Origin: Minisyncoccota bacterium
GTDB lineage: Bacteria > Patescibacteriota > Minisyncoccia > Phycocordibacterales > UBA918
Assembly (NCBI GenBank): GCA_021129515.1
Contig: JAJOLD010000001.1
Location: forward strand, 164,850 to 228,849
DNA length: 64,000 nucleotides
Direction: 5' to 3'
This document shows, piece by piece, positions 1 to 64,000 of this stretch. Under the pieces are notes generated by a model that saw only the letters and a list, made by a program, of their open reading frames with translations, did not search any database and was not told the DNA's origin. The number at the start of each line of letters is the position of its first letter. Within the stretch, counting starts at the first letter, position 1. Both the position numbers and the translations under genes were made by a program.

Positions 1-427
1 CGGTTGCGCCAAAGAGTGCCAGGAAAGCCGTGAGGAGGAAGCTCCCACAGGCAGCACACCCAATACCAAAAAACCCACTTATCACACCCCCAAGACTTGT
101 TGCGCCTACCCCCTTGATACTGCGCACACCACCACGCATGGTACGTATGTAGTATGTGAGCAACGCCACATTGATACCAAAAAGTATCGCAATCAATATG
201 GTGTATGTAGCAGCTACTGTGGTGAAATTGGTTCCTATCACTCCATAGAGGCTGAGTAGGAATTTTGCCTTCATAACTACTGTGAACATAGGCGAAGCGA
301 GGACTGTGCCTACGAGCGCAAGGTTAGACAGCCACACAGAAAAGGTGAACACCACCAGCGAAACCACTGCCGCGAGTATCGCGTACAGTGGTTTCCTAAA
401 AACAGTGTGTAGTGTTGCCCACACCAT
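1..427 (-). CDS. integral membrane protein with TM-embedded CxxC, N-terminal part only (gene runs off left edge); possible redox partner of adjacent DsbA
   Basis: manual translation of rc 1-427 gives MVWATLHTVFRKPLYAILAAVVSLVVF...GIGCAACGSF, hydrophobic throughout; start 5 nt after dsbA-like stop. Confidence 0.4.
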   Translation of the reverse strand, partial: MVWATLHTVFRKPLYAILAAVVSLVVFTFSVWLSNLALVGTVLASPMFTVVMKAKFLLSLYGVIGTNFTTVAATYTILIAILFGINVALLTYYIRTMRGGVRSIKGVGATSLGGVISGFFGIGCAACGSFLLTAFLALFGAT

Positions 428-432
428 ACGTA

Positions 433-1176
433 TTACTGCTGTCGTGCTGCGTCGATAAGCTGCTGTACAGAAGGAAGCGGCAACGCACCATTAACAGGGA
501 GTGTGGTGCCATTTGGAGTCACAATAATACTCCATGGCGTACCGCGCCCGCCAGTTGCAATAGCGTTTTCAATATCTTCCTGAATGCGTGCATCGTGTCG
601 ATTGCTTTCATAACAATCATTAAACGCCACTCTATCAAGCCCCATCTCATCAACAATACGCGGAATCAATGTTTCAACATCGGTACGGTTGTTTGATGGT
701 GATAGCTCGAGATATCGGTCAGCAAAGGTCCAGAAACCATCGTTACCACCAAGTTCGGCAGCACATTCAGAAGCAAGGGCTGCTGCACGCGCTTTTACTG
801 GATGGAGTGATTCCAACGGAAACTGACGATACACCCAGGCTACGTCTGGATTGTCTTCGACAATAGTATACATGGTTGCATGAAATCGCTTACAGAACGG
901 ACACTCAAAGTCTGAGTATTCAACCACCTTAATTGGCGCATCAGGATCACCAAGAATGTGGTCACGCTCGTCGACTGCCCGAACGAGGTTAGTAGTGTCT
1001 TCTGGTTCAGCAGGTGCCGTTGGCTGTGCTGCTGCCGGATACGTTGGTGCTGCAGGTGGTGTCGTGCTGCCACCACTACTGAAGTATAGTCCACCTGCGA
1101 TGAATGCTCCTGCGATAACAATTGCAAGTGGGGTGAGGTATGGATTAGCTGTTTGTTTCATGATGTAGATTAACAA
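433..1176 (-). CDS. DsbA-like thioredoxin-fold thiol:disulfide oxidoreductase, membrane anchored
   Basis: N-terminal TM helix, CPFC active-site motif (SDFECPFCKRFH), 247 aa. Confidence 0.7.
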   Translation of the reverse strand: MLIYIMKQTANPYLTPLAIVIAGAFIAGGLYFSSGGSTTPPAAPTYPAAAQPTAPAEPEDTTNLVRAVDERDHILGDPDAPIKVVEYSDFECPFCKRFHATMYTIVEDNPDVAWVYRQFPLESLHPVKARAAALASECAAELGGNDGFWTFADRYLELSPSNNRTDVETLIPRIVDEMGLDRVAFNDCYESNRHDARIQEDIENAIATGGRGTPWSIIVTPNGTTLPVNGALPLPSVQQLIDAARQQ

Positions 1177-1199
1177 TTAGGTTAACTATGAGTAATGCG

Positions 1200-1580
1200 T
1201 TACGTCCGTTGCGTACTATCGTACAGTATAGGATGCAAGATACCACTTCCAAAAAATTCTGAAAGATAGCAATATCTCCGTATTGATGTACCTCTGTATA
1301 CTGCAGGCATTGTACTGTATACAGGCAACCGCACGAGCGCATATGGCACGATACTACCAAGCAACATTGCGCTCAAAAGCAATAATAATAACAATGTATG
1401 TGTATCGGTAATAGTAATTTCGGTGATGGTACCAATAATTGCACACGCACCATGCGTGTTGCCATCATCAGCAATGACTGGGTCGAGTGTGGTACATGCA
1501 ACAATAGTAATACTCAAGAGCATGATCAAAAAGACCATACTTCGTTCTATATACGCATTTGTGTGCCACCATCGTTTCAT
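1200..1580 (-). CDS. hypothetical small membrane protein (doubtful ORF, overlaps opposite-strand ORF)
   Basis: ORF track only; hydrophobic N-terminus; 3' part runs through palindrome-rich probable promoter region of dsbA-like gene. Confidence 0.15.
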   Translation of the reverse strand: MKRWWHTNAYIERSMVFLIMLLSITIVACTTLDPVIADDGNTHGACAIIGTITEITITDTHTLLLLLLLSAMLLGSIVPYALVRLPVYSTMPAVYRGTSIRRYCYLSEFFGSGILHPILYDSTQRT

Positions 1581-2022
1581 ACAATCACTCTATGATACCA
1601 AACAAACAGTATTACGCACACACTGCACTAGGCTTGAAAAAGTGCTCATACAGGGGTACTGTGTGAAGAGATGTGTTGATACGGAGAGTGCCATGAGCGT
1701 AATTTCACTTCCTAATCGAAACAAGTCACCAAGCGTATTGCAAATACGAGCTCAGCGATGTGGTGCATTCCACGAATTACTACAGGAGCTGCCTACATTA
1801 CTTCCCACTATACTAACCTTCGATAGTATAGTGGGGATATTATCTGTAGATGAAAAAGCAATGACTAATCTTTGGCGGGCATACACACATAATAAAACCG
1901 TTATACTTGTATGTGTGTCAGCATATGGTCTCCGCCTGTTTCTGGAGACACGAGCATCTTTTGATGCAGCAATAGAGAGAAACTATTTTATATGTGCAGA
2001 GTGTCAACAACGTTGTCGCTAA
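1423..2022 (+). CDS. hypothetical protein (weak); followed by a 41-aa ORF 2033-2158 and hairpin 2128-2160
   Basis: ORF track; no recognisable motifs. Confidence 0.2.
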   Translation: MMVPIIAHAPCVLPSSAMTGSSVVHATIVILKSMIKKTILRSIYAFVCHHRFIQSLYDTKQTVLRTHCTRLEKVLIQGYCVKRCVDTESAMSVISLPNRNKSPSVLQIRAQRCGAFHELLQELPTLLPTILTFDSIVGILSVDEKAMTNLWRAYTHNKTVILVCVSAYGLRLFLETRASFDAAIERNYFICAECQQRCR

Positions 2023-2247
2023 ACTCTTTCGGACGATGCCAAGCTTGACACTAGACGAAATACAGGCACTTCGTAAAAACAAACAAGCATTTGAGGATAT
2101 TCGGTACGTACTTGCAAGTGCTGCTGATGGCGAGCCACTTTCGTTCAACGTACTATAAGTGCGGACAAGTCACAGAAGACCCGCGGACAATGCGGGGTCT
2201 TTGCCTATCTGATTGTTTTAGTGCATAATCCTCTGGAATTTTGATCT

Positions 2248-2460
2248 TTGAAGGAGAAGCTGATGCAAAACACCTACATGGCACTGGTGCAGTTTGGTAA
2301 GAGCAAAACGGTGTGGATGTCATTTACTGACAGTACTGCATTTGAAGCGTGGCAAGCAATCAAACGCGCAGATATAGATGAGGGTAGGACTATAATACTC
2401 AAGAGAAATTGCACACTTGAGTATGCAAAAGCGAATCCCGTGTTTCCTGCTGCCGTATAA
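2248..2460 (+). CDS. hypothetical small protein
   Basis: GAAGGAGAAG Shine-Dalgarno 6 nt upstream of ATG; terminator hairpin follows. Confidence 0.4.
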   Translation: MKEKLMQNTYMALVQFGKSKTVWMSFTDSTAFEAWQAIKRADIDEGRTIILKRNCTLEYAKANPVFPAAV

Positions 2461-2476
2461 CAGTGCCTTACACACA

Positions 2477-2505
2477 AAAAAGGTCCGCAAGATTGCGGAC
2501 CTTTT
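2477..2505. terminator. bidirectional rho-independent terminator (aaaaggtccgcaa-gat-tgcggacctttt) shared by 2248 ORF and atpC
   Basis: 12-bp perfect stem flanked by A/T runs on both sides. Confidence 0.6.
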
Positions 2506-2519
2506 CAATATGTATCAAT

Positions 2520-2771
2520 TTAAATAAGCAGAATCGCGCGGTTGTTGCTGACCTCGAGGGTACCGTTTTTGAGGTCGTGGGTTTCTACGTCTCCGTCAGG
2601 CTTGGTGACTTTGATAGTGCCTTTACGGAGTGAGGTGATGATGGCTGCGTGGTGTGCGAGGATTTCCATGTCACCTTCGGTACCAGGCACTGAGAGTGAG
2701 ATTGCGTCACCATCAAAGACGGGACCGTCTACTTTGGTAACTGTTACGTGGAGAAGTTCTTGGTTTGACAT
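2520..2771 (-). CDS. atpC: F1 ATP synthase epsilon subunit (short form, beta-sandwich only)
   Basis: 83 aa, position at end of atp operon, epsilon-like N-domain sequence. Confidence 0.75.
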   Translation of the reverse strand: MSNQELLHVTVTKVDGPVFDGDAISLSVPGTEGDMEILAHHAAIITSLRKGTIKVTKPDGDVETHDLKNGTLEVSNNRAILLI

Positions 2772-2869
2772 GATAGTTAGCGCTTAGTACGTAGCTCATA
2801 GTACTTAAGTTTGCCTGCGGCAAAGTGGTACTGATTGCTGTGTTTTGTTGGTAATATTTTGGATTTTGT

Positions 2870-2895
2870 TGTCATCCTGAATTTAGTTCAGGATC
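2870..2895. repeat. REP-like hairpin repeat copy 1 (tgtcatcctgaa-N-ttcaggat)
   Basis: same palindromic element recurs at 4399-4428 and inverted at 41281-41310, with similar flanks (ttgcctgcggcaaagtggta / ttgcctttggcaaaaaagta). Confidence 0.6.
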
Positions 2896-2938
2896 TTATG
2901 AGATGCTGAAACGAGTTCAGCATGAGACGGTTTCGGGC

Positions 2939-4324
<1,386 letters not shown>

Positions 4325-4398
4325 TTAGCTCTTAGCACTTAGTTTTTGCCTTTGGCAAAAAAGTAATGAATAATGTAATTTAATAAATCTTGTCTTGC

Positions 4399-4428
4399 AT
4401 GTCATCCTGAATTCAGTTCAGAATGACA
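4399..4428. repeat. REP-like hairpin repeat copy 2 (tgtcatcctgaattcagttcagaatgaca)
   Basis: 12-bp arms, 5-nt loop; in 347-nt atpG-atpD spacer. Confidence 0.6.
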
Positions 4429-4665
4429 TCTAATTTGACTCTTTGTAATAACTCAACGTACTGCTGAGTATCTGAGGTAGGAGTGTTCCTGCTCCAGATA
4501 CTCGGCACTACATATTGTGTTTTCTCATGTCTCAAAACCTGAGATGTTTCCACCTTGGAGGCTTGAGTTGAGCATAATTCAAGGCGTGCGAGGAAAATAT
4601 TTTAAGGTGTATTGACTTATACAGTGCAAAATATTTTCCGAAGCACAACACAGAAGTATGCCAAA

Positions 4666-5574
4666 TCAAGTCTTCAAGGCTTCGATACCGCCCGTAATCT
4701 CTGATACCTCAGCGGTGATCACTGCCTGCCGTTCCTTGTTAAAGCGCAGTGTCAGTTCCTTTTCAATTTCCTTTGACTTGTCGGTTGCGCTCTTCATCGC
4801 AACCATACGCGCAGAGTGCTCTGAGGCTTTGCTCTCGAGCATCGCGCGGTAGACCATGATCTGCACCAATTTTGGAATAAGAGATTTGAGCACCTCTTCT
4901 GGGTTTGGTTCGATGGTGTAGGTATGCTCACCCAAATCCTTTTCTTCCTCACTGTAGCGACCGGTCTTCGGTAAGATATCGCGCACCATCACCTCAAGCA
5001 CGTTTGGCTCAAGCGGCAGTACCTGACGAGTAAGGGCGTTCTGTTCAAATGTTGAAACAAAGTTTTGATATGCAATCGATACCTTGATGTACGCACCCCG
5101 ATCGAACATGCTTGTCACAAAGTCGATGAGGTCGTACATGTCATCGAGTTCTACATTGTCACTAATGTTGGTATATGACTTGTCGAGCATGTACCCTTCA
5201 CGGCTACAAAACTCCACCGCTTTTCGACCAAAGGCAATCATGCGCATGCGCTCCTTTTCGCCTGCAAATGACTTCTCAAGGTTCTTGAGTACTGCACTAT
5301 TGAGACTTCCTGCAAGCCCTTTATCACTCGTGATAACAATACAGCAGTGGTGTCCCTCGGCAGTATCACTCGGGGTCTCAAAAAAATGCTTTCCGTCGAG
5401 ACTGTTGCTGATACGGTGCAGAATGCGGATTGCTGACTCAGCGTACGGTTTCCCCGCGATTGCGCGCTCCTGACTTTTGCGCATCTTAACCGCAGAAACA
5501 GACTCCATCGCCTTGGTCACCTTGCCAGTCTTTTTGGTTGAAACTATTTGGTTTTTAATTTGTTTGAGACCCAT
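4666..5574 (-). CDS. atpG: F1 ATP synthase gamma subunit
   Basis: 302 aa, gamma N- and C-terminal helices (MGLKQIKNQI...ITGGIEALKT). Confidence 0.9.
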   Translation of the reverse strand: MGLKQIKNQIVSTKKTGKVTKAMESVSAVKMRKSQERAIAGKPYAESAIRILHRISNSLDGKHFFETPSDTAEGHHCCIVITSDKGLAGSLNSAVLKNLEKSFAGEKERMRMIAFGRKAVEFCSREGYMLDKSYTNISDNVELDDMYDLIDFVTSMFDRGAYIKVSIAYQNFVSTFEQNALTRQVLPLEPNVLEVMVRDILPKTGRYSEEEKDLGEHTYTIEPNPEEVLKSLIPKLVQIMVYRAMLESKASEHSARMVAMKSATDKSKEIEKELTLRFNKERQAVITAEVSEITGGIEALKT

Positions 5575-5600
5575 AGTGGTGTGTAATGATTACTTGATCA

Positions 5601-7166
5601 TTAAGCTTGATAGAAGTTTGGATGCGCTTCTTTGAATGCTGGAATTGATTCGGTCAGTGCTTTTTCGGTTTCTTCAGAAATTGCTTTTTCTGACTCAATA
5701 CTTTCAAGTACGGTCCTGTGATCACGTTCGATGAAGCCTTGGTATGCTTCCTCAATTTCCTTCACTTGCTCCACTGCTGCACCATCAAAGATGCCGTTGT
5801 TTGCTGCAAAGAGAATGACTACCTGCTTGTAGAACGCAAGTGGCTGTCCCTGCACCTGCTTCAAGAGCTCGGTGAACTTACGACCGCTTTCGATACGTGC
5901 CTTGGTTTCTTCATCGAGGTCACTTGCAAACTGCATAAATGCTTCAAGTTCACGGAACTGTGCAAGTTCAAGACGAATCTTTCCTGACACCTTCTTCATT
6001 GCTTTGGTCTGTGCAGCACTACCGACACGAGATACGGAAATACCCACGTTCAGTGCAGGTCGAATACCTTTGTTGAAGAGATCGGTCTCAAGGAAAATCT
6101 GTCCATCGGTAATTGAAATCACATTGGTTGGAATGTATGCAGATACGTCACCTTCTTGTGTTTCAATGATTGGAAGTGCGGTAATAGAACCACCGCCAAG
6201 CTTTTCTGAAAGCTTGGCTGATCGTTCGAGGAGTCGTGAATGGAGGTAGAAAATGTCTCCCGGGTATGCTTCTCGTCCTGGAGGTCGTCGAAGCAAGAGT
6301 GACATTTGTCGATATGCAACCGCGTGTTTTGAAAGGTCATCAAAAATAACGAGCACATCCTTTCCTTGCTCCATGAAGTACTCACCAATAGCTGCTCCTG
6401 CAAATGGTGCGAGGAACAACAGTGGTGATGGCTCAAATGGAGAGGTCGTGATGACGGTGGTGTACTCCATTGCACCAGCTTCTTGGAGCTTACCAACGAT
6501 ACCAGCAGTTTTGGACTGCTTCTGTCCAATTGCAACATAAATACAGATTGGACGTGTCGCTTCAGGTTCGTACTTCTGGTTGATGATGGTGTCGATGGCG
6601 ACAGTTGTTTTACCGGTACCACGGTCACCAATAATAAGTTCGCGCTGCCCGCGACCAATAGGAATCATGGAATCCACTGATTTGATACCAGTGTGAATTG
6701 GTGTATCAACGCCTGAGCGCTCCATCACACCGTATGCAACGCGCTCAATTGGCATGTCTTTGTCAGTTTTGATGGTGCCCTGTCCATCAACAGCTTCACC
6801 AAGTGGATTGATGACACGTCCAACGATATCTTCACCAACCGGAATAGAAAGCAACTTTCCAGTTCGGCGCACCTGCATACCCTCCTGTACCGCAGTGGTG
6901 TCACCAAGGACAACCACCTTCACCGCATTTTCCTCAAGGTTGAGGATGAGTCCGTAGAGTACGGCGTCAGACGCAATGGTCTCTTCGAGTGTTTTACCGT
7001 CACCATCGTCAAAGACGACCATCTCCATCATCTGTGCAGATGCGAGACCATCGATCTCTGCGATACCGTCTCCGATACCGGTCACCACACCGATTTCCTC
7101 AGCTGCGACTGATGCATCGATGTTTTCGATTTCCTTTTTGATTCGTTCAATAATTGCTGTACTCAT
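5601..7166 (-). CDS. atpA: F1 ATP synthase alpha subunit
   Basis: P-loop GDRGTGKTT, 521 aa. Confidence 0.97.
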   Translation of the reverse strand: MSTAIIERIKKEIENIDASVAAEEIGVVTGIGDGIAEIDGLASAQMMEMVVFDDGDGKTLEETIASDAVLYGLILNLEENAVKVVVLGDTTAVQEGMQVRRTGKLLSIPVGEDIVGRVINPLGEAVDGQGTIKTDKDMPIERVAYGVMERSGVDTPIHTGIKSVDSMIPIGRGQRELIIGDRGTGKTTVAIDTIINQKYEPEATRPICIYVAIGQKQSKTAGIVGKLQEAGAMEYTTVITTSPFEPSPLLFLAPFAGAAIGEYFMEQGKDVLVIFDDLSKHAVAYRQMSLLLRRPPGREAYPGDIFYLHSRLLERSAKLSEKLGGGSITALPIIETQEGDVSAYIPTNVISITDGQIFLETDLFNKGIRPALNVGISVSRVGSAAQTKAMKKVSGKIRLELAQFRELEAFMQFASDLDEETKARIESGRKFTELLKQVQGQPLAFYKQVVILFAANNGIFDGAAVEQVKEIEEAYQGFIERDHRTVLESIESEKAISEETEKALTESIPAFKEAHPNFYQA

Positions 7167-7183
7167 ATGCGTTGCGTGAATAA

Positions 7184-7570
7184 TTAGCGGGTTGCGGCCC
7201 GATAGAGGTTAATAAGTGTACGTTTAAACGTGTTGTTAATAGTTTTTTGGTGTGCGGTTACCTGGTAGCCACCGATGAGCGTGTCGTCGATATGTGTTCG
7301 ATACTCCCCTTCGGCGCCAAGTGTTTTGAGTGCATCTTCAATCTGTGTTTTGTATTTTAAGGTATCAGTGTCGGTGCGGATTGATACCGTTGCAACAGCA
7401 GTTGCATTTTGCTGCTCGATATCAGTGACGAGCTGTGTGAGGATGTTACGAAGTAACCGCTCATGACCACGCTTTTTAAGGAGCGCAGTGAGCTTTGTAA
7501 GCACGGCATCAAACGAAGTGTCTTCGTTTAGCATGAGCAGTGCTGCTTTGCTGTAGTCGGTTACATTCAT
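7184..7570 (-). CDS. atpH: ATP synthase delta (OSCP) subunit, short
   Basis: 128 aa, operon position between atpF and atpA. Confidence 0.7.
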   Translation of the reverse strand: MNVTDYSKAALLMLNEDTSFDAVLTKLTALLKKRGHERLLRNILTQLVTDIEQQNATAVATVSIRTDTDTLKYKTQIEDALKTLGAEGEYRTHIDDTLIGGYQVTAHQKTINNTFKRTLINLYRAATR

Positions 7571-7585
7571 GTTTAATACAAAATA

Positions 7586-8032
7586 TTACTGTTTCTCGAT
7601 GAGAATGCGTTCAGCAGCAAGGACGGCAATTTTTGCCACTTCTGCTTCACTCTCCTTCTGTGCTTTTGCTGCGAGTTCTTCCCCTTTTTTCACAGCATCA
7701 GCGACGATATTCTCTGCACGAGACTCTGCGTTTTTCACGATGTCAGCACCCTGTGCTTCAGCGTGTGCGCGAGCATTCTGTGCAGTTGTTGCAGCTTCTT
7801 CATTTGCTGCAGCGACGATGCTGGCACGCTCTGCATCAGCGGCGGCACGTGCCTGCTTTGCAGCGTCTGCATCACGCACTCCTTCCTCGATCTTTGCTTG
7901 CCGCTCAGACAAAATTTTCAATACGGGAGTGTAGAGGAAATACCACAACCCCACCATGAGGATGAAGAAGTTTATGATCTGGATGACGATGAGTCGTGCA
8001 TCAACACCAAATGTGCTTATAATCTCGTGCAT
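7586..8032 (-). CDS. atpF: ATP synthase Fo subunit b
   Basis: single N-terminal TM then long Ala/Glu/Lys-rich coiled coil. Confidence 0.8.
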   Translation of the reverse strand: MHEIISTFGVDARLIVIQIINFFILMVGLWYFLYTPVLKILSERQAKIEEGVRDADAAKQARAAADAERASIVAAANEEAATTAQNARAHAEAQGADIVKNAESRAENIVADAVKKGEELAAKAQKESEAEVAKIAVLAAERILIEKQ

Positions 8033-8083
8033 ATAATGGTTTTTTAGTTACTGAACTGCCAAAGTCAGCCACGCTACGTAAAA

Positions 8084-8317
<234 letters not shown>

Positions 8318-8381
8318 TTATTTCTTACTAATAAATAAGTGAGAGGGACACACGGTTTAGTGGGGCTCCCTCACCTACCTA

Positions 8382-9155
8382 CTAGTGTGGTTCTTCTATC
8401 GCGAGCTTGATGAAGAATAACGTCAGCGTCGCAAAGATAAATGCCTGAATAAACCCAACAAATATCTCAAACGCCAACAATGGTACCGGTACAACGTACG
8501 GCACAAAGAAGAGTGCCACAAGAATAAGGGTTTTTCCAGCAAAAATATTTCCGAAGAGACGGAATGAAAACGACACAAGACGCGCCAACTCACTGATAAG
8601 CTCAATAATACCAATAAGGAACCCAAGTGGTGACTTGAAGTTGATAAACTTCCCTGCGTATTTCACAAATCCAAGCATCAACACACCGGCGATCTCAATG
8701 GTGAAGAACGCCACAATAGCAAACGCAATGGTGATATTGAGGTCAGTGTTACCTGGATACAGAAGTGGAATAAATTTCTCATGGCCGTGTGATTCTCCAT
8801 AGAATCCAATTGAGGTAACGCCGGGCAGGAGCCCCACCCAGTTAATCGCAAGTACAAAAATGAAAATAGTGAGAATGAGCGGGAAGAATTTATTTGCGAG
8901 CTTCTCGCTGCCGAGTGTGTCTTTAATGTATGAAAATGCCCCGCCTACCAATGTTTCCATAGCAGCCTGCCCCTTGCCTGGAATAAGCGCAATATTACGC
9001 TTAAACAAAAATGCACCCACTAACACAATGACCATAACGAACCATACGGTAATGAGTGTATTGGTGATAGGTACACCAAAGGCGTACCCGACTATTTCCG
9101 GGGCAAGGTGGATTGCAATACCATCTCCTGCGGCGTGTGCTGTTTCTACTGCCAT
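8382..9155 (-). CDS. atpB: ATP synthase Fo subunit a
   Basis: multi-TM, conserved Arg in SFSFRLFGNIFAGK. Confidence 0.9.
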   Translation of the reverse strand: MAVETAHAAGDGIAIHLAPEIVGYAFGVPITNTLITVWFVMVIVLVGAFLFKRNIALIPGKGQAAMETLVGGAFSYIKDTLGSEKLANKFFPLILTIFIFVLAINWVGLLPGVTSIGFYGESHGHEKFIPLLYPGNTDLNITIAFAIVAFFTIEIAGVLMLGFVKYAGKFINFKSPLGFLIGIIELISELARLVSFSFRLFGNIFAGKTLILVALFFVPYVVPVPLLAFEIFVGFIQAFIFATLTLFFIKLAIEEPH

Positions 9156-9172
9156 ATCAATCCGTGCAAGTA

Positions 9173-9385
9173 CTATTGCACGCGGGCAGTATATCCTAAC
9201 CTTTCAATCTCTTCAACAATGTTCTGTACGGAAACCTCGTTGAGATCTACTTCAAATATCCCCTTTTTATTATCGAGATCAATATGTACGAATTCCACAC
9301 CATGCAACATCTCGGTCATGGTTTGAATACCAACCACACAGTGGTTTGAGCGAATACCTGAAATGGAGATTTCAATCTTGTCCAT
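9173..9385 (-). CDS. small protein with HMA-like ferredoxin fold signature (no CxxC); longest ORF to 9457 uses TTG
   Basis: MDKIEISISGIRSNHCVVGIQT...; immediately upstream of atpB. Confidence 0.3.
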   Translation of the reverse strand: MDKIEISISGIRSNHCVVGIQTMTEMLHGVEFVHIDLDNKKGIFEVDLNEVSVQNIVEEIERLGYTARVQ

Positions 9386-9416
9386 GGGTATAGTATATAG
9401 TACGTTGAAAATATAC

Positions 9417-9445
9417 TTGACCTTCGAGTGCAAAACTCGTATTAT
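9417..9445 (+). promoter_or_regulatory. sigma70-like promoter TTGACC-17-TATTAT reading into the tRNA-Ala locus
   Basis: consensus -35 and -10 hexamers with 17-nt spacer; identical hexamers at 63547-63575 upstream of rpmG. Confidence 0.45.
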
Positions 9446-9482
9446 AGGCAGGTTCAATTTTTTGAACGCCCATTTTTTATAC

Positions 9483-9504
9483 GGGCCTGTAGCTCAGTTT
9501 GGCT
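9483..9504 (+). pseudogene. tRNA-Ala 5' fragment (acceptor 5' strand, D-stem 5' strand, D-loop), 22 nt, followed by hairpin 9509-9535
   Basis: GGGCCTGTAGCTCAGTTTGGCT matches first 22 nt of the full tRNA-Ala with one change. Confidence 0.7.
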
Positions 9505-9542
9505 GGGGTTGAAAAAGTCTGGGGGACTTTTTCAAAGTTTTG

Positions 9543-9583
9543 ATTTATAAATTAACAAATGAGTTTATTGTTCAGTGCACTGT
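9543..9583. repeat. left arm of ~45-bp imperfect inverted repeat flanking tRNA-Ala
   Basis: atttataaattaacaaatgagtt...ttcagtgcactg is the reverse complement of 9659-9704. Confidence 0.7.
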
Positions 9584-9658
9584 GGGCCCGTAGCTCAGTT
9601 TGGCTAGAGCACCTGTTTTGCACTCAGGAGGTCGCTGGTTCGAGTCCAGTCGGGTCCA
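9584..9658 (+). tRNA. tRNA-Ala (anticodon UGC)
   Basis: cloverleaf folds manually; G3:U70 Ala identity pair; T-loop TTCGAGT; CCA not encoded. Confidence 0.9.
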
Positions 9659-9704
9659 CAGTGCACTGAACTTCAAACGTGAACTCATTTGTTAATTTAT
9701 AAAT
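9659..9704. repeat. right arm of inverted repeat flanking tRNA-Ala
   Basis: reverse complement of 9543-9583 with one indel. Confidence 0.7.
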
Positions 9705-9722
9705 ACTCAGGAGGTCACTGGT
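9705..9722 (+). pseudogene. partial tRNA-Ala copy (anticodon-loop 3' side through T-stem 5' strand), 17/18 match
   Basis: actcaggaggtcactggt vs tRNA ctcaggaggtcgctggt. Confidence 0.6.
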
Positions 9723-10033
9723 GAGAAGCGAATACTTGGAGTGAGAAGTGCTGGGAGCACTTTGCAAGAGGTTAACTGCTGCGCAAGCAGCGACAACCTG
9801 AACAGCTTCAGTGTGAAGTCGCAAGACCTTGGGAGATATTTCTGGAAGCATGAACAGAAATATCCTCAAGGTTGAAACAGGATGTTTCAAGAGGTTGTCA
9901 GTCACGTAAGTGACGACAACCTATACTGCATTTGTAAAATGCACAGAATCTGTATGCAAGGCATTCTAAAACTGCATTCGTAATCCAGATAAAAGTAAAC
10001 TTTATATCTGGTTACTCATTTGTTTTAGTAAGA

Positions 10034-10055
10034 TTCGAGTCCAGTCGGGTCCACA
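10034..10055 (+). pseudogene. tRNA-Ala 3' fragment (T-loop through acceptor 3' strand and discriminator)
   Basis: ttcgagtccagtcgggtccaca identical to 3' 22 nt of tRNA-Ala; separated from 9705-9722 by ~310-nt hairpin-rich insert. Confidence 0.7.
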
Positions 10056-10123
10056 ACACATAAGAAAACCTGCCCTGCGGTAGGTTTTTGCGTTGTGGAA
10101 GGTAAAACTATATTTTTTCTATT

Positions 10124-10190
10124 CCTACATTAAAAAATATTTTTGCCCGGGCAGGTGCTAGTTATGAGCGTTAGCGTGAGAAATGACTTA
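10124..10190. repeat. copy A of tRNA-flank mosaic repeat (cctacat...aaaaata...cccgggcaggt)
   Basis: shares motif with 52776-52844 and 54848-54915. Confidence 0.55.
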
Positions 10191-10425
10191 ACGTCATTTT
10201 GCAAGACTCACTAAGATATTTGAAGTATGAGAAATATCTTAGTGAGTAGACAGTTCCTGTAAGGAATTACTAGCGAACGACACCAGAAGGTCTCGCTTTG
10301 CTTTCGTTTCTATGTGGAAGGCGAAGCGCTGTGAGTTGCCCCTTACCTAGGGTGACGAACCGAGGGTCCGAACAGGAGGTTCTTAGCAAACAAAGTGAAC
10401 TTAGAAACCTGACGTCATCAGAAAA

Positions 10426-10465
10426 GCGAAAAGAGCCCTCTCACTAGTGAGAGGGCTCTTTTCGC
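10426..10465. terminator. 19-bp perfect hairpin (gcgaaaagagccctctcac-tag-gtgagagggctcttttcgc), T-tract on minus-strand side
   Basis: seen directly; lies in the ~600-nt leader upstream of the cyclase gene. Confidence 0.4.
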
Positions 10466-10705
10466 TTAGAAAAACAAGATTATCAATGTCGTATTCAATC
10501 AAAATGTTCTCAGCCATTTTTTGAGCCTTGTCGTAGTTGGGAATTCCCATATATCTATAGTATCCACCTCCTCAGTAAAATGTAACTTATCCCCCATGCC
10601 CTCCTGACAACTTCCGTAAGAGGCATACCCTACGTATAGGACTCGTGCTTGCAGCGGGTTCGTTTTGGGTATAGGGTAGGAGGACATCCTTCACGTACGA
10701 GCAAC

Positions 10706-11287
10706 ATGTCAAAAAATCTGCACCAAGCGTCTATTCTTTTTTCTGACCTCTCTGGTTTCAGTAGGCTTTCTGAAAAAGAAATGGGGCTTTTTTTTGAAAT
10801 TGTACTCGACAGACTCACCCACATCATCACCAAAGAGAAACCGCTTGTTTCTAATACGTGGGGTGATGCACTCTACCTCGTTTTTGATAATACCGATGCA
10901 GCAGCACGCTGCGCACTGGCCATACGCGATACGGTCAAAAATACAGATTGGAAATCATGTCACATCACAAAAGATTTAAAAATGCGTATCGCACTGCATG
11001 CTGCCACCATAACGATGGTGACCGACCCAGTCACCCACAGAGATAATGCTGTTGGGGTTCAGGTAAATAAGGTTGCACGGCTCGAACCCGTGGTACCACC
11101 CAACGAAGTATTTGTCACCGAAGAATTTAAAAAAGCCACCAAACGTTCCAAGACCATACGTTTTGATGACATTGGGTTGGTGACCCTCGCAAAAAAATGG
11201 GGCAGTTCCCATATATACCGACTTCGCAGAAAAACTGATGCCGCATTACTCCCTACCGAGTACGTCGCACTCTTTCCAACGCAGTAA
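10706..11287 (+). CDS. minimal class III adenylate/guanylate cyclase catalytic domain protein (ORF extends to TTG at 10649)
   Basis: ILFSDLSGFSRL (metal Asp), WGDALYLVF, MRIALHAATI, GVQVNKVARLE cyclase-homology-domain motifs; no regulatory domain. Confidence 0.75.
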   Translation: MSKNLHQASILFSDLSGFSRLSEKEMGLFFEIVLDRLTHIITKEKPLVSNTWGDALYLVFDNTDAAARCALAIRDTVKNTDWKSCHITKDLKMRIALHAATITMVTDPVTHRDNAVGVQVNKVARLEPVVPPNEVFVTEEFKKATKRSKTIRFDDIGLVTLAKKWGSSHIYRLRRKTDAALLPTEYVALFPTQ

Positions 11288-11395
11288 AAGACAAAGGGCT
11301 ATACATGCACTTCTCTTCGCTTGTGTTGCATATAATGGAAAGGCCCCAGCATTACTGGAGCCCTTTGTTCTGTCGTGAGTACATGTGTGCTGCGC

Positions 11396-11626
11396 CTAGT
11401 CGATACTGAATGTAGGAACTTTAGGCATCGGCAGACCTCTCTCAAGCGCAGCTTCCAAAGATGGGCTAAATATACGACCCGCAGGATAAATCGTGAAAAA
11501 TGGACCTGTGCACTCTGCACCTGCTTGTACACATAGTGTATCGCGTATGTGCGGCGAATCTGCTTCATGTACACCTGTATCAGCATCATCTTCTGCTTCC
11601 AAACCCACAAAAAAAGTTTCACTCAT
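11396..11626 (-). CDS. hypothetical small acidic protein
   Basis: strong SD GGAGGTG 6 nt upstream of ATG; convergent with cyclase. Confidence 0.45.
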   Translation of the reverse strand: MSETFFVGLEAEDDADTGVHEADSPHIRDTLCVQAGAECTGPFFTIYPAGRIFSPSLEAALERGLPMPKVPTFSID

Positions 11627-11800
11627 GGCGCACCTCCAAAATCATTGAAGAACGTACTTACTCAGCCTACCATCAAATTACTCTACATGCCATATACCTA
11701 GTGCATATGGAGACGGAAAACCGTTACTGTGCCGTAACTTCAATCTGGTGATGAGGTTGTAAAAAAAGCTAGCAATCCCTTGCTAGCTTTTCTGTGCATA

Positions 11801-12160
11801 CTATGCCACCTGCAGCTCTTGGTTAATATCAGAACCAAACGATATAGATCGGTCTACAACGCGTGTTGTTATATAGTAAATCTGACTGGTATACAAGATA
11901 TGTGCTGCAGATTCACGTATACATTCACGCATCGCACGCCGTGCCACAACTGCTGCATACTCCATCGTAGAATGGGTGTCTTTTTGCTCTGGTTTTTGTA
12001 AGAATTGATCAGGATTCTCTACAATCCCTTTTTGTATATCCTCTTCTGAAGAATCTATTGGTAGAGTGAGTGTATGAACACTATATCCCAGTGGATACTC
12101 CTTATTTACGCGCGCATTTACGACCCACACAAACAGTGCTGCTGTGTCTTGTACTGACAT
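11801..12160 (-). CDS. hypothetical protein
   Basis: ORF track, 119 aa, no motif recognised. Confidence 0.35.
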   Translation of the reverse strand: MSVQDTAALFVWVVNARVNKEYPLGYSVHTLTLPIDSSEEDIQKGIVENPDQFLQKPEQKDTHSTMEYAAVVARRAMRECIRESAAHILYTSQIYYITTRVVDRSISFGSDINQELQVA

Positions 12161-12263
12161 ACGTTGTATAGTCTCCGTAGTATGTTTAAAAATGAACGAA
12201 ATTGTCCACCACAGAGTATACTGATAATTACCAGTATGTACAGTTTTTCTGTGGATAGCCGCT

Positions 12264-12566
12264 CTATGTCAACCGAAGTCGGTCAATCCGCTTTGCAAGA
12301 TCAAAATCTTTTGTGGTGAGCCCTTTCGGTTCATGGGTCGCTAGTTTCACCTTTACTTTGCCATAGGAGAGTTCAATGGTTGGATGATGGTCAATCACTT
12401 CAGCATGTACGGTAATCTTTGCAACAAAAGCAAGTGCCGTGATAAAAGATGGAAACGTAAATGTTTTAGAAAGTTGTGTATGCTTTTTGTTTGGCACCCA
12501 CTCAGAAAGTGCCTCAATGCGCTTTTGCACCTCCTTTTCTCCAAAGACCTTTGGTTTACACGGCAT
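12264..12566 (-). CDS. pterin-4a-carbinolamine dehydratase (PCD/DCoH) family
   Basis: 100 aa; AEVIDHHP and ATHEPKGLT motifs typical of PhhB. Confidence 0.6.
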   Translation of the reverse strand: MPCKPKVFGEKEVQKRIEALSEWVPNKKHTQLSKTFTFPSFITALAFVAKITVHAEVIDHHPTIELSYGKVKVKLATHEPKGLTTKDFDLAKRIDRLRLT

Positions 12567-12594
12567 ACTGTTTCACTCACTACAATACCACGAC

Positions 12595-13572
12595 TTAGTG
12601 CGCTGTATATAATGCATCTGTGAGTAGATGCTCAATTAATCCATCATACGTTCCACCAACCGCGTCGATAGCCCTAGGGACGAGCGATGCCGGCGTCAAT
12701 CCTGGCAAGGTATTTACTTCGAGAAAGTAGAGTGCATCATCAGCAACAATAAAATCAGAACGAGAATACTGTGACAATCCCAGTGTTTGATGAATATGTT
12801 GTGCTGCTTGTTCTATGTGCTGCTTTACCTCAGTATCAAAACGTGCCGGGCATATTTCCTCTGTCGCATCGTTATATTTCACCTCGTAGTCAAAAAAATC
12901 ACTGGTATGGGGCGGCACAATTTCAACTGGTGGGAGTGCGTAAAGTTGCTGTCCTCGATAACGCTCGATCACCCCGCAGGTTGCTTCGCGACCAATAATT
13001 CGCTGTTCCACAATCACCTCATCATAGGTCTCGAGTGCAGCTTTGAGCAGTTCAGGAAGATGTGCCGGACTCTCAACCATAACCGCACCAACCGAAGAGC
13101 CCAACGCCACCGGCTTAATGACGTAGCTTGGACCAAATGAATCAGCAATTCTATCGGTCACTGAAAACAGTGCCGGAAGCGAGCTGCGCGACACCAACAT
13201 ATGCGGAGCAAGCGCAAATGCAAGATCGGCAACATGATCCTTGGTGAGTGCTTTGTGCATCGCAAGTGCCGAGGCATACGCACCACTACCCGTATACGGA
13301 ACAGCGAGTCGGTCGAGTAATCGCTGTACCGTACCGTCTTCACCATAGGTGCCATGAAGTGCCACAAACACGACATCAACGCCTTGGAGGATTTGCTCTG
13401 GAAAGCGCACATACCCGTCAACGAGCCATTCTCCAGATTGCGTAATAACCACATCAATCGGGTCGTAGGTGGTTCTATCAATAGCAGCAAGCACTGAAGC
13501 GCCCGTTTGCATGGAAATATCGTATTCCACACTGGGACCTCCGCGAAGCACGGCTACACGAGTCTTTTGCAT
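12595..13572 (-). CDS. ddl: D-alanine--D-alanine ligase
   Basis: ATP-grasp; N-terminal VAVLRGGPSVEYDIS, C-terminal FLEVNTLPG motifs. Confidence 0.9.
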   Translation of the reverse strand: MQKTRVAVLRGGPSVEYDISMQTGASVLAAIDRTTYDPIDVVITQSGEWLVDGYVRFPEQILQGVDVVFVALHGTYGEDGTVQRLLDRLAVPYTGSGAYASALAMHKALTKDHVADLAFALAPHMLVSRSSLPALFSVTDRIADSFGPSYVIKPVALGSSVGAVMVESPAHLPELLKAALETYDEVIVEQRIIGREATCGVIERYRGQQLYALPPVEIVPPHTSDFFDYEVKYNDATEEICPARFDTEVKQHIEQAAQHIHQTLGLSQYSRSDFIVADDALYFLEVNTLPGLTPASLVPRAIDAVGGTYDGLIEHLLTDALYTAH

Positions 13573-13625
13573 ACCTAAATTCTAACACATGGCATAGGTG
13601 AAAAGTTGTATGCATCATGCGGTAG

Positions 13626-14864
13626 CTAGAATGTTCTTTTTTGTTTGTGATAGGTAATAGCAAAGCGATGCGACTCTGCATTTGCAAGCAAGATACTGTC
13701 TCGATGTGTCGTAATCAAGTCACCAGGACCGATAAACTTTTTAGGCTTGTGGTGTTTGTCTTTCACCACGCCCACCACGGGAATTGAAATATTCTGCGCC
13801 CTGAGCACTGCCTCCACAGCGTTTTTCTGCGCAGTGGCTCCATCCACCACAATAAGTTCGGGCAACGGCCATGCATCGTGCTTTAAGCGACGCTCAAGCA
13901 CCTCAGTGAGCGATGCAGGGTCGTTTGCATCTGTCAAAGTTTTGATTTTAAACTTTCTATACTCACTTTTTTCGGGTTGTCCGTGTTCAACCACAACCAT
14001 AACGCCCACCATATCTTTCCCACGCATATGTGAGATATCATACCCTTCAATACGAAATGTTTTTTCGTCCCGGCAGAACCGAGATTCCTTTTTAATCAAC
14101 GCGATATCTTGAATGTGTGTGAGCGCATGCACTTTTTTACGAATTGCAATTGCTTCTTCAAACCGCTCTGCTTTGGCAAGCTGCATCATATCTCGGTTCA
14201 GCTCCTTGATAATCTGCTTTTTCTTTCCTTGAAACAAAAGCCGTATGTGCCGAATTGTTTTTATATATTCCTCTTTGTTTTCTTCACTCGGGTAGAGTCC
14301 GATTTGCCGGTTGAAATCAATTTTTCCGCGTTCCATTTTTGATGACGCTTCAGTCACTGGTTTTTTCGTATCGTAGTATTGAAACAACTTACGCACAATG
14401 CGCAAGGCTTCTTTAAAGAGCATACCGTGTGGAAAGGGTCCAAACGTATACTTAATATCTTTTTCCTCATAGTGCTCCGTGAGGTCTTTGCCGCGCACGA
14501 CCAAGAGCCGTGGAAATTCCTCGTTGGTGATGATGAGGTGGTTGTAGCTTTTGTCGTCTTTTGAACGAGTATTGAAATGAGGTTTATGGGTTCGAATGAG
14601 GTTTGCCTCAAGAATAAGTGCTTCAAGCACTGAGTCAGTCTCTGTGTATTCAACCGTTTCTGCAGTCGCTACCATTTGCGCAATAAGCGCGCTACGTTTT
14701 TCTACAATATCATCAGCAAAGTAGCTCCGCACCCGACTACGGAGTGAGGTTGCTTTGCCAATATAGAGTATTTCTTTCTGACTGCCGAGAAAAAAATACA
14801 CCCCCGGTTTGTCAGGAATATCATTTGGGATGTCACACTTTTGCATAGAAAAACAATACCACAC
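13626..14864 (-). CDS. uvrC: excinuclease ABC subunit C, short form lacking C-terminal (HhH)2 domain
   Basis: GIY-YIG N-terminus (PGVYFF...ILYIGKA), UvrB-interaction region, RNase H-like domain ending ESHRFAITYHKQKR. Confidence 0.8.
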   Translation of the reverse strand: MWYCFSMQKCDIPNDIPDKPGVYFFLGSQKEILYIGKATSLRSRVRSYFADDIVEKRSALIAQMVATAETVEYTETDSVLEALILEANLIRTHKPHFNTRSKDDKSYNHLIITNEEFPRLLVVRGKDLTEHYEEKDIKYTFGPFPHGMLFKEALRIVRKLFQYYDTKKPVTEASSKMERGKIDFNRQIGLYPSEENKEEYIKTIRHIRLLFQGKKKQIIKELNRDMMQLAKAERFEEAIAIRKKVHALTHIQDIALIKKESRFCRDEKTFRIEGYDISHMRGKDMVGVMVVVEHGQPEKSEYRKFKIKTLTDANDPASLTEVLERRLKHDAWPLPELIVVDGATAQKNAVEAVLRAQNISIPVVGVVKDKHHKPKKFIGPGDLITTHRDSILLANAESHRFAITYHKQKRTF

Positions 14865-15171
14865 TCGTGATACGTGTGTGCATGTCTAGGCTTGCGCAAA
14901 AAGAACTTGCGCGTATACTGAGTGTGTAGGGTTAGGTTGTGTTCGCACTATACTAAGCCCTCCCAGGATGAAGTTGCGCCACGCGCAACACCAAATTTCC
15001 TATCTTGTTCTTTCACGGAATCACCATGATTCCCCCACTGTTCTTCTCTCGAAGAAATTTCTCTATAAGCCCGTCAATACGACGGTGCTTTTTATTATTC
15101 ATTCAGAGACACAAATAAAAGATTCCGTATACCATACGCCATACAGGGGTCCGACCCCTGTATGGACAGCA

Positions 15172-16599
15172 CTAATACAACTTGCGCATGACCGTCTTTG
15201 CAAAGGGTGTGAGCTTGTCTTTAAAGTACCCTGAGATGACCCGCTTATTAATACGCGTCGCAGCTGGATATGGATAGGTTTTATTGAACAACGCTGACAC
15301 ACGCAGCCCACTCGACATCGCGAGTATCAACTCTTGCACAAGCTCGCCCGCACCCCGCGCAACCATACTTCCTCCAAAGAGCGTCCCTTTCTTTGGGTGC
15401 ACCAAGAGCTTCACTCTGCCAGACGTTGCACCCTCGGTAATCGCTCGGTCATCATGAACAAACGACTCTTCGAGTACTCGATACGATATGTTCCGTTCTT
15501 TAAGCACTGCTTCACTGAGCCCGAAAGTTGCTATTTCAGGTGTGGTATACGTAACCCAGCTCATGTGGTCGGTGTTGAGCTTTTTTTTGAAAAACGGCAC
15601 AAAGAAGTTGCGGAGTATCACACCCGCATGTAGCTCTGCCGCATGGGTGAACTGGTGTTGCCCTGCAGCGTCACCACACACAAACACACGAGGATTCGAA
15701 GTGCGTAGATATTGGTCAAGGATAATTTTGCCACAATCATCAGTGTTAATGCCCGCATTCCCAAGCCCTAGTGTATCGACATTGAGCACACGACCAATAG
15801 AGACCAAAAGCGCATCAAAGGGCAATGCCGTTTCTTCGCTCCCCTCCGCATCACGCACAATCAGGTGCCCATCCTCAATACGCAGCACCTCCTTTTTAAA
15901 GTGCAATGCAACACCATCTTCGAGTAATTGCCCCAAGAGCACCTCAGACATAGCTTTGTCCTCACGTGCAAGTATTTGCGCGTCATTAGTCACCATAGAC
16001 ACCTCGCTCCCTAGTTGCCTGAATGCCTGACCAAGCTCTACACCAATAGGACCCGCACCAATCACCACGAGTTTCTTAGGCAGTGTTTTAAGATTGAAAA
16101 TAGTTTCATTGGTATGTATCACACCTGCGTCAGTCGCTTCTTTGATACCGGGAATGTCGAGTGTGCGTGACCTGGAGCCCGTTGCAATCACAATTTTTTT
16201 GCTGGTGTATTCCTTCCCGGCGACTGACACCGCATCTTTTGACCTAAAGGTTGCGTGTCCCAAAACCACATCAATACCCATACCGCGGAAATGCTCTGCA
16301 TTTTCATGCTCACGTATCGTCTCCCGCGCCCCGTTCACATGCGCCATCACCTTTTCCATATCCACCACACCCTCCTGCGTCACTCCATACTGCGTAGCTT
16401 GCTTCCCCGCAGCAACCGTGCGCGCTGCATGTATCAATGCCTTTGAAGGCACACAGCCATAGTTGAGACAATCACCGCCAATACTCGTGTCTGATTTGTC
16501 GATAAGGAGCACCCGACACCCAACCGTGTTCATAAACACCGCAATATTGAGTCCTCCTGCTCCTGCACCGATCACGATAATGTCATATATATCTTGCAC
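15172..16599 (-). CDS. FAD-dependent pyridine nucleotide-disulfide oxidoreductase (dihydrolipoyl dehydrogenase / mercuric reductase class I family)
   Basis: GAGAGG FAD fold, redox-active GGDCLNYGCVPSK, second Rossmann VVIGAGPIG, dimerisation domain. Confidence 0.85.
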   Translation of the reverse strand: MQDIYDIIVIGAGAGGLNIAVFMNTVGCRVLLIDKSDTSIGGDCLNYGCVPSKALIHAARTVAAGKQATQYGVTQEGVVDMEKVMAHVNGARETIREHENAEHFRGMGIDVVLGHATFRSKDAVSVAGKEYTSKKIVIATGSRSRTLDIPGIKEATDAGVIHTNETIFNLKTLPKKLVVIGAGPIGVELGQAFRQLGSEVSMVTNDAQILAREDKAMSEVLLGQLLEDGVALHFKKEVLRIEDGHLIVRDAEGSEETALPFDALLVSIGRVLNVDTLGLGNAGINTDDCGKIILDQYLRTSNPRVFVCGDAAGQHQFTHAAELHAGVILRNFFVPFFKKKLNTDHMSWVTYTTPEIATFGLSEAVLKERNISYRVLEESFVHDDRAITEGATSGRVKLLVHPKKGTLFGGSMVARGAGELVQELILAMSSGLRVSALFNKTYPYPAATRINKRVISGYFKDKLTPFAKTVMRKLY

Positions 16600-16697
16600 A
16601 GCATGAGTATAACAGGTAAAGCAGACTATACATTTACCCGCACCGTGTATAAAAAAAGACCCCAGGTTCCCCCCGGGATATTCAATGAATCATCGCA

Positions 16698-17276
16698 TTA
16701 CCAAATAATAGTCACACCAAGCAACAGCAGTGCACAGCAACTAGCAACGAGCTGACCGTTACTCACCGTAGTTGTGCGGGACACAATTTCATCCAATGAG
16801 CCAGCACCAGTGTTGTGTTTCTTTTGACGTGTATAGAATGCCAATACACCTTCATCAGGAACACGTCGTAACGTTCCATCTGACAAAGACCAGTGCGACC
16901 ACACAAACGGCGACAGCCAATGGAGCCCTTGTTTTTGTACAGAATCATGTACAAAATGTCCCATCAGACACGTAAGTGCAAGTACCGTGTAGTACTATTC
17001 AGCACCCTCTGGAGCTATGATATATGCACACAGCACACCCAACGGAATGATAGGAAGCGGATGGTGTCCAAACACCCAGTGCCCATTAGCCTTGTTTTTG
17101 CCCACAGCAAAGGAACCTTTATACTTTTTCCAGAGCAAGTATGGAATCATATCACCCTCAGGTGCATGCCCCATAAATACTGTAAAACAAAATGCCAGTA
17201 CACCAAATTCTTGCTGGAAGGCAAGCGCAACAATACCATATAGTATCACTGACATACTCATATCAACACCAAACAA
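16698..17276 (-). pseudogene. possible frameshifted membrane-protein gene (two adjacent ORFs 16698-16964 and 16995-17276 in different frames)
   Basis: both pieces hydrophobic; no motif; weak. Confidence 0.2.
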
Positions 17277-17390
17277 AATGCTGATGAGTGTTTTTTATAC
17301 CAGTTACCACTCTTATGTAACCCACATCTATCTCCTTGAAAAACCTGAAAGGATTATGCAACAAAAAAATATTATTTAGCAAGCTTCACC

Positions 17391-18386
17391 CTATAGTTTC
17401 CATACTACGCCATTATCCTGGTGATGCTGCACCCACGAGAACCACATTTCGTAATAACCAGGGACCGGGAAACCATCTTCAGTCACAACTATTGCACTGT
17501 TTTCTTTCTTTGCAGTATATGTTTTGCCTCCATGCTCAAACGTACTTGTACTTCCCTCCTTGAGTGCTTCCATGGCAAACACAATCGAGGCATTGGGGCG
17601 CGGAATCACATACATAATAGTCTTTCCAAAGAAGCGATTGTCTTCTATAGAAATTGGGAAATAGGTCCCTTCGGTTTCTTCGTAACCACTATATGGATTA
17701 CGTCCATAGTTGCGTCCATGCCCAGTATCAGTACTCAAAACACGCGCCTCGGAATGGTGTGCCTGTACCTCCGCAAAACTAAGCAGCTGCATAGGCAAGA
17801 TTTCGAGTTTGGTACCGGTACGCTCACCCACGACTGCCTCGCCTCGCGCTTGTGACCACAGCGATTCTCCCCCGCGGTCATACATCAACAAATTCGACTC
17901 GTAGAGCATGCCACTGACACCAAAGGTCACAATTGTGTCACCAAGGTCACGATTAAACACAATCCCCGACCCACAGAGCGGGCAGAAGGTCGCGGCAAAG
18001 TGCGTATCTCCTACAGTGTCGTTCACAATCTCATGCCATACCAAAATACTGTATGGGTAGTATCGTTTTTCTCCATCAAACTCGACCAAAATACCGAGTG
18101 TGTCCGGCAGCACGTCTGCCCCAGCAACACTCGTAAAGGCTGGTTCGTCAATCGACGGAATACCGTCTTTACCCGGACCACCACTAAATATGAGCGATTG
18201 GTCAATAGACGACTTTTCAGTATTGGTTAGCAACCCACGACCCAAAAATCCTTGCTCAAACGATGCCTCAGTACCCGCTGCAGGTGCATACCCTGTCACC
18301 TGTTCTGTGTCACGCGAGTGCAAAAAGAAATACACCCCACCAAGCAATAAAATGGTTATGCCAATGAATATCGAATATTGTTTCAT
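17391..18386 (-). CDS. DUF3179-family protein, N-terminal TM anchor
   Basis: pattern YPYSILVWHEIVND...FCPLCGSG...MLYESNLLMYD typical of DUF3179. Confidence 0.5.
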   Translation of the reverse strand: MKQYSIFIGITILLLGGVYFFLHSRDTEQVTGYAPAAGTEASFEQGFLGRGLLTNTEKSSIDQSLIFSGGPGKDGIPSIDEPAFTSVAGADVLPDTLGILVEFDGEKRYYPYSILVWHEIVNDTVGDTHFAATFCPLCGSGIVFNRDLGDTIVTFGVSGMLYESNLLMYDRGGESLWSQARGEAVVGERTGTKLEILPMQLLSFAEVQAHHSEARVLSTDTGHGRNYGRNPYSGYEETEGTYFPISIEDNRFFGKTIMYVIPRPNASIVFAMEALKEGSTSTFEHGGKTYTAKKENSAIVVTEDGFPVPGYYEMWFSWVQHHQDNGVVWKL

Positions 18387-18503
18387 ACTTTGTGTCGCTT
18401 AGTGTGTAATAGGTAAGTATGAGTATAGCATATATGTAAAGTAAAGTTTACATCTCCATACAAAAAAAAGCCCCTCGTGGCGGAGAAGCTTAAATCGGGT
18501 ATA

Positions 18504-18947
18504 TCAGGCACATACTCTTATTGTCTCATGAGCCTGTGCATGCATCGATTCCCTATATATGCGATGCAGAAATGATGCTGTTCTAAATTTCATTTCAAAA
18601 TCATCCGTGTCAAGTTCTTCATTGAGATACGTTCTATAGAACAGGGTCCCCGTCTGGATTGCTGACAGCGGAAACTCCCTCCCGACACACAACTCAGATA
18701 TACCTTGGGCGTCACGGACTTTAATCAGTAGTGTGCTTCTTGAAACTTTCCAAACAGCACACTCACAGCCCCATGTTCTATCAGTGATAAAAAAGAATAC
18801 ACGCTGAGGCAATTCCTGCATCAGACCATCAATGTAGCGTCGTAGTGCTTGCGGCTTTTTTAACACGGTCCTTACTCGTCTCATGAAATACACCTCTCTA
18901 AAGATCGTTTGCTTTAGACTGCAGGAAAACAAGGACTTTGTCAACAC
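18504..18947 (-). CDS. hypothetical protein
   Basis: ORF track, 147 aa. Confidence 0.3.
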   Translation of the reverse strand: MLTKSLFSCSLKQTIFREVYFMRRVRTVLKKPQALRRYIDGLMQELPQRVFFFITDRTWGCECAVWKVSRSTLLIKVRDAQGISELCVGREFPLSAIQTGTLFYRTYLNEELDTDDFEMKFRTASFLHRIYRESMHAQAHETIRVCA

Positions 18948-19025
18948 AAAACCACGGCTGGACCATGGCTTTGTGTATTGTCTTTTTTCTTGTTGTAGGC
19001 TATGAGGTTGTAGTGAAATATACAG

Positions 19026-19544
19026 CTAGTCTTGTGAACCAAATCCGCGACCTTCACCTCCCCTGTGTGCACCCTTGCCCTTCTTGTGTTCAGGTCGTTC
19101 GAGTCCTAGCTCTTCAAAAATTTCCTTGGCACCCTCTCGGTCACCCGCTTCTTTGAGCTCATGTGCTTCTACAATTTTTTTGAAATCACTTTCTGAGTTG
19201 ATTGTATCTTCCAGTCGCGTTCCTTCAATGGCGTCTTGGAATGCATCGTAGTCTTCGTCATCAATCGCTGCATGGATTTCCTCGCGCATTGTCGTGCGGT
19301 ACTCACGAGCGGCAGTCCGGATTTCATGCATTGTTTCTCGGTCAAGGTCAGCATCGTCGAGCACTGCAATAATTTCTGTCCGGTCAGCACCTTCCATACG
19401 GAGTTCGTGTACCGCTTCGAGCGCTGCTACTTGATCACTTGAGAGGTCAACGTCGATTTTGTCGAGTATATCAGTATTAAATGCACTGACACTTGTTGCA
19501 GTCACAGCAAACGCGGCAACGGGAATAAATAATTGTTTCATCAT
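19026..19544 (-). CDS. secreted acidic alpha-helical protein (signal peptide MMKQLFIPVAAFAVTATSVSAF)
   Basis: signal peptide plus charged helical body; palindromic motif upstream. Confidence 0.5.
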   Translation of the reverse strand: MMKQLFIPVAAFAVTATSVSAFNTDILDKIDVDLSSDQVAALEAVHELRMEGADRTEIIAVLDDADLDRETMHEIRTAAREYRTTMREEIHAAIDDEDYDAFQDAIEGTRLEDTINSESDFKKIVEAHELKEAGDREGAKEIFEELGLERPEHKKGKGAHRGGEGRGFGSQD

Positions 19545-19766
19545 ATGTTAGTTGTTAGTACGTAATAAGTAGTACGTTGTTGGTAATAGAGCTATCATTG
19601 CAATGTGTTCCAGAGGCGACCGCACATGCGCCCGCCTCACCTATTACTACATCACCACCGCATACTTATTTCAAAAAACACTCCAGAGATATCTAAAGTG
19701 CGCTGTGTTGTATTGCAGATAGCTATATCAGTGGTGTATACAAAACTTTTTGTATATCAAAAATAC

Positions 19767-19792
19767 AGTATGACGTTACATTGTATCATACT
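19767..19792. promoter_or_regulatory. 26-bp imperfect palindrome AGTATGACGTTACATTGTATCATACT (site 1)
   Basis: identical at 35742-35767, 1 change at 41715-41740; all intergenic. Confidence 0.6.
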
Positions 19793-19829
19793 AGTATAGT
19801 GGCGTCGGTTATACTCAAAAACGATGTAC

Positions 19830-20048
19830 CTATACGAGATACCGCTCAATTTCCTCAACCGCTTCTGCCACAATCTCGGCATCAGCGTCATCGATGAGTC
19901 CTTGCTGGAGTGTCTCAAGTACACGATGAATCTCTGCAGGGTTATATCCCCGCTCCTTTATTTTCAATGCTTCTTTGAGTACAAAATTTTCTTCATACGT
20001 ACTCTTCTTGAGTGCAGTATCAAATAGTTTGGTGAATGGATGTGGCAT
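19830..20048 (-). CDS. hypothetical small helical protein
   Basis: 72 aa ORF. Confidence 0.3.
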   Translation of the reverse strand: MPHPFTKLFDTALKKSTYEENFVLKEALKIKERGYNPAEIHRVLETLQQGLIDDADAEIVAEAVEEIERYLV

Positions 20049-20160
20049 AGTGTCTCGAGTAATTACCCTACCGATGGAAAAAGAAATCTTTTTTCTTAAT
20101 TAATTTTTGCACCAACGACTCCCAATACGGCACCACTGCTGCTGAAAGTGCTATTTTATC

Positions 20161-20655
20161 TTACTTATTGGTGACCAACGTATCAAAGGAGATGTCATAC
20201 TCTTTCCACATTGACTGCTTTGTTTCCATACTAATGTTCAACGGGTCAACGAGTTTATCGACCGCATATACAAATGCAGCCTCTGGTGTATTGCGTGCAT
20301 GGTACTCATGAATCGCTGCCACAAGTTCCGGGAATTCTGCATATTCCTTTTCTATACGCTGCAGTGCTTTTGCTTCACGAGCATCTTTGGTCTTCTTTGC
20401 TTCTTCATCATAAGCAAACGTATCACCAGCATATACCTCAACAATGTCGTGTGCGAGTGCATACTTCAACACACGCTCATGATCTAAGTCAAGCCGCTCA
20501 ACAGTCATGAGGCACCAACAATGCATCGCCAACTCAAATGTATGCTCAGCAGTATTAGTCTGTGCATGTTCATCGGGTCGCCGCGCAACACGCGTAACGC
20601 GCTCCACGTCATGCAGCAGGCGCGCAAAATGTTCTAGTTTTTCGAGCGAGGACAT
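20161..20655 (-). CDS. HD-domain phosphohydrolase (YfbR-like 5'-deoxynucleotidase family)
   Basis: H...HD...D metal motif (HTFELAMH, AHDIVEVYAGD). Confidence 0.6.
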   Translation of the reverse strand: MSSLEKLEHFARLLHDVERVTRVARRPDEHAQTNTAEHTFELAMHCWCLMTVERLDLDHERVLKYALAHDIVEVYAGDTFAYDEEAKKTKDAREAKALQRIEKEYAEFPELVAAIHEYHARNTPEAAFVYAVDKLVDPLNISMETKQSMWKEYDISFDTLVTNK

Positions 20656-20731
20656 ATGCCGAGTATAGCAAGAAATAAAAAAATCGGCACAGCAGCGCCG
20701 ATTTTTTTATATGTATGGAGTAGCTATCCGT

Positions 20732-21415
20732 TTATATTGCAGTCTGTGCAATGATTGAGAACTGCAATTGCACCATATCAGCAACGATATTGTCAGCAAG
20801 GTTATCGAAGAATGACCCCGAGCCCGCAGTAATACCCCACTTGGTTCGGTCAAATGCAAATTGCGCCTCACCACGAAGCACCCCATCGCTCAGCTGTGTC
20901 ACCCTAACCGGGAATGTCACTGCATGTGTTTCTCCTTTCATGGTAAGGTCGCCGGTGACCTCGTAGACACCAGACGCATCAGGTGCCGCAAATGACTCCG
21001 TCACAGTAAAGGTGGCCTGTGGGTACGTATCTACATCAAACCACCGACTTCCCTTTAAGTGTTCTTCGAGCGCGGACTCCTTCCCTGGCTTCTTGGGTGT
21101 TTCAGACACCGAAAGTGTATTCATGTCGATGGCAAACGAACCATTCACAGCCTCCTCAGAAATAGTAAAGTCACCACCACTCAAGGCAAGCGCACCTGCA
21201 TTGATATACCCTTCAACAAGCGGCTTCTGCCCTGCCCAGCGCACGGTGCTTTCGGTCACATCGACCGTGTATGTACCAAACACAATCTCATACACTTCGG
21301 ACACACCCGCAGTGTCAGCGGTTTGCACTTGCTCTGACTGCGGCGTGTTGTTCTGATTCATAAAGAGGAACCACGCAAGCCCCACCACAACAATAATTCC
21401 TATAATATATCGCAT
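20732..21415 (-). CDS. YceI-like domain protein, membrane anchored
   Basis: N-terminal TM, YceI-like beta-barrel signature incl. DVDTYPQATF...GDLTMKGETHAVTFPV. Confidence 0.55.
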   Translation of the reverse strand: MRYIIGIIVVVGLAWFLFMNQNNTPQSEQVQTADTAGVSEVYEIVFGTYTVDVTESTVRWAGQKPLVEGYINAGALALSGGDFTISEEAVNGSFAIDMNTLSVSETPKKPGKESALEEHLKGSRWFDVDTYPQATFTVTESFAAPDASGVYEVTGDLTMKGETHAVTFPVRVTQLSDGVLRGEAQFAFDRTKWGITAGSGSFFDNLADNIVADMVQLQFSIIAQTAI

Positions 21416-21582
21416 ACTATGTATATTTTTAATGTCTATTACTAATGTTCACATGACACACACGTGTCGGTCAAAATTCGTCGATGTAGTATACTAAAGA
21501 AAAAACCGCTGTTCGCATTTTGCTACTAAACGGCTTTGAATCGAGCGCATCAGGACCATACTTTCACTCTATATGCCTCGAA

Positions 21583-22041
21583 TTACCTTCTCCAGAAACC
21601 TTCACTGTCCTGGAGCTGTTTTATTTGTACGTCTGAAGGGGACGATCTGCCATAGATGGGGTTGAGTATGCGATTCATGGCGCTTTGCGCCCTTCTCACT
21701 TCACCAACCATGTGTTTACATTGTTGTTGCCGGAAATTAACATACCTCTCAGCACATTGACGTGAGACGTGCTCTAGAGCGTCTGTCGTAGGTATTGCAA
21801 ACACCAGTTCTGACACAACCACCCTTCTTACGTGTGTTTCCCCCTCGGGCAATACAAGACATTCGGCACACGGTGCCGCTGCGGCAACTGCTTGACCTTC
21901 GTCCATATGCTCCGTTTGCGTTTCGGCAACTGGAACAGTCTGTACCGTGTCTGCCTGGAGCACAAACGTGTCACAAAACCACAATAGACCTGCAGTTAAA
22001 ACCACCACAATGAGAGGTTCTTCAGCTTTACGACTTAACAT
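21583..22041 (-). CDS. hypothetical membrane-anchored protein
   Basis: ORF track, N-terminal hydrophobic segment. Confidence 0.3.
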   Translation of the reverse strand: MLSRKAEEPLIVVVLTAGLLWFCDTFVLQADTVQTVPVAETQTEHMDEGQAVAAAAPCAECLVLPEGETHVRRVVVSELVFAIPTTDALEHVSRQCAERYVNFRQQQCKHMVGEVRRAQSAMNRILNPIYGRSSPSDVQIKQLQDSEGFWRR

Positions 22042-22160
22042 GAGATACTCCCTTTCTGTTGACTCAAAACCTTATAGGAAAATACGATACAAAACAGAAT
22101 ATGTCAATGTATCGCACCTGGCATCTCTTAATTTCAAAACCACACATCGGTTTCCTGAGA

Positions 22161-23540
22161 CTACATCGACTTAAGAAACACATGCAGCTCCTTTTTCTTT
22201 GCTTCAGCGAGCTCCTTCTCGGGAGCTTCTACTACAAACTTCAGTGCGTCTTCCGTCACGCTTTGCTTTACCACAAACCAATAGTCTTTGAAGGTCACGG
22301 TCACCCCGTCAAATTTCTTCACCGTACAGGATTTCATCTTTCCGTATTTTGCTGCTACTTTCTCAAGGGCTTTCTTTTTATCGGGTACCTTCACCAAAAT
22401 CTCTTCCGTCTGGTGATACACCCCAAATTCCGCAATCATCTCTGAGAATGTCTGTCCTTCTTTTGCTGCCTCAGTGTACGCAGCCAACACCTGCAAGAAC
22501 GCAAGAATACCGGAGTCCGCATAGAAGTTGTCTTTAAAATAGAAGTGCGCTGAGTGCTCACACCCAAAGAATGCGTCGTGCTTACGCATTTGCTCTTTGA
22601 TAAACGCATGCCCTACCCGAGCGCGAACTGCTTTGCCACCGTATTGCTTAATGGTCTCCTCGTATATTTTGCTTGTGAACACCGTGTATACAAACGGCAA
22701 CCCTTTCTTTTTCTGGAGCGCATACTTCGCGAGCATTGCGCCAATCACCGCACTATTTATATACCACCCCTTCTCATCGAAGAACGCCACGCGGTCTACA
22801 TCGCCATCAAAGGAAACGCCAAAGCCATACTTCCCGGTCTTGAGCTCAGCAACAATTGCCTTTTGGTTTTTCTTGAGTGTTGGGTTGGAATCACGATTTG
22901 GAAACGAGCCATCGAGCTTGAAGAAAAGCTTTTTTGTTGTGACAGGCAGTGTGTCAGTGAGTACCGACTTGAAGGTTGTTGCCATACCATTTCCGGCATC
23001 CATCACCACTCGAACCTTTCTATCTGATTTTACCTTCACCTTCCCTGCAACATACTTCTTATATGCAGGAAATACATCTGTCTTGGTCACCCTTCCTTTT
23101 TTCTTGGATGCAGCAAAGGTTCCACGCTCCACTAGCTTCAAAATAGCCTTGAGTCCCGATGCATTGGTGACCGGCACCGCGCCTGGCAGCACGAGCTTGA
23201 GTCCATTGTATTCCTTAGGATTATGTGAGGCGGTAATAACCACACCATGCGCTTTCATGGTCCCCGATGCGTAATACATCGCAGGCGTGCCCACCATACC
23301 GATATCGATTGCTTCCGCCCCAGCGTCAGTCACGCCTTGCACAAATGCATTCCGAAGCGCTGGTGAGGACACACGCATATCACGCGCCACAATCACCTTC
23401 TTTAGCCCAAAATGCTGTACAAATGCCCGCGCCGTGCGATACGTGGTTACTTCGTTAATCTGCGTTGGGTAGACACCGCGAATATCTGCATCTTTAAATG
23501 CTTTTTTATATTCCTTAGGCAATGTATCAGCAATCTTCAT
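22161..23540 (-). CDS. phosphoglucomutase/phosphomannomutase
   Basis: active-site TASHNPKEYNG, four-domain length 459 aa. Confidence 0.9.
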   Translation of the reverse strand: MKIADTLPKEYKKAFKDADIRGVYPTQINEVTTYRTARAFVQHFGLKKVIVARDMRVSSPALRNAFVQGVTDAGAEAIDIGMVGTPAMYYASGTMKAHGVVITASHNPKEYNGLKLVLPGAVPVTNASGLKAILKLVERGTFAASKKKGRVTKTDVFPAYKKYVAGKVKVKSDRKVRVVMDAGNGMATTFKSVLTDTLPVTTKKLFFKLDGSFPNRDSNPTLKKNQKAIVAELKTGKYGFGVSFDGDVDRVAFFDEKGWYINSAVIGAMLAKYALQKKKGLPFVYTVFTSKIYEETIKQYGGKAVRARVGHAFIKEQMRKHDAFFGCEHSAHFYFKDNFYADSGILAFLQVLAAYTEAAKEGQTFSEMIAEFGVYHQTEEILVKVPDKKKALEKVAAKYGKMKSCTVKKFDGVTVTFKDYWFVVKQSVTEDALKFVVEAPEKELAEAKKKELHVFLKSM

Positions 23541-23711
23541 ACTGGGTGAAAGGTAAATTTACTATGCATGCAGTATACCAAATTGCTGACTCTGAATTTG
23601 ATACATCCCAGTAGCATATCTCAAAACACTCGATTGCTTCGTCGTTTCATTGCATTCCACTCCTCGCAAAGACGGAAAACCTACGGTTTTCCGTCTTTAT
23701 TTGTATATAAA

Positions 23712-23745
23712 AACAGACTCGCTGAATATCAGCGAGTCTCAGTGA
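23712..23745 (-). terminator. rho-independent terminator after HAD nucleotidase gene (gactcgctga-ata-tcagcgagtc + T run on minus strand)
   Basis: 10-bp stem followed by TTTTTATAT in minus sense. Confidence 0.55.
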
Positions 23746-23764
23746 GTCGTATGCAGTGAGTATA

Positions 23765-24379
23765 TTACCCATTTTTATGGAGCCAATTGTAGGCAGGATC
23801 CCACATAGATTCCTCGTTACCTTCTTCTGGAATAAGGGGTGTAACACAGTCAATGTTTACATCCTCATTCCACCTTATCTGAGGCATAAAGCCCTGCATA
23901 CCAAGCTGTGCAATACCTTCAAAATGTCCCGGCGCGTCATCAAACATCAGTGTTGCATCATAGTGCTTAGCGATATCAAGTTTTGTGACCTCATCAGTAC
24001 CATCATGCCGATGCCCAAGATAATGATGAGCTACAAACTTGTCAGCAAGGTATTTTTCATACAACATCGATACATATGACTGATGTGATTCTGGTCTACT
24101 TGTCACCATCACCAGTTGCCATTCTCGCTCGAGGAAGTGATCGATTAATCGTGCAACCCCAGGCAGCGGTTTGATGCGTTGCTGATGCTTAGACTGCGTA
24201 AACACATGTACTCGGTGGTACAGCTCTTTAAATGAGCAACCAAAGACTTCATGCCACCGATAATGTATGAAATCGCTGATATGTGCACTCGTGCCATACT
24301 TATCATTATGAAAGTTAATGAACGGGACACCAAAAGGAAATAAGGTGTCGTCGTTATCAAATAAAACTACTTTTCTCAC
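23765..24379 (-). CDS. HAD-superfamily 5'(3')-deoxyribonucleotidase (NT5C-like)
   Basis: motif I FDNDDTL; NT5C family architecture. Confidence 0.6.
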   Translation of the reverse strand: MRKVVLFDNDDTLFPFGVPFINFHNDKYGTSAHISDFIHYRWHEVFGCSFKELYHRVHVFTQSKHQQRIKPLPGVARLIDHFLEREWQLVMVTSRPESHQSYVSMLYEKYLADKFVAHHYLGHRHDGTDEVTKLDIAKHYDATLMFDDAPGHFEGIAQLGMQGFMPQIRWNEDVNIDCVTPLIPEEGNEESMWDPAYNWLHKNG

Positions 24380-24514
24380 AGAAATCTCCTCTATGTTCCT
24401 ATTCTGCGTCGCAGCGTATCAACAAACACACCACAATTCAAGCAACCACCTACACCCTTGTGGTATATAATTTATTATGAAATAAGTTGTGTCATTGATT
24501 TGTACTAAATAGAT

Positions 24515-25513
24515 ATGCAAACAAATGCTCATCCTGCTCTGGTCGGACGCATAGGCCTTGGCACCATATTGACCATCGTGGTACTGACGACCATCACCAC
24601 CCTGCTGGTATTGTGGTTCATCGTTACTAAACTTCCCGCGGAGTATCTCCCCCAGTCCCTCACCACACGCGAAGAGGTGCAAAACATTCCCCTAGTCACC
24701 CGTGACCTCGTTTCAGACACTATTCCCGATATGGTCGAGCGGGTCTCGCCTGCAGTCGTGTCGGTGGTTATTTCTGCTGACGTACCTATCATTGAACAAT
24801 ACTACGAGTCATACAGTCCTTTTGACTTCTTCTTTGGGCAAGGATTTGGTGGATTCAATGTGCCCCGCCAGCGGCAAATCGGTACCGAGAAGCGTGAAAT
24901 TGGAGGTGGCTCAGGATTCTTTGTCTCCCCCGAAGGGTTTATCGTGACCAACCGGCATGTCGTTGACCTCGACGATGTTGAGTATTCAGTCGTCACCAAC
25001 GACGGCACCTCATACGAGGCAGTCGTGGTCGCCAAGGACCCGTCGCTCGATATTGCTATTTTAAAGGTTGAAGGTGCCGAAGCATTCCCCTTCCTCGAGT
25101 TTGGTGACACCGAGCAAGTGCGCCGGGGTGAAACCGTTGTCGCTATCGGTAATGCGCTTGCTGAGTTCCCCAATAGTGTGTCGGTTGGTGTGGTGTCAGG
25201 ACTTTCGCGCGACATTGTCGCAGGTGATGGACGCGGGTTTATGGAGTCGCTCGAAGGCGTGATTCAGACCGATGCAGCGATTAACCAAGGCAACTCGGGT
25301 GGACCCCTCCTCAATACCGCTGGCGAAGTGATTGGGGTTAACGTTGCGGTTGTGGGCGGAAGCGAGAATATCGGTTTTGCCCTTCCCTCAGACTCCGTAC
25401 AAAATGTCTATGAAAGTGTGAAGGAGTATGGAGAAATCTCGATGTCTGCTTTGACCAGAACTTTGTTGGGTGGGGACCTGAGGATGCTGAGTTCTGTTAC
25501 CGAATGTGTGTGA
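24515..25513 (+). CDS. HtrA/DegP-family trypsin-like serine protease with N-terminal TM, apparently lacking PDZ domain
   Basis: GSGFFVSPEGFIVTNRHVV (His), D..., GNSGGPLLN (Ser) catalytic motifs; C-terminus ends abruptly. Confidence 0.8.
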   Translation: MQTNAHPALVGRIGLGTILTIVVLTTITTLLVLWFIVTKLPAEYLPQSLTTREEVQNIPLVTRDLVSDTIPDMVERVSPAVVSVVISADVPIIEQYYESYSPFDFFFGQGFGGFNVPRQRQIGTEKREIGGGSGFFVSPEGFIVTNRHVVDLDDVEYSVVTNDGTSYEAVVVAKDPSLDIAILKVEGAEAFPFLEFGDTEQVRRGETVVAIGNALAEFPNSVSVGVVSGLSRDIVAGDGRGFMESLEGVIQTDAAINQGNSGGPLLNTAGEVIGVNVAVVGGSENIGFALPSDSVQNVYESVKEYGEISMSALTRTLLGGDLRMLSSVTECV

Positions 25514-25815
25514 AGCATCAACTGACTCCAGTCTACGATAAGCCCATCGGTGCCTACCACCTTGAAAGCCCAGACGCTGTTGGGAACGTATTTCGAAGAA
25601 AAGATCATGAGTCAATCGTGAATTACATTCGAAACACTTTCCGTTTTTACAACAACTGTCCTGGTCTTGAGATGGAAGAGGTATTCTATGGATTTCCCCG
25701 ACTACGTCTTGAACCTTCGACGAATACTTGGACCGTGATCTCTCGCACCGAAGCTGGTAATGTTAACCTACGCGAAGCAGTTGAGTTCGCGAGACGCTGG
25801 ATGCGGTCGAACTAA
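25504..25815 (+). CDS. glycosyltransferase C-terminal domain fragment (GT7/GT2-type W-G-x-G-x-ED motif), start overlaps htrA stop
   Basis: NFVGWGPEDAEFCYRM aligns with beta4GalT NYWGWGGEDDDIFNRL; frame is closed upstream so catalytic N-domain absent. Confidence 0.4.
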   Translation: MCVKHQLTPVYDKPIGAYHLESPDAVGNVFRRKDHESIVNYIRNTFRFYNNCPGLEMEEVFYGFPRLRLEPSTNTWTVISRTEAGNVNLREAVEFARRWMRSN

Positions 25816-25819
25816 GCCC

Positions 25820-25853
25820 TTCCCCGACCGCTTTGGTCGGGGAACTTTTTGTT
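25820..25853 (+). terminator. rho-independent terminator (ccccgaccgctttggtcgggg + TTTTTGTTT)
   Basis: 8-bp GC stem and T tract. Confidence 0.6.
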
Positions 25854-26013
25854 TCTTAAGCTTCTCTCTAGTCTCTAGCAACTTTTACTTTCTCACGATG
25901 TAATCTATAATTTCTCTACTTTTTCCTGAAGTTCTTTCTCTCGCTGATTCCAGCCCTAACACTGATACGGTATACTATAGGTCACTTCTATAATAGTAGT
26001 ATTCTCATAGCGT

Positions 26014-26394
26014 ATGTATACAGGAAATTGGACATGTAGTTCATGCGGTGGCGGCGTCACCGAGCTCCCATTTGAGCCACGAAGCGAAAAAGGGCTCACC
26101 TGCCGCAGTTGTTGGAGTAAGCAAAAGAAAAAAGAAAGCGCACAGGCACCCGAAATGGAGAGTGCGTCGGTAGAAGCACCCAACGACATCCCTGACGACG
26201 CAGGACTCGCAGGTGAACAAGAACCTGTAGATGATCTCGGCATGGACGCAGTGCCTGCCTCAAATGAAAAACCCACCTTCACAGGTGACTGGAAATGCTC
26301 AAGCTGTGGCGCAGCCATTACCACCCTCCCCTTTGAGCCACGCGGTGCTGCAGGTTTGAAATGTATTGACTGCTTCAAAAAGAGCAAGGCGTAG
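26014..26394 (+). CDS. tandem zinc-ribbon protein (two CxxC-x14/15-CxxC repeats with acidic linker)
   Basis: GNWTCSSCGG...LTCRSCW and GDWKCSSCGA...LKCIDCF. Confidence 0.5.
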   Translation: MYTGNWTCSSCGGGVTELPFEPRSEKGLTCRSCWSKQKKKESAQAPEMESASVEAPNDIPDDAGLAGEQEPVDDLGMDAVPASNEKPTFTGDWKCSSCGAAITTLPFEPRGAAGLKCIDCFKKSKA

Positions 26395-26592
26395 CAGGGT
26401 TGCACTCTGTATGATAGAGCGGTAGTCTACAGACAGAAGAGCATACACACAACGAGGACAACTGGCGCCATTGGCGTTTTGCAGATATGCACCATTGAGG
26501 ATACGACATACTACAAAACATATGTCACTAATGTGTAGCACAGACCCTATACCACAAGCCCCGGGGCTTTTCTGATACAAATCGGACCTATA

Positions 26593-26922
26593 TTATTTTC
26601 TATATTTTGCTGTTTTTCTTGCTATTGCCTCTGGTTGCTTGACCCACTGCTGTCCACGTTTGGTTCCTCGATTTTTAGCGCGACTTGTTGCCGCCTTCTC
26701 GCCTGGCGTGAGACTCGCGCGTGCTTTTTTAGGCAGATATCGACTCTGTTTTTTCTCTCCAACATAGTCCCAATTTTCCTGAGTCCATTTTTGTAAATCA
26801 TTATCCGCACGCTTTGGACCAATATATGTACCACCAGCATCTTTGTATAATTTCACAGCATACTGCATAGCACGCGCTGAAAAGACTCCGCCCATAAACA
26901 AACAAAAGTCGATTGGAATCAA
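26593..26922 (-). CDS. hypothetical basic protein
   Basis: 109 aa ORF; Lys/Arg-rich C-terminus. Confidence 0.35.
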   Translation of the reverse strand: MIPIDFCLFMGGVFSARAMQYAVKLYKDAGGTYIGPKRADNDLQKWTQENWDYVGEKKQSRYLPKKARASLTPGEKAATSRAKNRGTKRGQQWVKQPEAIARKTAKYRK

Positions 26923-27227
26923 TCGTGCATGATATTGAGGTATTTCTTAAAGAAAAACTTCAGTTATCACTACACCCCAACAAAGTATCTATTCGGAATG
27001 TTAATCAGGGTGTCGACTTTTTAGGGTACGTAGTATTGCCACACTACTGCGTGCTCCGTACCAGTACCAAGAAACGGATGTTTAGAAATGTACGAAAGTT
27101 AAAACATGCTCATACCAAAGATACTATTTCTTTTGAACGTCTGAATGCTTCGCTCAATTCATATCGAGGAATACTCACCCATTGCAAAGGACATACGCTC
27201 GCGAAACAGCTCGATGAGCCGTCCTAG
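26898..27227 (+). pseudogene. reverse transcriptase C-terminal relic (RT domain 6-7 and thumb/X region, group II intron / retron-like)
   Basis: VFLKEKLQLSLHPNKVSIRNVNQGVDFLGYVV matches the post-YxDD region of RTs; in-frame stop at 26895 so palm/fingers absent. Confidence 0.5.
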
Positions 27228-27332
27228 AGTACCATGCATACTATGATTAGCATATTACTGTGTGAAAAAATAAAAAAATTTCGCCACGAACCGAAGTTCG
27301 TGGCGAAGGGTTAAAGGGAAAAGGTGCAAGGG

Positions 27333-28034
27333 TTAGGAAACCACTGCACGAGCACGCAGGTTGACATCCGAGTTGTCGGGGTAGGACCAGCCGGCGCGCA
27401 CCTTGCAGTGGCCGGGGGTCCAGCAGACGTGCGGAACGTTGCCGTCAGCGTCACGCGAACCCGTGCAGAGCGTGAGACATTTCACATCGAGAGGTTTCCC
27501 TGTCTCAGTGAAGTACATCAACTCGTACAAGAGTCGCTCCAAGACTGTGATACCGTCGATTCCCTGCTCAGCGATCTGCTTGGCGGACATGTTTTTGTAT
27601 TCTTCGTCCGCTTCAATGCGATCACGCACCCAGATGGCGTAGACCGCCTTTTTGTTCGAGCGATCATTCTTCGTGATCGCCTTATCCAAATCGTCGGCGT
27701 AGAGCCAGACGTCGCATTTGGTACGCAAGATTTCGACTGTCTTGTTCATCGTCAACCCTTTCGGAATGATGATGAGACGGTCGAAACCAGGCTGTTGGTC
27801 AGGAATTTTCACCTTTGACGTGTCACAGGTAATATCTGCTTCGTCAAAGATCGACTGCCAGCGTGCGAGGTGGTCGGCAAGCTCCATCGATGGACCAGCG
27901 AAAGGATCGCGATGCTCCAGCAGTGCTTGTATGTGACGACCACCGAGACTTCCGTCGTCAATTTGACGGAAGAGATCTTTGAGTTGAGAAGCCGAAACAC
28001 TCGACCCCTTGACGACTACTTTTTGCATAGCCAT
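27333..28034 (-). CDS. hypothetical protein, visibly GC-richer than surroundings
   Basis: 233 aa; no motif recognised; divergent from XRE regulator. Confidence 0.5.
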   Translation of the reverse strand: MAMQKVVVKGSSVSASQLKDLFRQIDDGSLGGRHIQALLEHRDPFAGPSMELADHLARWQSIFDEADITCDTSKVKIPDQQPGFDRLIIIPKGLTMNKTVEILRTKCDVWLYADDLDKAITKNDRSNKKAVYAIWVRDRIEADEEYKNMSAKQIAEQGIDGITVLERLLYELMYFTETGKPLDVKCLTLCTGSRDADGNVPHVCWTPGHCKVRAGWSYPDNSDVNLRARAVVS

Positions 28035-28190
28035 GAGATTTTCCTCTTAGTTTGTTGAAAGGACTAGGCGCTAACGGAGTGTTAAAACACGAAATCATCA
28101 TATCATAGCTTATCTAGTTTGTCAAACACAACCGCTAACTATAGTCTGTAGAGCTATAGTTAGCGTTTATCTACACTCTTAGGTGTAGAT

Positions 28191-28400
28191 ATGCGAAATA
28201 AAACACTTACAAGATTTGGTAATAAGGTACGAGCCGAGCGACTACGTCAGGGCATTTCGCAAGAGAGACTAGGAGAGCTTGCGAAGGTTCATCGGACATA
28301 TATTGGAATGATTGAACGTAGCGAGAAAAATATTACGCTTTCTAATATTGAAAAAGTTGCTAAGGCACTCAAAATACGAATGTCTGATTTGGTTGATTAG
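28191..28400 (+). CDS. XRE-family helix-turn-helix transcriptional regulator
   Basis: RAERLRQGISQERLGELAKVHRTYIGMIERSEKNITLSNIEKVAKAL. Confidence 0.8.
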   Translation: MRNKTLTRFGNKVRAERLRQGISQERLGELAKVHRTYIGMIERSEKNITLSNIEKVAKALKIRMSDLVD

Positions 28401-28410
28401 TGCATAAGAG

Positions 28411-28437
28411 AAAAACCACCCTACTGGGTGGTTTTTC
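28411..28437 (+). terminator. rho-independent terminator (aaaaaccaccc-tact-gggtggttttt)
   Basis: perfect stem + T run. Confidence 0.6.
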
Positions 28438-28525
28438 TCTCTGGATTAGCCTGCGGCGTCTTCTGTGGCTGTGTAGTACTTCGAGCTAGCTGTGAGAGGG
28501 TCATTTTGACCCGTCTCGGGCTAGT

Positions 28526-28548
28526 CGTAAGTGGCTGCCGGAGGGACT
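28526..28548 (-). pseudogene. degenerate tRNA-Gln 3'-end copy (minus sense gacgagtccctccggcagcc)
   Basis: compare tRNA-Gln 3' end ttcgagtccctgtccggcagc; a second, inverted T-arm copy lies at 28601-28626 on the plus strand. Confidence 0.45.
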
Positions 28549-28642
28549 CGTCCTGACGGTTTCTAAACTCACTTCGTTCGTTAAGAACCGCGGGACACGG
28601 CTCGCAGACCCAAAGGGTCCCCTGCTCCGGCGGTTCGAGTCC

Positions 28643-28670
28643 CAAGAAAGGTGCGCAGGCACCTTTCTTG
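28643..28670. other. perfect 12-bp hairpin caagaaaggtgc-GCAG-gcacctttcttg
   Basis: seen directly; adjacent to tRNA-Gln fragments. Confidence 0.6.
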
Positions 28671-28680
28671 TCCAGTAGCA

Positions 28681-28705
28681 TGAGAAAAAGCGCATAAAGC
28701 GCTTT
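28681..28705 (-). terminator. terminator after tRNA-Gln (aaagcgc-tttat-gcgcttt + TTTCTC in minus sense)
   Basis: 7-bp stem and U tract downstream of the tRNA. Confidence 0.5.
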
Positions 28706-28716
28706 AGACTCTCGTG

Positions 28717-28787
28717 CTGCCGGACAGGGACTCGAACCCCGATATCGACGACCAAAACGTCGCGTCCTACCATTAGACGATCCGGCA
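28717..28787 (-). tRNA. tRNA-Gln (anticodon UUG)
   Basis: manual cloverleaf: acceptor UGCCGGA/UCCGGCA, anticodon loop UUUUGGU, T-loop TTCGAGT. Confidence 0.85.
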
Positions 28788-28791
28788 ATAT

Positions 28792-29481
28792 TTACTTTTG
28801 CGTGGCGATTATAGCATATATCCACCCCATAATGCGACGATTCATAGCTGTACTCTTCTTAACTCGCACTGATACCAAGCCTATGTACGAATCATCAACT
28901 TTCTTTCTAACAGTTTTGGGATTATGTTTCTTATATATGGTACGACCAAAGCTGTTTGCAGGAATGCTCAGTGCATCTGACCAAATCTTTATTATCTTTT
29001 TCTCTCTGGATTTATGATTCTCGTGCAAGTGCAATCGCAGAACAATATCTTGCTCACAGACCTCCGTAAACTTATATAGCCATGCAATAAACAACTTGAG
29101 CATATGAGGATCTGAATTACCGAAGTCAACCATAATACCTGTTCTGTCAGCACTTTTCTTCGCTCCTTCAGCCCAGTACAATGCAATACCAATGAAGAAT
29201 AGTTCTCTGTCAGTGAGGTGTGAGATATCTTCTTTACACATCTTATTAATCTTTTCAGTTTCCGCTATTCGTATCTCCCGTTTCCGAGCAGCTCCACGCA
29301 ATTGCGCAGCACGCTTCTTGTCCGTCAGCCGTTGCTTTTGCTTTTGACCTAAACCAACATCACGCAGCCAAAGAGAGAGCGTGGATTTTGATACTGGCAC
29401 AATGCGCAATATCTCATTGTATGTTTTACCCTGCTTGCGCAACGCGACTGCTTTCTGTTTCTCTTTCTCTTTTAGAGTCAT
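28792..29481 (-). CDS. HTH (resolvase/IS630-type) + LAGLIDADG-like homing endonuclease candidate
   Basis: N-terminal KQGKTYNEILRIVPVSKSTLSLWLRD HTH; FIGIALYWAEGAKKS as LAGLIDADG variant with acidic residue; stop 4 nt from tRNA-Gln 5' end. Confidence 0.4.
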   Translation of the reverse strand: MTLKEKEKQKAVALRKQGKTYNEILRIVPVSKSTLSLWLRDVGLGQKQKQRLTDKKRAAQLRGAARKREIRIAETEKINKMCKEDISHLTDRELFFIGIALYWAEGAKKSADRTGIMVDFGNSDPHMLKLFIAWLYKFTEVCEQDIVLRLHLHENHKSREKKIIKIWSDALSIPANSFGRTIYKKHNPKTVRKKVDDSYIGLVSVRVKKSTAMNRRIMGWIYAIIATQK

Positions 29482-30138
29482 CGAACTTAGTATGCCATGT
29501 ACAGTACCTATATTCTTAATATTCGTCTAATACATCTCATGGGGCATGGGGCAGACAAAGTAAAAAGGGTTGCGAAACGCAGCCCCGGTGAAAATGGGAA
29601 GTTCCCAATCGGCGATTGACCTTATGTAACAGCTCACACGAAACCGGACTTCCAGCGCCGGCTCGTCAATACTTTACTGACATTGGATTTCACTACTGAA
29701 TGATGCGGGTTCAAGACCCTTCGAACGCCACACTTGGCAGTGCAGCCAAAATTCAGCGATATTCCACACGGAACCAATGTCAATTGTGCACAAGCACATT
29801 AAAGTGATATGCGACCCCAGGGAACAAACCCATGTTCGATAGCACTCTATACATACAAACTATCAAGAACATATCGCTTCCTGTCCGCCATATTTTGAAT
29901 CTATGGAAATACTTAGTGAGCTACGCCGATTCCCTGTCAAAAAAGCAGGGTCGATTCAAAAAAATAGAAAATGGTGCCTGACTCCATCTTCCATTTTCTG
30001 GTGACCCCATTTTCCACTAAAATCCCACGAGGTGGAGGCTGCAGACTTGGACAGATTCTTGGATATAAAGCACACACTGCTTAGGAATAGTGTTCCTTTG
30101 TAAAAAATTCTCAGCTCACCCCATGCTACAATTCCCCC

Positions 30139-30495
30139 ATGGCACAACTACGAACACAAAAGCTTGCTGAAGAATACACGACCTACCGAAACACTTGGAC
30201 CGAAGAAACTGGTTGCGTGCTCTGTACCTGCGATGTCGCCAAGGAATTTACGTATTGGAAAATTTGTCCGGCGAAGTTCCCCTACGACCTCATTGCGTCT
30301 CGTCACGACATGCTCCTCCCGAAACGACACGTGACTGAGAACGGACTCACCGATGCAGAGCATGCAGAATATCTCGACATTAAACGCAACCATCTCAGCG
30401 ACTACGAGTTTGTTGTTGAAGGCACCTCACATACGCAAACCGTGCCGCAGCATTTTCACCAACATCTCCTCGTCATGAAAAAGATACCCGAATAA
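30139..30495 (+). CDS. HIT-family hydrolase
   Basis: histidine triad HFHQHLL near C-terminus, Cys-rich N-terminal CVLCTC. Confidence 0.55.
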   Translation: MAQLRTQKLAEEYTTYRNTWTEETGCVLCTCDVAKEFTYWKICPAKFPYDLIASRHDMLLPKRHVTENGLTDAEHAEYLDIKRNHLSDYEFVVEGTSHTQTVPQHFHQHLLVMKKIPE

Positions 30496-30530
30496 GAAAA
30501 AGAGTCGCAATTGCAACTCTTTTTCTTGCT

Positions 30531-31793
30531 CTACAACGTCCCCCGCAATTTCTCCGCCTCCACAATGCGTTCTATTGCGACTTCGTATGAAATGTCACGG
30601 AGGTTTTTTTCAGTGTCCTCCATGGCTGCAAGGAGCGCATCAAACGCTTGAATGATTTGTTTCTCTAATTTATCGTTGACCTCCTCCTCGCTCCACGATA
30701 CATGCTGGGTATTTTGTACCCATTCGTAGTAGCTCACAATCACACCACCCGCATTGGCAAGAATATCGGGAATGACCGTAATGCCCCGCTGCTCGAGGAT
30801 TGCGTCAGCCTCTTGGGTTACTGGTGCATTTGCCATTTCAAGAATGACCTTTGCGTTGATGCGTTCAGCATTTTCTTCCGTGATTTGGTGTGCGAGTGCT
30901 GAAGGAATCAAGATATCGACATCAAGCTCAAGTAGCTCTTCGTTTGAAATTTCTTCAACGTTCCCTACATCTGCAAGTGGCTCCCGTGCTGCCTGTGCTG
31001 CACGGAGTGCCGGCACATCGAGTCCGTCTTTGTTGTATACCCCACCCTTTGAGTTACTGACCACAACTACTCTGTATCCCCAATCAGTGAGAATACGCGC
31101 AATATGCCCACCCACGTTACCAAACCCTTGAATCGCAACGGTGAGTCCTTTTCCTTCTGCGTTCATCCCTTTCTTTTCGACAAAGTGCCGCAGCACAAAC
31201 GCACCACCCATTGAGGTAGCGGCATCACGCCCCAAAGAACCACCAAGCACAATCGGCTTCCCCGTCACGACTCCCGGCTGGAACTTCCCTTTTATTTTTG
31301 AATACTCGTCTACAATCCACGCCATGACTTGCGCGTTGGTGTTGACGTCAGGTGCGGGAATGTCGATATCAGGACCGATGAAGTTGTGTGCCTCTTCTAC
31401 AAACCCTCTGGTTAGTCGCTCAAGCTCCCCCATTGAGAGTTCGCGTGGATCTACGGCAATACCCCCCTTTGCACCACCAAGTGGCAGCCCCACCAATGAA
31501 CACTTGAGTGCCATAAGGAATGAGAGTGTCTTCACCTCATCGAGGTCAACTTCATGATGAAACCGGATACCGCCTTTGGTTGGACCAAGCGCATCGTTGT
31601 ATTGCACCCGGTACGCACTGAAGATTTTGACCGAACCATCGTCCATGCGAAGCGGGATACTGAAGGTCAATATACGTCGTGGTTGGTGGAGAATATCGTG
31701 CCCATTCGCTTCCAGATTCAGTTTTGCTGCAAGTGCTTCCATTCTACTTTTGCAGTCAATGCATACATTTTGATTTTCTTTGTGCTGGTCCAT
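30531..31793 (-). CDS. gdh: Glu/Leu/Phe/Val dehydrogenase family, glutamate dehydrogenase
   Basis: LGGAKGGI catalytic Lys motif, GFGNVG Rossmann, 420 aa. Confidence 0.95.
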   Translation of the reverse strand: MDQHKENQNVCIDCKSRMEALAAKLNLEANGHDILHQPRRILTFSIPLRMDDGSVKIFSAYRVQYNDALGPTKGGIRFHHEVDLDEVKTLSFLMALKCSLVGLPLGGAKGGIAVDPRELSMGELERLTRGFVEEAHNFIGPDIDIPAPDVNTNAQVMAWIVDEYSKIKGKFQPGVVTGKPIVLGGSLGRDAATSMGGAFVLRHFVEKKGMNAEGKGLTVAIQGFGNVGGHIARILTDWGYRVVVVSNSKGGVYNKDGLDVPALRAAQAAREPLADVGNVEEISNEELLELDVDILIPSALAHQITEENAERINAKVILEMANAPVTQEADAILEQRGITVIPDILANAGGVIVSYYEWVQNTQHVSWSEEEVNDKLEKQIIQAFDALLAAMEDTEKNLRDISYEVAIERIVEAEKLRGTL

Positions 31794-31959
31794 AGTATTG
31801 TCTGTTTAGGGAGTAATTCTACTAGAATACCACCGAGTATACTGTTCGGACAAATAAACCTATGTATGTATAGGTAATTTGGACAACATAGATTGACCTA
31901 ATCCGCACACTGCGATATTGTCAGGTTCGGTAGCACACAATTACAGCGGGGATATACTC

Positions 31960-32427
31960 ATGCATACACCATTCAAGCTGCTTTGCACACTTCCTGTTCC
32001 AACCACTGCCAATCAACATTTCTTGAAGCAAGTGTTTCATACGTTAGCAGATACATATATACCACGCAGAGAACAAGGTCTGCGTGTCGCGAGAGTTTCA
32101 GGTGCACTTACTTCTTTTGGAGACTTTGCAGAAAACCTGGAATTGTTCGAGTCAGGAGAACGATACTTTGAAGCCAAAGGATATATTGTCTGCAAGCTCT
32201 CCTATTGGGAAGAGAAAATTCACAAACGTGGTATTTCTGGCAAAGACGCCATGGAGCATTTACACGAACCTTTGTTGCGCTCAGGTATTATCACCGACCT
32301 AGGGTCATTGCCCAATTGGCACAAATCAAGAGGCGCACAAACTGAACACAAGATTGCATCTGAGCCAGACGTACCCGTTACAATCACCTATCTGGAATAC
32401 CAACAACTCCGTACACAAGTTGCATAA
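31960..32427 (+). CDS. hypothetical protein (longest ORF from 31918)
   Basis: GGGGA SD before ATG 31960; terminator follows. Confidence 0.4.
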   Translation: MHTPFKLLCTLPVPTTANQHFLKQVFHTLADTYIPRREQGLRVARVSGALTSFGDFAENLELFESGERYFEAKGYIVCKLSYWEEKIHKRGISGKDAMEHLHEPLLRSGIITDLGSLPNWHKSRGAQTEHKIASEPDVPVTITYLEYQQLRTQVA

Positions 32428-32446
32428 ATTCCTGTATAGAGGTGAA

Positions 32447-32478
32447 AAAAACCGCCGAACGTTTGTCGGTGGTTTTTT
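32447..32478 (+). terminator. rho-independent terminator (aaccgccgaacg-tttg-tcggtggtt + TTTTT)
   Basis: stem plus T tract. Confidence 0.55.
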
Positions 32479-32555
32479 CATGCAATGCGGTAGTGCCATA
32501 GGCTATACACGGCACACAACCACCGCACACACTATTCCATGGGACTGGGTGATTT

Positions 32556-33089
32556 GTGTATATCTGCCATACTTTCTATATGGACATACGCCCTGAGGGC
32601 ACAAAAGACTATGGTGCGATTCAGCACATACACGACCATGCATTTGGCAGTGCAGAGGAGAGCGCCCTTGTGCACACACTACGACAACATCCACTCTTTC
32701 TACCTGAACTCTCGCTTGTCGCTTCAGTGGAAGGAAAACTTGTTGGGCACATACTACTCTTTCCAGTCATCATTAAGAACAAGCACCAGAAACACCCAGC
32801 ACTTGCACTGGCGCCGATGGCAGTACTCCCCGCACACCAAAATGAGGGCATTGGCAGTGCACTTACACAACACGCCACCGAAGCAGCGCGCGCTGTTGGC
32901 TACACCGCTATCGTGGTACTTGGGTATCCCCAATATTACCCCCGTTTTGGGTTTAAACCTGCTGCATCGTTTAATATATTTCCCCCAGCGCGCGAGTGGT
33001 CAAGCGCTTTTTTTGTACTGGAACTTACCGGCGGTGCATTGGCTGATGTAAGTGGTGTGGTGCAATACCCGCCTGAGTTCGGTATCTAA
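32556..33089 (+). CDS. GNAT-family N-acetyltransferase
   Basis: acetyl-CoA binding QNEGIGSALTQHATEAARAVGY. Confidence 0.75.
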   Translation: MYICHTFYMDIRPEGTKDYGAIQHIHDHAFGSAEESALVHTLRQHPLFLPELSLVASVEGKLVGHILLFPVIIKNKHQKHPALALAPMAVLPAHQNEGIGSALTQHATEAARAVGYTAIVVLGYPQYYPRFGFKPAASFNIFPPAREWSSAFFVLELTGGALADVSGVVQYPPEFGI

Positions 33090-33271
33090 CAGTATAGAGA
33101 TAGCAAACACGCAGAACATGCAGTACATGCTATATGTATGTTGTACAGGTGCCTGTACGGGCACCTATGCTCATTACATTTCTGGATCGCCTGTCTGTTT
33201 GCCTGTGCGTATAGTTGACTTTTTGTAGTATATATTTCATAATTTTGTGCAGAACATATGAGGACAGCCAC

Positions 33272-33913
33272 ATGAATCCAAGGATCTATACCCCACTCCT
33301 ATTTGTGGGGATACGCCCTGGCGTTATAGAAAACAACAACGCCATACTCACTCTCGCTAAAATGTATCAACCAAAAGCAATTGCCTTTGATTGGCCCACT
33401 GCCTGGCAAACACTCTTCGAACAGCACAGAGATTGGATGGTCCCTGCATCAATAACAAACCATCCATGCAACGACGGACACTTAATCCACCAGTGCCAAA
33501 CGCTCATTGCAGCACTACAAGAAACACACGAGCTCCTATGCCTTGACGACTCGGTAGAGACGAGTAGGACACCTGACATGGCATTACGAAGGAACATATA
33601 TGCCTGCGAGAGGTACGAACGAACACTGGTGGTTATAGACTACGCGCAGGCGTCTAAAAAACTATTTCCATTACAAAACCGTCCTGCTCCGATAGCCTCA
33701 TTCTTTCGACATAAGGCAACATCGGTCGGTGTACACTACGCCGGCGGTTCGTATTACAAACAGGGTGAGCGGCAACCATTTTTACCAACACAAGCGTCAT
33801 GTCCCAGCAACACACTCATACCGTGCAATGGTGATACTGGCTATGATTATGCTTTTCAGATTCCATTTGGTACGGCAGGCACCATACCCACTGCAGCCTC
33901 GCAGCTCTTTTAA
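33272..33913 (+). CDS. hypothetical protein (longest ORF from 33215)
   Basis: AGGA SD 10 nt upstream of ATG 33272. Confidence 0.4.
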   Translation: MNPRIYTPLLFVGIRPGVIENNNAILTLAKMYQPKAIAFDWPTAWQTLFEQHRDWMVPASITNHPCNDGHLIHQCQTLIAALQETHELLCLDDSVETSRTPDMALRRNIYACERYERTLVVIDYAQASKKLFPLQNRPAPIASFFRHKATSVGVHYAGGSYYKQGERQPFLPTQASCPSNTLIPCNGDTGYDYAFQIPFGTAGTIPTAASQLF

Positions 33914-33944
33914 CACCCAGCCCCTCTTCTATGAGGGGCTGTGC

Positions 33945-34604
33945 TTATACTATATGGGACACATCATTTTCACGTACTAATTCCCAGTCGCATGTGCCAG
34001 GTTTTGCATCATCGTCATAGAAGAGTGTGGTCACCGCAGTGTTGGGCACACGAGAAAATGGAGAAAAAATCGGTATATAGTCGAGCCACTTCCGCGGACC
34101 GATACTACACAGTGCCCCACGCAATATTTCAATAAAAAGGGCATGTGAAAATACCGCGATACTGGTTGGTCTGTTTTTGCGTTTACGCGACAACTGCTCA
34201 AGCTGCGCCACGACGTCCTCTGCCCGTTTACGCACCTCAAAAATAGATTCACCATCTTCAAAGTGCCATTGTGGGTCTGTTCTATGTTTCAATGATTGCA
34301 ACACATATCGCACTGTTTTGGGACGAAAATGTGAGGTACCAAAAAGTGCAGACGGTCTGCGGAGTTCTCGCAACGTATCGGTATAGGTGATAGGCACGTC
34401 AAGAGTATGGGTTGCAATTTCAGCTGTTTGTCGCGCACGCGCAAGATCACTCGAAAGCACCAAATCAACTTCAAGCGACTCCAACACAGGCGCCAATGCA
34501 CGCGCTTGTTTTTGCCCCACCGCTGATAGCTCAGACTGTGCGGGTTGATGTATATGCTTTTGGTTCAGCTCAGTTTCACCGTGACGAATAAGATGCACCC
34601 TCAT
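33945..34604 (-). CDS. histidine phosphatase (phosphoglycerate mutase family)
   Basis: RHGE catalytic motif at N-terminus (VHLIRHGETELN). Confidence 0.75.
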   Translation of the reverse strand: MRVHLIRHGETELNQKHIHQPAQSELSAVGQKQARALAPVLESLEVDLVLSSDLARARQTAEIATHTLDVPITYTDTLRELRRPSALFGTSHFRPKTVRYVLQSLKHRTDPQWHFEDGESIFEVRKRAEDVVAQLEQLSRKRKNRPTSIAVFSHALFIEILRGALCSIGPRKWLDYIPIFSPFSRVPNTAVTTLFYDDDAKPGTCDWELVRENDVSHIV

Positions 34605-34622
34605 AGATAGCTCTATAGTACG

Positions 34623-35678
34623 CTATGCAGCAGACTTTTCACCCAAGATATCTACAATCGCAATTTCAAGTGGTAGTTGCGGCAGGAACGACTTCCCTGT
34701 TTGCTCAGCCGCTTCAAGCAAACGCAGCAGCAGGTGTGAGTGAATATGTGAACCGGTCTTCTCTGCATATGCCTTGAGGAGTGCACGGTCGTCTTCTGCG
34801 TACTGCTCAAGCAGCATGTCGGCATCGGCTTGGTTATGGCGAATGAGTATGACTGCGCGCACACGTTCTAAAAGGAGTTTCATAAAAAGCTTCATATCAA
34901 CGTGTGCTGACACCGCGCTTCCCACAGCATGCAGTGCTTTTTCTGTACTACCGCTATCAAATGCTTCGAGAATATCCATTAAGAGCACATTCTTTGGCGC
35001 ACCGAGAATTGACGCTACTTCATCTGCACCAGCGAGCTTGTCGCCTGAGGCAAGCATGACCTTCTGTGTAATGCCGAGCGCGTCACGAAACGACCCATCC
35101 GCTGCAATCGCAACCATGTCAGCTGCCTGTGGGTCCATGTTGAATTTCTCTTTACGTGCAATATCAAACACGGTATCGCGAAGTACCGCACGGGTCGGCG
35201 CACGAAACTGAAATACCTGACACCGAGAAGTGATGGTATCGAGCAACTTGTCTTGCTCGGTTGTCGCAAGGATAAAGACGACGTGTGCAGGAGGTTCCTC
35301 AAGGGTCTTCAGCAGTGCATTGAATGCCTCTTTGGTGAGCATGTGCACCTCGTCAATAATGTATACCTTGTATGGCGATTCGTATGGGAGTGTATGCACG
35401 GCGTCGCGCAGCTCGCGGATGTCATCGATACCACGGTTAGATGCAGCGTCAATTTCATAAATATCAACCTCAGCAACGCCTATTTCTCGTGCAAAAATGC
35501 GTGCCACTGAGGTCTTTCCGGTACCTCGAGAGCCGGTAAACAAGAGCGCATGCGGAATAGTCTTCTTGGCAATTGCTCCTTCTAAGATAGAAACAATATG
35601 GTCTTGATTACGCACGTCCGCAAATGCCTCCGGACGATACTTTCTATACAATGCAGTCGGTTCATTATTCATGCCCAT
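34623..35678 (-). CDS. dnaX: DNA polymerase III subunit gamma/tau, short
   Basis: AAA+ Walker A GSRGTGKTS, DEVHML Walker B, SRC motif TITSRCQ. Confidence 0.9.
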   Translation of the reverse strand: MGMNNEPTALYRKYRPEAFADVRNQDHIVSILEGAIAKKTIPHALLFTGSRGTGKTSVARIFAREIGVAEVDIYEIDAASNRGIDDIRELRDAVHTLPYESPYKVYIIDEVHMLTKEAFNALLKTLEEPPAHVVFILATTEQDKLLDTITSRCQVFQFRAPTRAVLRDTVFDIARKEKFNMDPQAADMVAIAADGSFRDALGITQKVMLASGDKLAGADEVASILGAPKNVLLMDILEAFDSGSTEKALHAVGSAVSAHVDMKLFMKLLLERVRAVILIRHNQADADMLLEQYAEDDRALLKAYAEKTGSHIHSHLLLRLLEAAEQTGKSFLPQLPLEIAIVDILGEKSAA

Positions 35679-35741
35679 CAGTATACCAGAGCATAGCGGT
35701 ATCGAATATCCTCACCCGCTCTTTGTCACATCTAGCATATT

Positions 35742-35767
35742 AGTATGACGTTACATTGTATCATACT
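35742..35767. promoter_or_regulatory. 26-bp palindromic motif site 2, in dnaX upstream region
   Basis: identical to site 1. Confidence 0.6.
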
Positions 35768-35806
35768 ATCGAGATGTGGAGATGTAGTGCCTTTGTATAT
35801 TTTGTT

Positions 35807-36643
35807 TCACGGTACAGAAACCACTTCCTCGCCCAGAAGCACGCGCGCATCGCGTACGAGGTCACTACTCCCAAGCAATACAAGCACCACCTCGGCGCCA
35901 TCAGGCATATGGAATATGCCTACAAACGTACGGCCTGCAGCACTGGTGAAGCCGTGTTTCCCACCTTGATATCCTATCGATGTATAGAGCGGGCTATTGT
36001 TGCGCCAGCCATTGTCTTCCCCAACGTACAGTGAGAGTCGCGTAATGTCGAGTACATAGGGATATGCATCATGCATGTGCTGCACGAACGACGCCACGTC
36101 AGCAACGGAAGAAACGTTATTGTTACTGAGCCCTGATGCATCTGCAATTGTTGTGGCGTCCAAACTTATGTCATCTGCCACCTGCGCAACACGCGCTGCA
36201 AAGCGATTGCCGAGGATACGCGCAATTGCTTCTCCGGCATCATTTGAAGACTCGAGCAGTAGCGGAAACAATAGTTCACGGAGTGTGAACGTATCGCCAT
36301 GCGCAAACCTTCCCGCGCGCCCGTGTGTTTCTAAATCATGCCAGTTAATGATCACCGTCTCGTCATAGCTGTCGGTTGCGGCAACTGCGTATGCGGTAAA
36401 CAACTTTGTGATAGATGCAATAGGCAGCACTGCTTCTGTGTTATGTCCTGAAAGCAGTTTGTTTGTGCGTGCATCATAGAGCCCCCACGCTGTAGCACTT
36501 ACCGGCAACTCGGCTCTGTCTTCGTACAGCGCGTACGGATTGGATGGCGTAGGCACTGCATAGGTGTCACTACTCGCAAGAAAAAAGAATCCTGTCCCGA
36601 GCATGAGTGTGAAAACCAGTAACCATTTGAAGAAGCCGTGCAT
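35807..36643 (-). CDS. D-alanyl-D-alanine carboxypeptidase (S11 penicillin-binding protein)
   Basis: signal peptide, SxxK motif SITKLFTAY, SxN, KTG-like. Confidence 0.8.
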   Translation of the reverse strand: MHGFFKWLLVFTLMLGTGFFFLASSDTYAVPTPSNPYALYEDRAELPVSATAWGLYDARTNKLLSGHNTEAVLPIASITKLFTAYAVAATDSYDETVIINWHDLETHGRAGRFAHGDTFTLRELLFPLLLESSNDAGEAIARILGNRFAARVAQVADDISLDATTIADASGLSNNNVSSVADVASFVQHMHDAYPYVLDITRLSLYVGEDNGWRNNSPLYTSIGYQGGKHGFTSAAGRTFVGIFHMPDGAEVVLVLLGSSDLVRDARVLLGEEVVSVP

Positions 36644-36695
36644 ATTAAAAGCATACCGCGCCCGAAGGGCGCGGTATGCTTGGTGTGTTAATTAT

Positions 36696-37199
36696 TTATT
36701 TCTTTGCCTTTTTCTTGCTTGTCCGTGCAGCCTTGGCTGCTTTAGGAGTAGTCTTCTTTGCTGATTTTTTAGCCGCTTTTTTGGTTGCCTTTTTTGCAGC
36801 CTTTTTCTTTACTGTCTTCTTGGCTGTTTTCTTTCCAGAAGCCTTTGCCTTCCGCTTTGGACCACTCTTCATAATGCCATTCCAGTGTCCACGCATTTCT
36901 TCTTCAAATTCTTTAAGCTCTTTCTTAGTCAATGACTGTGCCTTACCGTAGGTCTTCATAACCCCACCGATGAGCGCCTGATACTCTTCTTCAGTAATCT
37001 GCTCTGCATTTTCAAGCGCTTCAAGCACCTCAGCCTTTGCCTTGAGCATCCAGCTCTTTACCTTCTTTCGATTCTTCTTTGCATCCTTACTCCCGTACAA
37101 AAAATACGCACCTGCTGCTGCCACGGCAGCGGTGGTGAGTCCTACACCAATACCAATTTTTTGTACTGATGACATTTCGTCCTTAGCCTTACGAGCCAT
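36696..37199 (-). CDS. histone H1-like Lys/Ala-rich protein with N-terminal membrane-anchored helical domain
   Basis: C-terminal KKAAKKATKKAAKKSAKK repeats. Confidence 0.5.
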   Translation of the reverse strand: MARKAKDEMSSVQKIGIGVGLTTAAVAAAGAYFLYGSKDAKKNRKKVKSWMLKAKAEVLEALENAEQITEEEYQALIGGVMKTYGKAQSLTKKELKEFEEEMRGHWNGIMKSGPKRKAKASGKKTAKKTVKKKAAKKATKKAAKKSAKKTTPKAAKAARTSKKKAKK

Positions 37200-37212
37200 A
37201 GTGTATTTAAAT

Positions 37213-37539
37213 TTAGTCTTCGTCTTTTATAACTAATCGTGTACCAGAGGAGTGCTTCTTTGAATCACTTTTTTTTGTAAATCCAATGTGCGCACCACGG
37301 TTTAAGATAAATGAGAACAGTTGTGAGACAAAACCGCCATTTGCAACAAACGAACGGAGGTTGCTCACATCTTCGGCAATTACTTCACTCCCTGCTTCAA
37401 TGCGATCAATAATATTCTGTACTGATTTAAGAATTTTAATGACATGGTAGATTGCGATACAAAGCAGGAGCGTAAAAACAATCACTGCAATGCTTGTCAC
37501 AAAGAAAAATATATTTGCATGAAGTACCTCACTCATCAC
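37213..37539 (-). CDS. small membrane-anchored coiled-coil protein (DUF948-like)
   Basis: N-terminal TM + helical region. Confidence 0.35.
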   Translation of the reverse strand: MMSEVLHANIFFFVTSIAVIVFTLLLCIAIYHVIKILKSVQNIIDRIEAGSEVIAEDVSNLRSFVANGGFVSQLFSFILNRGAHIGFTKKSDSKKHSSGTRLVIKDED

Positions 37540-38620
37540 TATTTAGTGTACCAGAGGAATTGAGAATGTCGCGAGGTACCTGTTGAACAAACCGATCAAC
37601 GATTGCAGCAACCTCATCAGGTGTATTGGTCTCCATGAGTGCCGCACGCAACTGACTCGCTCCGGGGAACCCATGCACATATGCTTTATAGTGTTTCTTC
37701 ATGATTGCAAAATTTTTAAACGGTAGGAGTTCCACAAAAAGAGCGGTATGTTCGACCATGACGCGGAGGCGTTCACGGAGAGAGATTACCTCATGTTCAG
37801 TTTCGTTTGTCGACGCCGTCGACAAAGCCATGTGCTCAGGAAGGCACTTTGAGGGGTGGAAAAGCCACGGGTTGCCGAATATAGCCCTCCCCAACATCGC
37901 GCCATCAGCACCACTCTCAGCAATTCGTGTATGCGCATCCTCGAGTGAAGTAACATCACCATTACCAAAAATAAGTGTCTCGCTGCCGAGTGCGTCACGA
38001 ATCTCAACCGCTCGAGCAATGCGCTCCCATCGAGCAGGTACCTTCGAAAGTTCTTTACGGGTCCGGGCATGGAGTGTGAGTACTGCTGGTTCTTCTGCCA
38101 AGATCTCGGGTACCCAGGTTTCGATTTCGTCAACGTTGTATCCCAAGCGTGTTTTGACCGACACCGGAAGCGAACCCGCGCCGCGCTTTGCTGCACGAAT
38201 GACTGCTCGTGCTTTCTTAGGGCCTTTAATCATTGCTGAGCCACACCCTTGTTTTTCTATCGTACGCGCAGGGCACCCCATATTTAAGTCGATACCATCA
38301 AATCCAAGATCAGCAGCAAGTTTTGCAGCCGCTTCCATATATTCCTCATTACTGGAAAAGAGCTGTGCCACAATTGGTCGCTCTTCCTCCGTATACATAA
38401 GGTCTGCCATGAGTTTCTCCTTCCCCTCAGGGGTCGCACGCATAAGCCCATCAGCCGCAACAAACTCAGTCCAGGTAACATCGGGACCACCAACAGTGCC
38501 GTCTTTCCGTGTGTGTGCTGAGTACTTTGCGATCATACGCCTAAATGGCGCGTCGGTGACGTCTGCCATCGGCGCAAGAACCATAATCGGTTTTGGGAGT
38601 TTCTTCCAGAAATGAGACAT
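37529..38620 (-). CDS. dus: tRNA-dihydrouridine synthase
   Basis: TIM-barrel FMN motifs; MGCPA active-site Cys region. Confidence 0.85.
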   Translation of the reverse strand: MSHFWKKLPKPIMVLAPMADVTDAPFRRMIAKYSAHTRKDGTVGGPDVTWTEFVAADGLMRATPEGKEKLMADLMYTEEERPIVAQLFSSNEEYMEAAAKLAADLGFDGIDLNMGCPARTIEKQGCGSAMIKGPKKARAVIRAAKRGAGSLPVSVKTRLGYNVDEIETWVPEILAEEPAVLTLHARTRKELSKVPARWERIARAVEIRDALGSETLIFGNGDVTSLEDAHTRIAESGADGAMLGRAIFGNPWLFHPSKCLPEHMALSTASTNETEHEVISLRERLRVMVEHTALFVELLPFKNFAIMKKHYKAYVHGFPGASQLRAALMETNTPDEVAAIVDRFVQQVPRDILNSSGTLNSDE

Positions 38621-38693
38621 AGATTAGATATTGCACAACAATATATCGTGTAGTACTGTACCCTAGGCAACCAGAAACTCAAGAGGTTGGGTT

Positions 38694-38930
38694 ATGAAAA
38701 ACACAGCATTCACCTATTTTATAACGAGCTTTCTCCTCATGATGGTGTTTGTATTTCGGTTTGTATGCTGCAATGAAGACATGCAGCTTATCGAAAAACT
38801 GTTGGCAGTGGTTTCCATGAGTATTGTATGCTTAGCTATGCCTCGCATTGCCTATGTATACGTCGAAGCACGAAGGAATCGCACACACGTATGTGCGCCC
38901 CCAAGCACACACGAAAAACCAACATCATAG
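38694..38930 (+). CDS. hypothetical small membrane protein
   Basis: AGAGGTTGG SD; two hydrophobic helices. Confidence 0.35.
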   Translation: MKNTAFTYFITSFLLMMVFVFRFVCCNEDMQLIEKLLAVVSMSIVCLAMPRIAYVYVEARRNRTHVCAPPSTHEKPTS

Positions 38931-38943
38931 TACAGAGACAGCA

Positions 38944-39831
38944 TTAGTTATCTGCCGCTTCATCTGCATTCATTGCCTCCACACTACTGGAGGCAATTTC
39001 TTCTTCTATACCTTCATGTACAAACACTTTGTTACCAAAGCGAAGATCAATATAATCAAAATTTCCAGGAGCAATATGCGCAAACTCAGGTGCGGAGAGT
39101 AGTGCAACTATATTTTCAAATACTGCTGTTGCCGGCATGGTGTTATTAACCAAAAATTGCCCGCCACCACTGAGTCGATAGGCTATGTCTGTTTCGTTAC
39201 TATGCGTAGCACCAAGCACGCGAAAAGGATACTGCGATTCTAGCAGCGCAATAAATGTCTCCATGTTTTCAAGCGAGGCAGCATCAAATATATGGGTACG
39301 GTTTGTCAGCTCCGCTGCTTCTACCACATGGCGCATAAACGCACCGCCGCGCATTGGGGGTGCTGGCGAGAACGCATAGCCCGTGTCATCGACAAAGAGA
39401 CACCGTGCGGTGCGCGTTTCATTTTCACACCACAATGCATACGGTATGTATTCTTCAAAAGAAATAGCAAGCGTGTTGTTGCCCTCGCGCTGTATCACCA
39501 GCGAGTGAATGCGAGTCTCGTGACGCAAGGCTTCCTGTATCTGTTCATGCGGATAGAGATACGTAAACGTACGGGGTACGACTAAAAAATAGGTACCCGC
39601 AAGCTGCGCTTCAACCATACCTCGGATTTTTGTGTGTGAGACGGTCTCACCTCCCGTAATATGGATATCGGTAATGGTAAAGAATGGCAGGCGAGTCACA
39701 TACCACGTACCCACACACAACAACAGGAGCAGGCTCATACCAAGACCTCCCCATAACAACTGACGCCCCATACTCGGTGCTGTGGTACGCCGTGCTCGAC
39801 CCGTATGCTGTCTACGCCATAGTCGCTGCAT
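38944..39831 (-). CDS. FtsQ/DivIB-like cell-division protein (TM + POTRA)
   Basis: N-terminal basic tail, TM, POTRA-like FFTITDIHITGGETVSHTKI. Confidence 0.45.
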   Translation of the reverse strand: MQRLWRRQHTGRARRTTAPSMGRQLLWGGLGMSLLLLLCVGTWYVTRLPFFTITDIHITGGETVSHTKIRGMVEAQLAGTYFLVVPRTFTYLYPHEQIQEALRHETRIHSLVIQREGNNTLAISFEEYIPYALWCENETRTARCLFVDDTGYAFSPAPPMRGGAFMRHVVEAAELTNRTHIFDAASLENMETFIALLESQYPFRVLGATHSNETDIAYRLSGGGQFLVNNTMPATAVFENIVALLSAPEFAHIAPGNFDYIDLRFGNKVFVHEGIEEEIASSSVEAMNADEAADN

Positions 39832-39837
39832 TACCTT

Positions 39838-41139
39838 CTATTGTATCGTATCGTGCGCCTCTTTTGAGCGTGTTGGCGCGGCGATTGTGTCTTTTCCAAT
39901 ATACTGTTGCAAGACTTCGGGGATACGTACTGAGCCGTCAGCCTGTTGGAAGTTTTCAACGAGCGACACAAGCACCCGCGGTGTTGGGATTGCTGTACAG
40001 TTGAGTGAGTGCGCGTATTTTACCTTGCCATCTTCGTCTCGATAGCGAATGTTAAATCGACGTGTCTGGAAGTCATGGAAGTATGACGCTGAACTGATTT
40101 CTCGATACTTCTTTTCAAGTGGCACCCAGAGTTCAACGTCATACTTCTTCACCTGCCCTTGCCCTAGGTCGCCACCACAGTTAAGTACCGTTCGGTATGG
40201 AATGCCCAGTGATTCAATAAACTCTTCCGTGTTTTTATTCAGCCATTCGTGCCACGTCACCGATTCTTCATGACTTGCTTCGCAGAGAATCACCTGCTCG
40301 AGCTTGAAGAACTCATGCACTCGAATAAGCCCCTTTGTGTCTTTCCCATGACTTCCCGCCTCACGACGAAAACATGGTGAAAATGAAAGCCACTTACTAG
40401 GCAGCTCTTTTTTGTCCAAGACTTCATCTGAGCGATAGCCCATGGTTGAAACCTCAGAGGTACCGATGAGATAATCGTTATCCTGGGTGTGGTATACATC
40501 TTCTGCTTCGTTCGGAAGATGTCCAGTACCATAGAGATTGCTCTGTCGCACAATTGCCGGCACAAGCATTGGGTCAAACCCACGCTTTGTGAAGAAATCA
40601 AGCGCGTAGTTCCAGATAGCCCAAGAGAGTCGTGCGCCATCACCCATGAGATAATACCCGCGGAATCCATGCACCTTGGCGCCCCGCTCAAAATCAACCA
40701 TACCGAGCTTCGTCATAATGTCGACATGGTCTTTTGGTTCAAACTCAAATGCCGTCTTTTCACCCCACGTCTTATGCTCAACATTATCCTCGTCACTCTT
40801 TCCGTCAGGGACTGACATATCGGGAATATTAGGTACCTGGAGCATGAGTGTCTGCCACTCGGTCATAATCTCCTTGAGTGACGCTTCGTCTTTCTGGATG
40901 TCTTCCTTGAGCGTCTTCACCCCCGCGATAAGCTCATTACGCGCAGCAGCATCGGTCGTCTGTGCAACCTCAGCCGATACCCGGTTTTGCTCGGCTTTCT
41001 TTTCTTCCATTTCCGCAATCAAGCCCTTACGCTTATCGTCAAGTTCAACCAATCGGTCAAGGTCGACCTCCATATTTTTCTTCTTTGCACCCATCTTTAC
41101 GAGGTCCAAATTCTCGCGAATAAATTTAATGTCTAACAT
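39838..41139 (-). CDS. serS: serine--tRNA ligase
   Basis: N-terminal coiled coil, class II motifs (FRREAGSHGKDTKGLIRVHEF). Confidence 0.95.
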   Translation of the reverse strand: MLDIKFIRENLDLVKMGAKKKNMEVDLDRLVELDDKRKGLIAEMEEKKAEQNRVSAEVAQTTDAAARNELIAGVKTLKEDIQKDEASLKEIMTEWQTLMLQVPNIPDMSVPDGKSDEDNVEHKTWGEKTAFEFEPKDHVDIMTKLGMVDFERGAKVHGFRGYYLMGDGARLSWAIWNYALDFFTKRGFDPMLVPAIVRQSNLYGTGHLPNEAEDVYHTQDNDYLIGTSEVSTMGYRSDEVLDKKELPSKWLSFSPCFRREAGSHGKDTKGLIRVHEFFKLEQVILCEASHEESVTWHEWLNKNTEEFIESLGIPYRTVLNCGGDLGQGQVKKYDVELWVPLEKKYREISSASYFHDFQTRRFNIRYRDEDGKVKYAHSLNCTAIPTPRVLVSLVENFQQADGSVRIPEVLQQYIGKDTIAAPTRSKEAHDTIQ

Positions 41140-41280
41140 GTTTAGTGATTAGTTACTTGGTACTCAGTACTTCGTTATCAATACATTAACTGTACCGTCA
41201 TTCTAAATTGACCCATTTTTCTTATGACTGAAAGGAATTAGAAACAATGGTAATACCCCTGTGGTGCATTTCAGAATCTC

Positions 41281-41310
41281 ATAAGATCCTGAAACAAGTT
41301 CAGGATGACA
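41281..41310. repeat. REP-like hairpin repeat copy 3 (inverted orientation)
   Basis: ataagatcctgaaacaagttcaggatgaca. Confidence 0.6.
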
Positions 41311-41351
41311 TACCCTGTTTTGTTGGCAACGCTCATGATTATACATCAGAA

Positions 41352-41385
41352 ACCCCGCACTTCGTGCGGGGTTTCTTGGTTACAT
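41352..41385. terminator. GC hairpin aaaccccgcac-ttcg-tgcggggttt with T-rich flank
   Basis: seen directly in serS-dprA intergenic region. Confidence 0.4.
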
Positions 41386-41714
41386 CAAAATCTCCCGCAC
41401 TAGCATCTACTAGAAGAAGATGATGATGACACACGTGTATGCATATAATCGAGCATAGCATAGCGAGCACACCCGTCAATTATAAAAGGCCCAGAATCTA
41501 TCACATACGTACTATGTGTGATCCTTGGGCCCTGTTGACCGTATTGGTCCATGACCATGAAATGGTCTCTTTTGAATACGCCGCATTAAACAGCGTCTGG
41601 GGTACATACTTGACTGGATTTTTAAAGAAAGAGCATTTTAAAGAGCATGTTTATTGTAGCAAAAACTATGTACACCATCCACAGCCTGGTCTTATGGCAT
41701 TGTTTCGTGACAAT

Positions 41715-41740
41715 AGTATGATGTTACATTGTATCATACT
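41715..41740. promoter_or_regulatory. 26-bp palindromic motif site 3 (C-to-T variant), 45 nt upstream of dprA
   Basis: AGTATGATGTTACATTGTATCATACT. Confidence 0.6.
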
Positions 41741-41785
41741 ATACATCCATACATGCTCGTGTCTTCTATATTGCCGTAGAGTGAT

Positions 41786-42664
41786 ATGATTACATGTATG
41801 AGCACCTTCCCTATTCATACGCTTTCCAAAAATGAATTTCCCAAGCAACTTTTGGAAATCCCCAAGCCTCCCGAAGTGCTTACCTACCGAGGTGCACTGC
41901 CACCCGACACCGCCAAGTGCTTAGCGGTTGTTGGCTCACGCAACTACACCAACTACGGCAAGCAAGCACTCGAGTATTTGATACGCAGTCTCCGTGGACA
42001 CAACATCGCGATTATTTCGGGCCTCGCACTCGGCATCGACAGCCTCGCACATAAAGCAGCACTCGACGCGGAGCTCTATACCCTCGCGGTCCCCGGTTCG
42101 GGTATCGACGACTCAGTCATTTACCCCCGTCGTCACAAAGGACTCGCCTACGAAATACTGGGAGCTGGTGGCGGACTCCTCTCAGAATTCGAACCGACTT
42201 TCAAAGCGACCACCTGGTCCTTCCCGCAGCGCAACAGAATTATGGCAGGGCTTGCAGACGCAGTACTCGTGGTAGAAGCAACACAAAAATCAGGCACGCT
42301 GATTACCGCGCGCCTCGCAACTGACTACAACCGTGATGTGCTCACGATTCCGGGTGATATATTTTCCGCTTCGAGCGAAGGCCCACATATGCTCATTAAG
42401 CTGGGCGCAACCCCGGTGACAACACCTGAAGATATTCTTGAAGCACTCCATATTGATACTGAGCCTACTACCGCACCCCTCCCAATCGACGACCTACCAC
42501 AAGAAGAAGCGTCTATACTCGCACTCCTTAGCGCTCCAACTGAGCGAGATACACTCGTACGTGCCGCGAATATGGACACACAAACCTGCACAACAACCCT
42601 TACCATGATGGAGATTAAGGGACTTATTAGTATCGACGGCAATGTTGTGCGGAGATTGCGGTAA
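41786..42664 (+). CDS. dprA: DNA processing protein DprA
   Basis: Rossmann-like DprA core (AVVGSRNYTNYG...SGLALGIDS...). Confidence 0.85.
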   Translation: MITCMSTFPIHTLSKNEFPKQLLEIPKPPEVLTYRGALPPDTAKCLAVVGSRNYTNYGKQALEYLIRSLRGHNIAIISGLALGIDSLAHKAALDAELYTLAVPGSGIDDSVIYPRRHKGLAYEILGAGGGLLSEFEPTFKATTWSFPQRNRIMAGLADAVLVVEATQKSGTLITARLATDYNRDVLTIPGDIFSASSEGPHMLIKLGATPVTTPEDILEALHIDTEPTTAPLPIDDLPQEEASILALLSAPTERDTLVRAANMDTQTCTTTLTMMEIKGLISIDGNVVRRLR

Positions 42665-42848
42665 TTGTTTCTTAGCTTGCACAAGATTGAGGAATACTAG
42701 CAAAATAGTGTGCAATGTATATGGATATACATTGCACACTACGTTTGCGCCGTGTGACAAAAATATTGTGTGAGCTAAAGACAATTACTAGCTGTTATTT
42801 GACATATGTGTCAATACCTAGTATTTATGTGTGGAATAACCTATATAT

Positions 42849-45203
42849 ATGTCTACACTCGTTATCGTTGAGTCACCCGCAAAGGCAAAAACCATTGGGA
42901 AATATCTTGGAAAGGGATACAAGGTGGTTGCCTCTGTCGGTCATGTGCGTGACCTCCCTAAGAGTAATAAAGATGCCGTCGATGTTGACGGTGGTTTTGT
43001 GCCGCGATATATCAACTCACCCGGCAAAGAAAAAGTGATCAAAGAGCTGCAAGATGCAGCCAAAAAAGCAGATGCGGTACTCCTCGCACCCGACCCTGAC
43101 CGCGAAGGTGAAGCAATTGCGTGGCATGTTGCTGAGCTCATAAAAGATCAGAACAAAAACATCAAGCGTATCGCCTTTCATGAAATTACCGAACCCGCGG
43201 TACAAGAAGCACTCAAGCATCCCCGCAAAATTGACCTCAACCTCAAGCAGGCACAGGAAGCGCGTCGTGTGCTCGACCGCTTGGTAGGCTACGACCTCTC
43301 GGGACTTATCTGGAAGAAGGTTCGGTATGGACTCTCAGCAGGCCGTGTACAATCTCCAGCCCTTCGCATTATTATGGAACGCGAGCGTGAAATCCGCGCG
43401 TTTATTCCCGAAGACTACTGGGTACTCACCGCACATACTAAAACACAGCAAAAAACCGATCTCCCGCTGGTGTGCTCGGTAGAACCACGTGAAGAGAAGG
43501 AAATGCAGCGCATCGTGAAGCTTGGTGAAAAGCATAACTGGGCAATCACAAGTATCAAGGAGACGGAACAAAAGCGAGCTCCCCGCCCACCCTTTACGAC
43601 TTCAACACTGCAACAGACGGCATCGACACGCCTTGGATTCTCACCATCGCGCACCATGGGGGCAGCACAGAAACTCTACGAAGCAGGACACATTACCTAC
43701 ATGCGTACCGATTCAACGTCGATGAGTGATATTGCACAAAAGCAAATTATTGCACTGCTTCATGATGACTTCGGCAAAGACTATGTTGCACCGCGCACTT
43801 TTAAAACAAAAAGCAAATCGGCACAGGAGGCGCACGAAGCAGTCCGTCCGAGTAACTTTGCAAAGCGTGACGCAGGACTCACGCAAGACCAAAAAGCCCT
43901 CTACGAACTTATCTGGAAGCGTGCCGTCGCCTCACAAATGGCAGACGCAAAAATCAAGCGCACGAAGATAAGCGCCAATATTACTGACAGCAAAGCTAAA
44001 ATTCCTGATTTTGCAACGACTGGTTCGCGCGTTATGTTTGACGGATGGCTTAAGGTAGACACCGCAGCGCGTGGTGAAGATATAGAAGTACCACAACTCG
44101 CTGAAGGTGATGCGCTCACCCTCAAAAAAATGGAGGTGGAAGCAAAACAAACCCAACCACCAAACCGGTACACTGAAGCAGGACTCATTAAGGAACTCGA
44201 AAAACGCGGCATTGGTCGCCCATCGACCTATGCGTCGATTATGAAAACTATTATTGACCGTGGGTATGTCGAGAAAGAAGGACGCACCTTGCTTCCAACC
44301 GACACAGGGGACGTGGTTTCCACCTTCCTTGAAGAACACTTTAAGGACTATATTGATGACGATTTCACGAGTGAGATGGAAGACGAACTCGATGACATTG
44401 CCGAGGGCAAACGTGAATATGTCAAAACACTCAAGGAGTTCTATACCCCATTCACCAAAGCCGTCGACTCAAAAGAAAATATTGAAAAACTGACCAATCT
44501 TGGTCCTGGTCCCAAAGAATTTCCGTGTCCAAAATGTGGCAAGGACATGGTCGTGAAACTGGGTCGCGCGGGCAAGTTTCTCTCGTGCAGCACCTTCCCT
44601 GAGTGCGATGGTGCCCGTATGATTGACGGCTCTGAAATCAAAGATGACGAGCCGATTGGCAAGCATCCGGATAGCGGCGAAGACATCTACATCCTTAATG
44701 GTCGCTTTGGTCCCTATGTACAGCTTGGTCCCACACCAGAAAAAGTGAAGGGTAAAAAAACACCTTCACCACGACGTGCCAGTATTCCGAAAGACGTGAG
44801 CGTGAGTGATGTTACCCTCGAGATGGCAGTAAAACTACTTATACTCCCCCGCGAACTTGGCGAACACCCTGATACAGGCGAACCTATCAGTGCAAACGTT
44901 GGTCGCTTTGGACCATACATTGTGCACGCCGGTGACTTCCGTTCCCTCAAAGGTGACGACGACCCGTATACGATTACCTACGAACGTGCAATGGAGATTC
45001 TTAAAGAACCAAAGAAGCTCCGTGCTGGTGAAAAACTGGTGAAGGAAGTGGGTATTCACCCAAAGACTAAAAATATGATTAAAGTCTTTGAATCAAAATC
45101 AGGACGCTATCTGAAGCGAGGATTCAAGCGCATTTGGCTTCCTGACAAAACCAACATCGACAAGTTCACGGTTGAAGATGCACTTGAGTTGTATAAACAG
45201 TAA
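42849..45203 (+). CDS. topA: DNA topoisomerase I with C-terminal zinc ribbons
   Basis: Toprim MSTLVIVESPAKAKTI, active-site region, CPKCG Zn ribbon, 784 aa. Confidence 0.95.
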   Translation: MSTLVIVESPAKAKTIGKYLGKGYKVVASVGHVRDLPKSNKDAVDVDGGFVPRYINSPGKEKVIKELQDAAKKADAVLLAPDPDREGEAIAWHVAELIKDQNKNIKRIAFHEITEPAVQEALKHPRKIDLNLKQAQEARRVLDRLVGYDLSGLIWKKVRYGLSAGRVQSPALRIIMEREREIRAFIPEDYWVLTAHTKTQQKTDLPLVCSVEPREEKEMQRIVKLGEKHNWAITSIKETEQKRAPRPPFTTSTLQQTASTRLGFSPSRTMGAAQKLYEAGHITYMRTDSTSMSDIAQKQIIALLHDDFGKDYVAPRTFKTKSKSAQEAHEAVRPSNFAKRDAGLTQDQKALYELIWKRAVASQMADAKIKRTKISANITDSKAKIPDFATTGSRVMFDGWLKVDTAARGEDIEVPQLAEGDALTLKKMEVEAKQTQPPNRYTEAGLIKELEKRGIGRPSTYASIMKTIIDRGYVEKEGRTLLPTDTGDVVSTFLEEHFKDYIDDDFTSEMEDELDDIAEGKREYVKTLKEFYTPFTKAVDSKENIEKLTNLGPGPKEFPCPKCGKDMVVKLGRAGKFLSCSTFPECDGARMIDGSEIKDDEPIGKHPDSGEDIYILNGRFGPYVQLGPTPEKVKGKKTPSPRRASIPKDVSVSDVTLEMAVKLLILPRELGEHPDTGEPISANVGRFGPYIVHAGDFRSLKGDDDPYTITYERAMEILKEPKKLRAGEKLVKEVGIHPKTKNMIKVFESKSGRYLKRGFKRIWLPDKTNIDKFTVEDALELYKQ

Positions 45204-45237
45204 CCATACGTATTCAGAATAAGTAGTTAGTATGAGT

Positions 45238-45267
45238 AAACGCGGGGTCGGAACGACCCCGCGTTTA
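45238..45267 (+). terminator. rho-independent terminator (aaacgcggggtcg-gaa-cgaccccgcgttt)
   Basis: 13-bp perfect stem + T tract. Confidence 0.65.
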
Positions 45268-45271
45268 CTGA

Positions 45272-46906
45272 TTGGATGGAGCCTGCCCGCATAATTATTC
45301 GTGCGGGCTTGTCGGCACAGAAGACAGAGAGTACAATCAAATGATGTACACTGCCGAAGACATCATCACCTATCTACCATCACCAACGCAAGCTGATCGC
45401 GAACTTATTACCGCTGCCTATGAGTTTGCACGCGAAGCTCACGAGGGACACACACGCTACTCTGGCGAACCGTACCTCTCGCACCTTGCATCGGTCGCAA
45501 AAATGCTTGCTGAAATGGGTTTTGGTACCCGCACGATTTCAGCCGGATTACTTCATGACTCCATAGAAGACACTGGTGTGACTGAGAACGAAATCAGGAA
45601 GCTCTTTGGAGAAGAAATTCTCTTCTTGGTGCAAGGTGTCACCAAGCTGGGTTCCGTACGGTACTACGGGAGTGATAGACACAATGAAAGTTTGCGCAAA
45701 CTCTTTGTGGCAACGAGTCAGGATATTCGAGTTCTTATCATCAAGCTTGTCGACCGGCTGCACAACATGCAGACCTTTGCACATGTACCGGCACACAAGC
45801 AGAAACGTATTGCCCGAGAAACACTTGAAATATACGCCCCCGTTGCGCATCGCCTTGGTATGGGACGCATTCGCAAAGACCTCGAAGATATGGCATTTCC
45901 CTATGTGTATCCCGACGAATACAAACGCGTGCAAGAAATCATTACCCCACTTGCCAAAAAGGCTGACACCGACCTTGAAAAAATACGCAAAACGATTCAA
46001 CGCAAGTTAGTCGAAGATGGTATGCGTGACTTTAAGACCCACACACGTATCAAGGGAACGTATAGTCTCTATCACAAACTCCGTCGTCGTGATTGGGATA
46101 TTGATAAAATCTACGATTACCTTGCTATTCGTGTCATTGTAAAAAACGTAGAAGATTGCTACCAGGTCCTTGGTATCATTCATAAATTTTGGCGACCAAT
46201 GCCAAATAGACTCAAAGATTATATCGCCAACAAAAAACCAAACGGCTATCAATCAATCCACACGACGGTATGCATTCCAACCGACACTATTCTTGAGATT
46301 CAAATTCGTACTGATGACATGCATCGAGAAGCAGAGTTCGGTATCGCATCACACATGATTTATAAAGAAGCACAACAAGGACGCGGCGTATCAAAAGCAA
46401 GCAATAAGCCTTGGTTCACTTCACTCATTCCATCACTCTTTCGTCCTTTTGCGTGGCGCACCACACTCCAAGCACCACGTGAGGAGGAAGAACTTTTTTC
46501 AGAGCGCAGTCCAAAAGAAAAAATACCGCACTGGATTCAAGAAGTTGCAGAAGCACACAAGAGCACCAAGGCACCACATGGATTTATGGAAGATCTGAAA
46601 AACGACTTCTTCTCATACCGCATCTTTGTATTCACCCCTGAGGGTGACGTGGTTGACCTTCCGGTTGATGCGAGCCCTATTGATTTTGCCTATGCAATTC
46701 ACTCAGAAATCGGCAACCATGTATCAGGTGCACGGGTAAACAACAAACTCGTGGGGCTTGATACGGGTCTGAAAAACGGTGACATTGTTGAAATCTTGAC
46801 CAAGGACAGCAGCCGCCCAACACAAAAATGGATGGAATACGCAAAAACCACCCTCGCGCAACGCAAGATTCGCGCATCAATTGAAGCTACAGCGAAAAGT
46901 GCTTAA
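45272..46906 (+). CDS. RelA/SpoT-family (p)ppGpp synthetase/hydrolase (likely start at ATG 45341)
   Basis: HD motif LLHDSIEDT, RelA/SpoT synthetase region, TGS-like C-terminus. Confidence 0.9.
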   Translation: MDGACPHNYSCGLVGTEDREYNQMMYTAEDIITYLPSPTQADRELITAAYEFAREAHEGHTRYSGEPYLSHLASVAKMLAEMGFGTRTISAGLLHDSIEDTGVTENEIRKLFGEEILFLVQGVTKLGSVRYYGSDRHNESLRKLFVATSQDIRVLIIKLVDRLHNMQTFAHVPAHKQKRIARETLEIYAPVAHRLGMGRIRKDLEDMAFPYVYPDEYKRVQEIITPLAKKADTDLEKIRKTIQRKLVEDGMRDFKTHTRIKGTYSLYHKLRRRDWDIDKIYDYLAIRVIVKNVEDCYQVLGIIHKFWRPMPNRLKDYIANKKPNGYQSIHTTVCIPTDTILEIQIRTDDMHREAEFGIASHMIYKEAQQGRGVSKASNKPWFTSLIPSLFRPFAWRTTLQAPREEEELFSERSPKEKIPHWIQEVAEAHKSTKAPHGFMEDLKNDFFSYRIFVFTPEGDVVDLPVDASPIDFAYAIHSEIGNHVSGARVNNKLVGLDTGLKNGDIVEILTKDSSRPTQKWMEYAKTTLAQRKIRASIEATAKSA

Positions 46907-48392
46907 GTGAGTATAAATCAGTATCATCTTCTTTCTTTGTTTCTGAAGATTCAGAAGGAGCCACAGATTTCTCCGGCGCATGCTCTGGCGATGCTACCGT
47001 CTCAACATCGTCATGTACGGGTGGATGCGCGGGTGCTGCATGAATACCCTGCTTTGCGGCAACTGGTTCCGCAGTAGGTGGTGTCGGCTGTGTTTGTACG
47101 TGTGCTTCGGTAGTGTGCCCCGCGTGGTGTTCGGTACGAAGGTCCTCAACGCGTGTCAGCGGAAATGCATCAGCCACGCTTTCCGTTGCCTGCTGTGGTT
47201 CAGAGACTCCTGATTCTGGTGTTGCTGTGTGCTCTGCCTCAGTAGCTGCGTCAGCAGCGGGTGCTGGAGTCGCTTCAGTAGCATTACGGTATGCGGCAAA
47301 TTCGGGTGCCATGTATATTGGTGCTGCCGTTTCGGGTTCCGCGTCTACGGGTTGCTCGTGCACAGCTACTGACGCTTGTGTGTGCAGGTCCTCCACCTCG
47401 ACAGGATCATCATCACCATTGCGGTACACCTCAAACTGTGACTCCACTGGTGTAGGCGCTGCCGCAATGTTATTTTCTGCAGCAGCCAGCGGTGTTGCCG
47501 CTGCAATTTTTGCAATAGTTGTACCTCCCTCCTGCTCGTTATGCATCACAATATTTGCATCATCATGATTCACCAATTGATACAATTTTTCCAAGTCATC
47601 TTGCGAGAAATAATCAATCGTCACTTTACCCCCATAATCAGTCTTGGTGATTTGCACCCGAGTACCAAGTGTTTCTGTAAATTGCTTTTCAATTTCAATA
47701 ATTTCTGGGTCCACACCCCAATCTTTCTTCCGCACCTTATCAGTCGCAATCTTGCGTGCAATACGCTCCACCTCACGGACCGAGAGTTTCTTCAGGAGAA
47801 TTTCGCGAAAAAGGGTGTCTTGCTCTTCTGGTCGGTCGTTAAGCATCAAGAGTGTGCGGGCATGCCCGTCAGAAATATCCCCCACTTTGAGCGCGTTCAA
47901 GATACTACTCGGCAACTGCAACAGACGAATCGAGTTGGACACATACTCACGTGAACGTCCCATCTTCTTCGCAACCTGCGCATGCGACAGTTTAAATTGT
48001 TCTGCAAGTTGCTTAAATGCCATCGCACGGTCGACCGCATTGAGATCTTCACGTTGGAGATTTTCAATAATCGCAAGCTCGAACTTCATTTGTTCGCTCT
48101 CTTCTTCAGAACGAATAATAACCGGCACCTGCTGCAAGCCAGCGAGTTTCGATGCACGCAATCGGCGCTCACCTGCAATCAACTCATATTGGGTAGTAAA
48201 GGCGCCTTCTTCACCAATGATTTCCTTCCGTGTCACCACCAACGGCTGCAATACGCCATACATGCGGATAGATTCCGCAAGTTCACTAAGCTTTTCTTCG
48301 CTGAATTCCCGCCGCGGCTGGAATGGGTTTGGTACCACTTTTTCAACCTCCACCCAAAAAATAGAATCTCCTTCGTATGCCATGTCGGACAT
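46887..48392 (-). CDS. parB: ParB-family partition protein with ~230-aa acidic low-complexity C-terminal tail (longest ORF to 48527 overlaps tRNA-Leu)
   Basis: ParB box VVPNPFQPRREF, GERRLRASKLAG; start reassigned to MSDMAYEG. Confidence 0.8.
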   Translation of the reverse strand: MSDMAYEGDSIFWVEVEKVVPNPFQPRREFSEEKLSELAESIRMYGVLQPLVVTRKEIIGEEGAFTTQYELIAGERRLRASKLAGLQQVPVIIRSEEESEQMKFELAIIENLQREDLNAVDRAMAFKQLAEQFKLSHAQVAKKMGRSREYVSNSIRLLQLPSSILNALKVGDISDGHARTLLMLNDRPEEQDTLFREILLKKLSVREVERIARKIATDKVRKKDWGVDPEIIEIEKQFTETLGTRVQITKTDYGGKVTIDYFSQDDLEKLYQLVNHDDANIVMHNEQEGGTTIAKIAAATPLAAAENNIAAAPTPVESQFEVYRNGDDDPVEVEDLHTQASVAVHEQPVDAEPETAAPIYMAPEFAAYRNATEATPAPAADAATEAEHTATPESGVSEPQQATESVADAFPLTRVEDLRTEHHAGHTTEAHVQTQPTPPTAEPVAAKQGIHAAPAHPPVHDDVETVASPEHAPEKSVAPSESSETKKEDDTDLYSLKHFSL

Positions 48393-48441
48393 TGTAGCAT
48401 ATCGCCCATTGTGGACGCTGTTTATAATTATCGATAAATTT

Positions 48442-48470
48442 GCTACACTCGTAAGCGCACTTATATATAT
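48442..48470 (+). promoter_or_regulatory. candidate promoter TTGCTA-17-ATATAT for tRNA-Leu
   Basis: hexamers with 17-nt spacer ending 7 nt before tRNA +1. Confidence 0.3.
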
Positions 48471-48475
48471 TTGAT

Positions 48476-48560
48476 GGGCGTGTGGCGGAATTGGTATACG
48501 CGTACGACTCAAAATCGTATGGAGCAATCCATGAGGGTTCGACCCCCTCCACGCCCACCA
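48476..48560 (+). tRNA. tRNA-Leu (anticodon CAA), long variable arm, CCA encoded
   Basis: manual fold; anticodon loop CUCAAAA; T-arm GAGGG-TTCGACC-CCCTC. Confidence 0.9.
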
Positions 48561-48571
48561 AATATATGTGA

Positions 48572-48650
48572 GTAGGAATTGGTAGGTAAAACAGTACGGG
48601 GTACTGTTTTACCTCAAAATCATATGGAGCAATCCATGAGGGTTTGACCT
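48572..48650 (+). pseudogene. tRNA-Leu pseudo-copy with hairpin (48585-48613) replacing D-stem 3' and anticodon-stem 5' strands
   Basis: ggaattggta + hairpin + cctcaaaatcatatggagcaatccatgagggtttgacc parallels the tRNA. Confidence 0.55.
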
Positions 48651-48664
48651 CAATACAGACAAAA

Positions 48665-48700
48665 AGTACACAAAAAAAGCGCCGATTGACCGGCGCTTTT
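48665..48700. terminator. bidirectional terminator aaaaaagcgccg-attgac-cggcgctttttt
   Basis: perfect stem with T/A runs both sides. Confidence 0.65.
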
Positions 48701-48715
48701 TTAATAATGACAGCA

Positions 48716-49018
48716 TTATCGCTTGCCGTGAAATGTTTCAGCTGTACTGGCTAATACCTTGCCCAATTGCCGCTCGACATGACGCTGTTGGTGTGTAGTA
48801 TCTGGTGCCTTAAGAATCGACACAAAGAGTGCAATGGCAAGAAACACACAACCGACAATGAGACCTATAGCAACAAGAGAGGTACGAGTATCAAAATTGG
48901 TACTAGTACCAAGCAGTATCGCCACGCCACCAGCAATACACAGCAAGAAGAGTGCAAAAAACACCCATTGTATTTTTTCTGTTGTTTTCATAGCGCGTCC
49001 TCCACGCACAAATCCCAT
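48716..49018 (-). CDS. hypothetical small membrane protein
   Basis: two TM helices. Confidence 0.4.
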   Translation of the reverse strand: MGFVRGGRAMKTTEKIQWVFFALFLLCIAGGVAILLGTSTNFDTRTSLVAIGLIVGCVFLAIALFVSILKAPDTTHQQRHVERQLGKVLASTAETFHGKR

Positions 49019-49157
49019 ATATATTTATAGGATACGAACTATTGATTGTCAAACATACGCATGCGTAGTTTATATAACGCAGAAAAGACACCCACTCACC
49101 CATTGGACGCCTTTTCTCATAATCAATACTTACTGCTGATACTCCTTCGCAGCACGT

Positions 49158-49757
49158 TTAAATTTTTCCTACCAAATCAAGTCCTGGGGTAAGCGTATCA
49201 TCCCCTTCGTCCCAACTTGCTGGGCAGACATTTGAAGGATTTTCAGATACATACTTCGCTGCCTTAAACTTGCGGAGTGTTTCCTTTGCTGAACGACCAA
49301 TTGAGTTGTCATTGATTTCAACTCCCTTAATCACACCCTCAGGGTCGATAATGAAGGTTCCGCGGAGCGCAACACCTTCGTCCTCTATCAAAACACCAAA
49401 GAGGTCTGACAGCTCGTGTGAAGGGTCTGCCGCCATTGGGTACTCAATCTGCTTGATAGTTGGAGACTCATCGTGCCACGCTTTGTGCACAAATGGGGTA
49501 TCGGTTGAGACTGAAACCACCTCCGCATTTTCTCCTTTAAATGCTTCATAATGTTTTGCCATTTCTTCGAGTTCTGTCGGGCATACGAAGGTGAAGTCTG
49601 CAGGATAGAAGAAGAGAATGGTCCATTTGCCACGCAAGTCCTTAAAACTCATTTTCTTAATTTCTTCGTTCTGGAATACTTCAAAGTCGATATCCTCCGG
49701 TACCGTGTCGCCAACAGAAAGTGGTGCAAAGATTGGCTCGTATGATAGTTCGTCCAT
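49158..49757 (-). CDS. peroxiredoxin (AhpC/TSA family)
   Basis: peroxidatic Cys motif FTFVCPTE; start taken at MDELSY. Confidence 0.85.
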   Translation of the reverse strand: MDELSYEPIFAPLSVGDTVPEDIDFEVFQNEEIKKMSFKDLRGKWTILFFYPADFTFVCPTELEEMAKHYEAFKGENAEVVSVSTDTPFVHKAWHDESPTIKQIEYPMAADPSHELSDLFGVLIEDEGVALRGTFIIDPEGVIKGVEINDNSIGRSAKETLRKFKAAKYVSENPSNVCPASWDEGDDTLTPGLDLVGKI

Positions 49758-49822
49758 AGTAGTGCTCGTTAATTGTTTACTTAATGAGCCATAATGATAC
49801 CATGCGCAATACAAGACTGCAT

Positions 49823-50719
49823 ATGAAACCAAAAGTTATTGTTATTGTGGGACCAACCGCCTCGGGAAAGACCATGCTCTCTATTGAAATCGCTACATTA
49901 TGTGATGGTGAGGTAGTGTCTGCTGACTCGCGGCAAGTGTACCGAGGACTCGATATAGGTACCGGCAAAGTCACCCCTGAGGAGATGAACGGCATCCCCC
50001 ATCATCTGCTCGATGTCGCTGACCCTATGGATGTATACACCGCAGCAGACTTTGCGCGCGACGGACAAGCAGCAATCAATGGGATTCTAGAGCAAAATCA
50101 TCTTCCTATTATTGCCGGCGGCACCTTTTTCTATGTGGATGCACTCTTGGGTACCGTCGCCGTTCCTGAAGTACCGCCTAACCCTGCCTTGCGTGCATCT
50201 CTTGAAAAGCGAACGGCAGAAGCATTATTTGCAGAACTACAAGAAAAAGATGCTGCGCGGGCAGAAACTATAGATCCACACAACAAAGTGCGGCTCGTGC
50301 GTGCACTCGAACTTATCGATGCACTTGGCAGTGTGCCAACACCAACTTCTGAACCGCTCTATGATGCGCTGTTTCTTGGTATTGAAATTACTGAAGCGCA
50401 ACTCCATCACAATATATACAAACGCATCATCGACCGCCTTGACCACGGCATGATAGAAGAGGTAGTGCAGCTGCATGCAAACGGCATGACCTACGAGCGC
50501 ATGGAGGAGCTCGGGCTCGAGTATCGATACATCTCCCGCCACCTCAAAGGTGAGCTCACGAAGGAAGCAATGATTGACGAACTCAATACCAAAACCCGCC
50601 AATTTGCAAAACGCCAACTAACCTGGCTGAAGCGATACACAGCGGTGCAATGGGTCGCACCTGACGCAGTTACAGAAGCACGTGCGCTCGTGCACCACCA
50701 TACACAGACGCATTCCTAA
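49823..50719 (+). CDS. miaA: tRNA dimethylallyltransferase
   Basis: P-loop VGPTASGKT; DSRQVY motif. Confidence 0.9.
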   Translation: MKPKVIVIVGPTASGKTMLSIEIATLCDGEVVSADSRQVYRGLDIGTGKVTPEEMNGIPHHLLDVADPMDVYTAADFARDGQAAINGILEQNHLPIIAGGTFFYVDALLGTVAVPEVPPNPALRASLEKRTAEALFAELQEKDAARAETIDPHNKVRLVRALELIDALGSVPTPTSEPLYDALFLGIEITEAQLHHNIYKRIIDRLDHGMIEEVVQLHANGMTYERMEELGLEYRYISRHLKGELTKEAMIDELNTKTRQFAKRQLTWLKRYTAVQWVAPDAVTEARALVHHHTQTHS

Positions 50720-50800
50720 GCATCAGTCTCAAGTCATATCCCCATAGACATATATTTTGCACACAGACTATACACCTACATACGGTATCATGGTCATATT

Positions 50801-52150
50801 ATGCAGCGTGTCGATTTTGCATACCCTCTGGTACACAAGTACGCACTACAATTAATTATTATGGTGGGATTGCTGCTTTCGTATAGCACAACCGCACATG
50901 CCGCACCCTGTCATACCTATACGTATGCAAACACACCACAGAGCACACTTGGTGCACCCTATGACGTGTTTGATAGTGCGCACCGCACACTCGTGCGTGT
51001 AGACTGCTCCGACAACACCATCCAACTCACCTTAGGAAACACCGGGCGCAAACACCTCATACACACAACTGGGTATATAGAGTTCTCGCCAGGCGTGTTT
51101 ACCCCTTTTTCCATTACTCCCGCTACTGCTGCCGTTACCCTTGATGCTTCATGGATAGTTGCGCACGCAGCGCAAGGCACAATCACGGTACCGCCCACCG
51201 CATATGGCACCACTGCGTATATCTATACATACCTCTGCCAAGTACGCAGCGGTGCTGAGGGCAAGAGCCTCAAGTGTGGATGTAATGCTACCTCGCAACA
51301 TTCGTGTACACAAACACACGGCACGTATGCAGGAAGCTGGACACTGCAAAAAGTAACCATTCCAACACCAACCACATCCACACACAATACCGAAAAAGGA
51401 TTCCGTATTCTTATCGGCACTAACCAGCTCTATCCAGAAGAAGCAGCGCAAGCACATCGCTTTGCAGCAGATGGTGCGTGGGTACTACATCGTAATAGTC
51501 CTCCAGGAATTAATTGGAAGCAAACACTCAAAACACTCAATGCAGATACCTGGACCGTTTCTGAAAACAATCCCGGAGGGACTGGCGGTGTGACAAACTT
51601 CACCGTTGCACATACCGGAAAAATGGTTGATGCTGCCATGTTTTATGAGGAGATACCCATGAAGACAATACTTCCTGATACCCTGATTGATCATTTTGCC
51701 GCACATACCGTGGCAGGATATGGCAGCATCGGAAAACGTATGGTGGTACTCACTCGTAGCTTTGGAGTCAGTGACCCCCGCCGTGCAGAGCTCATACATG
51801 CACTCTCACACCCAATGGTTGTGGGTGCAACCTTCGAGTTTAACCCGAGCATACTGAATCCTGCATGGAAGATACCCGAAGGCTGTGCTTATGTGCTCAG
51901 TCTTGGCAAGCAGTGTTACCTCCTTATGCCACCAATACGAGATGGCAATACCGATTTCCTCAGTAGCATACAACAGGCACTCAAAAAGTTTGAGCCAAGT
52001 GGTGTCCTCCGCAATCCCAACACCTATCTCATTCCCGCGGTCTATGCACGCCCCAATAATCAACACTTCCTCAGCACCAGCCCATCCGATAGAAATAGTA
52101 TTGAAGCAATTGTGACATGGCTCAAAGCATATCGAAGAGAATTCCAATAA
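50801..52150 (+). CDS. secreted hypothetical protein
   Basis: N-terminal signal peptide ...STTAHAAP; 449 aa no motif. Confidence 0.5.
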   Translation: MQRVDFAYPLVHKYALQLIIMVGLLLSYSTTAHAAPCHTYTYANTPQSTLGAPYDVFDSAHRTLVRVDCSDNTIQLTLGNTGRKHLIHTTGYIEFSPGVFTPFSITPATAAVTLDASWIVAHAAQGTITVPPTAYGTTAYIYTYLCQVRSGAEGKSLKCGCNATSQHSCTQTHGTYAGSWTLQKVTIPTPTTSTHNTEKGFRILIGTNQLYPEEAAQAHRFAADGAWVLHRNSPPGINWKQTLKTLNADTWTVSENNPGGTGGVTNFTVAHTGKMVDAAMFYEEIPMKTILPDTLIDHFAAHTVAGYGSIGKRMVVLTRSFGVSDPRRAELIHALSHPMVVGATFEFNPSILNPAWKIPEGCAYVLSLGKQCYLLMPPIRDGNTDFLSSIQQALKKFEPSGVLRNPNTYLIPAVYARPNNQHFLSTSPSDRNSIEAIVTWLKAYRREFQ

Positions 52151-52215
52151 CAATCATATACAGGAATCCGTTTGACCTTCTTCTCAGTTTGCCCTACCAT
52201 ATGGGGCATTGATTA

Positions 52216-52287
52216 GGGTCTATAGTTTAATTGGTAAAACAGCGGTCTCCAAAACCGCCGTTCTCAGTTCAAGTCTGAGTGGACCCG
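52216..52287 (+). tRNA. tRNA-Trp (anticodon CCA)
   Basis: manual fold; anticodon loop CUCCAAA. Confidence 0.9.
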
Positions 52288-52312
52288 CAGTGATTCAACA
52301 TTCTGTAATAGT

Positions 52313-52397
52313 CTTCTTACAGAAGCAGTATACCTTTTGGACATTCTTCATAATATCTCAAAAGGTCTTGCAAAAGTGCTTTGGCACTTTCTCACCC
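52313..52397. repeat. mosaic repeat piece (cttcttacagaagcagtatacc...ggtcttgcaaaagtgc), homologous to 54782-54850
   Basis: direct comparison. Confidence 0.55.
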
Positions 52398-52408
52398 AGA
52401 CTGTTTAA

Positions 52409-52449
52409 GTCCAAAACCAGCGGCCGTGGTTCGAGTCCACGTGGGCCCG
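52409..52449 (+). pseudogene. diverged tRNA 3' half (anticodon CCA onward: gtccaaaacc...cgtggttcgagtccacgtgggcccg)
   Basis: same layout as tRNA-Trp 3' half but different T-arm/acceptor sequence. Confidence 0.5.
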
Positions 52450-52456
52450 CTATCAG

Positions 52457-52489
52457 AAAATACCCAGCTTTTGCTGGGTATTTTCTTTT
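52457..52489 (+). terminator. rho-independent terminator aaaatacccagc-tttt-gctgggtatttt + cttttac
   Basis: perfect stem + T tract. Confidence 0.65.
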
Positions 52490-52693
52490 ACCCGAAGTTA
52501 AGTTTCAGAACTTTTTATTGTATTTTTTATTTTTTTATTGCATAGTTGAAATCAACCTGGGTACAAGTATGTGTTTGGAGTACTCCTGCTCATTACTCTA
52601 CTTTTCGTCAAGTTCAAGTGACGGTAACAAACCGCTTTCCCTTTCTGGGTGAGCGGTGTTTTTATACAACCAACTCCTGCAATATTTGAATGT

Positions 52694-52844
52694 TTGATTT
52701 GATATACTCCCTTTCTTTATACAGTTCTGAAAGCCACGTTTCTTGCCCGAAAAGAATTTGTATATTTTTGCTATACCTACATGCAAAAATACAAATTCTC
52801 GGGCAGGTAATTCTTATGAATGTAATGAATTAGAATTGGACGCC
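52694..52844. repeat. mosaic repeat copy B (R1 piece + cctacatgcaaaaataca...cgggcaggtaa...ttggacgcc)
   Basis: aligned to copies at 10124, 53669, 54782. Confidence 0.6.
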
Positions 52845-53127
52845 GAGTCCTCACGAACAAATCCTTTACCAAGAATCTTGCGCCGCCCGAGCAAACTGCT
52901 TTGCTTTTACTCGAGCGGGAGCCGCAGACAGATTTCTGGCTTCTGACATAGAGCCAGAAACAGTCGAGACGGGGTCGAGAGTACTTAGTGCTCACAACTA
53001 GCGAAGCGAATGAAAACACTTAGTCACTCGTGACCGCAATGAAATATTTAATAGTTACTGGTTATTTTTATGTACCCTACGTTTAAGTTCAGAACCTTCA
53101 TCAGCACTGTAGAGTTACAAAACCTAT

Positions 53128-53635
53128 ATGCAAATCATTTTATTTAGAGGGCGACCTGGTGTTGGAAAAACAACACCAACTAACGCATTTATAAAAAAGC
53201 ACCCTTACTTTCTCATTCGTAAGGACGACTTGTATGACGTAGCATCAGAGGTGCTCACTGAGCATCATGCCAGAAACAAAATCGCCTATGATGGCCTTTA
53301 TACACTGTTAGCAAGTAATGTGATGTACTCTAAGAGTGATTTTAGATTATCCGTTCCAGCACGATGGAGACATACACATCATGAGAAACTGGTGTCATCA
53401 AAACAATGTTGTTTTTAAATCAATTTTGGTGACCTGCTCTGACACACACGTTTGGTCAGAACGGCTAGCTGCCAGGTCTACAAACCCCAAACCAAATCAG
53501 TTGGTAACTGACTATGATGCATTTGAAAAAATGTACGGCACGATGCAGCTTGAAGCAGACACTGGTGAACTGGTTGTCGACAGCATACACCCAATTGAAA
53601 CAATCATACAGCAGGTTCGTAGTTTTGTGGCATAA
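53128..53635 (+). pseudogene. P-loop NTPase/kinase (AAA_33-like) split by a frameshift near 53340-53420
   Basis: Walker A GRPGVGKTT in ORF 53128-53418; continuation in ORF 53336-53635. Confidence 0.45.
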
Positions 53636-53668
53636 GCATCAATCGATACAAACTGTAGTGAGACCTGA

Positions 53669-53745
53669 ACGCTGGATTTGATACACTCCCGCTCCTCATG
53701 CAATTCTGAAAGCCACATTTTTTGCTCGAGAGTTGAAAATATGAA
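53669..53745. repeat. mosaic repeat piece R2 (ctggatttgatacactccc...ttctgaaagccac)
   Basis: ~60-nt similarity to 52694-52760; begins with inverted tRNA-Tyr T-arm-like ctggatttga. Confidence 0.55.
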
Positions 53746-53764
53746 GTTGCTGAGACATTCCCTA

Positions 53765-54139
53765 TTAACACTTCAATGTATTCCACCCACCCGTCTGTAA
53801 GAAGGATTGGTCAACAAGCATAGAGAGGATAGTGTCAATAATAAGCCATGCAGCAAGCATAATGATGAACCCTATCAGCACATTTGAAAAAATACCCTTC
53901 CCTTTCTGTATTTGGCTCATATTACCAGCAGCCGTAATCATCAAAAAACCTGCCCATGCAAATGCGATGCCAGCAAGTACTGTCGAGAATTTAATAATGA
54001 AGGTCAACATACGGTCAACCAATTCAAGCAGGTGACAAAAGTTACAATTTACTCCATTACACGGTACTAATTGTGCAAATGCCAAAGTAGGCACCAAGTA
54101 CCCTACCACCATTAAGATTGTCAACATGTAGAATCTCAT
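53765..54139 (-). CDS. VirB2/TrbC-like pilin candidate
   Basis: signal peptide, Cys-rich VPCNGVNCNFC, two hydrophobic helices, ~120 aa. Confidence 0.3.
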   Translation of the reverse strand: MRFYMLTILMVVGYLVPTLAFAQLVPCNGVNCNFCHLLELVDRMLTFIIKFSTVLAGIAFAWAGFLMITAAGNMSQIQKGKGIFSNVLIGFIIMLAAWLIIDTILSMLVDQSFLQTGGWNTLKC

Positions 54140-54248
54140 GCCTCAATAGTAGCACACCTTTTCTATCCACTTTCATACTTCAGTGAGTTATGGTACGGTA
54201 TACCCTGCGTTTTGTATTGCAATTTATGCAGAATACAGTTTCACACAT

Positions 54249-54594
54249 GCGTCGGTGGCAGAGTGAGAAAGCGTGGGACGCTTTCGCAAGACCTTGCCCG
54301 ATATTTTTTGAGGCGAATGCCGACAGTAAAATATCGACAAGGTGTACAGCGTCTGTAAGACGGAAAGGATGTCGGGACACTCTTCTAAGAAAAAGCGTTC
54401 TAACAAAAGAATAATTATGCGTCGGTGGCAGAGTGGATGAGAAGTGAACTACTTCACTTCTCATCTGGTCTTCGAGCGAATGCGAGAAGATTGGTCGTTA
54501 TGAGTATTTGCGCAGCTTATACGAATAGACCAAAGGAGGAAACGCGGTCGAACGCCCGCCAGAGAAAATGCGTTCTTACTAAAATCGGATACTT
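54249..54594 (+). repeat. two tandem ~170-176-bp units each containing leader + tRNA-Tyr 5' 17-18 nt + perfect hairpin (54267-54284; 54437-54464)
   Basis: GCGTCGGTGGCAGAGTG at 54249 and 54419 equals tRNA-Tyr 5' end; upstream leaders also similar. Confidence 0.7.
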
Positions 54595-54678
54595 GCGTCG
54601 GTGGCAGAGTGGTCAATTGCATCAGACTGTAAATCTGACGGGCTTCGCCCTACGCTGGTTCAAATCCAGCCCGGCGCA
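54595..54678 (+). tRNA. tRNA-Tyr (anticodon GUA), long variable arm
   Basis: manual fold; anticodon loop CUGUAAA; T-arm GCTGG-TTCAAAT-CCAGC. Confidence 0.9.
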
Positions 54679-54680
54679 CA

Positions 54681-54712
54681 AATAAAAACACCCCGGATGG
54701 GGTGTTTTTATT
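54681..54712 (+). terminator. rho-independent terminator aaaacaccccggatggggtgttttt
   Basis: perfect stem + T tract. Confidence 0.65.
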
Positions 54713-54759
54713 TGTGCGCCGGGAGCACGTGACCTGCGTCACGTGCGGCTGGATTTGAA
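54711..54759 (-). pseudogene. inverted copy of tRNA-Tyr 3' end interrupted by 23-nt palindromic hairpin (agcacgtgacctgcgtcacgtgc)
   Basis: tttgtgcgccggg[...]ggctggatttgaa is the reverse complement of ttcaaatccagcccggcgcacaaa. Confidence 0.6.
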
Positions 54760-54781
54760 AGGAATTCATATATTTTTCCTA

Positions 54782-54915
54782 CTTCTTATAGAAGCAGTAC
54801 ACCTTTGTAAACAAAGGTCTTGCGAAAGTCTCCAAGACTTTTTCACCTACATGGAAAAATATGAATTCCCGGGCAGGTAACTCTTGAGAGCGTAAGCGAA
54901 CTAGAGTTGGACGCC
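54782..54915. repeat. mosaic repeat copy C (complete version)
   Basis: cttcttatagaagcag...cctacatggaaaaatatgaattcccgggcaggtaactc...ttggacgcc. Confidence 0.6.
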
Positions 54916-55036
54916 AAATTCAGTCCCTATACTCACTCCCCTATCTAGCTGACAAACTCCAAAATCAGTCCTGCGTTTTTCAAAACAATGTAATAAAGAA
55001 ACCGCCCGACAGCGCAGGCGGCTCTCGGGCGTCATT

Positions 55037-55360
55037 TTAGTTTTCTCCTTGTTTCATGAGAACAGTAACTGCTTCGTATGCTTTTGGACACTCGTCGCGC
55101 ACCACAGATAGAAATACCTCAATCAGCAGATCTAGATTGCGTGCCATACCAGCTGCAACTCTTGGAGATATGCAGTGGGAGTAGTCGTCAAACAAGGACC
55201 ACGACACATCTTCCCAGGGTATTTGCTTGTCCGCCTCTTCGAGAGCAGCCGCATAGACATCAAAATGCGTTCGGTGGTCAGCTTTGATAAGAGGAGAGAT
55301 GGTTCCCAAAGGGCGATTTCTCCGTTGAAACCAACGTCGATATCCCAACCTTGCCTGCAA
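55037..55360 (-). CDS. hypothetical protein
   Basis: 107 aa ORF; hairpin + T tract downstream in minus sense. Confidence 0.3.
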   Translation of the reverse strand: MQARLGYRRWFQRRNRPLGTISPLIKADHRTHFDVYAAALEEADKQIPWEDVSWSLFDDYSHCISPRVAAGMARNLDLLIEVFLSVVRDECPKAYEAVTVLMKQGEN

Positions 55361-55773
55361 CTAAGATCTACACGCCGTACGGTAAGCCGGATTCCCCAAG
55401 CACTAACGCCCTTGTCCTTGAGTGTATCCTCGAACAACCACGCTTTGATGGTAAGCAAATTAGGGGCTTCTTGGCACCGCAAATCATCGCAACCGGACTC
55501 TCACTCAAAGAGCTATGGCAAAACCGACACAGTGATGATATCGATTTCCGCACCCACATCGTGAGAAATACGTTACTCTGGTGCGCTGCGATACTCTAGT
55601 TCTGGGGATTTTGGCTTGTCATATTCCCTTCCATTTCATACTTCATGTATAACTTTCTCATATAGCAGTTGATGTCTTTCATTAGCTGCTATTCTTATTG
55701 AAACACGCTACAATACTGACCCTATACCAAAGGGTTGTAGAGCATGTGTGTAGAGGGAGTCTCTGACCACACC

Positions 55774-55817
55774 TAAATTATCCGACTAATTAAGTACTTA
55801 ATTAGTCGGATAATTTA
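55774..55817. promoter_or_regulatory. 44-bp perfect palindrome taaattatccgactaattaagt|acttaattagtcggataattta
   Basis: 22-bp arms, no spacer; 58 nt upstream of metalloprotease gene. Confidence 0.5.
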
Positions 55818-55874
55818 AGTCTTGTAGGATTTTGAAATAATGCACACTCACAAACAGTACTATATACTGTACCC

Positions 55875-56786
55875 ATGCATGGTATGAACACCAACATAAT
55901 CACACGATTTGTCACTCCGCTCTTTCTAGCGCTGGCGTTCTTATTGCCACACGCTTCTTTTGCATACACTCCGTATGAGACACAGTATCGAGCACAGCTG
56001 ATAGCAACCATACAACTCCTCCAACAACAGATTCAGGCACTTCAAGCCATCGTTGATGCACGCAATGAAGTAGCGCCTGCAACCAGCCGAAGTCATGTTG
56101 GACGGAGTACTGATCGAGTTGCTGATGTTGATTTTTATGATGGAGACTACCGCGCAATTTACAAAGTCCAGTCCTATAGCGATATTGACCTCATACATGG
56201 ACGTACAGGCTCATATGATGACATCATGTGGGATCGCTTGGTTGCTATTGCAAGTGCAGACTTCATTGAAGACTATGTGCGTGAATTTAGAACATACAAT
56301 GATGCTGATGCACCGCATGATGCGTTTGTATATCGATATAATACCGAAGCATGGGTGTTTGCTATAAATCTTCATATCATCACACCGATGCAGACACACA
56401 CCGACTATGAACGACTTCGTGACTTATTACTCCATGAATTTGCCCATATTTTGTTTACCGAAGAGTATCAATGGGCTGAAGAACAGTTTGCTGACATTTT
56501 TTGGGACGCAGGCGACTATCGACATGCAAAAAAGGTAGCTGCAGAAACGGACAATGACGAGCGATGGGATAGACTCGACAACTACTATAAAAAAAATGAG
56601 GACGAATTTGTATCTGCTTATGCTACCTCTAACTATCACGAGGATGTGGCAGAAACGTTTGTACACTTTGTGCTCAGAAATAGACCACAGAGCGATGACC
56701 GTATAGAAGAAAAAATAGACTTCATGTATGACATTGATGGACTCCGTGAGTTACGCAAGGACATACGAGATGATTTGGATATATAG
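55875..56786 (+). CDS. secreted putative zinc metallopeptidase (HExxH)
   Basis: signal peptide; HEFAHILF; downstream NYHEDVAETF. Confidence 0.5.
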   Translation: MHGMNTNIITRFVTPLFLALAFLLPHASFAYTPYETQYRAQLIATIQLLQQQIQALQAIVDARNEVAPATSRSHVGRSTDRVADVDFYDGDYRAIYKVQSYSDIDLIHGRTGSYDDIMWDRLVAIASADFIEDYVREFRTYNDADAPHDAFVYRYNTEAWVFAINLHIITPMQTHTDYERLRDLLLHEFAHILFTEEYQWAEEQFADIFWDAGDYRHAKKVAAETDNDERWDRLDNYYKKNEDEFVSAYATSNYHEDVAETFVHFVLRNRPQSDDRIEEKIDFMYDIDGLRELRKDIRDDLDI

Positions 56787-56828
56787 CTGCACCCGTATTC
56801 TGTTTAAGGCATAGTACGTCTATAGATT

Positions 56829-57302
56829 TTGCTCTTTTGGAGGAGATATACAATGGCTAAAAGCACACGTTCCCGAGTTGTACTCGTAACCCGATGCTTC
56901 GTTGTAAGGAAAAAGAAAATCCTCGTAATGCAGAGGGCGAAAAATGACACATATCTTCCTGGAAAGTCGGAGTGTCCGGGTGGAAAACTGGACCCTGAGC
57001 AAACGCTCACTAATGCATTCGTGAGAGAGATGTTGGAAGAGACGGGACTGTACGTCAATCTGGTCACGTCTCACACACTCATTCATGATGAGATTGTTAC
57101 AAAAGGAAAACATAAGCGTTTAGCATACCTGGTCTTTTTCAGTGTTGGTGTTATACAGGCTGGAACATTACATCGAAACGACGAACATGATGCCGCAAAA
57201 TTCGTGAATTATAACAAACTCTTAAAGCTAGACTTAACATATGAGTCTGAATTAGCAGCAACATTGCTCAAAAAACAAATTTGCGACACGATGCGCTCGT
57301 AA
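56829..57302 (+). CDS. NUDIX hydrolase
   Basis: Nudix box GGKLDPEQTLTNAFVREMLEETGL. Confidence 0.75.
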   Translation: MLFWRRYTMAKSTRSRVVLVTRCFVVRKKKILVMQRAKNDTYLPGKSECPGGKLDPEQTLTNAFVREMLEETGLYVNLVTSHTLIHDEIVTKGKHKRLAYLVFFSVGVIQAGTLHRNDEHDAAKFVNYNKLLKLDLTYESELAATLLKKQICDTMRS

Positions 57303-57326
57303 TTACAAACAAATTGGCTGCCCCCT

Positions 57327-58181
57327 GTGGGCAGTTTTTTTATTTGCTATACTCACTCCATGTCATCATTTCCGCCATATGCGACTATTGAAAAATATAT
57401 TGGGGAGACTCCTCTTGAGGCTTCTAAGCGGTTGCGTGAGAATTTGCACATCCCCAAAAACATACCGCTTGCGTACGCTGGCAGACTCGACCCGATGGCA
57501 TCGGGCACGCTTCTCATACTCATTGGTGACGAGTGCAAACGGCAAACCGAGTATCACTCGCTCGACAAGACCTATACATTTGAAATACTCTTTGGTGCGC
57601 AGTCAGATACTGGCGATGTTCTAGGATTAGTACAACCATGTAGTACTGACACTGGCATTGCTGCACATGCTTTGCAAAAAACACTTCGTACCCTATGCGG
57701 AAATATCGAACTCTCCTATCCACACTTTTCCTCAAAGACAGTGAACGGAAAACCCCTGCATACATGGACACTTGAAGGGAGACTCAGTGAAATCGATATC
57801 CCAACCAAGCAGTCGACGATATATGTACTAACACTTTTAGAACTTCGTACCGTTTCCGCAAAGGAGGTAGAAGCATATGTGATGGAGAAAATAGAGACAC
57901 CAACGACTGTAACTGCTGATTCGAAGAAACTTGGTGCGAACTTCAGACGCGATGACGTGCGCGCTTCTTGGAAGACCTTTTTTAAAACCGCTGAGCATAC
58001 TGAGTTTCAGATAGCGGGCATACGCTGTACTGCGTCATCGGGTACCTATATGCGCTCGCTTGCGGAAGAAATAGCGGAGCGGTTCGGAACCTGTGGGCTT
58101 GCATACAGCATCCACCGTACTACCATCGGTAGGTATCAAAAAATATTTGGGGATGTTGGGTTTTGGAGGAAGAAGTTCTAA
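57327..58181 (+). CDS. truB: tRNA pseudouridine(55) synthase TruB-like
   Basis: catalytic Asp motif AGRLDPMASG, 284 aa. Confidence 0.65.
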   Translation: MGSFFICYTHSMSSFPPYATIEKYIGETPLEASKRLRENLHIPKNIPLAYAGRLDPMASGTLLILIGDECKRQTEYHSLDKTYTFEILFGAQSDTGDVLGLVQPCSTDTGIAAHALQKTLRTLCGNIELSYPHFSSKTVNGKPLHTWTLEGRLSEIDIPTKQSTIYVLTLLELRTVSAKEVEAYVMEKIETPTTVTADSKKLGANFRRDDVRASWKTFFKTAEHTEFQIAGIRCTASSGTYMRSLAEEIAERFGTCGLAYSIHRTTIGRYQKIFGDVGFWRKKF

Positions 58182-58379
58182 ACTCAGCATACAACGGTCA
58201 TCGGGTGAGCTATGGTCGTACCGCAACCGATGACCTCACTGAAATCCTGAATCAGGTTCAGGATGACAACCACCCAAAACATGTTTCAAAAGTGTTCAGA
58301 TTCGCAGTGAGATATGCTGGGAGCACTGTTACACCTAAACAGCTCCTGTAAGGAGGCAAGCAAGTACTTCTTGAGTGCA

Positions 58380-60353
58380 TCAGAATGAATGATATTTTTT
58401 GAGATACTCATCAACCGTAATCACAAACTCCGCATGACTCCACACAAGTGGTGCCGTTGAGAGGTGCGCGCCGGTATGTGGGTGAATTTGTTCCGGCAAT
58501 ACGCCACTGATACCCGCCCTATCAATCACCCAGCGCATAATGGCATGCGCTTCATGCAAGTCTTGCACACTGGTTGCTGCCTTAATACGATACTGTGCAA
58601 TCCAAAGTGTAGTGATGATCCATGCATTTGGAGGTTCTGTACTACTGGTTCGATAGTATGCATCTTCCTGATAGCGCATATATCCTCCTAATGAAGTCGG
58701 CACATGGAGCGCTGCATGGACTGCCTCAAAGGTTTTTTTCACACGCATGTCGTGCGGCAAGAGTATTTCAAAATACAGCACCCCATGCAAACTACTGATG
58801 TCGATGGTTTTGTCGTACTCAAGACGATCACCATCATGCCGCACCAACTTCACAAATGCACCTAATTGGGGATCATACAAGTGTCCAAGAATACCTTCAC
58901 GGATACGTTCTGCGCTGGTACGGTATCGCTTTGCATTGGCACGCTTTCCCAGCAATGCTGAAATTTCTGCTGCCGCATTGAGCGCGCCACAGACCGCAGC
59001 GGCGGTATAGGTGGACGTACCATATTTCTCCTCCCAGAGATCGTACGAACTCTTTGGAAGACCGGTGTCTGGCTCAATATGGCGACACATAAACTCTGCA
59101 GCGGGTTCTACAAACTTGTTATACATTGATTCTAGGAACTCAAGGTCATGCGCAAGCTCGTAATGTTTCCAGAGCACATACACCACTAGTGCCGTTTCAT
59201 CTTCTTGAATCGGGAGTTCGGGCTTGCCATTATGCATCCATGGATGCCAGGAGCTCCCGAGCACGCCATCGACACGATACTTATGCATAAGGTAGCCGTC
59301 AGCCTCGAGCTTGTCTGCCATAAATTCAAAAAATCGTTGCGTGGTATCGACATAGCCAGCTCTATCAAGTGCATTGGCATTGATTGCTGCATCACGCGGC
59401 CATACGTAGCTATAGGTATCGCGACCTTGGTTCAACATGTCTGAATCACTCGACGCAATAATGCCTCCTCGATTATCTGCATGCACTCGAATAATGGCGA
59501 GCGATTGTGTATACAACTGCTCAATATCTTTTTCTAATGGGGCAAACGACCGAGATTCTTTTGCTGCCCATGCTTTCCAATAGTTTTCGGTTGAACGCAC
59601 CAGCTGTTCTGGTGTTTCTGCAAGTACATAGGCATTGAGCGCATGCGCGTCTGAGATAGAGGTACCTGCCGCAATCCAATAGTGAATCACCTTTTTTTCA
59701 CGACTCCCCATAGCGAGGTCCACACCAATGACCGAATCAACTGAACCGTGTTCAATGGGGTTTTTAGAGAGGACACCATCTTCTGCATCAGCATAGGTGC
59801 CACGCTTCCCCTCGATACCAAAAATACCAATACTATATTCGGTAAATTGTGCACCATCGACACAGGCATTGATGAGAAATGCATCGTGCCCTTTGTAGTG
59901 CACGACGGCATTGACACGCGGGTCATAAAAGGCTGTGTCACCGCGTCGTGATTCAGATATACGAAATTCCTGCCCAAAAAATACCCGGATAGTGCGGTCA
60001 ATGTCGGATTCATTGATAACTACGATGGAGCGAATGAAGATATCTTTTTCGTTATGCACCACATCAGTACACTGCAGCGATATCCCGAGCGCATGATTCG
60101 ACGCAACAATATTACTCGCTGCAGAGGTATCGCTCGCGCGCACCTCAACCGTCCACGAGTCATCAGAAATCCATGCAAAGACGCCATCAACCCACACACC
60201 AATACGGTGCTTGTATGATCCACTTGCCCCACTGACGTGGTTTGCATGTCCTGCATAGGGAAAATAAAAATCACGAACCTGACCATGATAGTCAAGCCCA
60301 ATGAGTAAGTTGCCGTTTCCTATGGTGACTGCTTTTGACATATGAGAAAACAA
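58380..60353 (-). CDS. glycoside hydrolase family 15 (glucoamylase / glucodextranase-like)
   Basis: N-terminal beta-sandwich + (alpha/alpha)6; YSYVWPRDAA motif. Confidence 0.8.
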   Translation of the reverse strand: MFSHMSKAVTIGNGNLLIGLDYHGQVRDFYFPYAGHANHVSGASGSYKHRIGVWVDGVFAWISDDSWTVEVRASDTSAASNIVASNHALGISLQCTDVVHNEKDIFIRSIVVINESDIDRTIRVFFGQEFRISESRRGDTAFYDPRVNAVVHYKGHDAFLINACVDGAQFTEYSIGIFGIEGKRGTYADAEDGVLSKNPIEHGSVDSVIGVDLAMGSREKKVIHYWIAAGTSISDAHALNAYVLAETPEQLVRSTENYWKAWAAKESRSFAPLEKDIEQLYTQSLAIIRVHADNRGGIIASSDSDMLNQGRDTYSYVWPRDAAINANALDRAGYVDTTQRFFEFMADKLEADGYLMHKYRVDGVLGSSWHPWMHNGKPELPIQEDETALVVYVLWKHYELAHDLEFLESMYNKFVEPAAEFMCRHIEPDTGLPKSSYDLWEEKYGTSTYTAAAVCGALNAAAEISALLGKRANAKRYRTSAERIREGILGHLYDPQLGAFVKLVRHDGDRLEYDKTIDISSLHGVLYFEILLPHDMRVKKTFEAVHAALHVPTSLGGYMRYQEDAYYRTSSTEPPNAWIITTLWIAQYRIKAATSVQDLHEAHAIMRWVIDRAGISGVLPEQIHPHTGAHLSTAPLVWSHAEFVITVDEYLKKYHSF

Positions 60354-60821
60354 TTACACGTCGTAGTAGCGCAGATGCCGCACCACAACAGTACGTGCCG
60401 ATGATGGCTTGCGTGACCGCCGCAGCGCCGCCCCGAGCTCAATATCATCAAGTACCGACTCTACCCAATCGGCAAAGTCATTTTTTTCTTTAGTGACATG
60501 GTATGCGTAGACCTCGTCCATCATATTCGCAAGTGAGTCACGAAGGTCAGTCAGTGACGCAAGAATTTGACCATCGGTTGTCCAGAAACAGTGTTCGCCG
60601 TTTGCACATACCAACACACGCTTCCCTGCCTGCGTGCCCGCGCGCGCCGTGCTCTTGGGAGCGGTTTTTGCCGCTTTCCGGCTGGCAGTTTTCTTTTTAG
60701 AAGTAGATTTTGTGCGTGTCTTTTTCTTGCTGACACGAGCAGCCTTTGCTGCTTTTACAGCTACTTTTTTAGCAACTCTCTTTTTCGCAGAAGCTTTTTT
60801 TGTTGTTTTTTTCAATGGCAT
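60354..60821 (-). CDS. Lys-rich histone-like N-terminus + unknown C-terminal domain
   Basis: KKASAKKRVAKKVAVKAAKA repeats. Confidence 0.4.
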   Translation of the reverse strand: MPLKKTTKKASAKKRVAKKVAVKAAKAARVSKKKTRTKSTSKKKTASRKAAKTAPKSTARAGTQAGKRVLVCANGEHCFWTTDGQILASLTDLRDSLANMMDEVYAYHVTKEKNDFADWVESVLDDIELGAALRRSRKPSSARTVVVRHLRYYDV

Positions 60822-60838
60822 AAGAACGTAATGAACTG

Positions 60839-62152
60839 TTATGACGTATGTGTGTGTATGCGTCTGTTAATAAATGGCAATCGTGCGCAGCGCTTCTTTA
60901 GCCACACCACAAACTGCTCCCAGAGACTTTGCTCCGCCTCCACATGCCGCCGCTTCAGTGCTTCAGTTACCCTTAATTGTAAATCACTCATGGCGTTCAT
61001 AAAAGCGATATATGCATCATATGGGGATTCATAGGGGGAGAAGTATGCGTGCACATCGCCATCGTTGGACCACTTAGTACACATGTAGTAGAAGTGGTCT
61101 GAGGTCTGGAGTTTCCGCCACGCTTCAATAAGCGCTGGGTCGCCCGCACGCATCACGTCTTTCTCAAGCTCATATGTTTTGTGGATTGCATCTTTCTGAA
61201 TATCGTTGCCAATCCAGGCGGTGAGGTCGCGATCGGTATCAGCCCAGGTGAGAATATGTGGTACATCAAGCTCGCCCACCGAATCATACTCATTGATGGT
61301 TTCTGATGGTGTTTTGAAGGTAATGTCACCCTCTTGCATGAGCATTCCTGGCAATGCACCCAAAAATTGAAAGATACCCGTATCCTCCCATTGGTGCTCA
61401 CCAAACGTCTCGTAATCCATGAACAGATTGATGGTGTTGCCATTGCCATGGTGTGAACGCACCCATTCGGTATATGTCTCTGCAGCGAGCGGGAAGCTTG
61501 CCCATTCCCGGTTCCCAAAGCGAAATGCTATGTCGTCAGAAAGTCGGTAATTCTTGAGGAGTACTTTTATATTGGAACAGCCCGTTGGTGTGTAGAGAAA
61601 GTTGGGACTGCGCCACTCGAGAATGGGATCCCACCCTTCAGCCATGATGCCGAGGTACCCGTTGTCCTCACACCACTTTGCGAGATCGTTGTTGTATGAA
61701 AGTTCTGTGTTACGAAACACACGCGGGGTGACCCCAAATAATTCATGAATACGTTGTTGGTGTTTTGCAACTTGTCGCTCAAACTCAGGTACGGAGTAGA
61801 AGAATGCAAGCGAGTGGTAATAGGTATCTGCCAAAATCTCAACACGACCCGTCGCGACAATCTCTTGAAACGATTCCAACACCTCAGGCGCATACATTTC
61901 AAACTGGTCGAGTACGGTTCCTGAAAAAGAAAGTGCAAACCGAAACTCAGGATGGGTGTCGAGCAATTCTTTTAACACTTTGTTTGTTGGAATATACGAC
62001 TTCTCGGCAACTTTGCGTACAATACGTCCATTGTTTAAATCGGTTTCATCACTTGCGTTGAAATATTCACTATCGTTTCCTATATCAAAAACTCGATACC
62101 GTTTCACACGATGTGGTTGATGGACATGAAAATACGGACAGATGGTAAGCAT
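60839..62152 (-). CDS. glycoside hydrolase family 57 (alpha-amylase / branching-type)
   Basis: N-terminal FHVHQP motif; GH57 length and acidic catalytic region. Confidence 0.75.
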   Translation of the reverse strand: MLTICPYFHVHQPHRVKRYRVFDIGNDSEYFNASDETDLNNGRIVRKVAEKSYIPTNKVLKELLDTHPEFRFALSFSGTVLDQFEMYAPEVLESFQEIVATGRVEILADTYYHSLAFFYSVPEFERQVAKHQQRIHELFGVTPRVFRNTELSYNNDLAKWCEDNGYLGIMAEGWDPILEWRSPNFLYTPTGCSNIKVLLKNYRLSDDIAFRFGNREWASFPLAAETYTEWVRSHHGNGNTINLFMDYETFGEHQWEDTGIFQFLGALPGMLMQEGDITFKTPSETINEYDSVGELDVPHILTWADTDRDLTAWIGNDIQKDAIHKTYELEKDVMRAGDPALIEAWRKLQTSDHFYYMCTKWSNDGDVHAYFSPYESPYDAYIAFMNAMSDLQLRVTEALKRRHVEAEQSLWEQFVVWLKKRCARLPFINRRIHTHTS

Positions 62153-62161
62153 AGCTATATA

Positions 62162-63388
62162 TTATCTTCGAAGTGTCACCCACGCGAGTAATCGTCGATA
62201 GAGCGTCATAACTTTGTCTGCAGCACGGCGCCACGACAGTGTTTGAAGCTCTTTCTGACTCTCGGACACCAGTTGTTGGTTGAGGACTCCATAGGTGACC
62301 ACAGCAAGCATCTTGTTTGCCATTTCCTCAATGTCCCAAAAATCAACCTTGAGTGCGTGGGCAAGCACTTCTGACACCCCCGACTGCTTGGAAATTAATA
62401 CTGGCGTACCATGTTGAATAGCTTCAAGTGGCACCAGTCCAAATGGCTCTGAGACTGACGGCATGACGAGTAGGTCGACGCTCTGGTAGAGACGGTCACG
62501 CTCAACACCCCACAACTCACCCGCAAACAAGACATGGTTTGAGAGTCCCAACTCCCCAACAAGATGCATGATTTGCGGTTTCATATCACCATACCCTGAG
62601 ATGACAAACAGAACATTCGGGTTGGTATCGACCACCCTACGCGCTGCGCGCACAAAATAGTCCACTCCCTTCTGCACCGTAATGCGCCCGTGGTAGAGAA
62701 TGATTTTTTTACCCTCAAGTCGATGTGCGACTAAGGTAGGCTCATGCTGTGGTGGCGCATGCACTTCATTGCCGTTATGTACCACTTCCACTTTCTCCGG
62801 GTCAACATTGTGTTTATCGACAATCACATTTTTGGTGAATTGACTCACGGTCACGATACAGTCTGCTTCACGAAACGCCGCGTATTCAATAGCGCAAATA
62901 TCAGAGTCAACACAATCACTCGCAGCCTGGTCATACGAGGTCGCATGCACATGGAGAATAAGTTTCTTGCCACTCACCCGCTTCGCGGCGATACCGGCAA
63001 GGTATGATACCCAGTCATGTGCATGGATGAGGTCAAAGGTTTCCTGCTTGGCAATGTCTGCTGCCTTTGCTGCATAGCGATGGACCTCTTCAATGACGGT
63101 ACGAGAGAGACGTACCCGCCTACCGTCTGGCGTAACAACCTCAAGGAGTGACTGCGCATGCTGGTATGGTCGCAGCGGCGAGTCAATTTCATACAGTTTT
63201 GCAGGATGCTGTGAACCAATATCAGCAAAAATAAAACGCATGGACGAATCCACGCTCTGTGTCCGCGGCAGCACAAAAACCACCTCAGCACCTTGCATCA
63301 TAAGCTCTGCAGTCAGCCCCTGACAGGCTTTGCCGAGACCACCTACATTTACGGGTGGAAATTCCCACCCAAACGTCAAAATCCGCAT
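62162..63388 (-). CDS. GT4/GT5 glycosyltransferase, glycogen-synthase-like
   Basis: N-terminal FPPVNVGGLG; C-terminal EPFGLVPLEAIQHGTPVL. Confidence 0.8.
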   Translation of the reverse strand: MRILTFGWEFPPVNVGGLGKACQGLTAELMMQGAEVVFVLPRTQSVDSSMRFIFADIGSQHPAKLYEIDSPLRPYQHAQSLLEVVTPDGRRVRLSRTVIEEVHRYAAKAADIAKQETFDLIHAHDWVSYLAGIAAKRVSGKKLILHVHATSYDQAASDCVDSDICAIEYAAFREADCIVTVSQFTKNVIVDKHNVDPEKVEVVHNGNEVHAPPQHEPTLVAHRLEGKKIILYHGRITVQKGVDYFVRAARRVVDTNPNVLFVISGYGDMKPQIMHLVGELGLSNHVLFAGELWGVERDRLYQSVDLLVMPSVSEPFGLVPLEAIQHGTPVLISKQSGVSEVLAHALKVDFWDIEEMANKMLAVVTYGVLNQQLVSESQKELQTLSWRRAADKVMTLYRRLLAWVTLRR

Positions 63389-63546
63389 GTCCTTCTATAC
63401 CACCGTGTAGAAATAAAGCGCAGAAACAAAGGATAGATGTATATCACACGGCTCAGCTCAATAATAGCACGCAGTGCATTTTACAATATATGAAAGACAT
63501 ACAAAAAGTGCATAACTTGTATGACAAATCAACCATACATTGCGGG

Positions 63547-63575
63547 TTGACCCAGCAGAAACCTTCTGGTATTAT
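63547..63575 (+). promoter_or_regulatory. sigma70-like promoter TTGACC-17-TATTAT for rpmG
   Basis: consensus hexamers, 17-nt spacer; -10 ends 9 nt before ATG 63585 (leaderless, or true start ATG 63609). Confidence 0.45.
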
Positions 63576-63584
63576 CGTGCCACT

Positions 63585-63758
63585 ATGTCACAGGACAAAC
63601 TAATCAAGATGGTCTCGCAAGGCGACGAAACTGGCGCTGGAAAGGGTCACGTCTACTACACACGAAAAAATAAGAAAAAGCTTGCTGAACACAAGTTTGA
63701 ATTTAAGAAATTCAATCCACTTGTACGAAAGCATACTGTTTATAAGGAGAAGAAATAA
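63585..63758 (+). CDS. rpmG: 50S ribosomal protein L33
   Basis: [14 protein letters not shown]...[10 protein letters not shown] matches L33 consensus. Confidence 0.8.
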
Positions 63759-63799
63759 ACTGACCGTCCGCAAGGGCGGTTTAGTTTTTATATATCTGT

Positions 63800-63840
63800 A
63801 AAACAAAATACAGGGGTTAAACCCCTGTATTTTGTTTTTT
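63800..63840. terminator. bidirectional terminator aaaacaaaatacagggg-ttaa-acccctgtattttgtttt
   Basis: 17-bp stem flanked by T/A runs. Confidence 0.7.
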
Positions 63841-63852
63841 CTTGATTGCACC

Positions 63853-64000
63853 CTAATCCTGACTGCCTGTTTTCACACTACTCTTTTTAGCTTGAACATC
63901 TCGTTTAGGGTTGTACTTTCCTTGCTGTGCAAGTCCATTCATTTTTGCGCGATACAAGAGCGCTTTTTGCGCCATTGCAGTATTTTCTTCCTTGCCCTGC
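63853..64000 (-). CDS. C-terminal end of a gene continuing beyond right edge (…MAQKALLYRAKMNGLAQQGKYNPKRDVQAKKSSVKTGSQD*)
   Basis: manual translation of reverse complement; stop at 63853-63855. Confidence 0.35.
   Translation of the reverse strand, partial: QGKEENTAMAQKALLYRAKMNGLAQQGKYNPKRDVQAKKSSVKTGSQD

Follow-up and report, generated by a model that had tools for sequence, protein, structure and literature searches.

How does a complete tRNA-Ala gene come to lie among the pieces of a second one, and are those pieces anything more than debris? The question is raised by a locus in a 64,000-nucleotide stretch of genomic DNA (hereafter, the window) whose host appears to be a Kaiserbacteria/Paceibacteria-like member of the Patescibacteria. 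A first reading, made without database searches, described a functional tRNA-Ala between long inverted repeats, nested inside an older, interrupted pseudo-tRNA-Ala (the sequence-only reading). The explanation that we favour, with confidence that is about even, is that a tRNA-Ala unit has been remodelled by partial duplication together with lineage-specific, tRNA-associated structured RNA elements.

Table 1. Features of the tRNA-Ala locus, in window coordinates.
Feature	Position	Strand	Basis
Promoter-like site, TTGACC-17 nt-TATTAT	9417–9445	+	consensus scan
Leader hairpin, GGTTCAA-TTTT-TTGAACG	9451–9468	+	sequence reading
Outer 5' fragment, tRNA positions 1–21	9483–9504	+	21/22 identical to 9584–9605
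Hairpin, perfect 11-bp stem, G-rich loop	9509–9535	+	terminator-like score in scan
GTTTTG, possible remnant of outer-copy positions 30–35	9537–9542	+	direct reading, 6 nt only
Left inverted-repeat arm, leader of working tRNA	9543–9583	+	repeat search, folding
Intact tRNA-Ala(UGC)	9584–9659	+	ARAGORN; Rfam RF00005, 64.1 bits
Right inverted-repeat arm, trailer of working tRNA	9660–9704	+	repeat search, folding
Outer middle fragment, tRNA positions 37–54	9705–9722	+	17/18 identical to 9622–9639
Structured insert in T loop of outer copy	9723–10033	+	fold z = −6.5
Outer 3' fragment, T loop to 3' end plus CA	10034–10055	+	22/22 identical to 9639–9660
Trailer hairpin, terminator-like inner hairpin with CUGC loop	10050–10099	+	inverted repeat
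First trailing X-like RNA (limits approximate)	10094–10290	+	X-like start read from alignment
Second M module, replacing terminal hairpin of first X-like RNA	10176–10266	+	R1 57 bits
Second trailing X-core RNA	10300–10428	+	R2 94.6 bits (copy itself in model training set)
Perfect 22-bp palindrome closing the locus	10424–10467		repeat search; terminator-like on minus strand

A tRNA-Ala gene among the pieces of a second copy

ARAGORN and the Rfam tRNA model return exactly one tRNA-Ala(UGC), with ends at 9584 and 9658/9. The gene scores far above the RF00005 gathering threshold of 29 bits, forms a cloverleaf with its anticodon, carries the G3:U70 pair (as read from the alignment), and does not encode CCA. 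Both programs agree with the sequence-only reading, which had placed a complete tRNA-Ala with this pair at 9584–9658. That reading also expected partial hits beside the full one; the single full tRNA is there, but ARAGORN and Rfam report no second tRNA from the outer copy, whose pieces emerged from repeat searching instead.

Folding of 9540–9710 (−85.8 kcal/mol, z = −11.5) recovers the long stem that had been proposed, with the tRNA at its predicted tip. The inverted repeat is real. In its arms, first described as ~45 bp long, a perfect 23-bp block (9543–9565/9682–9704) and a perfect 14-bp core (9570–9583/9660–9673) are separated by an asymmetric internal loop, and a 28-nt arm of 86% identity (9563–9590/9651–9678), also returned by the repeat search, includes the tRNA acceptor stem. 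Sequence and predicted fold thus give a long, near-perfect duplex of leader and trailer, as an RNase III processing stem requires. In L005, a relative, the leader and trailer of tRNA-Ala form a shorter stem, TTTCAGTGT...ACACTGAAA, that is related in sequence to the flanks of the inner gene, suggesting that the stem belongs to the tRNA's own flanks.

A MITE or transposon carrying the tRNA was considered and rejected. The arms are single-copy in 64 kb—the 23-nt outer block of the left arm has only two occurrences in the window, and no further copies of the arms were found there with three mismatches allowed—and there is no clear target-site duplication, since the terminal ATTTATAAAT is itself palindromic. 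The segment of inverted repeat and tRNA has no match in phage and plasmid collections.

Around this unit, repeat searching places three outer fragments as collinear parts of a second tRNA-Ala copy, as had been claimed. The 5' fragment spans the acceptor 5' strand, the D-stem 5' strand and the D loop, while the middle fragment carries A49, giving a Watson-Crick pair with U65. All three are real; having been described as exact over 17–22 nt, only the 3' piece is so throughout. In a k-mer scan of all 64 kb, runs of overlapping tRNA-Ala 11-mers occur at the three fragment sites only, so the fragments are not chance low-complexity matches, an outcome that the sequence-only reading had named as part of its own refutation. 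Isolated 11-mers at 28632, 28728 and 52427–52429 (all T-arm sequence) and at 9426 are stray short matches. An 11-nt reverse-complement match to the anticodon region in the promoter spacer (9426–9436) was also set aside, being within chance in an all-against-all comparison of the 1.2-kb region.

The outer and inner copies differ at 2 of the 62 positions compared. Either the duplication is recent, therefore, or homogenisation of the copies is under way, and the description of the outer copy as older is not borne out. What the outer copy does lack is the D-stem 3' strand, the anticodon-stem 5' strand and C36, such that its four stems are not recoverable. The sequence-only reading saw here a gap of ~16 nt. 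The interruption stands, but its content is not simply absent: the hairpin at 9509–9535 takes the place of tRNA positions about 22–29, and positions 30–35 are possibly represented by GTTTTG at 9537–9542, an anticodon stem/loop remnant. The anticodon loop resumes after the hairpin in the same way in a second species (L015; ACTTGCAC) and in a tRNA-Leu pseudogene at 48583–48655 of the window (TCAAAATC...). If GTTTTG does represent positions 30–35, the repeat-flanked gene may lie between G35 and A37, with only C36 lost. The leader of L005 contains TTTTGATTT, and GTTTTG could be leader sequence instead.

The hairpin itself was described as an 11-bp stem with a U tract. The stem is perfect (counted as 12 pairs and a 3-nt loop in the consensus scan), and a simple terminator scan scores it as terminator-like with 12 pairs, 3 GC pairs and the tail AGTTTTGATT; this tail is interrupted rather than a continuous U tract. 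At the corresponding tRNA position, L015 and the tRNA-Leu pseudogene have equivalent G-rich-loop hairpins with other stem sequences, and these are not followed by U tracts.

The flanks of the outer copy are shared with relatives. The consensus promoter noted at 9417 was returned by our scan, as the sole promoter-like site detected upstream of the locus, and a TTGAC-N17-CGTATTATA block is conserved upstream of tRNA-Ala in four relatives (L005, L010, L014 and L020), with a homologous leader hairpin, GGGTTCAAAAAATTTTGAAC, following it in L010. The outer 5' piece thus has ahead of it the promoter and leader hairpin found ahead of tRNA-Ala in these relatives. At the other end, alignment shows the outer 3' piece followed by a terminator and the start of a trailing RNA, as behind relatives' tRNAs: the outer stem of the trailer hairpin pairs the tRNA-like 3' end with GTTGTGGA, and the same layout follows tRNAs in L010, L017, L092 and L095. 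Conserved sequence on both sides lends partial support to the view that the outer pieces occupy the ancestral tRNA-Ala position. Among 80 species genomes no relative closer than 78% AtpB identity was found (homologues down to 73–78%); the region upstream of the atp genes is not syntenic in the nearest of them, and the state of the locus before its rearrangement was not found there.

Modules M and X and their recurrence at tRNA genes

The segment within the T loop of the outer copy had been described as a hairpin-rich insert of ~310 nt. It is indeed structured, but it is not anonymous. It holds one full copy of a conserved RNA module, M (9741–9818; 61.2 bits with R1, the covariance model of M), together with a weak partial match (9910–9941; R1 15.5 bits) and further GNRA-type hairpins, and may be largely built from M. 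An intergenic RNA in L008 resembles the insert (nhmmer E = 2.5e-4). The nested reading as a whole is supported for the collinear enclosing copy and its shared flanks, and changed as to the age of that copy, which is not borne out, and the nature of its insert.

M is a genuine conserved structured RNA motif of three helices, with invariant, loop-like junction sequences (UGAGA, UGCAA and UGUAA). Compensatory changes are seen at 13 of its 14 pairs, and pairing holds in 99% of cells, values that none of 500 shuffles attains; copies were chosen partly by their hairpins, which makes the pairing statistic partly circular, and their loops were trimmed. The window contains five strict copies, all adjoining tRNA genes or tRNA fragments and in both orientations relative to the tRNA; M recurs at tRNA-Tyr and tRNA-Trp in the window, and in other species. 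M-like copies away from tRNAs occur in L008, at window position 58307 and in L016. One M-like copy lies within an ORF (L094).

The trailing RNAs of the locus belong to a second motif, X (covariance model R2). The X-core RNA at 10300–10428 has a conserved hairpin, GGUUCUUAG...CUUAGAAACC, and its homologues in L010 and L012 are RNAs that trail tRNAs. Of 17 R2 matches, 15 place X downstream of a tRNA, as do five of the six loci returned by one metagenome scan, whose strict search pattern accounts for the small number. M and X match no Rfam family: at gathering and E-value thresholds, regions 9300–11500 and 52000–55300 return tRNAs only, with no match to group I/II introns, RtT, ROOL, GOLLD, tmRNA, RNase P or SRP. 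A resemblance of M and X to RNase P, SRP, 5S and T-box RNAs is possible, as a lead. No earlier description of M, X or the nested tRNA layout was found in the literature.

Among Patescibacteria, such an arrangement is not confined to this locus. Of 46 tRNAs, 18 lie within 700 nt of a partial copy of themselves (12 nt or longer), and 12 have a direct copy of their own 3' end 118–374 nt downstream. The 5' fragment with its hairpin, present as the sequence-only reading described, is not a private scar. It recurs (i) at the tRNA-Ala of L015, where the fragment is 22/22 identical to that species' own tRNA-Ala, D loop included, (ii) in the tRNA-Leu pseudogene, as a D-loop piece and hairpin, and (iii) at tRNA-Tyr, which has two upstream 5' fragments, one running straight into an M module and the other into a hairpin. 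In two of these cases parts have been lost: the acceptor strand of the tRNA-Leu pseudogene is gone, and the 3' part of the L015 pseudo-tRNA has decayed. tRNA-Trp is followed by an M module and then by a diverged 3' half with compensated T-stem changes.

Units downstream of a tRNA that end in tRNA 3' sequence, here at 10034–10055, are also present in L090, L093, L095, L010 (Pro) and L036. In these units an acceptor-like helix and a side hairpin are combined with a T-like helix whose end reproduces the tRNA 3' end exactly; the L036 unit ends in CCA, which that tRNA gene encodes. In L090 and L010 (Pro), the direct repeats run past the mature tRNA end into the terminators. All junctions observed fall in D, anticodon or T loops.

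Origin of the locus

Under the favoured explanation—partial duplication together with tRNA-associated RNA elements—the three outer pieces would be the remains of a tRNA-Ala copy at the ancestral position. This copy would be dead because (i) the G-loop hairpin replaces its D-stem 3' and anticodon-stem 5' strands, (ii) a complete tRNA-Ala gene, with its own leader/trailer stem, sits inside its anticodon loop, and (iii) about 310 nt, including an M module, sit inside its T loop. The inner gene would then be the source of the cell's tRNA-Ala(UGC). Transcription would start from the promoter at 9417–9445, ending in part at the hairpin at 9509–9535 and otherwise reading through; the inner tRNA would be freed by ordinary tRNA end-processing enzymes, and the predicted stem of more than 37 bp may aid processing or may be an RNase III site. 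M and X would be freed as separate folded RNAs, bracketed by helices that copy tRNA T-stem and acceptor strands. The elements may insert in, or recombine at, tRNA loops and so spread or persist at tRNA genes, each event leaving a partial tRNA copy. Given the related stem in L005, the reverse is equally possible: an ancestral inner gene with its stem, around which the fragments were added.

Decay of the outer pieces would be expected unless they are recent or maintained by gene conversion, and their near-identity to the inner gene leaves room for a function of the fragments. Such a function is the core of the strongest rival, which we regard as unlikely: that the composite has a function in its present form, with the tRNA-derived pieces as working parts of regulatory or scaffold RNAs. 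Examples could be an attenuator 5' of the tRNA, tRNA-mimic handles for RNase P/RNase Z on M and X, or a docking of M on tRNA. Consistent with this, two distant lineages retain fragments identical to their cognate tRNA, with hairpin stems that differ but still pair; the sole promoter-like site feeds a 5' fragment and terminator-like hairpin ahead of the tRNA; the downstream units end in the exact tRNA 3' end, including CCA in L036; and the junctions of M are invariant and loop-like. However, the loss of the acceptor strand in the tRNA-Leu pseudogene and the decay in L015 are what dead copies would show, and M occurs in both orientations relative to the tRNA. The extension of direct repeats beyond the mature tRNA end (L090, L010 Pro) also points to DNA duplication rather than to selection for a tRNA-like end.

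Slightly less probable still, in our judgement, is a bolder proposal: M and X as RNA parts of an undescribed tRNA-gene system of Patescibacteria, maturing via tRNA processing and recognising tRNAs or tRNA genes. The folded RNAs would be built on copies of tRNA acceptor and T-arm strands, and the three junctions of M could form T-loop-type motifs. RNase P and T-box RNAs use motifs of this type to dock the elbow of tRNA. Recognition could regulate tRNA supply or direct the RNAs' own insertion into tRNA loops, in which case the nested Ala locus would be the best-preserved record of such an insertion.

An improbable alternative is that the locus carries scars of serial site-specific integration, with integrase elements having replaced segments of tRNA-Ala (attL/attR) and later shrunk to a few hundred nucleotides. 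Fragment boundaries do lie in the anticodon and T loops, which are reportedly the classic sublocations of integrase crossover. The direct repeats 9622–9639/9705–9722 and 9639–9660/10034–10055 flank inserted DNA, as attL/attR needs; the tRNA-Trp locus resembles attL-element-attR, with a 9-nt identity block (TCCAAAACC) and a heterologous 3' half compensated in the T-stem; and at many tRNAs direct repeats of the 3' end, reaching into the terminator, flank segments of about 150 nt. Against this, the DNA between repeats is always small, about 120–375 nt (only 46 and 311 nt at the Ala locus), and the same RNA motifs occur across isotypes, whereas one element cannot match the 3' ends of Cys, Gln, Phe, Pro, Gly, Leu and Ala tRNAs. 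The D loop, where the 5' fragments end, is not usually an integrase site, and the Ala middle fragment (37–54) abuts the insert where nested integrations predict a contiguous 37–76 piece. No transposase, integrase or reverse transcriptase was found among the ORFs tested (Pfam on 15 ORFs, and the precomputed domains of an independent ENA assembly, L001); Pfam assigns the neighbouring genes and ten other window ORFs to housekeeping genes only.

Misassembly, through collapse or mis-joining of the tRNA gene repeats of different strains, is very improbable. The whole locus is spanned by two assemblies only, and contigs of other samples end inside it, at about 9646, 9862, 10094 and 10438; such breaks are expected of short-read contigs at hairpins and repeats. 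L001 covers the whole locus at 99.8% identity over 1552 nt, L002 confirms 9151–9862, two Logan contigs confirm parts of the locus, and analogous architectures occur in unrelated assemblies of other species.

Least credible of all is a self-splicing intron, either the T-loop insert or the repeat-flanked segment, which would make the outer copy an intron-containing second tRNA-Ala gene. In its favour, tRNA genes of Patescibacteria often carry group I introns, with an enrichment at position 35/36 (PMC13011429), and the insert is rich in GNRA-type hairpins. Against it, Rfam gives no group I/II match in 9300–11500 even at E = 10, although divergent Patescibacteria introns can escape RF00028. Known bacterial tRNA group I introns lie in the anticodon loop, after U, ending in G (PMC13011429), but here the insertion in the anticodon loop comes after G35, and a 7-nt T loop is not restored by any choice of splice sites for the T-loop insert. 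Positions 22–29 and C36 are missing from the outer copy, and the insert's module is also found outside tRNA genes. A group I intron in the T loop was accordingly rejected, for its unfit boundaries and lack of a catalytic core match.

Wider bearing and comparison with known systems

Patescibacteria genomes are tiny, and yet several hundred nucleotides per tRNA gene go to folded RNA and partial tRNA copies. If the M/X RNAs have a function, a major uncultured lineage would have a further layer to its tRNA expression or processing; if instead they are selfish, they would be a new kind of small element targeting tRNA genes, and would give bacteria a parallel to the gene disruption from which archaeal split tRNA genes are proposed to derive. 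M and X are two candidate RNA families, defined well enough for survey. At a practical level, short-read assemblies break at the fragments and modules, which could also lead tRNA annotation astray.

Several known systems share features with the locus. In the distal repeats of E. coli tyrT (RtT RNA, RF00391), each downstream structured unit finishes with a copy of the tRNA 3' segment, and tRNA processing releases the units; here, too, a structured RNA unit 3' of the tRNA ends in a tRNA 3'-end copy. Unlike RtT, the present units match no model in E-value-mode Rfam scans of 9300–11500 and 52000–55300, add an inverted copy of the tRNA 3' end and other cores (M and X), and occur at many isotypes, together with 5' fragments; at the Ala locus they enclose a working gene. 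The att scars of tyrosine integrases likewise combine an intact tRNA with displaced partial copies, anticodon- and T-loop boundaries and direct repeats of the 3' end, but here the enclosed segments are 120–375 nt long, no recombinase was seen, the same core recurs at many tRNAs, 5' fragments end in the D loop, and covarying RNA motifs lie between the repeats.

Small palindromic repeats that invade RNA and protein genes are known as Rickettsia RPE, Neisseria Correia and ERIC/REP elements. M and X share with them many diverged copies per genome, strong predicted RNA folding, both orientations and an M-like copy in an ORF (L094). They differ in being multi-helix RNAs with invariant single-stranded junctions rather than simple palindromes, in having neither terminal inverted repeats nor fixed-length target duplications, and in their strong preference for tRNA genes. 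The stem around the inner gene recalls the RNase III stems of rRNA operons, with long complementary flanks and the mature RNA at the predicted tip. To our knowledge, such leader/trailer stems are known for rRNA and not for single bacterial tRNA genes; here the stem serves a single tRNA gene, with a shorter version in one relative only (L005).

Two comparisons concern tRNA genes that are themselves interrupted. The group I introns of Patescibacteria tRNA genes (Nakagawa et al. 2026, PMC13011429) are structured insertions in the same phylum, including at 35/36; at the present locus no intron core was found, sites and boundary bases do not fit, and the insertions are a tRNA gene and a T-loop segment. 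Disrupted, split and permuted tRNA genes of archaea (Nanoarchaeum; Caldiarchaeum subterraneum, PMC3293823) have a proposed link to mobile elements. Our locus differs from them in that the host is bacterial and a complete gene is also present; moreover, with essential stem strands missing, the outer copy cannot be rebuilt into a tRNA, unlike the archaeal cases. What the two share are breaks at loops and complementary flanks that could join the pieces.

The tRNA-Ala locus and its outer copy

The tRNA-Ala locus lies in a 1.25-kb gap between a small HMA-domain gene and a class III cyclase-like gene in a Patescibacteria (CPR) genome. ARAGORN and Rfam (64.1 bits) each find a single tRNA here, the tRNA-Ala(UGC) that the sequence-only reading had called complete, and a repeat search recovers three partial copies of it (21/22, 17/18 and 22/22 identical). 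The fragments are not chance matches: in a k-mer scan of the whole window, overlapping 11-mer runs of tRNA-Ala occur at these three sites only, with isolated single matches elsewhere. A consensus scan returned the proposed promoter-like site and terminator-like hairpin, and no second promoter-like site upstream of the tRNA.

Comparison with related and metagenome contigs provides two points of orientation. Firstly, TTGAC(C/T)-N17-CGTAT(T/G)ATA precedes tRNA-Ala(UGC) in L005, L010, L014 and L020, and in L010 the leader hairpin GGGTTCAA...TTGAAC also lies ahead of the tRNA; in the window, the same promoter block and leader hairpin run into the outer 5' fragment. Secondly, tRNA trailers in L010, L017, L092 and L095 consist of (i) an A-rich spacer, (ii) a terminator hairpin that pairs, through its outer stem, with the final bases of the tRNA, and (iii) TGTG(G)A(A)GGCGGAGC, with which a conserved RNA begins; in the window this series sits after the outer 3' fragment and is absent after the inner gene. 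The outer pieces therefore lie at the ancestral gene's position. The proposed nesting in an older copy holds to that extent, but the two copies are too alike to mark the outer one as older: they differ at only 2 of 62 comparable positions (C6/T6 and G49/A49). The tRNA-Ala locus of L014 (1-260, minus strand) carries tandem units, each made up of a leader and the tRNA's first 30 nt, and a mini-helix (GGGCCTG-hairpin-CGGGCCC); this contig begins at the tRNA 3' end and includes a run of N.

The inverted-repeat arms around the inner gene are real as two perfect blocks, of 23 and 14 bp (the 28-nt, 86% arm from the repeat search includes the acceptor stem too). The 23-nt arm occurs twice in the whole window, and allowing three mismatches adds none. 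Folded, the 171-nt segment forms a single long stem capped by the cloverleaf, as predicted (-85.8 kcal/mol, z = -11.5). Since the tRNA of L005 is flanked by TTTCAGTGT / ACACTGAAA, which resemble the inner block of the window repeat (TTCAGTGCACTGTG / CACAGTGCACTGAA), the leader/trailer stem may have long belonged to the tRNA's own flanks rather than marking the ends of a foreign element. The right repeat arm and the end of the insert both contain ACTCATTTGTT.

The functional gene had been placed exactly in the gap of the outer copy. It does lie inside that gap, but the hairpin substitutes for tRNA positions ~22-29, and the GTTTTG that follows may be positions 30-35, with A37 directly after the right arm. 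These six bases are weak evidence that the repeat-flanked gene sits between G35 and A37, and the occurrence of TTTTGATTT in the L005 leader counts against GTTTTG as a tRNA remnant. Clearer instances of the same pattern are found (i) in L015, from another species, where GGGCCTGTAGCTCATCTGGTAG (22/22 to its own tRNA), a GGGG-loop hairpin and ACTTGCAC (its anticodon loop) are followed by decayed sequence and then the real tRNA, and (ii) in the tRNA-Leu pseudogene, where GGAATTGGTA (D loop), a GGG-loop hairpin of 13 bp in place of positions ~22-32, and 36 nt from anticodon loop to T loop remain, the acceptor strands being lost. Across these cases the stems differ in sequence, keep their pairing, and still have G-rich loops.

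An independent ENA assembly (L001) is 99.8% identical across the entire locus, whose left part is also confirmed by two Logan contigs. The complete locus is spanned by two assemblies only; contigs from other samples stop at ~9646, 9862, 10094 and 10438, which we take to reflect repeats and hairpins disturbing short-read assembly. The closest species-level genomes by AtpB (labelled Kaiserbacteria, Paceibacteria or Patescibacteria MAGs) are 60-68% identical, and a homologue search gave no protein above 78% identity besides the same strain. A palindrome separates the RNA cluster from the cyclase gene, and contigs of two other assemblies end in it. The cyclase-like protein (193 aa) stands alone, with no partner domain; its Pfam match (Guanylate_cyc, E = 8e-8) was scored on a longer 212-aa ORF, 10649-11287. 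The window also encodes the tRNA-modifying enzymes Dus and TruB and the DNA uptake and recombination mediator DprA, the last of interest if transformation exchanges tRNA cassettes.

Features of the tRNA-Ala locus and related loci in the window
Feature	Position	Strand	Remark
F-type ATP synthase operon, end (atpB)	8382-9155	minus	
Small HMA-domain gene	9173-9388		next after atpB
Promoter-like site	9417-9445		
Outer copy, fragments	9483-9504, 9705-9722, 10034-10055		
Terminator-like hairpin	9509-9535		
GTTTTG	9537-9542		
Inverted repeat, outer block	9543-9565 / 9682-9704		23 bp
Inverted repeat, inner core	9570-9583 / 9660-9673		14 bp
tRNA-Ala(UGC)	9584-9658/9		intact
Insert	9723-10033		T loop of outer copy
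M copy	9741-9818		in insert
M copy	10176-10266		in trailing RNA
X	10300-10428		downstream of outer copy
Palindrome	10424-10467		perfect 22 bp, no spacer
Class III cyclase-like gene	10706-11287		directly after tRNA/RNA cluster
tRNA-Gln locus	28539-28700	minus	
Dus	37529-38620		
DprA	41786-42664		
tRNA-Leu pseudogene	48583-48655		23 nt after tRNA-Leu(CAA)
tRNA-Trp locus	52216-52500		tRNA, M, diverged tRNA-Trp 3' half (~52413-52452), terminator
M copy	52313-52395	opposite	between tRNA-Trp and its 3' half
tRNA-Tyr locus	54249-54900		gene 54595-54679 amid several tRNA-derived pieces
M copy	54263-54362		joined to tRNA-Tyr 5' fragment
M copy	54782-54846	opposite	after tRNA-Tyr
TruB	57327-58181		
Reduced M-like module	58307-58355		after TruB gene, next to no tRNA

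Structured RNAs M and X

The insert, described as hairpin-rich, contains a recognisable motif: covariance model R1, built for motif M, detects in it a single full copy plus one weak, partial hit, and nhmmer matches 9718-9844 to an intergenic region of L008. We read the remainder as related hairpins, unconfirmed by R1. The junctions with the outer tRNA (GGT/GAGAAG and TTTTAGTAAGA/TTCGAG) resemble the first and second junctions of M.

M was recognized by reading the insert, the L008 match and other tRNA loci in the window. It comprises G(G)UGAGAA, P1 (5 bp, loop often G-rich), UUYGCAAGA, P2 (long, variable), UGNACWG, and P3 (4 bp, UGUAA-type loop). The sequence-only pattern GARAA-N9-24-TYGCAAGA has 13 matches in 1.45 Mb; seven carry all three helices, five of them in the 64-kb window; in the remaining six, P2 and P3 at least are missing. 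When the seven copies are aligned with loops trimmed, 99% of cells are paired (a percentage inflated by choosing copies partly for their hairpins) and 13 of 14 pairs show compensatory change; none of 500 shuffles reach these values, and slid registers fall to 41-51% paired. That choice does not account for the compensatory changes, which lie next to invariant junctions. R1 recovers the seven copies at 55-68 bits, plus weaker ones in L094 (one inside an ORF, one after tRNA-Gly), L016, L008 and the window. The L094 ORF copy (7212-7286, minus strand, 37.6 bits) lies in an apparent coding region, in a low-complexity charged linker, and may represent the element inserted in frame. The reduced window copy keeps P1 and P3 and is missing the second junction and P2.

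Motif X (~110-130 nt; no Rfam match) consists of GGCGGAGC, a variable hairpin, CGAGCC-AGGGCAGGAGG, and a hairpin UUCUUAR...GAAGYGA...YUUAGAAACC, conserved in the family as GGUUCUUAR-N5-GAAGYGARY-UUAGAAACC. It is found in the window (10094-10428 and 52736-53047) and in L010, L012, L014, L015, L017 and L090-L095, trailing tRNA genes that cover many isotypes. Other modules can stand in for its terminal hairpin. A strict hairpin pattern matched six metagenome loci, five of them 106-124 nt downstream of a same-strand tRNA (Cys, Gly, Leu, Gln, Phe). The X covariance model, R2, gave 17 matches in 931 kb, 15 of which lie downstream of a tRNA gene (positions read against ARAGORN calls).

A recurrent unit at tRNA loci

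The typical unit runs (i) tRNA, (ii) terminator, (iii) the 3' part of the tRNA as an inverted copy, which a CUGC-loop hairpin often interrupts, (iv) X or half-M core, and (v) direct copy of the tRNA 3' end. The direct copy starts just after GGTTC of the T loop and ends at the tRNA 3' end, including CCA where the gene encodes it and sometimes extending into a terminator copy. In a census of 46 tRNAs, 18 have self-copies (12 nt or longer) no more than 700 nt away, and 12 have a direct 3'-end copy 118-374 nt downstream. Hairpins sharing the CUGC loop occur in terminators and within inverted tRNA-end copies of different species (window 10066-10085, 28672-28695 and 54713-54736; L010, L017, L090); the loop may be protein-binding or especially stable.

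Variants occur at all four of the window's tRNA-Gln, tRNA-Tyr, tRNA-Trp and tRNA-Leu loci. The tRNA-Gln trailer has the terminator, split inverted copy, X core (84 bits, the copy being among the model's training sequences) and direct copy. Upstream of tRNA-Tyr, positions 1-16 (at 54249) are directly joined to M and positions 1-18 (at 54419) are followed by a 12-bp hairpin; downstream come a 25-bp terminator hairpin taking in the tRNA 3' end, an inverted 3'-end copy split by a CUGC-loop hairpin, and M in a 17-bp stem. The tRNA-Trp 3' half has TCCAAAACC in common with the gene and a different yet self-complementary T stem. The tRNA-Ala locus is the most complete example of this general phenomenon. 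Here the unit encloses the working gene instead of following it. The bracketing helix takes its 5' strand from the actual 5' part and T-stem strand of the tRNA, and in usual units from an inverted copy of the tRNA 3' end.

Origin and comparison with known systems

The locus holds one intact gene within a long leader/trailer duplex, one conserved promoter upstream of everything, a terminator-like hairpin between the two, and conserved, covarying RNA modules bracketed by tRNA-derived strands. Transcription would start from the promoter-like site and partly read through the hairpin; the cell's ordinary tRNA-processing enzymes would cut out the inner tRNA, possibly with the stem's help, the outer copy would be non-functional as a tRNA, and M and X RNAs would accumulate as separate species or as stable trailer parts.

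Breakpoints recur in D, anticodon and T loops, modules occur in both orientations, and one copy lies in an ORF, all of which favour elements inserting or recombining at tRNA loops. Remodelling by such elements, leaving a dead outer copy, is the reading we favour, at about even odds. The invariant junctions and compensated helices show that RNA structure is under selection. That the fragments are working parts of regulatory or scaffold RNAs is a reading we consider rather unlikely. Classical integrase scars are more doubtful still: the tRNA-Trp layout looks like attL-element-attR and the Ala locus has direct repeats in common with att scars, but its content differs, and no integrase, transposase or reverse transcriptase was found among the ORFs tested.

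In Patescibacteria, tRNA genes often carry group I introns; these sit in the anticodon loop, follow a U, have G as their last base and give back a canonical tRNA on splicing (PMC13011429). The Ala locus fits none of these features, and such an intron is very unlikely here. Rfam, at E-value thresholds, gave nothing but tRNA in both regions scanned, and in phage and plasmid collections the sole match was the tRNA itself. We found no literature description of M, X or the nested layout.

Known systems offer partial parallels. Archaeal split tRNA genes are likewise broken at loops, but the Ala outer copy cannot be reassembled into a tRNA. By its logic the closest analogue is the tyrT operon of E. 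coli, where every distal repeat terminates in the 3' segment of the tRNA and the repeats give rise to RtT RNA; no model match links it to the Ala locus. M and X are apparently two undescribed RNA motif families, and we rate the known kinds involved as partial duplication of tRNA genes and RNAs embedded in tRNA operons.

Follow-up and report, generated by a model that had tools for sequence, protein, structure and literature searches.

Does the small reading frame that lies beside a tRNA-Ala gene in this Candidatus Pacebacteria genome encode an intact nucleotidyl cyclase, and if so, is the enzyme part of an antiphage system, is its gene preceded by a regulatory leader, and was it acquired together with its surroundings? 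These points were raised by a preliminary description of the locus. We address them here for a stretch of 64,000 nt, hereafter called the window, and collect the coordinates of the relevant features in Table 1.

Table 1. Features around the cyclase gene, in coordinates of the window (CHD, cyclase homology domain)
Feature	Coordinates	Strand	Description	Basis
tRNA-Ala(UGC)	9584..9659	+	Intact; within a long inverted repeat, amid fragments of a second tRNA-Ala	
tRNA-Ala 3' copy	10034..10055	+	Exact copy of the 3' 22 nt of tRNA-Ala; att-like remnant	Repeat search
Hairpin with T-run	about 10065-10089		Follows the 22-nt tRNA copy	Read from sequence
AT-rich hairpin	10206..10247 (arms 10206-10221 / 10232-10247)	.	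Perfect 16-nt arms, 10-nt loop	Sequence
orf49	10401..10550	-	49 aa; divergent from the cyclase gene; coding uncertain	Public annotation calls a gene
Palindrome	10424..10467 (arms 10424-10445 / 10446-10467)	.	Perfect, 22+22 nt; A-tract/GC core/T-tract; bidirectional intrinsic-terminator-like	
TTG extension of the cyclase ORF	10649..10705	+	In frame; probably untranslated	Homolog alignments, public calls
Cyclase gene	10706..11287 (stop codon included)	+	193 aa; class III CHD only	ORF, Pfam, AF2, Foldseek, 150 relatives
orf76	11396..11626	-	76 aa; convergent with the cyclase gene; GGAGGTG 5 nt before ATG	
orf119	11801..12160	-	119 aa; convergent orphan	NCBI 'hypothetical protein LR017_00830 [Candidatus Pacebacteria bacterium]'

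The reading frame spans 10649-11287 on the plus strand, and its first ATG yields the 193-aa product that is likewise called in public records of the same protein. Alignments with homologs start at residues 5-9 of this ATG form. The product had been described as essentially a CHD alone, devoid of a sensor or regulatory domain, and Pfam together with an AF2 model confirmed this, leaving a single CHD followed by a short C-terminal helix. PF00211 matched residues 3-162 of 193 over profile positions 4-171 of 183, at 32.8 bits, the cut-off being 21.9, so that the CHD call held in the Pfam check. A profile built from 85 relatives reached 3mr7 at 7.8e-16 and sGC beta at 1.2e-15 in the PDB. The AF2 model (pLDDT 88.7, pTM 0.87) matched Rv1900c, RhGC, Ma1120 and CyaB at TM of about 0.75-0.85 in Foldseek, and the top 50 Foldseek matches were all class III AC/GC catalytic domains (TM 0.66-0.85). 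The frame is intact in every same-species contig that spans the whole gene, in a comparison of seven same-species contigs that are all ~99.9% identical. Its codon-use score of 0.041 is host-like, compared with a host mean of 0.064 (sd 0.047). Judged from sequence and structural model, the gene at 10706-11287 is genuine and intact, and its product is a class III nucleotidyl cyclase made up of the CHD alone, with the full catalytic set. It belongs to an already known enzyme class and is not a recognisable antiphage system.

The catalytic residues support this assignment. The motifs quoted earlier (FSDL, GDA, MRIALH and VNKVARLE) are present and sit in the catalytic columns of the profile alignments. 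Asp14 (FSDLSG) and Asp54 (WGDALY) align with the metal-binding Asp residues of 3mr7 and Ma1120 and are kept in 150-151 of 151 aligned sequences, that is, the cyclase and 150 relatives. In the same set, Arg94 (M-R94-I-A-L-H98) and Arg125 (G117-V-Q-V-N121-K-V-A-R125) occur in all 151 sequences, while position 121 varies (Asn 77, Ser 45, Thr 21) with Asn, as found here, being the majority residue. In class III cyclases, a Lys/Asp pair at the base-specifying positions stands for ATP and a Glu/Cys pair for GTP. These positions could be located at residues 50 and 114, as the preliminary description had proposed to do, but both are Asn. Asn50 takes the place of the Lys found in 3mr7 and Ma1120 and of the Glu found in sGC beta, and Asn114 that of the Asp. 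Since the Asn/Asn pair fits neither rule, the substrate and product are not predictable from the sequence. The enzyme would most probably form a head-to-tail homodimer and convert an NTP into a 3',5'-cyclic NMP by two-metal catalysis, with Asp14 and Asp54 holding the metals and Arg94, Asn121 and Arg125 contacting the phosphates and the transition state. Because no sensor is fused to the CHD, its output would depend on how strongly the gene is expressed or on a partner that acts in trans. A cNMP receptor is not encoded within the window.

By its signature residues, the cyclase belongs to a distinct CHD subfamily marked by FxDxxGFS ... NTWGD ... RxxxH ... ARxEP. All eleven signature residues (D14, N50, T51, G53, D54, R94, G117, A124, R125, E127 and P128) are present in the window cyclase and are invariant across an 85-sequence subfamily alignment. 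N50, although called invariant in that alignment, is found in 145 of the 151 aligned members of the wider set. The best non-self matches have E-values of 3e-48 to 1e-30, the nearest relative is only 45-49% identical, and the multidomain proteins of the subfamily share 34-49% identity with the window cyclase. The subfamily comprises more than 590 species-level GTDB loci and, at E <= 1e-30, 41 representative clusters. Among the 150 best representative clusters, the CHD is C-terminal in 82, N-terminal in 56 and stand-alone-like in 10; some of the last group may be fragments. In other phyla, the CHD hardly ever makes up a whole protein. Fusion partners are RyR/TPR-S on the N-terminal side of the CHD, or beta-sandwich, HAD and HEAT domains on its C-terminal side, and the RyR and TPR-S domains were verified by Pfam. 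Multidomain proteins of the order RyR/TPR-S, middle domain and CHD occur in Acidobacteriota, Proteobacteria, Cyanobacteria and others; we found no description of the RyR-TPR-S-CHD architecture in the two conflict-systems papers of the Aravind group that were searched. The subfamily is widespread and typically tied to RyR/TPR-S sensors and TIR/STAND neighbours, and the papers searched did not yield an account of it. None of the titles of the 80 best GTDB loci names a CPR/Patescibacteria genome, and a search for viral or phage carriage of the cyclase or its relatives found none.

On balance, we favour the following explanation, which we consider moderately probable: the locus carries a functional-looking, domain-only class III cyclase of the 'NTWGD' subfamily, probably on an acquired segment and not behind any single leader, in a genome of Candidatus Pacebacteria (CPR/Patescibacteria). 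The most serious alternative is that the gene is a decaying relic, either of a CHD-beta-sandwich gene together with its partner, an S9 peptidase gene, or of a larger sensor-cyclase gene, which was truncated on or after transfer and left a catalytic stub without a role. This idea arises from the nearest relatives, whose C-terminal domain and S9 peptidase partner are both absent at the window locus, so that the gene could be truncated. Proteins of the closest clade (47-49% identity) measure 417-482 aa and carry a C-terminal domain of ~240 aa, for which AF2 and Foldseek gave generic beta-sandwich similarity only (TM <= 0.46). An S9 peptidase gene lies upstream in an operon with the CHD-beta-sandwich gene in 4/4 inspected cases (loci L004, L084, L085 and L166). 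The window protein stops inside the linker that precedes this C-terminal domain in the closest clade. Furthermore, the gene stands in a mosaic of hairpins, orphan ORFs and pieces of tRNA, and the sole SNP seen within the gene among the strains is non-synonymous (M93I). However, all invariant and catalytic residues of the subfamily are intact, and no strain shows a frameshift or stop, bearing in mind that the strains are ~99.9% identical. The codon use matches that of the host, suggesting long residence as an open frame. No trace of lost domains is left in the flanks: tblastn with 11 full-length relatives matched the CHD alone and recovered no decayed TPR-S, RyR, middle domain or beta-sandwich. 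Stand-alone forms also exist elsewhere (about 10/150 best clusters, as given above with the same reservation about fragments). Taken together, we regard a relic as unlikely, and prefer to see an enzyme that is functional-looking in its present, short form.

The second alternative concerns defence. Minimal cyclases had been pointed out as the signal generators of Pycsar-type systems, and the window cyclase might accordingly serve a Pycsar-like or other cNMP-based antiphage module whose effector is orf76, orf119 or orf49, or lies elsewhere in the genome. The neighbourhoods of the relatives lend some colour to this idea. At 43 of 81 subfamily loci, TIR or nSTAND1 is encoded no more than 5 kb away, an enrichment in conflict-type neighbourhoods, and a Priestia plasmid locus pairs a subfamily cyclase with a protein annotated as 'Pycsar system effector family protein', an RyR protein and a TIR protein. 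A resemblance in kind to defence systems is therefore not absurd, and the position of the gene within a variable segment beside a tRNA would also suit such a module. The neighbourhood comparison that had been suggested earlier thus did reveal conflict genes near many homologs, but nothing of the kind at the window locus itself. The PADLOC PycC model PDLC00734 matched the cyclase weakly (E 7.7e-5, 20 bits) and over residues 7-127 only, well under the score of the generic PF00211, and relatives score equally weakly against it. PycC is absent among the 53 PDB sequence matches and the 50 best fold matches of the cyclase. The ORF map agrees with the earlier remark that no same-strand effector follows the gene; the flanking ORFs are convergent or divergent and hence non-operonic. 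Profile searches of orf76 and orf119 against Pfam, PADLOC, NCBIfam and PHROG, as proposed in the preliminary description, gave no match to any family, and in particular no cNMP-binding, TIR or TM domain. Searches of the 64-kb window detected neither a CRP-like sequence nor any relative of the Priestia 'Pycsar effector', and tblastn with two CRP-type proteins returned nothing significant (best E 0.15, at an ORF that Pfam assigns to DUF4406). Together with the missing viral relatives, these results make an antiphage module of this kind quite improbable, and membership in Pycsar itself was rejected on the grounds of the weak, partial PycC match and the lack of an effector at the locus.

We next turn to the DNA in front of the gene, which had been portrayed as an ORF-free, structured leader of ~600 nt. 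Were the ~650 nt a genuine long regulatory 5' leader, similar to an attenuator or riboswitch, the hairpins would govern whether transcription reads through to the cyclase gene. Indeed, 10056-10705 folds far better than shuffled sequences (z = -6.0) and includes two perfect hairpins, both far above chance expectation. The smaller one had been located at 10207-10250 and is real, with the slightly different limits given in Table 1; the larger one, listed as a 19-bp perfect hairpin at 10426-10465, is likewise real and perfect, but its arms are 22 nt long and its span correspondingly wider. In addition, a sigma-70 consensus scan of the last 240 nt upstream of the gene detected no strong or convincing promoter. 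The low folding energy, however, stems from the discrete distal hairpins, and the gene-proximal 253 nt (10468-10720) fold no better than shuffles (z = -0.5). The larger hairpin shares its A-tract/GC-core/T-tract design with at least eight other intergenic palindromes elsewhere in the window and, by this design, is one of the predicted bidirectional terminators usual for the host genome. Same-species assemblies break within it, at 10438 and 10430. Between this palindrome and the cyclase gene runs the divergent orf49 with an SD-like motif of its own (GAGGAGG), so that the region can hardly be called free of ORFs: it holds a 49-aa ORF on each strand as well as a minus-strand ORF of 62 aa, and one of these appears in public annotation. 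The 3' part of orf49 coincides with the terminator hairpin, its codon-use score lies below the host mean, and it has no match in Pfam or PHROG.

Comparative searches of the non-coding DNA point in the same direction. Rfam returned no family at the gathering threshold for the leader and the tRNA-fragment region, and at E <= 10 yielded noise only, on short stretches; miRNA models matching the palindrome are an example of such noise. With nhmmer, the non-coding DNA gave tRNA matches only against about 165 loci. A scan of viral sequences with a gapped motif from a 311-nt block produced 20 matches without extended similarity, which we took as chance. A GGTATAG box resembling a -10 element, of a kind also seen in front of other genes, stands 30 nt before the cyclase ATG. 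The -10-like GGTATAGGG at 10668-10676 may act as a promoter element, and AGGAGG at 10678-10683 may provide the SD sequence. We consider a long leader very unlikely. In our reading, the upstream 650 nt begin with the remnant of the tRNA 3' end and its terminator, continue through an unexplained hairpin, the bidirectional terminator and the short divergent ORF, and end in an ordinary 5' region of about 155-240 nt that would belong to the cyclase gene.

Is the gene acquired cargo, as its place beside a rearranged tRNA gene had suggested? The copy of the tRNA flank noted upstream of the gene proved to be an exact 22-nt copy of the tRNA-Ala 3' end. The repeat pair 9639-9660 / 10034-10055, however, encloses only about 370 nt, which lie upstream of the cyclase gene, and a third copy of the repeat does not occur in the 64 kb. 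No integrase-sized ORF is present in 9000-12600. The cyclase gene shows no GC anomaly, with both GC content and codon use being host-like, and a recent transfer marked by anomalous GC or codon use was accordingly dismissed for it. With no GC anomaly, no integrase and a repeat pair that encloses so little, an island is not delimited. Synteny and translation signals speak for acquisition nonetheless. In the window, the cyclase gene is found among the ATP synthase operon, an HMA gene, tRNA-Ala, orphan ORFs, PCD, Ddl and UvrC. In distant relatives (Ddl 44-54% identity), Ddl or Ddl-PCD directly adjoins tRNA-Ala. A GGAGG within 30 nt upstream is found in 3/4 ORFs of the segment compared with 1/42 host genes. 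The putatively inserted, lineage-specific segment would measure ~2.6 kb, lie between the rearranged tRNA-Ala and the PCD-Ddl-UvrC block, and comprise, besides the cyclase gene, both orphan ORFs and ~1 kb of non-coding DNA rich in hairpins. From the sequence evidence, this ~2.6-kb segment was probably acquired, a conclusion that we rate as moderately supported. The idea of acquired cargo thus stands as regards gene order, orphan ORFs and the GGAGG bias, but receives no help from base composition, codon use or an integrase.

The two orphan ORFs behind the cyclase gene are both on the minus strand and thus convergent with it, as had been described. Searches of 5.8 billion proteins and four HMM libraries gave same-species matches only for orf76 and orf119, and no relative of either was found in 81 cyclase loci. 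The strain SNPs at 11506 and 11546 in orf76 correspond to two residue changes in the strain variant P0020 (76 aa, 97% identity). Codon use in orf119 is frame-specific and host-like, with a low GC3 of 0.33. We give very little credence to the notion that the cyclase and orf49, orf76 and orf119 constitute a new minimal cyclic-nucleotide module picked up at tRNA-Ala by a CPR bacterium of ultra-small size, be it a pared-down form of defence whose effector goes unrecognised or a cyclase whose Asn/Asn pocket makes a non-canonical cNMP for a symbiont-host relationship.

If active, the functional-looking enzyme that we favour would provide an example of cyclic-nucleotide synthesis in Pacebacteria (CPR), a group with very reduced signalling repertoires, and would be a convenient minimal representative, at 193 aa, for learning the product of the 'NTWGD' subfamily with its Asn/Asn pocket. 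For the locus itself, the outcome is a negative one: no Pycsar system can be recognised in it, and the hairpins in front of the gene are plain terminators and debris of mobile elements rather than a riboswitch-like leader.

Among characterised enzymes, the one closest in form is Ma1120 of Mycobacterium avium (PDB 4wp9 and related entries), an adenylyl cyclase of class III that is likewise minimal and stands alone. Both proteins are soluble and consist of a CHD alone, about 170-200 aa in length, and Ma1120 matches the window cyclase by sequence (E 6.6e-6), profile (2.9e-11) and fold (TM 0.69-0.80), with the metal Asp and the Arg residues aligned. However, identity is just 17-19%, the first base-specifying residue of Ma1120 is Lys, against Asn at both positions in the window cyclase, and Ma1120 falls outside the subfamily marked by the NTWGD and ARxEP signatures. 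The second base-specifying position of Ma1120 is Asp. The top fold match is the CHD of Rv1900c (LipJ, M. tuberculosis; PDB 1ybt/1ybu), at E 1.7e-12, TMq 0.75 / TMt 0.83 and 25% identity, whereas at the sequence level the match is weak (E 0.039). In Rv1900c, an N-terminal alpha/beta-hydrolase is fused to the CHD; the window cyclase has no second domain. Where an adenine-specifying Lys would be expected, Rv1900c reportedly carries Asn (Asn342), yet is an adenylyl cyclase. PycC of the Pycsar system (Tal et al., 2021) is, like the window cyclase, of the class III CHD type with both metal Asp residues kept, and some PycC proteins are small. PycC uses non-canonical base-specifying residues, reported as Y50/D94/R97 or F100/R142/Q144 (PMC11224242), which have no evident counterpart in the window cyclase, and the two-gene operon of Pycsar with its adjacent cNMP-binding effector is missing at the window locus. 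Compared with its own relatives, the window cyclase lacks any accessory domain of the RyR/TPR-S-CHD or beta-sandwich proteins as well as the typical neighbours TIR, nSTAND1 and S9 peptidase, and its host is a CPR bacterium, a group absent from the titles of the 80 best GTDB loci. Nevertheless, the RyR/TPR-S-CHD proteins and the S9 peptidase/CHD-beta-sandwich operon belong to the same CHD subfamily, and its invariant residues are common to them and to the window cyclase.

The cyclase gene encodes a class III cyclase homology domain (CHD) and essentially nothing else, as the preliminary description had proposed. Pfam, profile and structural comparisons all returned this domain alone, without a sensor. 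PF00211 matches residues 3-162 with 32.8 bits, well above the cut-off of 21.9, so that the suggested Pfam check upheld the call, and the quoted motifs FSDLSG, WGDALY, MRIALH and VNKVARLE are all present. A profile of 85 relatives matched solved cyclases, 3mr7, sGC beta, AC9 and Ma1120 among others, at 1e-15 to 1e-12. The AlphaFold2 (AF2) model (pLDDT 88.7, pTM 0.87) found class III catalytic domains throughout its best 50 PDB neighbours (TM 0.66-0.85), including the Rv1900c CHD, rhodopsin-GC, Ma1120, CyaB, CyaC and Cya2. The identical 193-aa product is called in public assemblies of the same organism (protein record P0001, 99% identical). Since relatives align only from residue 5-9 onward, counted from the ATG, the TTG-initiated upstream extension of the reading frame is probably untranslated.

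Asp14 and Asp54 align with the metal-binding Asp residues of solved cyclases and Arg94 with the Arg of the RIGxH strand, while G117-x-x-V-N121-x-x-A-R125 represents the transition-state Asn/Arg motif in its canonical form. Conservation was counted over 151 sequences, with the best 150 of 2704 clusters as relatives. Asp14, Arg94 and Arg125 occur in every sequence (151/151 each), Asp54 in 150 with one gap, and Asn50 in 145; position 121 is Asn in 77, Ser in 45 and Thr in 21. At positions 14, 50, 54, 94, 121 and 125 the window cyclase carries the majority residue. Asn50 aligns with the adenylyl-cyclase Lys and guanylyl-cyclase Glu, and Asn114 with the base-specifying Asp. Both substrate-specifying positions could thus be read, as had been suggested; because both are Asn, they assign no nucleotide. 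In Rv1900c the Lys position is likewise occupied by Asn, yet the enzyme is an adenylyl cyclase. Most likely, the window protein would act as a homodimeric CHD producing a 3',5'-cNMP via two-metal catalysis. Lacking a built-in sensor, it would depend for its control on expression or on a partner acting in trans.

The NTWGD subfamily, to which this CHD belongs, is large. A word-index search gave only 18 matches for the window cyclase; exhaustive HMMER searching recovered 2704 representative clusters at E <= 1e-3 (41 at E <= 1e-30), and pattern matching across GTDB species genomes located at least 592 loci. Among the best 150 clusters, 82 have the CHD as the C-terminal part of a protein of 550-800 aa, 56 have it N-terminally with an extension behind it, and 2 have it mid-protein; about 10 are stand-alone-like, several of them from very short contigs. 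Full-length examples read (RyR)-TPR-S/MAP3K_TRAF_bd, then a ~170-aa domain unassigned by Pfam, then the CHD, an architecture that is widespread (loci L005, L008, L026, L038, L041, L048, L060, L065). By eye, the middle domain of many members shows a 'TGH ... S/AACG' motif pair that is separated by ~45 residues and recalls a caspase-like His/Cys dyad; the pair is gone from the RyR-bearing Pyrinomonadaceae forms. Further members have a HAD or HEAT domain. The closest clade (47-49% identical, 417-482 aa) has a conserved ~240-aa beta-rich domain behind the CHD (AF2 pLDDT 82), which lacks known relatives and for which Foldseek similarity is only that of a generic beta-sandwich. In 4/4 loci of this clade an S9/DPP-IV-type peptidase gene immediately precedes or overlaps the CHD gene.

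Neighbourhood clustering of 81 loci revealed no single conserved partner gene. A TIR-domain gene lies within 5 kb in 29 of the 81 loci and an nSTAND1 NTPase gene in 18; one or the other (TIR_2, nSTAND1) was found in 43. Furthermore, on a Priestia aryabhattai plasmid (NZ_CP128553.1, 59026-67235) the modules of the fused proteins are split across genes, in the order 'Pycsar system effector family protein', two hypotheticals, the subfamily cyclase, a separate RyR protein and a convergent TIR protein. As read, the hypotheticals look paralogous and the C-terminal extension of the cyclase looks TPR-S-like, the latter by eye. The TIR/nSTAND1 neighbours together with the Priestia locus indicate that the module circulates in conflict-type contexts. 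Two short-form relatives also have defence-like surroundings: one (L001, 2087-5358) follows SIR2-TIR and nSTAND1 genes and precedes a Bestrophin-like channel gene, the other (L002, 4306-9498) follows a TIR-WD40 gene and precedes a gene for a cNMP-binding/HTH_Crp regulator.

By these comparisons, the window cyclase is this circulating module stripped of all else. The main rival, which we regard as improbable, is that a CHD-beta-sandwich or sensor-cyclase gene was truncated and left this relic. In favour of that view, the protein ends inside the linker that, in its nearest relatives, leads to the C-terminal domain. A tblastn search of 9000-13000 with eleven full-length relatives recovered no remnant partner domains; the strains compared are all ~99.9% identical.

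A role as a Pycsar-type signal generator was not borne out, as a CHD-type cyclase is the only defining feature of that antiphage system found here. The PADLOC PycC model scores 20 bits (residues 7-127), below the generic Pfam model; other subfamily members give similar scores, and PycC structures are absent from the PDB sequence and fold matches. The next genes are indeed convergent, and profile searches for effector domains in them came back empty: neither these two small ORFs (orf76, orf119) nor the upstream orf49 matches any Pfam, NCBIfam, PADLOC or PHROG model. Neither a CRP-like sequence nor a homolog of the Priestia effector occurs in the 64-kb window.

Features of the cyclase locus and S9-linked relatives
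Feature	Position	Strand	Remark
Second tRNA-Ala, positions 1-22	9483-9504
Intact tRNA-Ala(UGC)	9584-9659		inside long inverted repeat 9543-9590 / 9651-9704
Second tRNA-Ala, positions 39-56	9705-9722
Second tRNA-Ala, positions 56-77	10034-10055
Element 1	~10065-10089		hairpin and T-run after tRNA 3' remnant, read from sequence
Element 2	10206-10247		AT-rich 16-bp hairpin, arms 10206-10221 / 10232-10247
orf49	10401-10550	-	divergent from cyclase gene; annotated publicly as gene
Element 3	10424-10467		22-bp palindrome (10424-10445 / 10446-10467): A-tract, GC core, T-tract
Cyclase ORF	10649-11287	+	first ATG 10706, 193 aa
orf76	11396-11626		convergent with cyclase gene
orf119	11801-12160		convergent with cyclase gene; NCBI name 'LR017_00830'
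Perfect palindromes, design of element 3	54670-54723; 30494-30527; 63800-63838; 28407-28440; 2469-2514		first one after tRNA-Tyr
S9 peptidase, then CHD-beta-sandwich	L004 5799-9278; L166 1635-5092; L085 225-3183; L084 2-1175		genes overlapping or within ~40 nt

Upstream of the gene, the picture of an ORF-free, ~600-nt structured leader did not hold. The region contains ORFs of 49 aa on either strand, besides one of 62 aa. Its described parts are real: the tRNA-flank repeat is an exact 22-nt copy of the tRNA-Ala 3' end, the 16-bp hairpin has perfect 16-nt arms, and the hairpin at 10426-10465, given as 19 bp, is part of a larger, perfect 22-nt palindrome. The 650 nt at 10056-10705 fold at z = -6.0 relative to shuffles, and this energy stems from discrete elements (elements 1-3). 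The gene-proximal 253 nt are no more stably folded than shuffled sequence (z = -0.5), and no Rfam family matches the region even at E <= 10. Since element 3 is among at least nine intergenic palindromes of A-tract/GC-core/T-tract design in the window, it would be an ordinary terminator; the recurring palindromes look like the standard bidirectional terminators of this genome. Independent short-read assemblies of this species break off within element 3, and orf49 (49 aa), which is divergent and has a GAGGAGG of its own, lies between it and the cyclase gene. Most parsimoniously, the 5' region would be short and lie within ~10551-10705; this stretch has a GGTATAGGG box (10668) similar to those ahead of other genes, as well as an AGGAGG (10678).

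Elsewhere in the host, Shine-Dalgarno motifs are almost absent, and in several genes (e.g. 34623-35678, 22161-23540, 62162-63388) a box of the GGTATACT or GGTATAGA type precedes the ATG by only 0-35 nt. Boxes so close to the ATG suggest very short or absent leaders. A pyridine-nucleotide disulphide oxidoreductase (15172-16599) is a single 475-aa ORF in the window and in contig L168; in the near-identical contig L003 (14467-15894) it is called as two pieces of 313 and 130 aa, suggesting a strain-level frameshift or an assembly error.

The adjoining tRNA-Ala locus is nested (9483-10055). The palindrome CAGTGCACTG flanks the intact tRNA-Ala on both sides, and three fragments of a second tRNA-Ala surround it, collinear and in a common orientation; the T-stem of the fragment copy begins with an A-U pair, that of the intact gene with G-U. 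A 311-nt block (9723-10033) splits the remnant exactly in the T-loop. It folds at -112 versus -75 +/- 4.6 kcal/mol for shuffles (z = -8.0) and comprises about 7 consecutive hairpins, of which several have GNRA-type loops (GCAA, GUAA). The frame CAAGAGGTT...CGACAACCT recurs in two of them, 123 nt apart (9765/9791, 9888/9914), around different inner stems. The block had no Rfam match and no homolog in the retrieved loci or viral scan; it could be a structured RNA of an undescribed type, an insert resembling an intron, or debris from a recombinase site.

The idea of acquired cargo was supported in part. The host is a Candidatus Pacebacteria MAG. In the nearest available relatives (L087, L089, L091; UvrC 45-69%, Ddl 44-54% identity), Ddl or Ddl-PCD is directly followed by a same-strand tRNA-Ala(UGC); in the window 2.6 kb lie in between and the tRNA is reversed. 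orf76 and orf119, which adjoin the cyclase gene, are orphans with no homolog beyond their own species among 5.8 billion proteins. GGAGG occurs within 30 nt upstream of 3/4 segment ORFs versus 1/42 host genes, and of the 28 AGGAGG in the 64 kb, four non-tRNA ones cluster in 10374-10678. The next-closest cyclase is only 45-49% identical, and none of the best 80 of at least 592 GTDB loci is from CPR by title. Against a recent or sharply bounded island, GC content is unremarkable, codon use of the cyclase gene is host-like, no integrase was found for the segment, and the direct repeat of the tRNA end encloses ~370 nt that lie upstream of the gene, leaving the gene itself outside. We consider it moderately supported that the segment is lineage-specific, probably horizontally acquired and since ameliorated.

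The literature searched held no description of the Asn/Asn pocket chemistry or of the RyR/TPR-S and TIR/STAND biology of the subfamily. Stand-alone minimal CHD cyclases are already known, since Ma1120 is likewise of this kind. The locus itself offers no new system: it is a known cyclase type in an unusual host.

Follow-up and report, generated by a model that had tools for sequence, protein, structure and literature searches.

The window, i.e., the whole 64-kb stretch of DNA that was analysed, comes from a bacterium that its dnaX and serS homologues place among Paceibacteria/Kaiserbacteria-like members of the candidate phyla radiation (CPR), with the nearest database species at ~75-79% protein identity. 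Between 2.9 and 41 kb the coding strand is predominantly the minus strand, and on it lie a gene for a 172-aa protein with a signal-peptide-like N-terminus, dnaX, a gene for a penicillin-binding-protein-type D-Ala-D-Ala carboxypeptidase (Peptidase_S11; the PBP gene) and serS, with dprA following on the plus strand (Table 1). The assignments of dnaX and dprA made in the original prediction were confirmed by Pfam. Among these genes are three copies of a 26-mer, AGTATGAYGTTACATTGTATCATACT, all of which were recovered at the positions first reported for them, with 0, 0 and 1 mismatch, by a pattern search of the 64-kb window that allowed ≤3 mismatches. The DNA between the copies consists of housekeeping genes and forms no island, and the cumulative GC skew changes monotonically from one end of the window to the other, so that the window contains neither a terminus nor an origin.

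The placements proposed for the copies also hold. Copy 1 lies between genes, 37 nt downstream of the stop codon of a 72-aa gene and 222 nt upstream of the ATG (19544) of the 172-aa protein. Copy 2 lies 39 nt downstream of the PBP gene stop; its distance to the dnaX ATG at 35678 is 63 nt, and to the start codon at 35672, which is the more likely one, it is 69 nt. For copy 3 the distances are 45 nt to the dprA ATG at 41786 and 57 nt to the ATG at 41798, the likely start. A 116-aa ORF runs over copy 3, with a codon score of -0.215 against 0.10-0.34 in 25 Pfam-supported genes; it thus scores as non-coding, and all three copies are therefore intergenic. Fully intergenic 26-mer positions make up ~16% of the window, and the chance of finding three of three copies in them is ~0.004.

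Near copy 1, public contigs carry a gene call for a 147-aa ORF, yet its codon usage looks non-coding (-0.141) and it matches no family; the genes of 72 and 172 aa beside it are strongly coding (0.345).

Table 1. Positions of the repeat copies, neighbouring genes, promoter-like elements and other features of the window (for the copies, the strand is that of the embedded promoter-like core)
Feature	Position	Strand	Remarks
Copy 1, exact	19767-19792	-	between the 72-aa gene and the 172-aa protein gene
Copy 2, exact	35742-35767	-	between the PBP gene and dnaX
Copy 3, C8>T	41715-41740	-	in the 645-bp non-coding serS-dprA spacer
172-aa protein gene	19026-19544	-	signal-peptide-like N-terminus
dnaX	34623-35678	-	Pfam
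PBP gene	35807-36643	-	Pfam
serS	39838-41139	-	Pfam
dprA	41786-42664	+	Pfam
Extended -10 TGATACAAT, copy 1	19780-19788	-	predicted start ~19771
Extended -10 TGATACAAT, copy 2	35755-35763	-	predicted start ~35746
Extended -10 TGATACAAT, copy 3	41728-41736	-	predicted start ~41719
Second extended -10 TGCTACAAT	41653-41661	-	75 nt downstream of the copy 3 -10
Native leaderless dnaX promoter and start, TGGTATACT-N7-ATG	35670-35688 (promoter 35680-35688)	-	clade-conserved
Native leaderless dprA promoter and start, TGATATGAT-N7-ATG	41782-41800 (promoter 41782-41790)	+	ATG at 41798
Further TGnTAyAmT-start codon examples	48381-48399; 30124-30141; 20653-20670; 16597-16614; 57345-57362		
Terminator-like hairpin and six-T run	19678-19701	-	~70-95 nt downstream of the predicted copy 1 start
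Non-coding, strongly structured stretch	41349-41714	-	downstream of copy 3; ends in a 12-bp G+C-rich hairpin (41349-41375)
Fourth arm pair, GTATGA-N13-TCATAC	41796-41820	+	80 bp past copy 3
147-aa ORF	18504-18947	-	
uvrC	13626-14864		
parB	46887-48383	-	498 aa
T4SS-pilin-like gene	53765-54139		
Second hairpin family	2870-2911; 2899-2923; 4400-4424; 41269-41310; 58240-58270		intergenic, both orientations
Partial tRNA duplicates	9636-9657 / 10031-10052; 48508-48544 / 48613-48649; 54245-54265 / 54415-54435 / 54591-54611		beside intact genes
51-64-nt repeats	52687-52750 / 53666-53729; 10123-10173 / 52775-52825 / 54845-54895		

Anatomy and boundaries of the repeat

The 26-mer AGTATGACGTTACATTGTATCATACT is exact at copies 1 and 2, and the sole difference in copy 3 is the transition C8>T (plus-strand numbering), so that the match level is 26/26 and 25/26 positions, the central 12 bp included. 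The window holds exactly three matches, all on the plus strand. When 100 dinucleotide shuffles were searched with ≤3 mismatches, no match was seen, and relaxing the search of the window to 10 mismatches produced no degenerate family members, the next-best match having at least 9 mismatches. The same orientation in three of three copies has p ~0.25, and with n=3 there is little statistical power. The copies cluster within 22 kb, and the remaining ~58 kb of the ~80 kb of genome examined are free of them; this includes ~16 kb of same-strain DNA past both window ends, reached by exact-protein look-ups.

The conserved repeat measures ~27-28 nt and ends sharply on both sides (yAGTATGA...TCATACTA). 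Comparison of the 110-nt flanks on both sides of the copies gave no similarity above that of shuffles, and no target-site duplications or direct repeats were seen flanking the three copies. The structure first described for it, 7-bp outer inverted arms around an inner palindrome, proved partly right: the arms AGTATGA/TCATACT are real and extend to 8 bp in copies 2 and 3, but the inner TACA-T-TGTA symmetry is centred 1.5 bp away from the centre of the arms, and the 26-mer is therefore not a nested (concentric) palindrome. Only 16 of the 26 positions are self-complementary, and the non-palindromic 12-bp spacer between the arms is identical across the copies. As single-stranded DNA the 26-mer forms a weak hairpin (-3.9 to -4.2 kcal/mol), with an A+T-rich stem and a 12-nt loop. 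A search for the arm pair returned four matches against 0.10 expected, three of which are the known copies; the fourth has one extra spacer base and overlaps the probable dprA start codon, and it may be a chance occurrence.

Several known classes of element were ruled out for the 26-mer by spacing, copy number or sequence, namely a CRISPR repeat, DUS/USS, a dif/Xer site, a DnaA box and a Fur/Zur box. The cop-box/BlaI box was likewise rejected, as it reads TACAnnTGTA and the motif has one central base only.

Other repeats occur in the window. A second dispersed family is formed by hairpins of the type ATCCTGAA-n-TTCAGGAT, with shared flanks (TGTCATCC... and CTTATGAGAT), whose members are 72-92% alike; the Logan contigs L102 and L105 stop at 41238, ~30 nt short of the member at 41269-41310. 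Partial tRNA duplicates stand beside intact genes: the 3′ end of tRNA-Ala recurs 395 nt and the 3′ part of tRNA-Leu 105 nt downstream of the respective gene, and tRNA-Tyr has two extra 5′ fragments at ~170-nt spacing, all of which look like att-type integration scars or pseudo-tRNAs. Near the T4SS-pilin-like gene and the tRNA fragments are repeats of 51-64 nt with 69-82% identity, each with a TGATAyACT promoter-like element, which may be paralogous small-gene promoters or element remnants.

Native promoters and the promoter-like core

The regions upstream of dnaX and dprA were compared among the relatives L003, L005, L007 and L013-L040, and a simple arrangement emerged. In ~20 relatives the PBP-dnaX spacer carries TCTGnTATAMT with an ATG 6-8 nt further on, and dprA in the relatives is preceded by TGnTACACT, with the ATG after 7-11 nt. 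Both genes of the window have kept such clade-conserved leaderless extended -10 promoters, with presumed start sites, and contig L101 calls dprA from the ATG at 41798. As both native promoters are intact, the 26-mer is an addition upstream of them, its centre lying at about -82.5 (dnaX) and -70.5 (dprA) relative to the presumed leaderless start sites.

The same element recurs across the window, where TGNTAYAMT was counted 20 times against 8.5 +/- 2.7 in shuffles. Its sites are mostly just 5′ of genes or tRNAs and co-oriented with them, and often stand 6-8 nt before an ATG. The hexamer TACAAT serves as the -10 of at least three leaderless genes, i.e., parB (48391-48399), the gene starting at 30139 (30124-30132) and the gene at 38944-39831. 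Taken as a clade-wide rule, TGnTAyAmT with a start codon 6-8 nt later implies leaderless mRNAs for many genes, and several of the first-ATG ORF starts in the window are probably off by 2-50 codons, with dnaX starting at 35672, dprA at 41798, parB at 48383 and truB at 57360.

The minus strand of every copy of the repeat reads AGTA-TGATACAAT-GTAACG-TCATACT, and TGATACAAT is an extended -10 nonamer that fits both TGnTATAAT and the local consensus TGnTAyAmT. An extended -10 element, defined as TGn and then a hexamer that resembles TATAAT and has A as its second and T as its sixth base, was found on the minus strand in three of three copies and nowhere on the plus strand of the motif; a sigma-70 -35/-10 scan of both strands found no spaced promoter running through it. 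The motif shares this element with the extended -10 (TGn) sigma-70 leaderless promoters, found 6-8 nt before many ATGs here and in relatives, with the differences that it has no start codon at leaderless distance and that its conserved block is longer and ends in palindromic arms. An encoded mini-ORF (MIQCNVIL... on the minus strand, MTLHCIIL... on the plus strand) was rejected, there being no promoter at leaderless distance, and the enclosing ORFs score as non-coding.

The minus-strand units ahead of the motif cores include dnaX and do not include dprA. In copy 2 (dnaX) and in copy 3 alike, a second extended -10 follows exactly 75 nt downstream of that of the motif, and in copy 2 this second element is the native dnaX promoter. 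Past copy 1 stands a terminator-like hairpin, which may either bound a ~100-nt transcript or terminate the upstream gene. Past copy 3, a 384-nt stretch has a folding z-score of -5.27 on the minus strand against -2.66 on the plus strand. Searches with Rfam at permissive thresholds around copies 1 and 3 found no known RNA, and the structured stretch below copy 3 (Table 1) belongs to no family; it is a candidate unannotated RNA, which the promoter of the motif could drive.

Relatives, strains and competing readings

A survey of relatives covered 92 loci (~1.3 Mb), including 80 related species, most of which keep the order dnaX, PBP, serS, dprA. Conservation upstream of dnaX and dprA in relatives, which the original prediction had proposed to check, was not found: with ≤7 mismatches the motif is absent from all 80 related species, the syntenic dnaX and dprA-serS loci included, and among the 92 loci only same-species contigs bear it. 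An exact search for the 22-nt core gave no match in GTDB representative genomes or in IMG/VR and a single one in the metagenome contigs of JGI (L001); this match falls within a coding frame, in a contig that is A+T-rich and unrelated, and is apparently due to chance. A search of the 80 relatives for analogous multi-copy intergenic motifs yielded terminator hairpins, fragments of tRNAs and local repeats of unrelated sequence, and nothing else, and a literature search found no Patescibacteria motif of this kind.

Within the species, the strain contigs covering copy 1 are 100% identical to the window, and the sister strain L002 (99.7% identical) has in its dnaX copy of the motif a substitution that breaks one arm pair. 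Both known variants, this one and the C>T of copy 3, fall outside the nonamer (p ~0.43). The spacers that hold the repeat are expanded, with 128 bp between the PBP gene and dnaX against mostly 4-30 bp in relatives, and 645 bp between dprA and serS against 22-100 bp in many of them.

Across the clade, the spacer between the divergent dprA and serS genes is a hot spot of variation, measuring 22-100 bp in many species and 540-2100 bp elsewhere, and the long spacers (L013, L017, L019, L024-L026, L028, L030 and L042) carry accessory genes, e.g., ORFs of 225-239 aa and 208-239 aa. No similarity was found between these large spacers and that of the window, and the accessory genes are unrelated. In the relative L053 a 34-nt hairpin-containing repeat, GGTACGGATTTTTTGAAGCTTAAAAAATCCTGAA, occurs in the dprA-serS spacer (5825-5858) and again 2.3 kb away (8154-8187), which is an independent example of a short repeat at this locus.

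The motif was first interpreted as the operator of a LexA-like or competence-type repressor joining dnaX and dprA. What stands of this proposal is the placing of the copies between genes and ahead of those it named; a LexA-like or competence-type operator is not supported. LexA boxes are built on phylum-specific cores, e.g., CTGT-N8-ACAG, CGAAC-N4-GTTCG or GTTC-N7-GTTC. The 26-mer contains neither CTGT/ACAG nor GAAC/GTTC, in agreement with the initial remark that it matches no known LexA box. The SOS boxes and the competence sites (cin-box, CRP-S, ComK boxes) resemble the motif in lying upstream of DNA-metabolism genes such as dnaX and dprA, and differ from it in that the motif has none of their known cores, is not conserved in relatives and has no copy near uvrC, or indeed anywhere in the window besides the three. 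The regulator that had been suggested as a further check, whether LexA, XRE-type or another transcription factor, was not found in the window, where no Peptidase_S24/LexA protein is present among the scanned proteins and the only DNA-binding protein found is a ParB. A repressor operator would be expected to overlap the region from -35 to +20; the motif centres lie ~82 and ~70 bp upstream of the inferred start sites of the native promoters, which is too far to occlude RNA polymerase. The only directional element of the motif, moreover, points towards dnaX and away from dprA, which argues against a joint dnaX-dprA operator.

A different kind of regulator, a dimeric protein that would bind the AGTATGA/TCATACT arms and control the native dnaX and dprA promoters, and perhaps the secreted-protein gene, is quite unlikely; at such a distance, activation from upstream (class I-type) or repression by looping would be more likely than repression by occlusion. 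Its arguments are the inverted arms of 7-8 bp, the intergenic position of every copy, the spacing of the two centres, which with the assumed starts are roughly one helical turn apart, and the fourth arm pair over the dprA start codon. Copies scattered in coding regions, or always next to the hairpin repeats, had been named as the mark of a dispersed repeat; no copy lies in a coding region and only copy 3 is within ~400 nt of such a hairpin, and a cis-regulatory role for the motif is therefore still compatible with its distribution. What speaks against such a site is that the motif is not kept at orthologous loci in 80 relatives and that its spacer is as invariant as its arms, in contrast to known regulon sites. 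Furthermore, being asymmetric (16/26), it stands in opposite orientation relative to dnaX and to dprA, copy 1 is about 235 bp from its gene, the arm pair is broken in the nearly identical strain L002, and the window offers no candidate for the regulator. The CIRCE/HrcA operator resembles the motif in having 27 bp, two arms about one helical turn apart and few promoters per genome, but its 9-bp arms enclose a variable 9-bp spacer and are conserved across phyla, whereas the motif has an invariant spacer, an unrelated sequence and a single species. Neither is the CIRCE sequence itself (TTAGCACTC-N9-GAGTGCTAA upstream of chaperone genes) present, and the neighbouring genes do not encode chaperones.

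The sharp boundaries, the near-identity of the copies and the restriction to one species would also suit a selfish or neutral REP-like or miniature terminal-inverted-repeat element, spread or left behind by a mobile-element-type process and tolerated only in intergenic DNA, in which case the promoter-like core would be incidental to A+T-rich sequence. The whole of this reading is unlikely, if by no means far-fetched. The size of 26-28 bp falls within that of REPs, and like REP/BIME elements of 20-40 bp the motif is an imperfect palindrome, strictly extragenic, often just after genes (two copies follow stop codons by 37-39 nt), lineage-specific and set in unrelated flanks. The host spacers are expanded, a member of the other hairpin family occupies the spacer of copy 3, and the contigs of two independent assemblies stop 2 nt past copy 2, which is what a repeat node would produce. 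REP/BIME elements, however, have a 5′ GTAG and a stable G+C-rich stem, are mobilised by RAYT (REP-associated tyrosine transposase) proteins and occur in high copy and in inverted pairs, whereas the motif starts with (T)AGTATGA, has the weak A+T-rich stem and 12-nt loop described above, and is represented by only three copies in ~80 kb, in uniform orientation, co-directional with genes and not in inverted pairs. In the same ~80 kb no transposase or RAYT gene was found, and the window also yielded no Y1 transposase and no integrase gene. The Neisseria Correia elements and other promoter-making MITEs share with the motif the defined ends, the terminal inverted repeats and a -10 brought upstream of host genes, and are far longer, with 100-150 bp or more against ~27 bp, while the motif has no known cognate transposase; of the features of a MITE, the terminal inverted repeats are present in the motif and the target-site duplication and the length of 50-500 bp are lacking, and its promoter activity is a predicted one.

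The uniform orientation and the clustering in 22 kb might also point to another kind of DNA site, namely a Ter-like polar barrier to replication forks, a target of site-specific recombination, or a non-canonical site that serves the orphan ParB as centromere or for clamp loading, all of which are most improbable. The gene for this ParB lies 5 kb from copy 3 and has no adjacent parA; the protein has ParB_N, HTH_ParB and ParB_C domains and a C-terminal extension of ~230 aa. The window contains no canonical parS with ≤3 mismatches, and in 1.4 Mb of related loci the matches did not exceed chance level. The sites of ParB/KorB proteins (parS, OB operators) are, like the motif, few near-identical palindromes in one region near parB, and a KorB site can influence promoters that lie far from it. 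A parS, on the other hand, is a conserved, contiguous 16-bp palindrome near TGTTNCACGTGAAACA; the motif has a 7-N12-7 architecture, its half-sites 12 bp apart, and is missing in relatives that have this gene neighbourhood and should therefore share the ParB. As to a Ter-like function, copy 3 (AGTATGATGTTAC) resembles the E. coli Ter core (AGTATGTTGTAAC), which is a lead only, as the match fails in copies 1 and 2. The monotonic skew, with no terminus or origin in the window, and the housekeeping genes between the copies also count against this group of sites.

A candidate portable promoter

The full identity over the 26 positions, the unrelated flanks, the restriction to a single species and the expanded spacers speak for the recent copying of a bounded unit rather than for evolved regulon sites. 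Since the only directional feature of this unit is a consensus promoter, and since the copies are arranged to fit it, the reading favoured here, tentatively and at somewhat less than even strength, is that the 26-mer is an interspersed palindromic repeat peculiar to this lineage and works as a portable auxiliary promoter, which a repressor might control through the arms. The use of the core by RNA polymerase, the binding of the arms and the mode of copying are what we infer from the sequence.

According to this proposal, a young, species-specific and sharply bounded repeat of ~27-28 bp would have been copied into three intergenic spacers of a Paceibacteria-like genome, bringing with it, at its centre, a complete extended -10 promoter of the clade type (TGATACAAT, minus strand). 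The promoter would fire on the minus strand, giving a 5′-extended dnaX mRNA from copy 2, running from copy 1 into the spacer or the operon of the 172-aa secreted protein, and from copy 3 into the putative, unannotated structured RNA of the dprA-serS spacer. The arms bracket the promoter core, with AGTATGA overlapping the TG and TCATACT covering roughly +1 to +7, and they might serve as an operator for a dimeric repressor, which would then cover the -10 and the start site.

Some of the evidence weighs against a promoter function. An extra promoter 75 nt upstream of the conserved dnaX promoter, inside an apparent operon, seems redundant, and the terminator after copy 1 may simply be part of the upstream gene. 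Moreover, we know of no ordinary promoters that keep the discriminator and the first transcribed bases perfectly, as the copies do, so that their identity would reflect recency and not promoter function. A bolder variant of the portable promoter, in which the repeat would be a mobile promoter-operator cassette, its extended -10 set between the half-sites of one repressor and recently spread so as to bring dnaX, the secreted-protein operon and the structured RNA under common control, is improbable. If it were true, few known portable regulatory modules would be smaller than this cassette, and Paceibacteria would have a first defined regulon signal.

The feature is best classed as a variant of the short interspersed palindromic repeats with a promoter-like core, such elements being undescribed in the phylum. 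Should it be a neutral repeat, the lesson would be that identical short palindromes in one genome are not to be read as operators before relatives have been checked. A useful by-product is the clade-wide promoter rule set out above, with its start codon 6-8 nt after TGnTAyAmT and its leaderless mRNAs. To our knowledge, almost nothing is known of transcription control in candidate-phyla-radiation bacteria; should the motif work as a portable promoter or binding site, it would be an example of how copies of a 27-bp cassette rewire the genes of a reduced genome, and it would offer a tractable experimental handle, as a reporter or as a pull-down bait.
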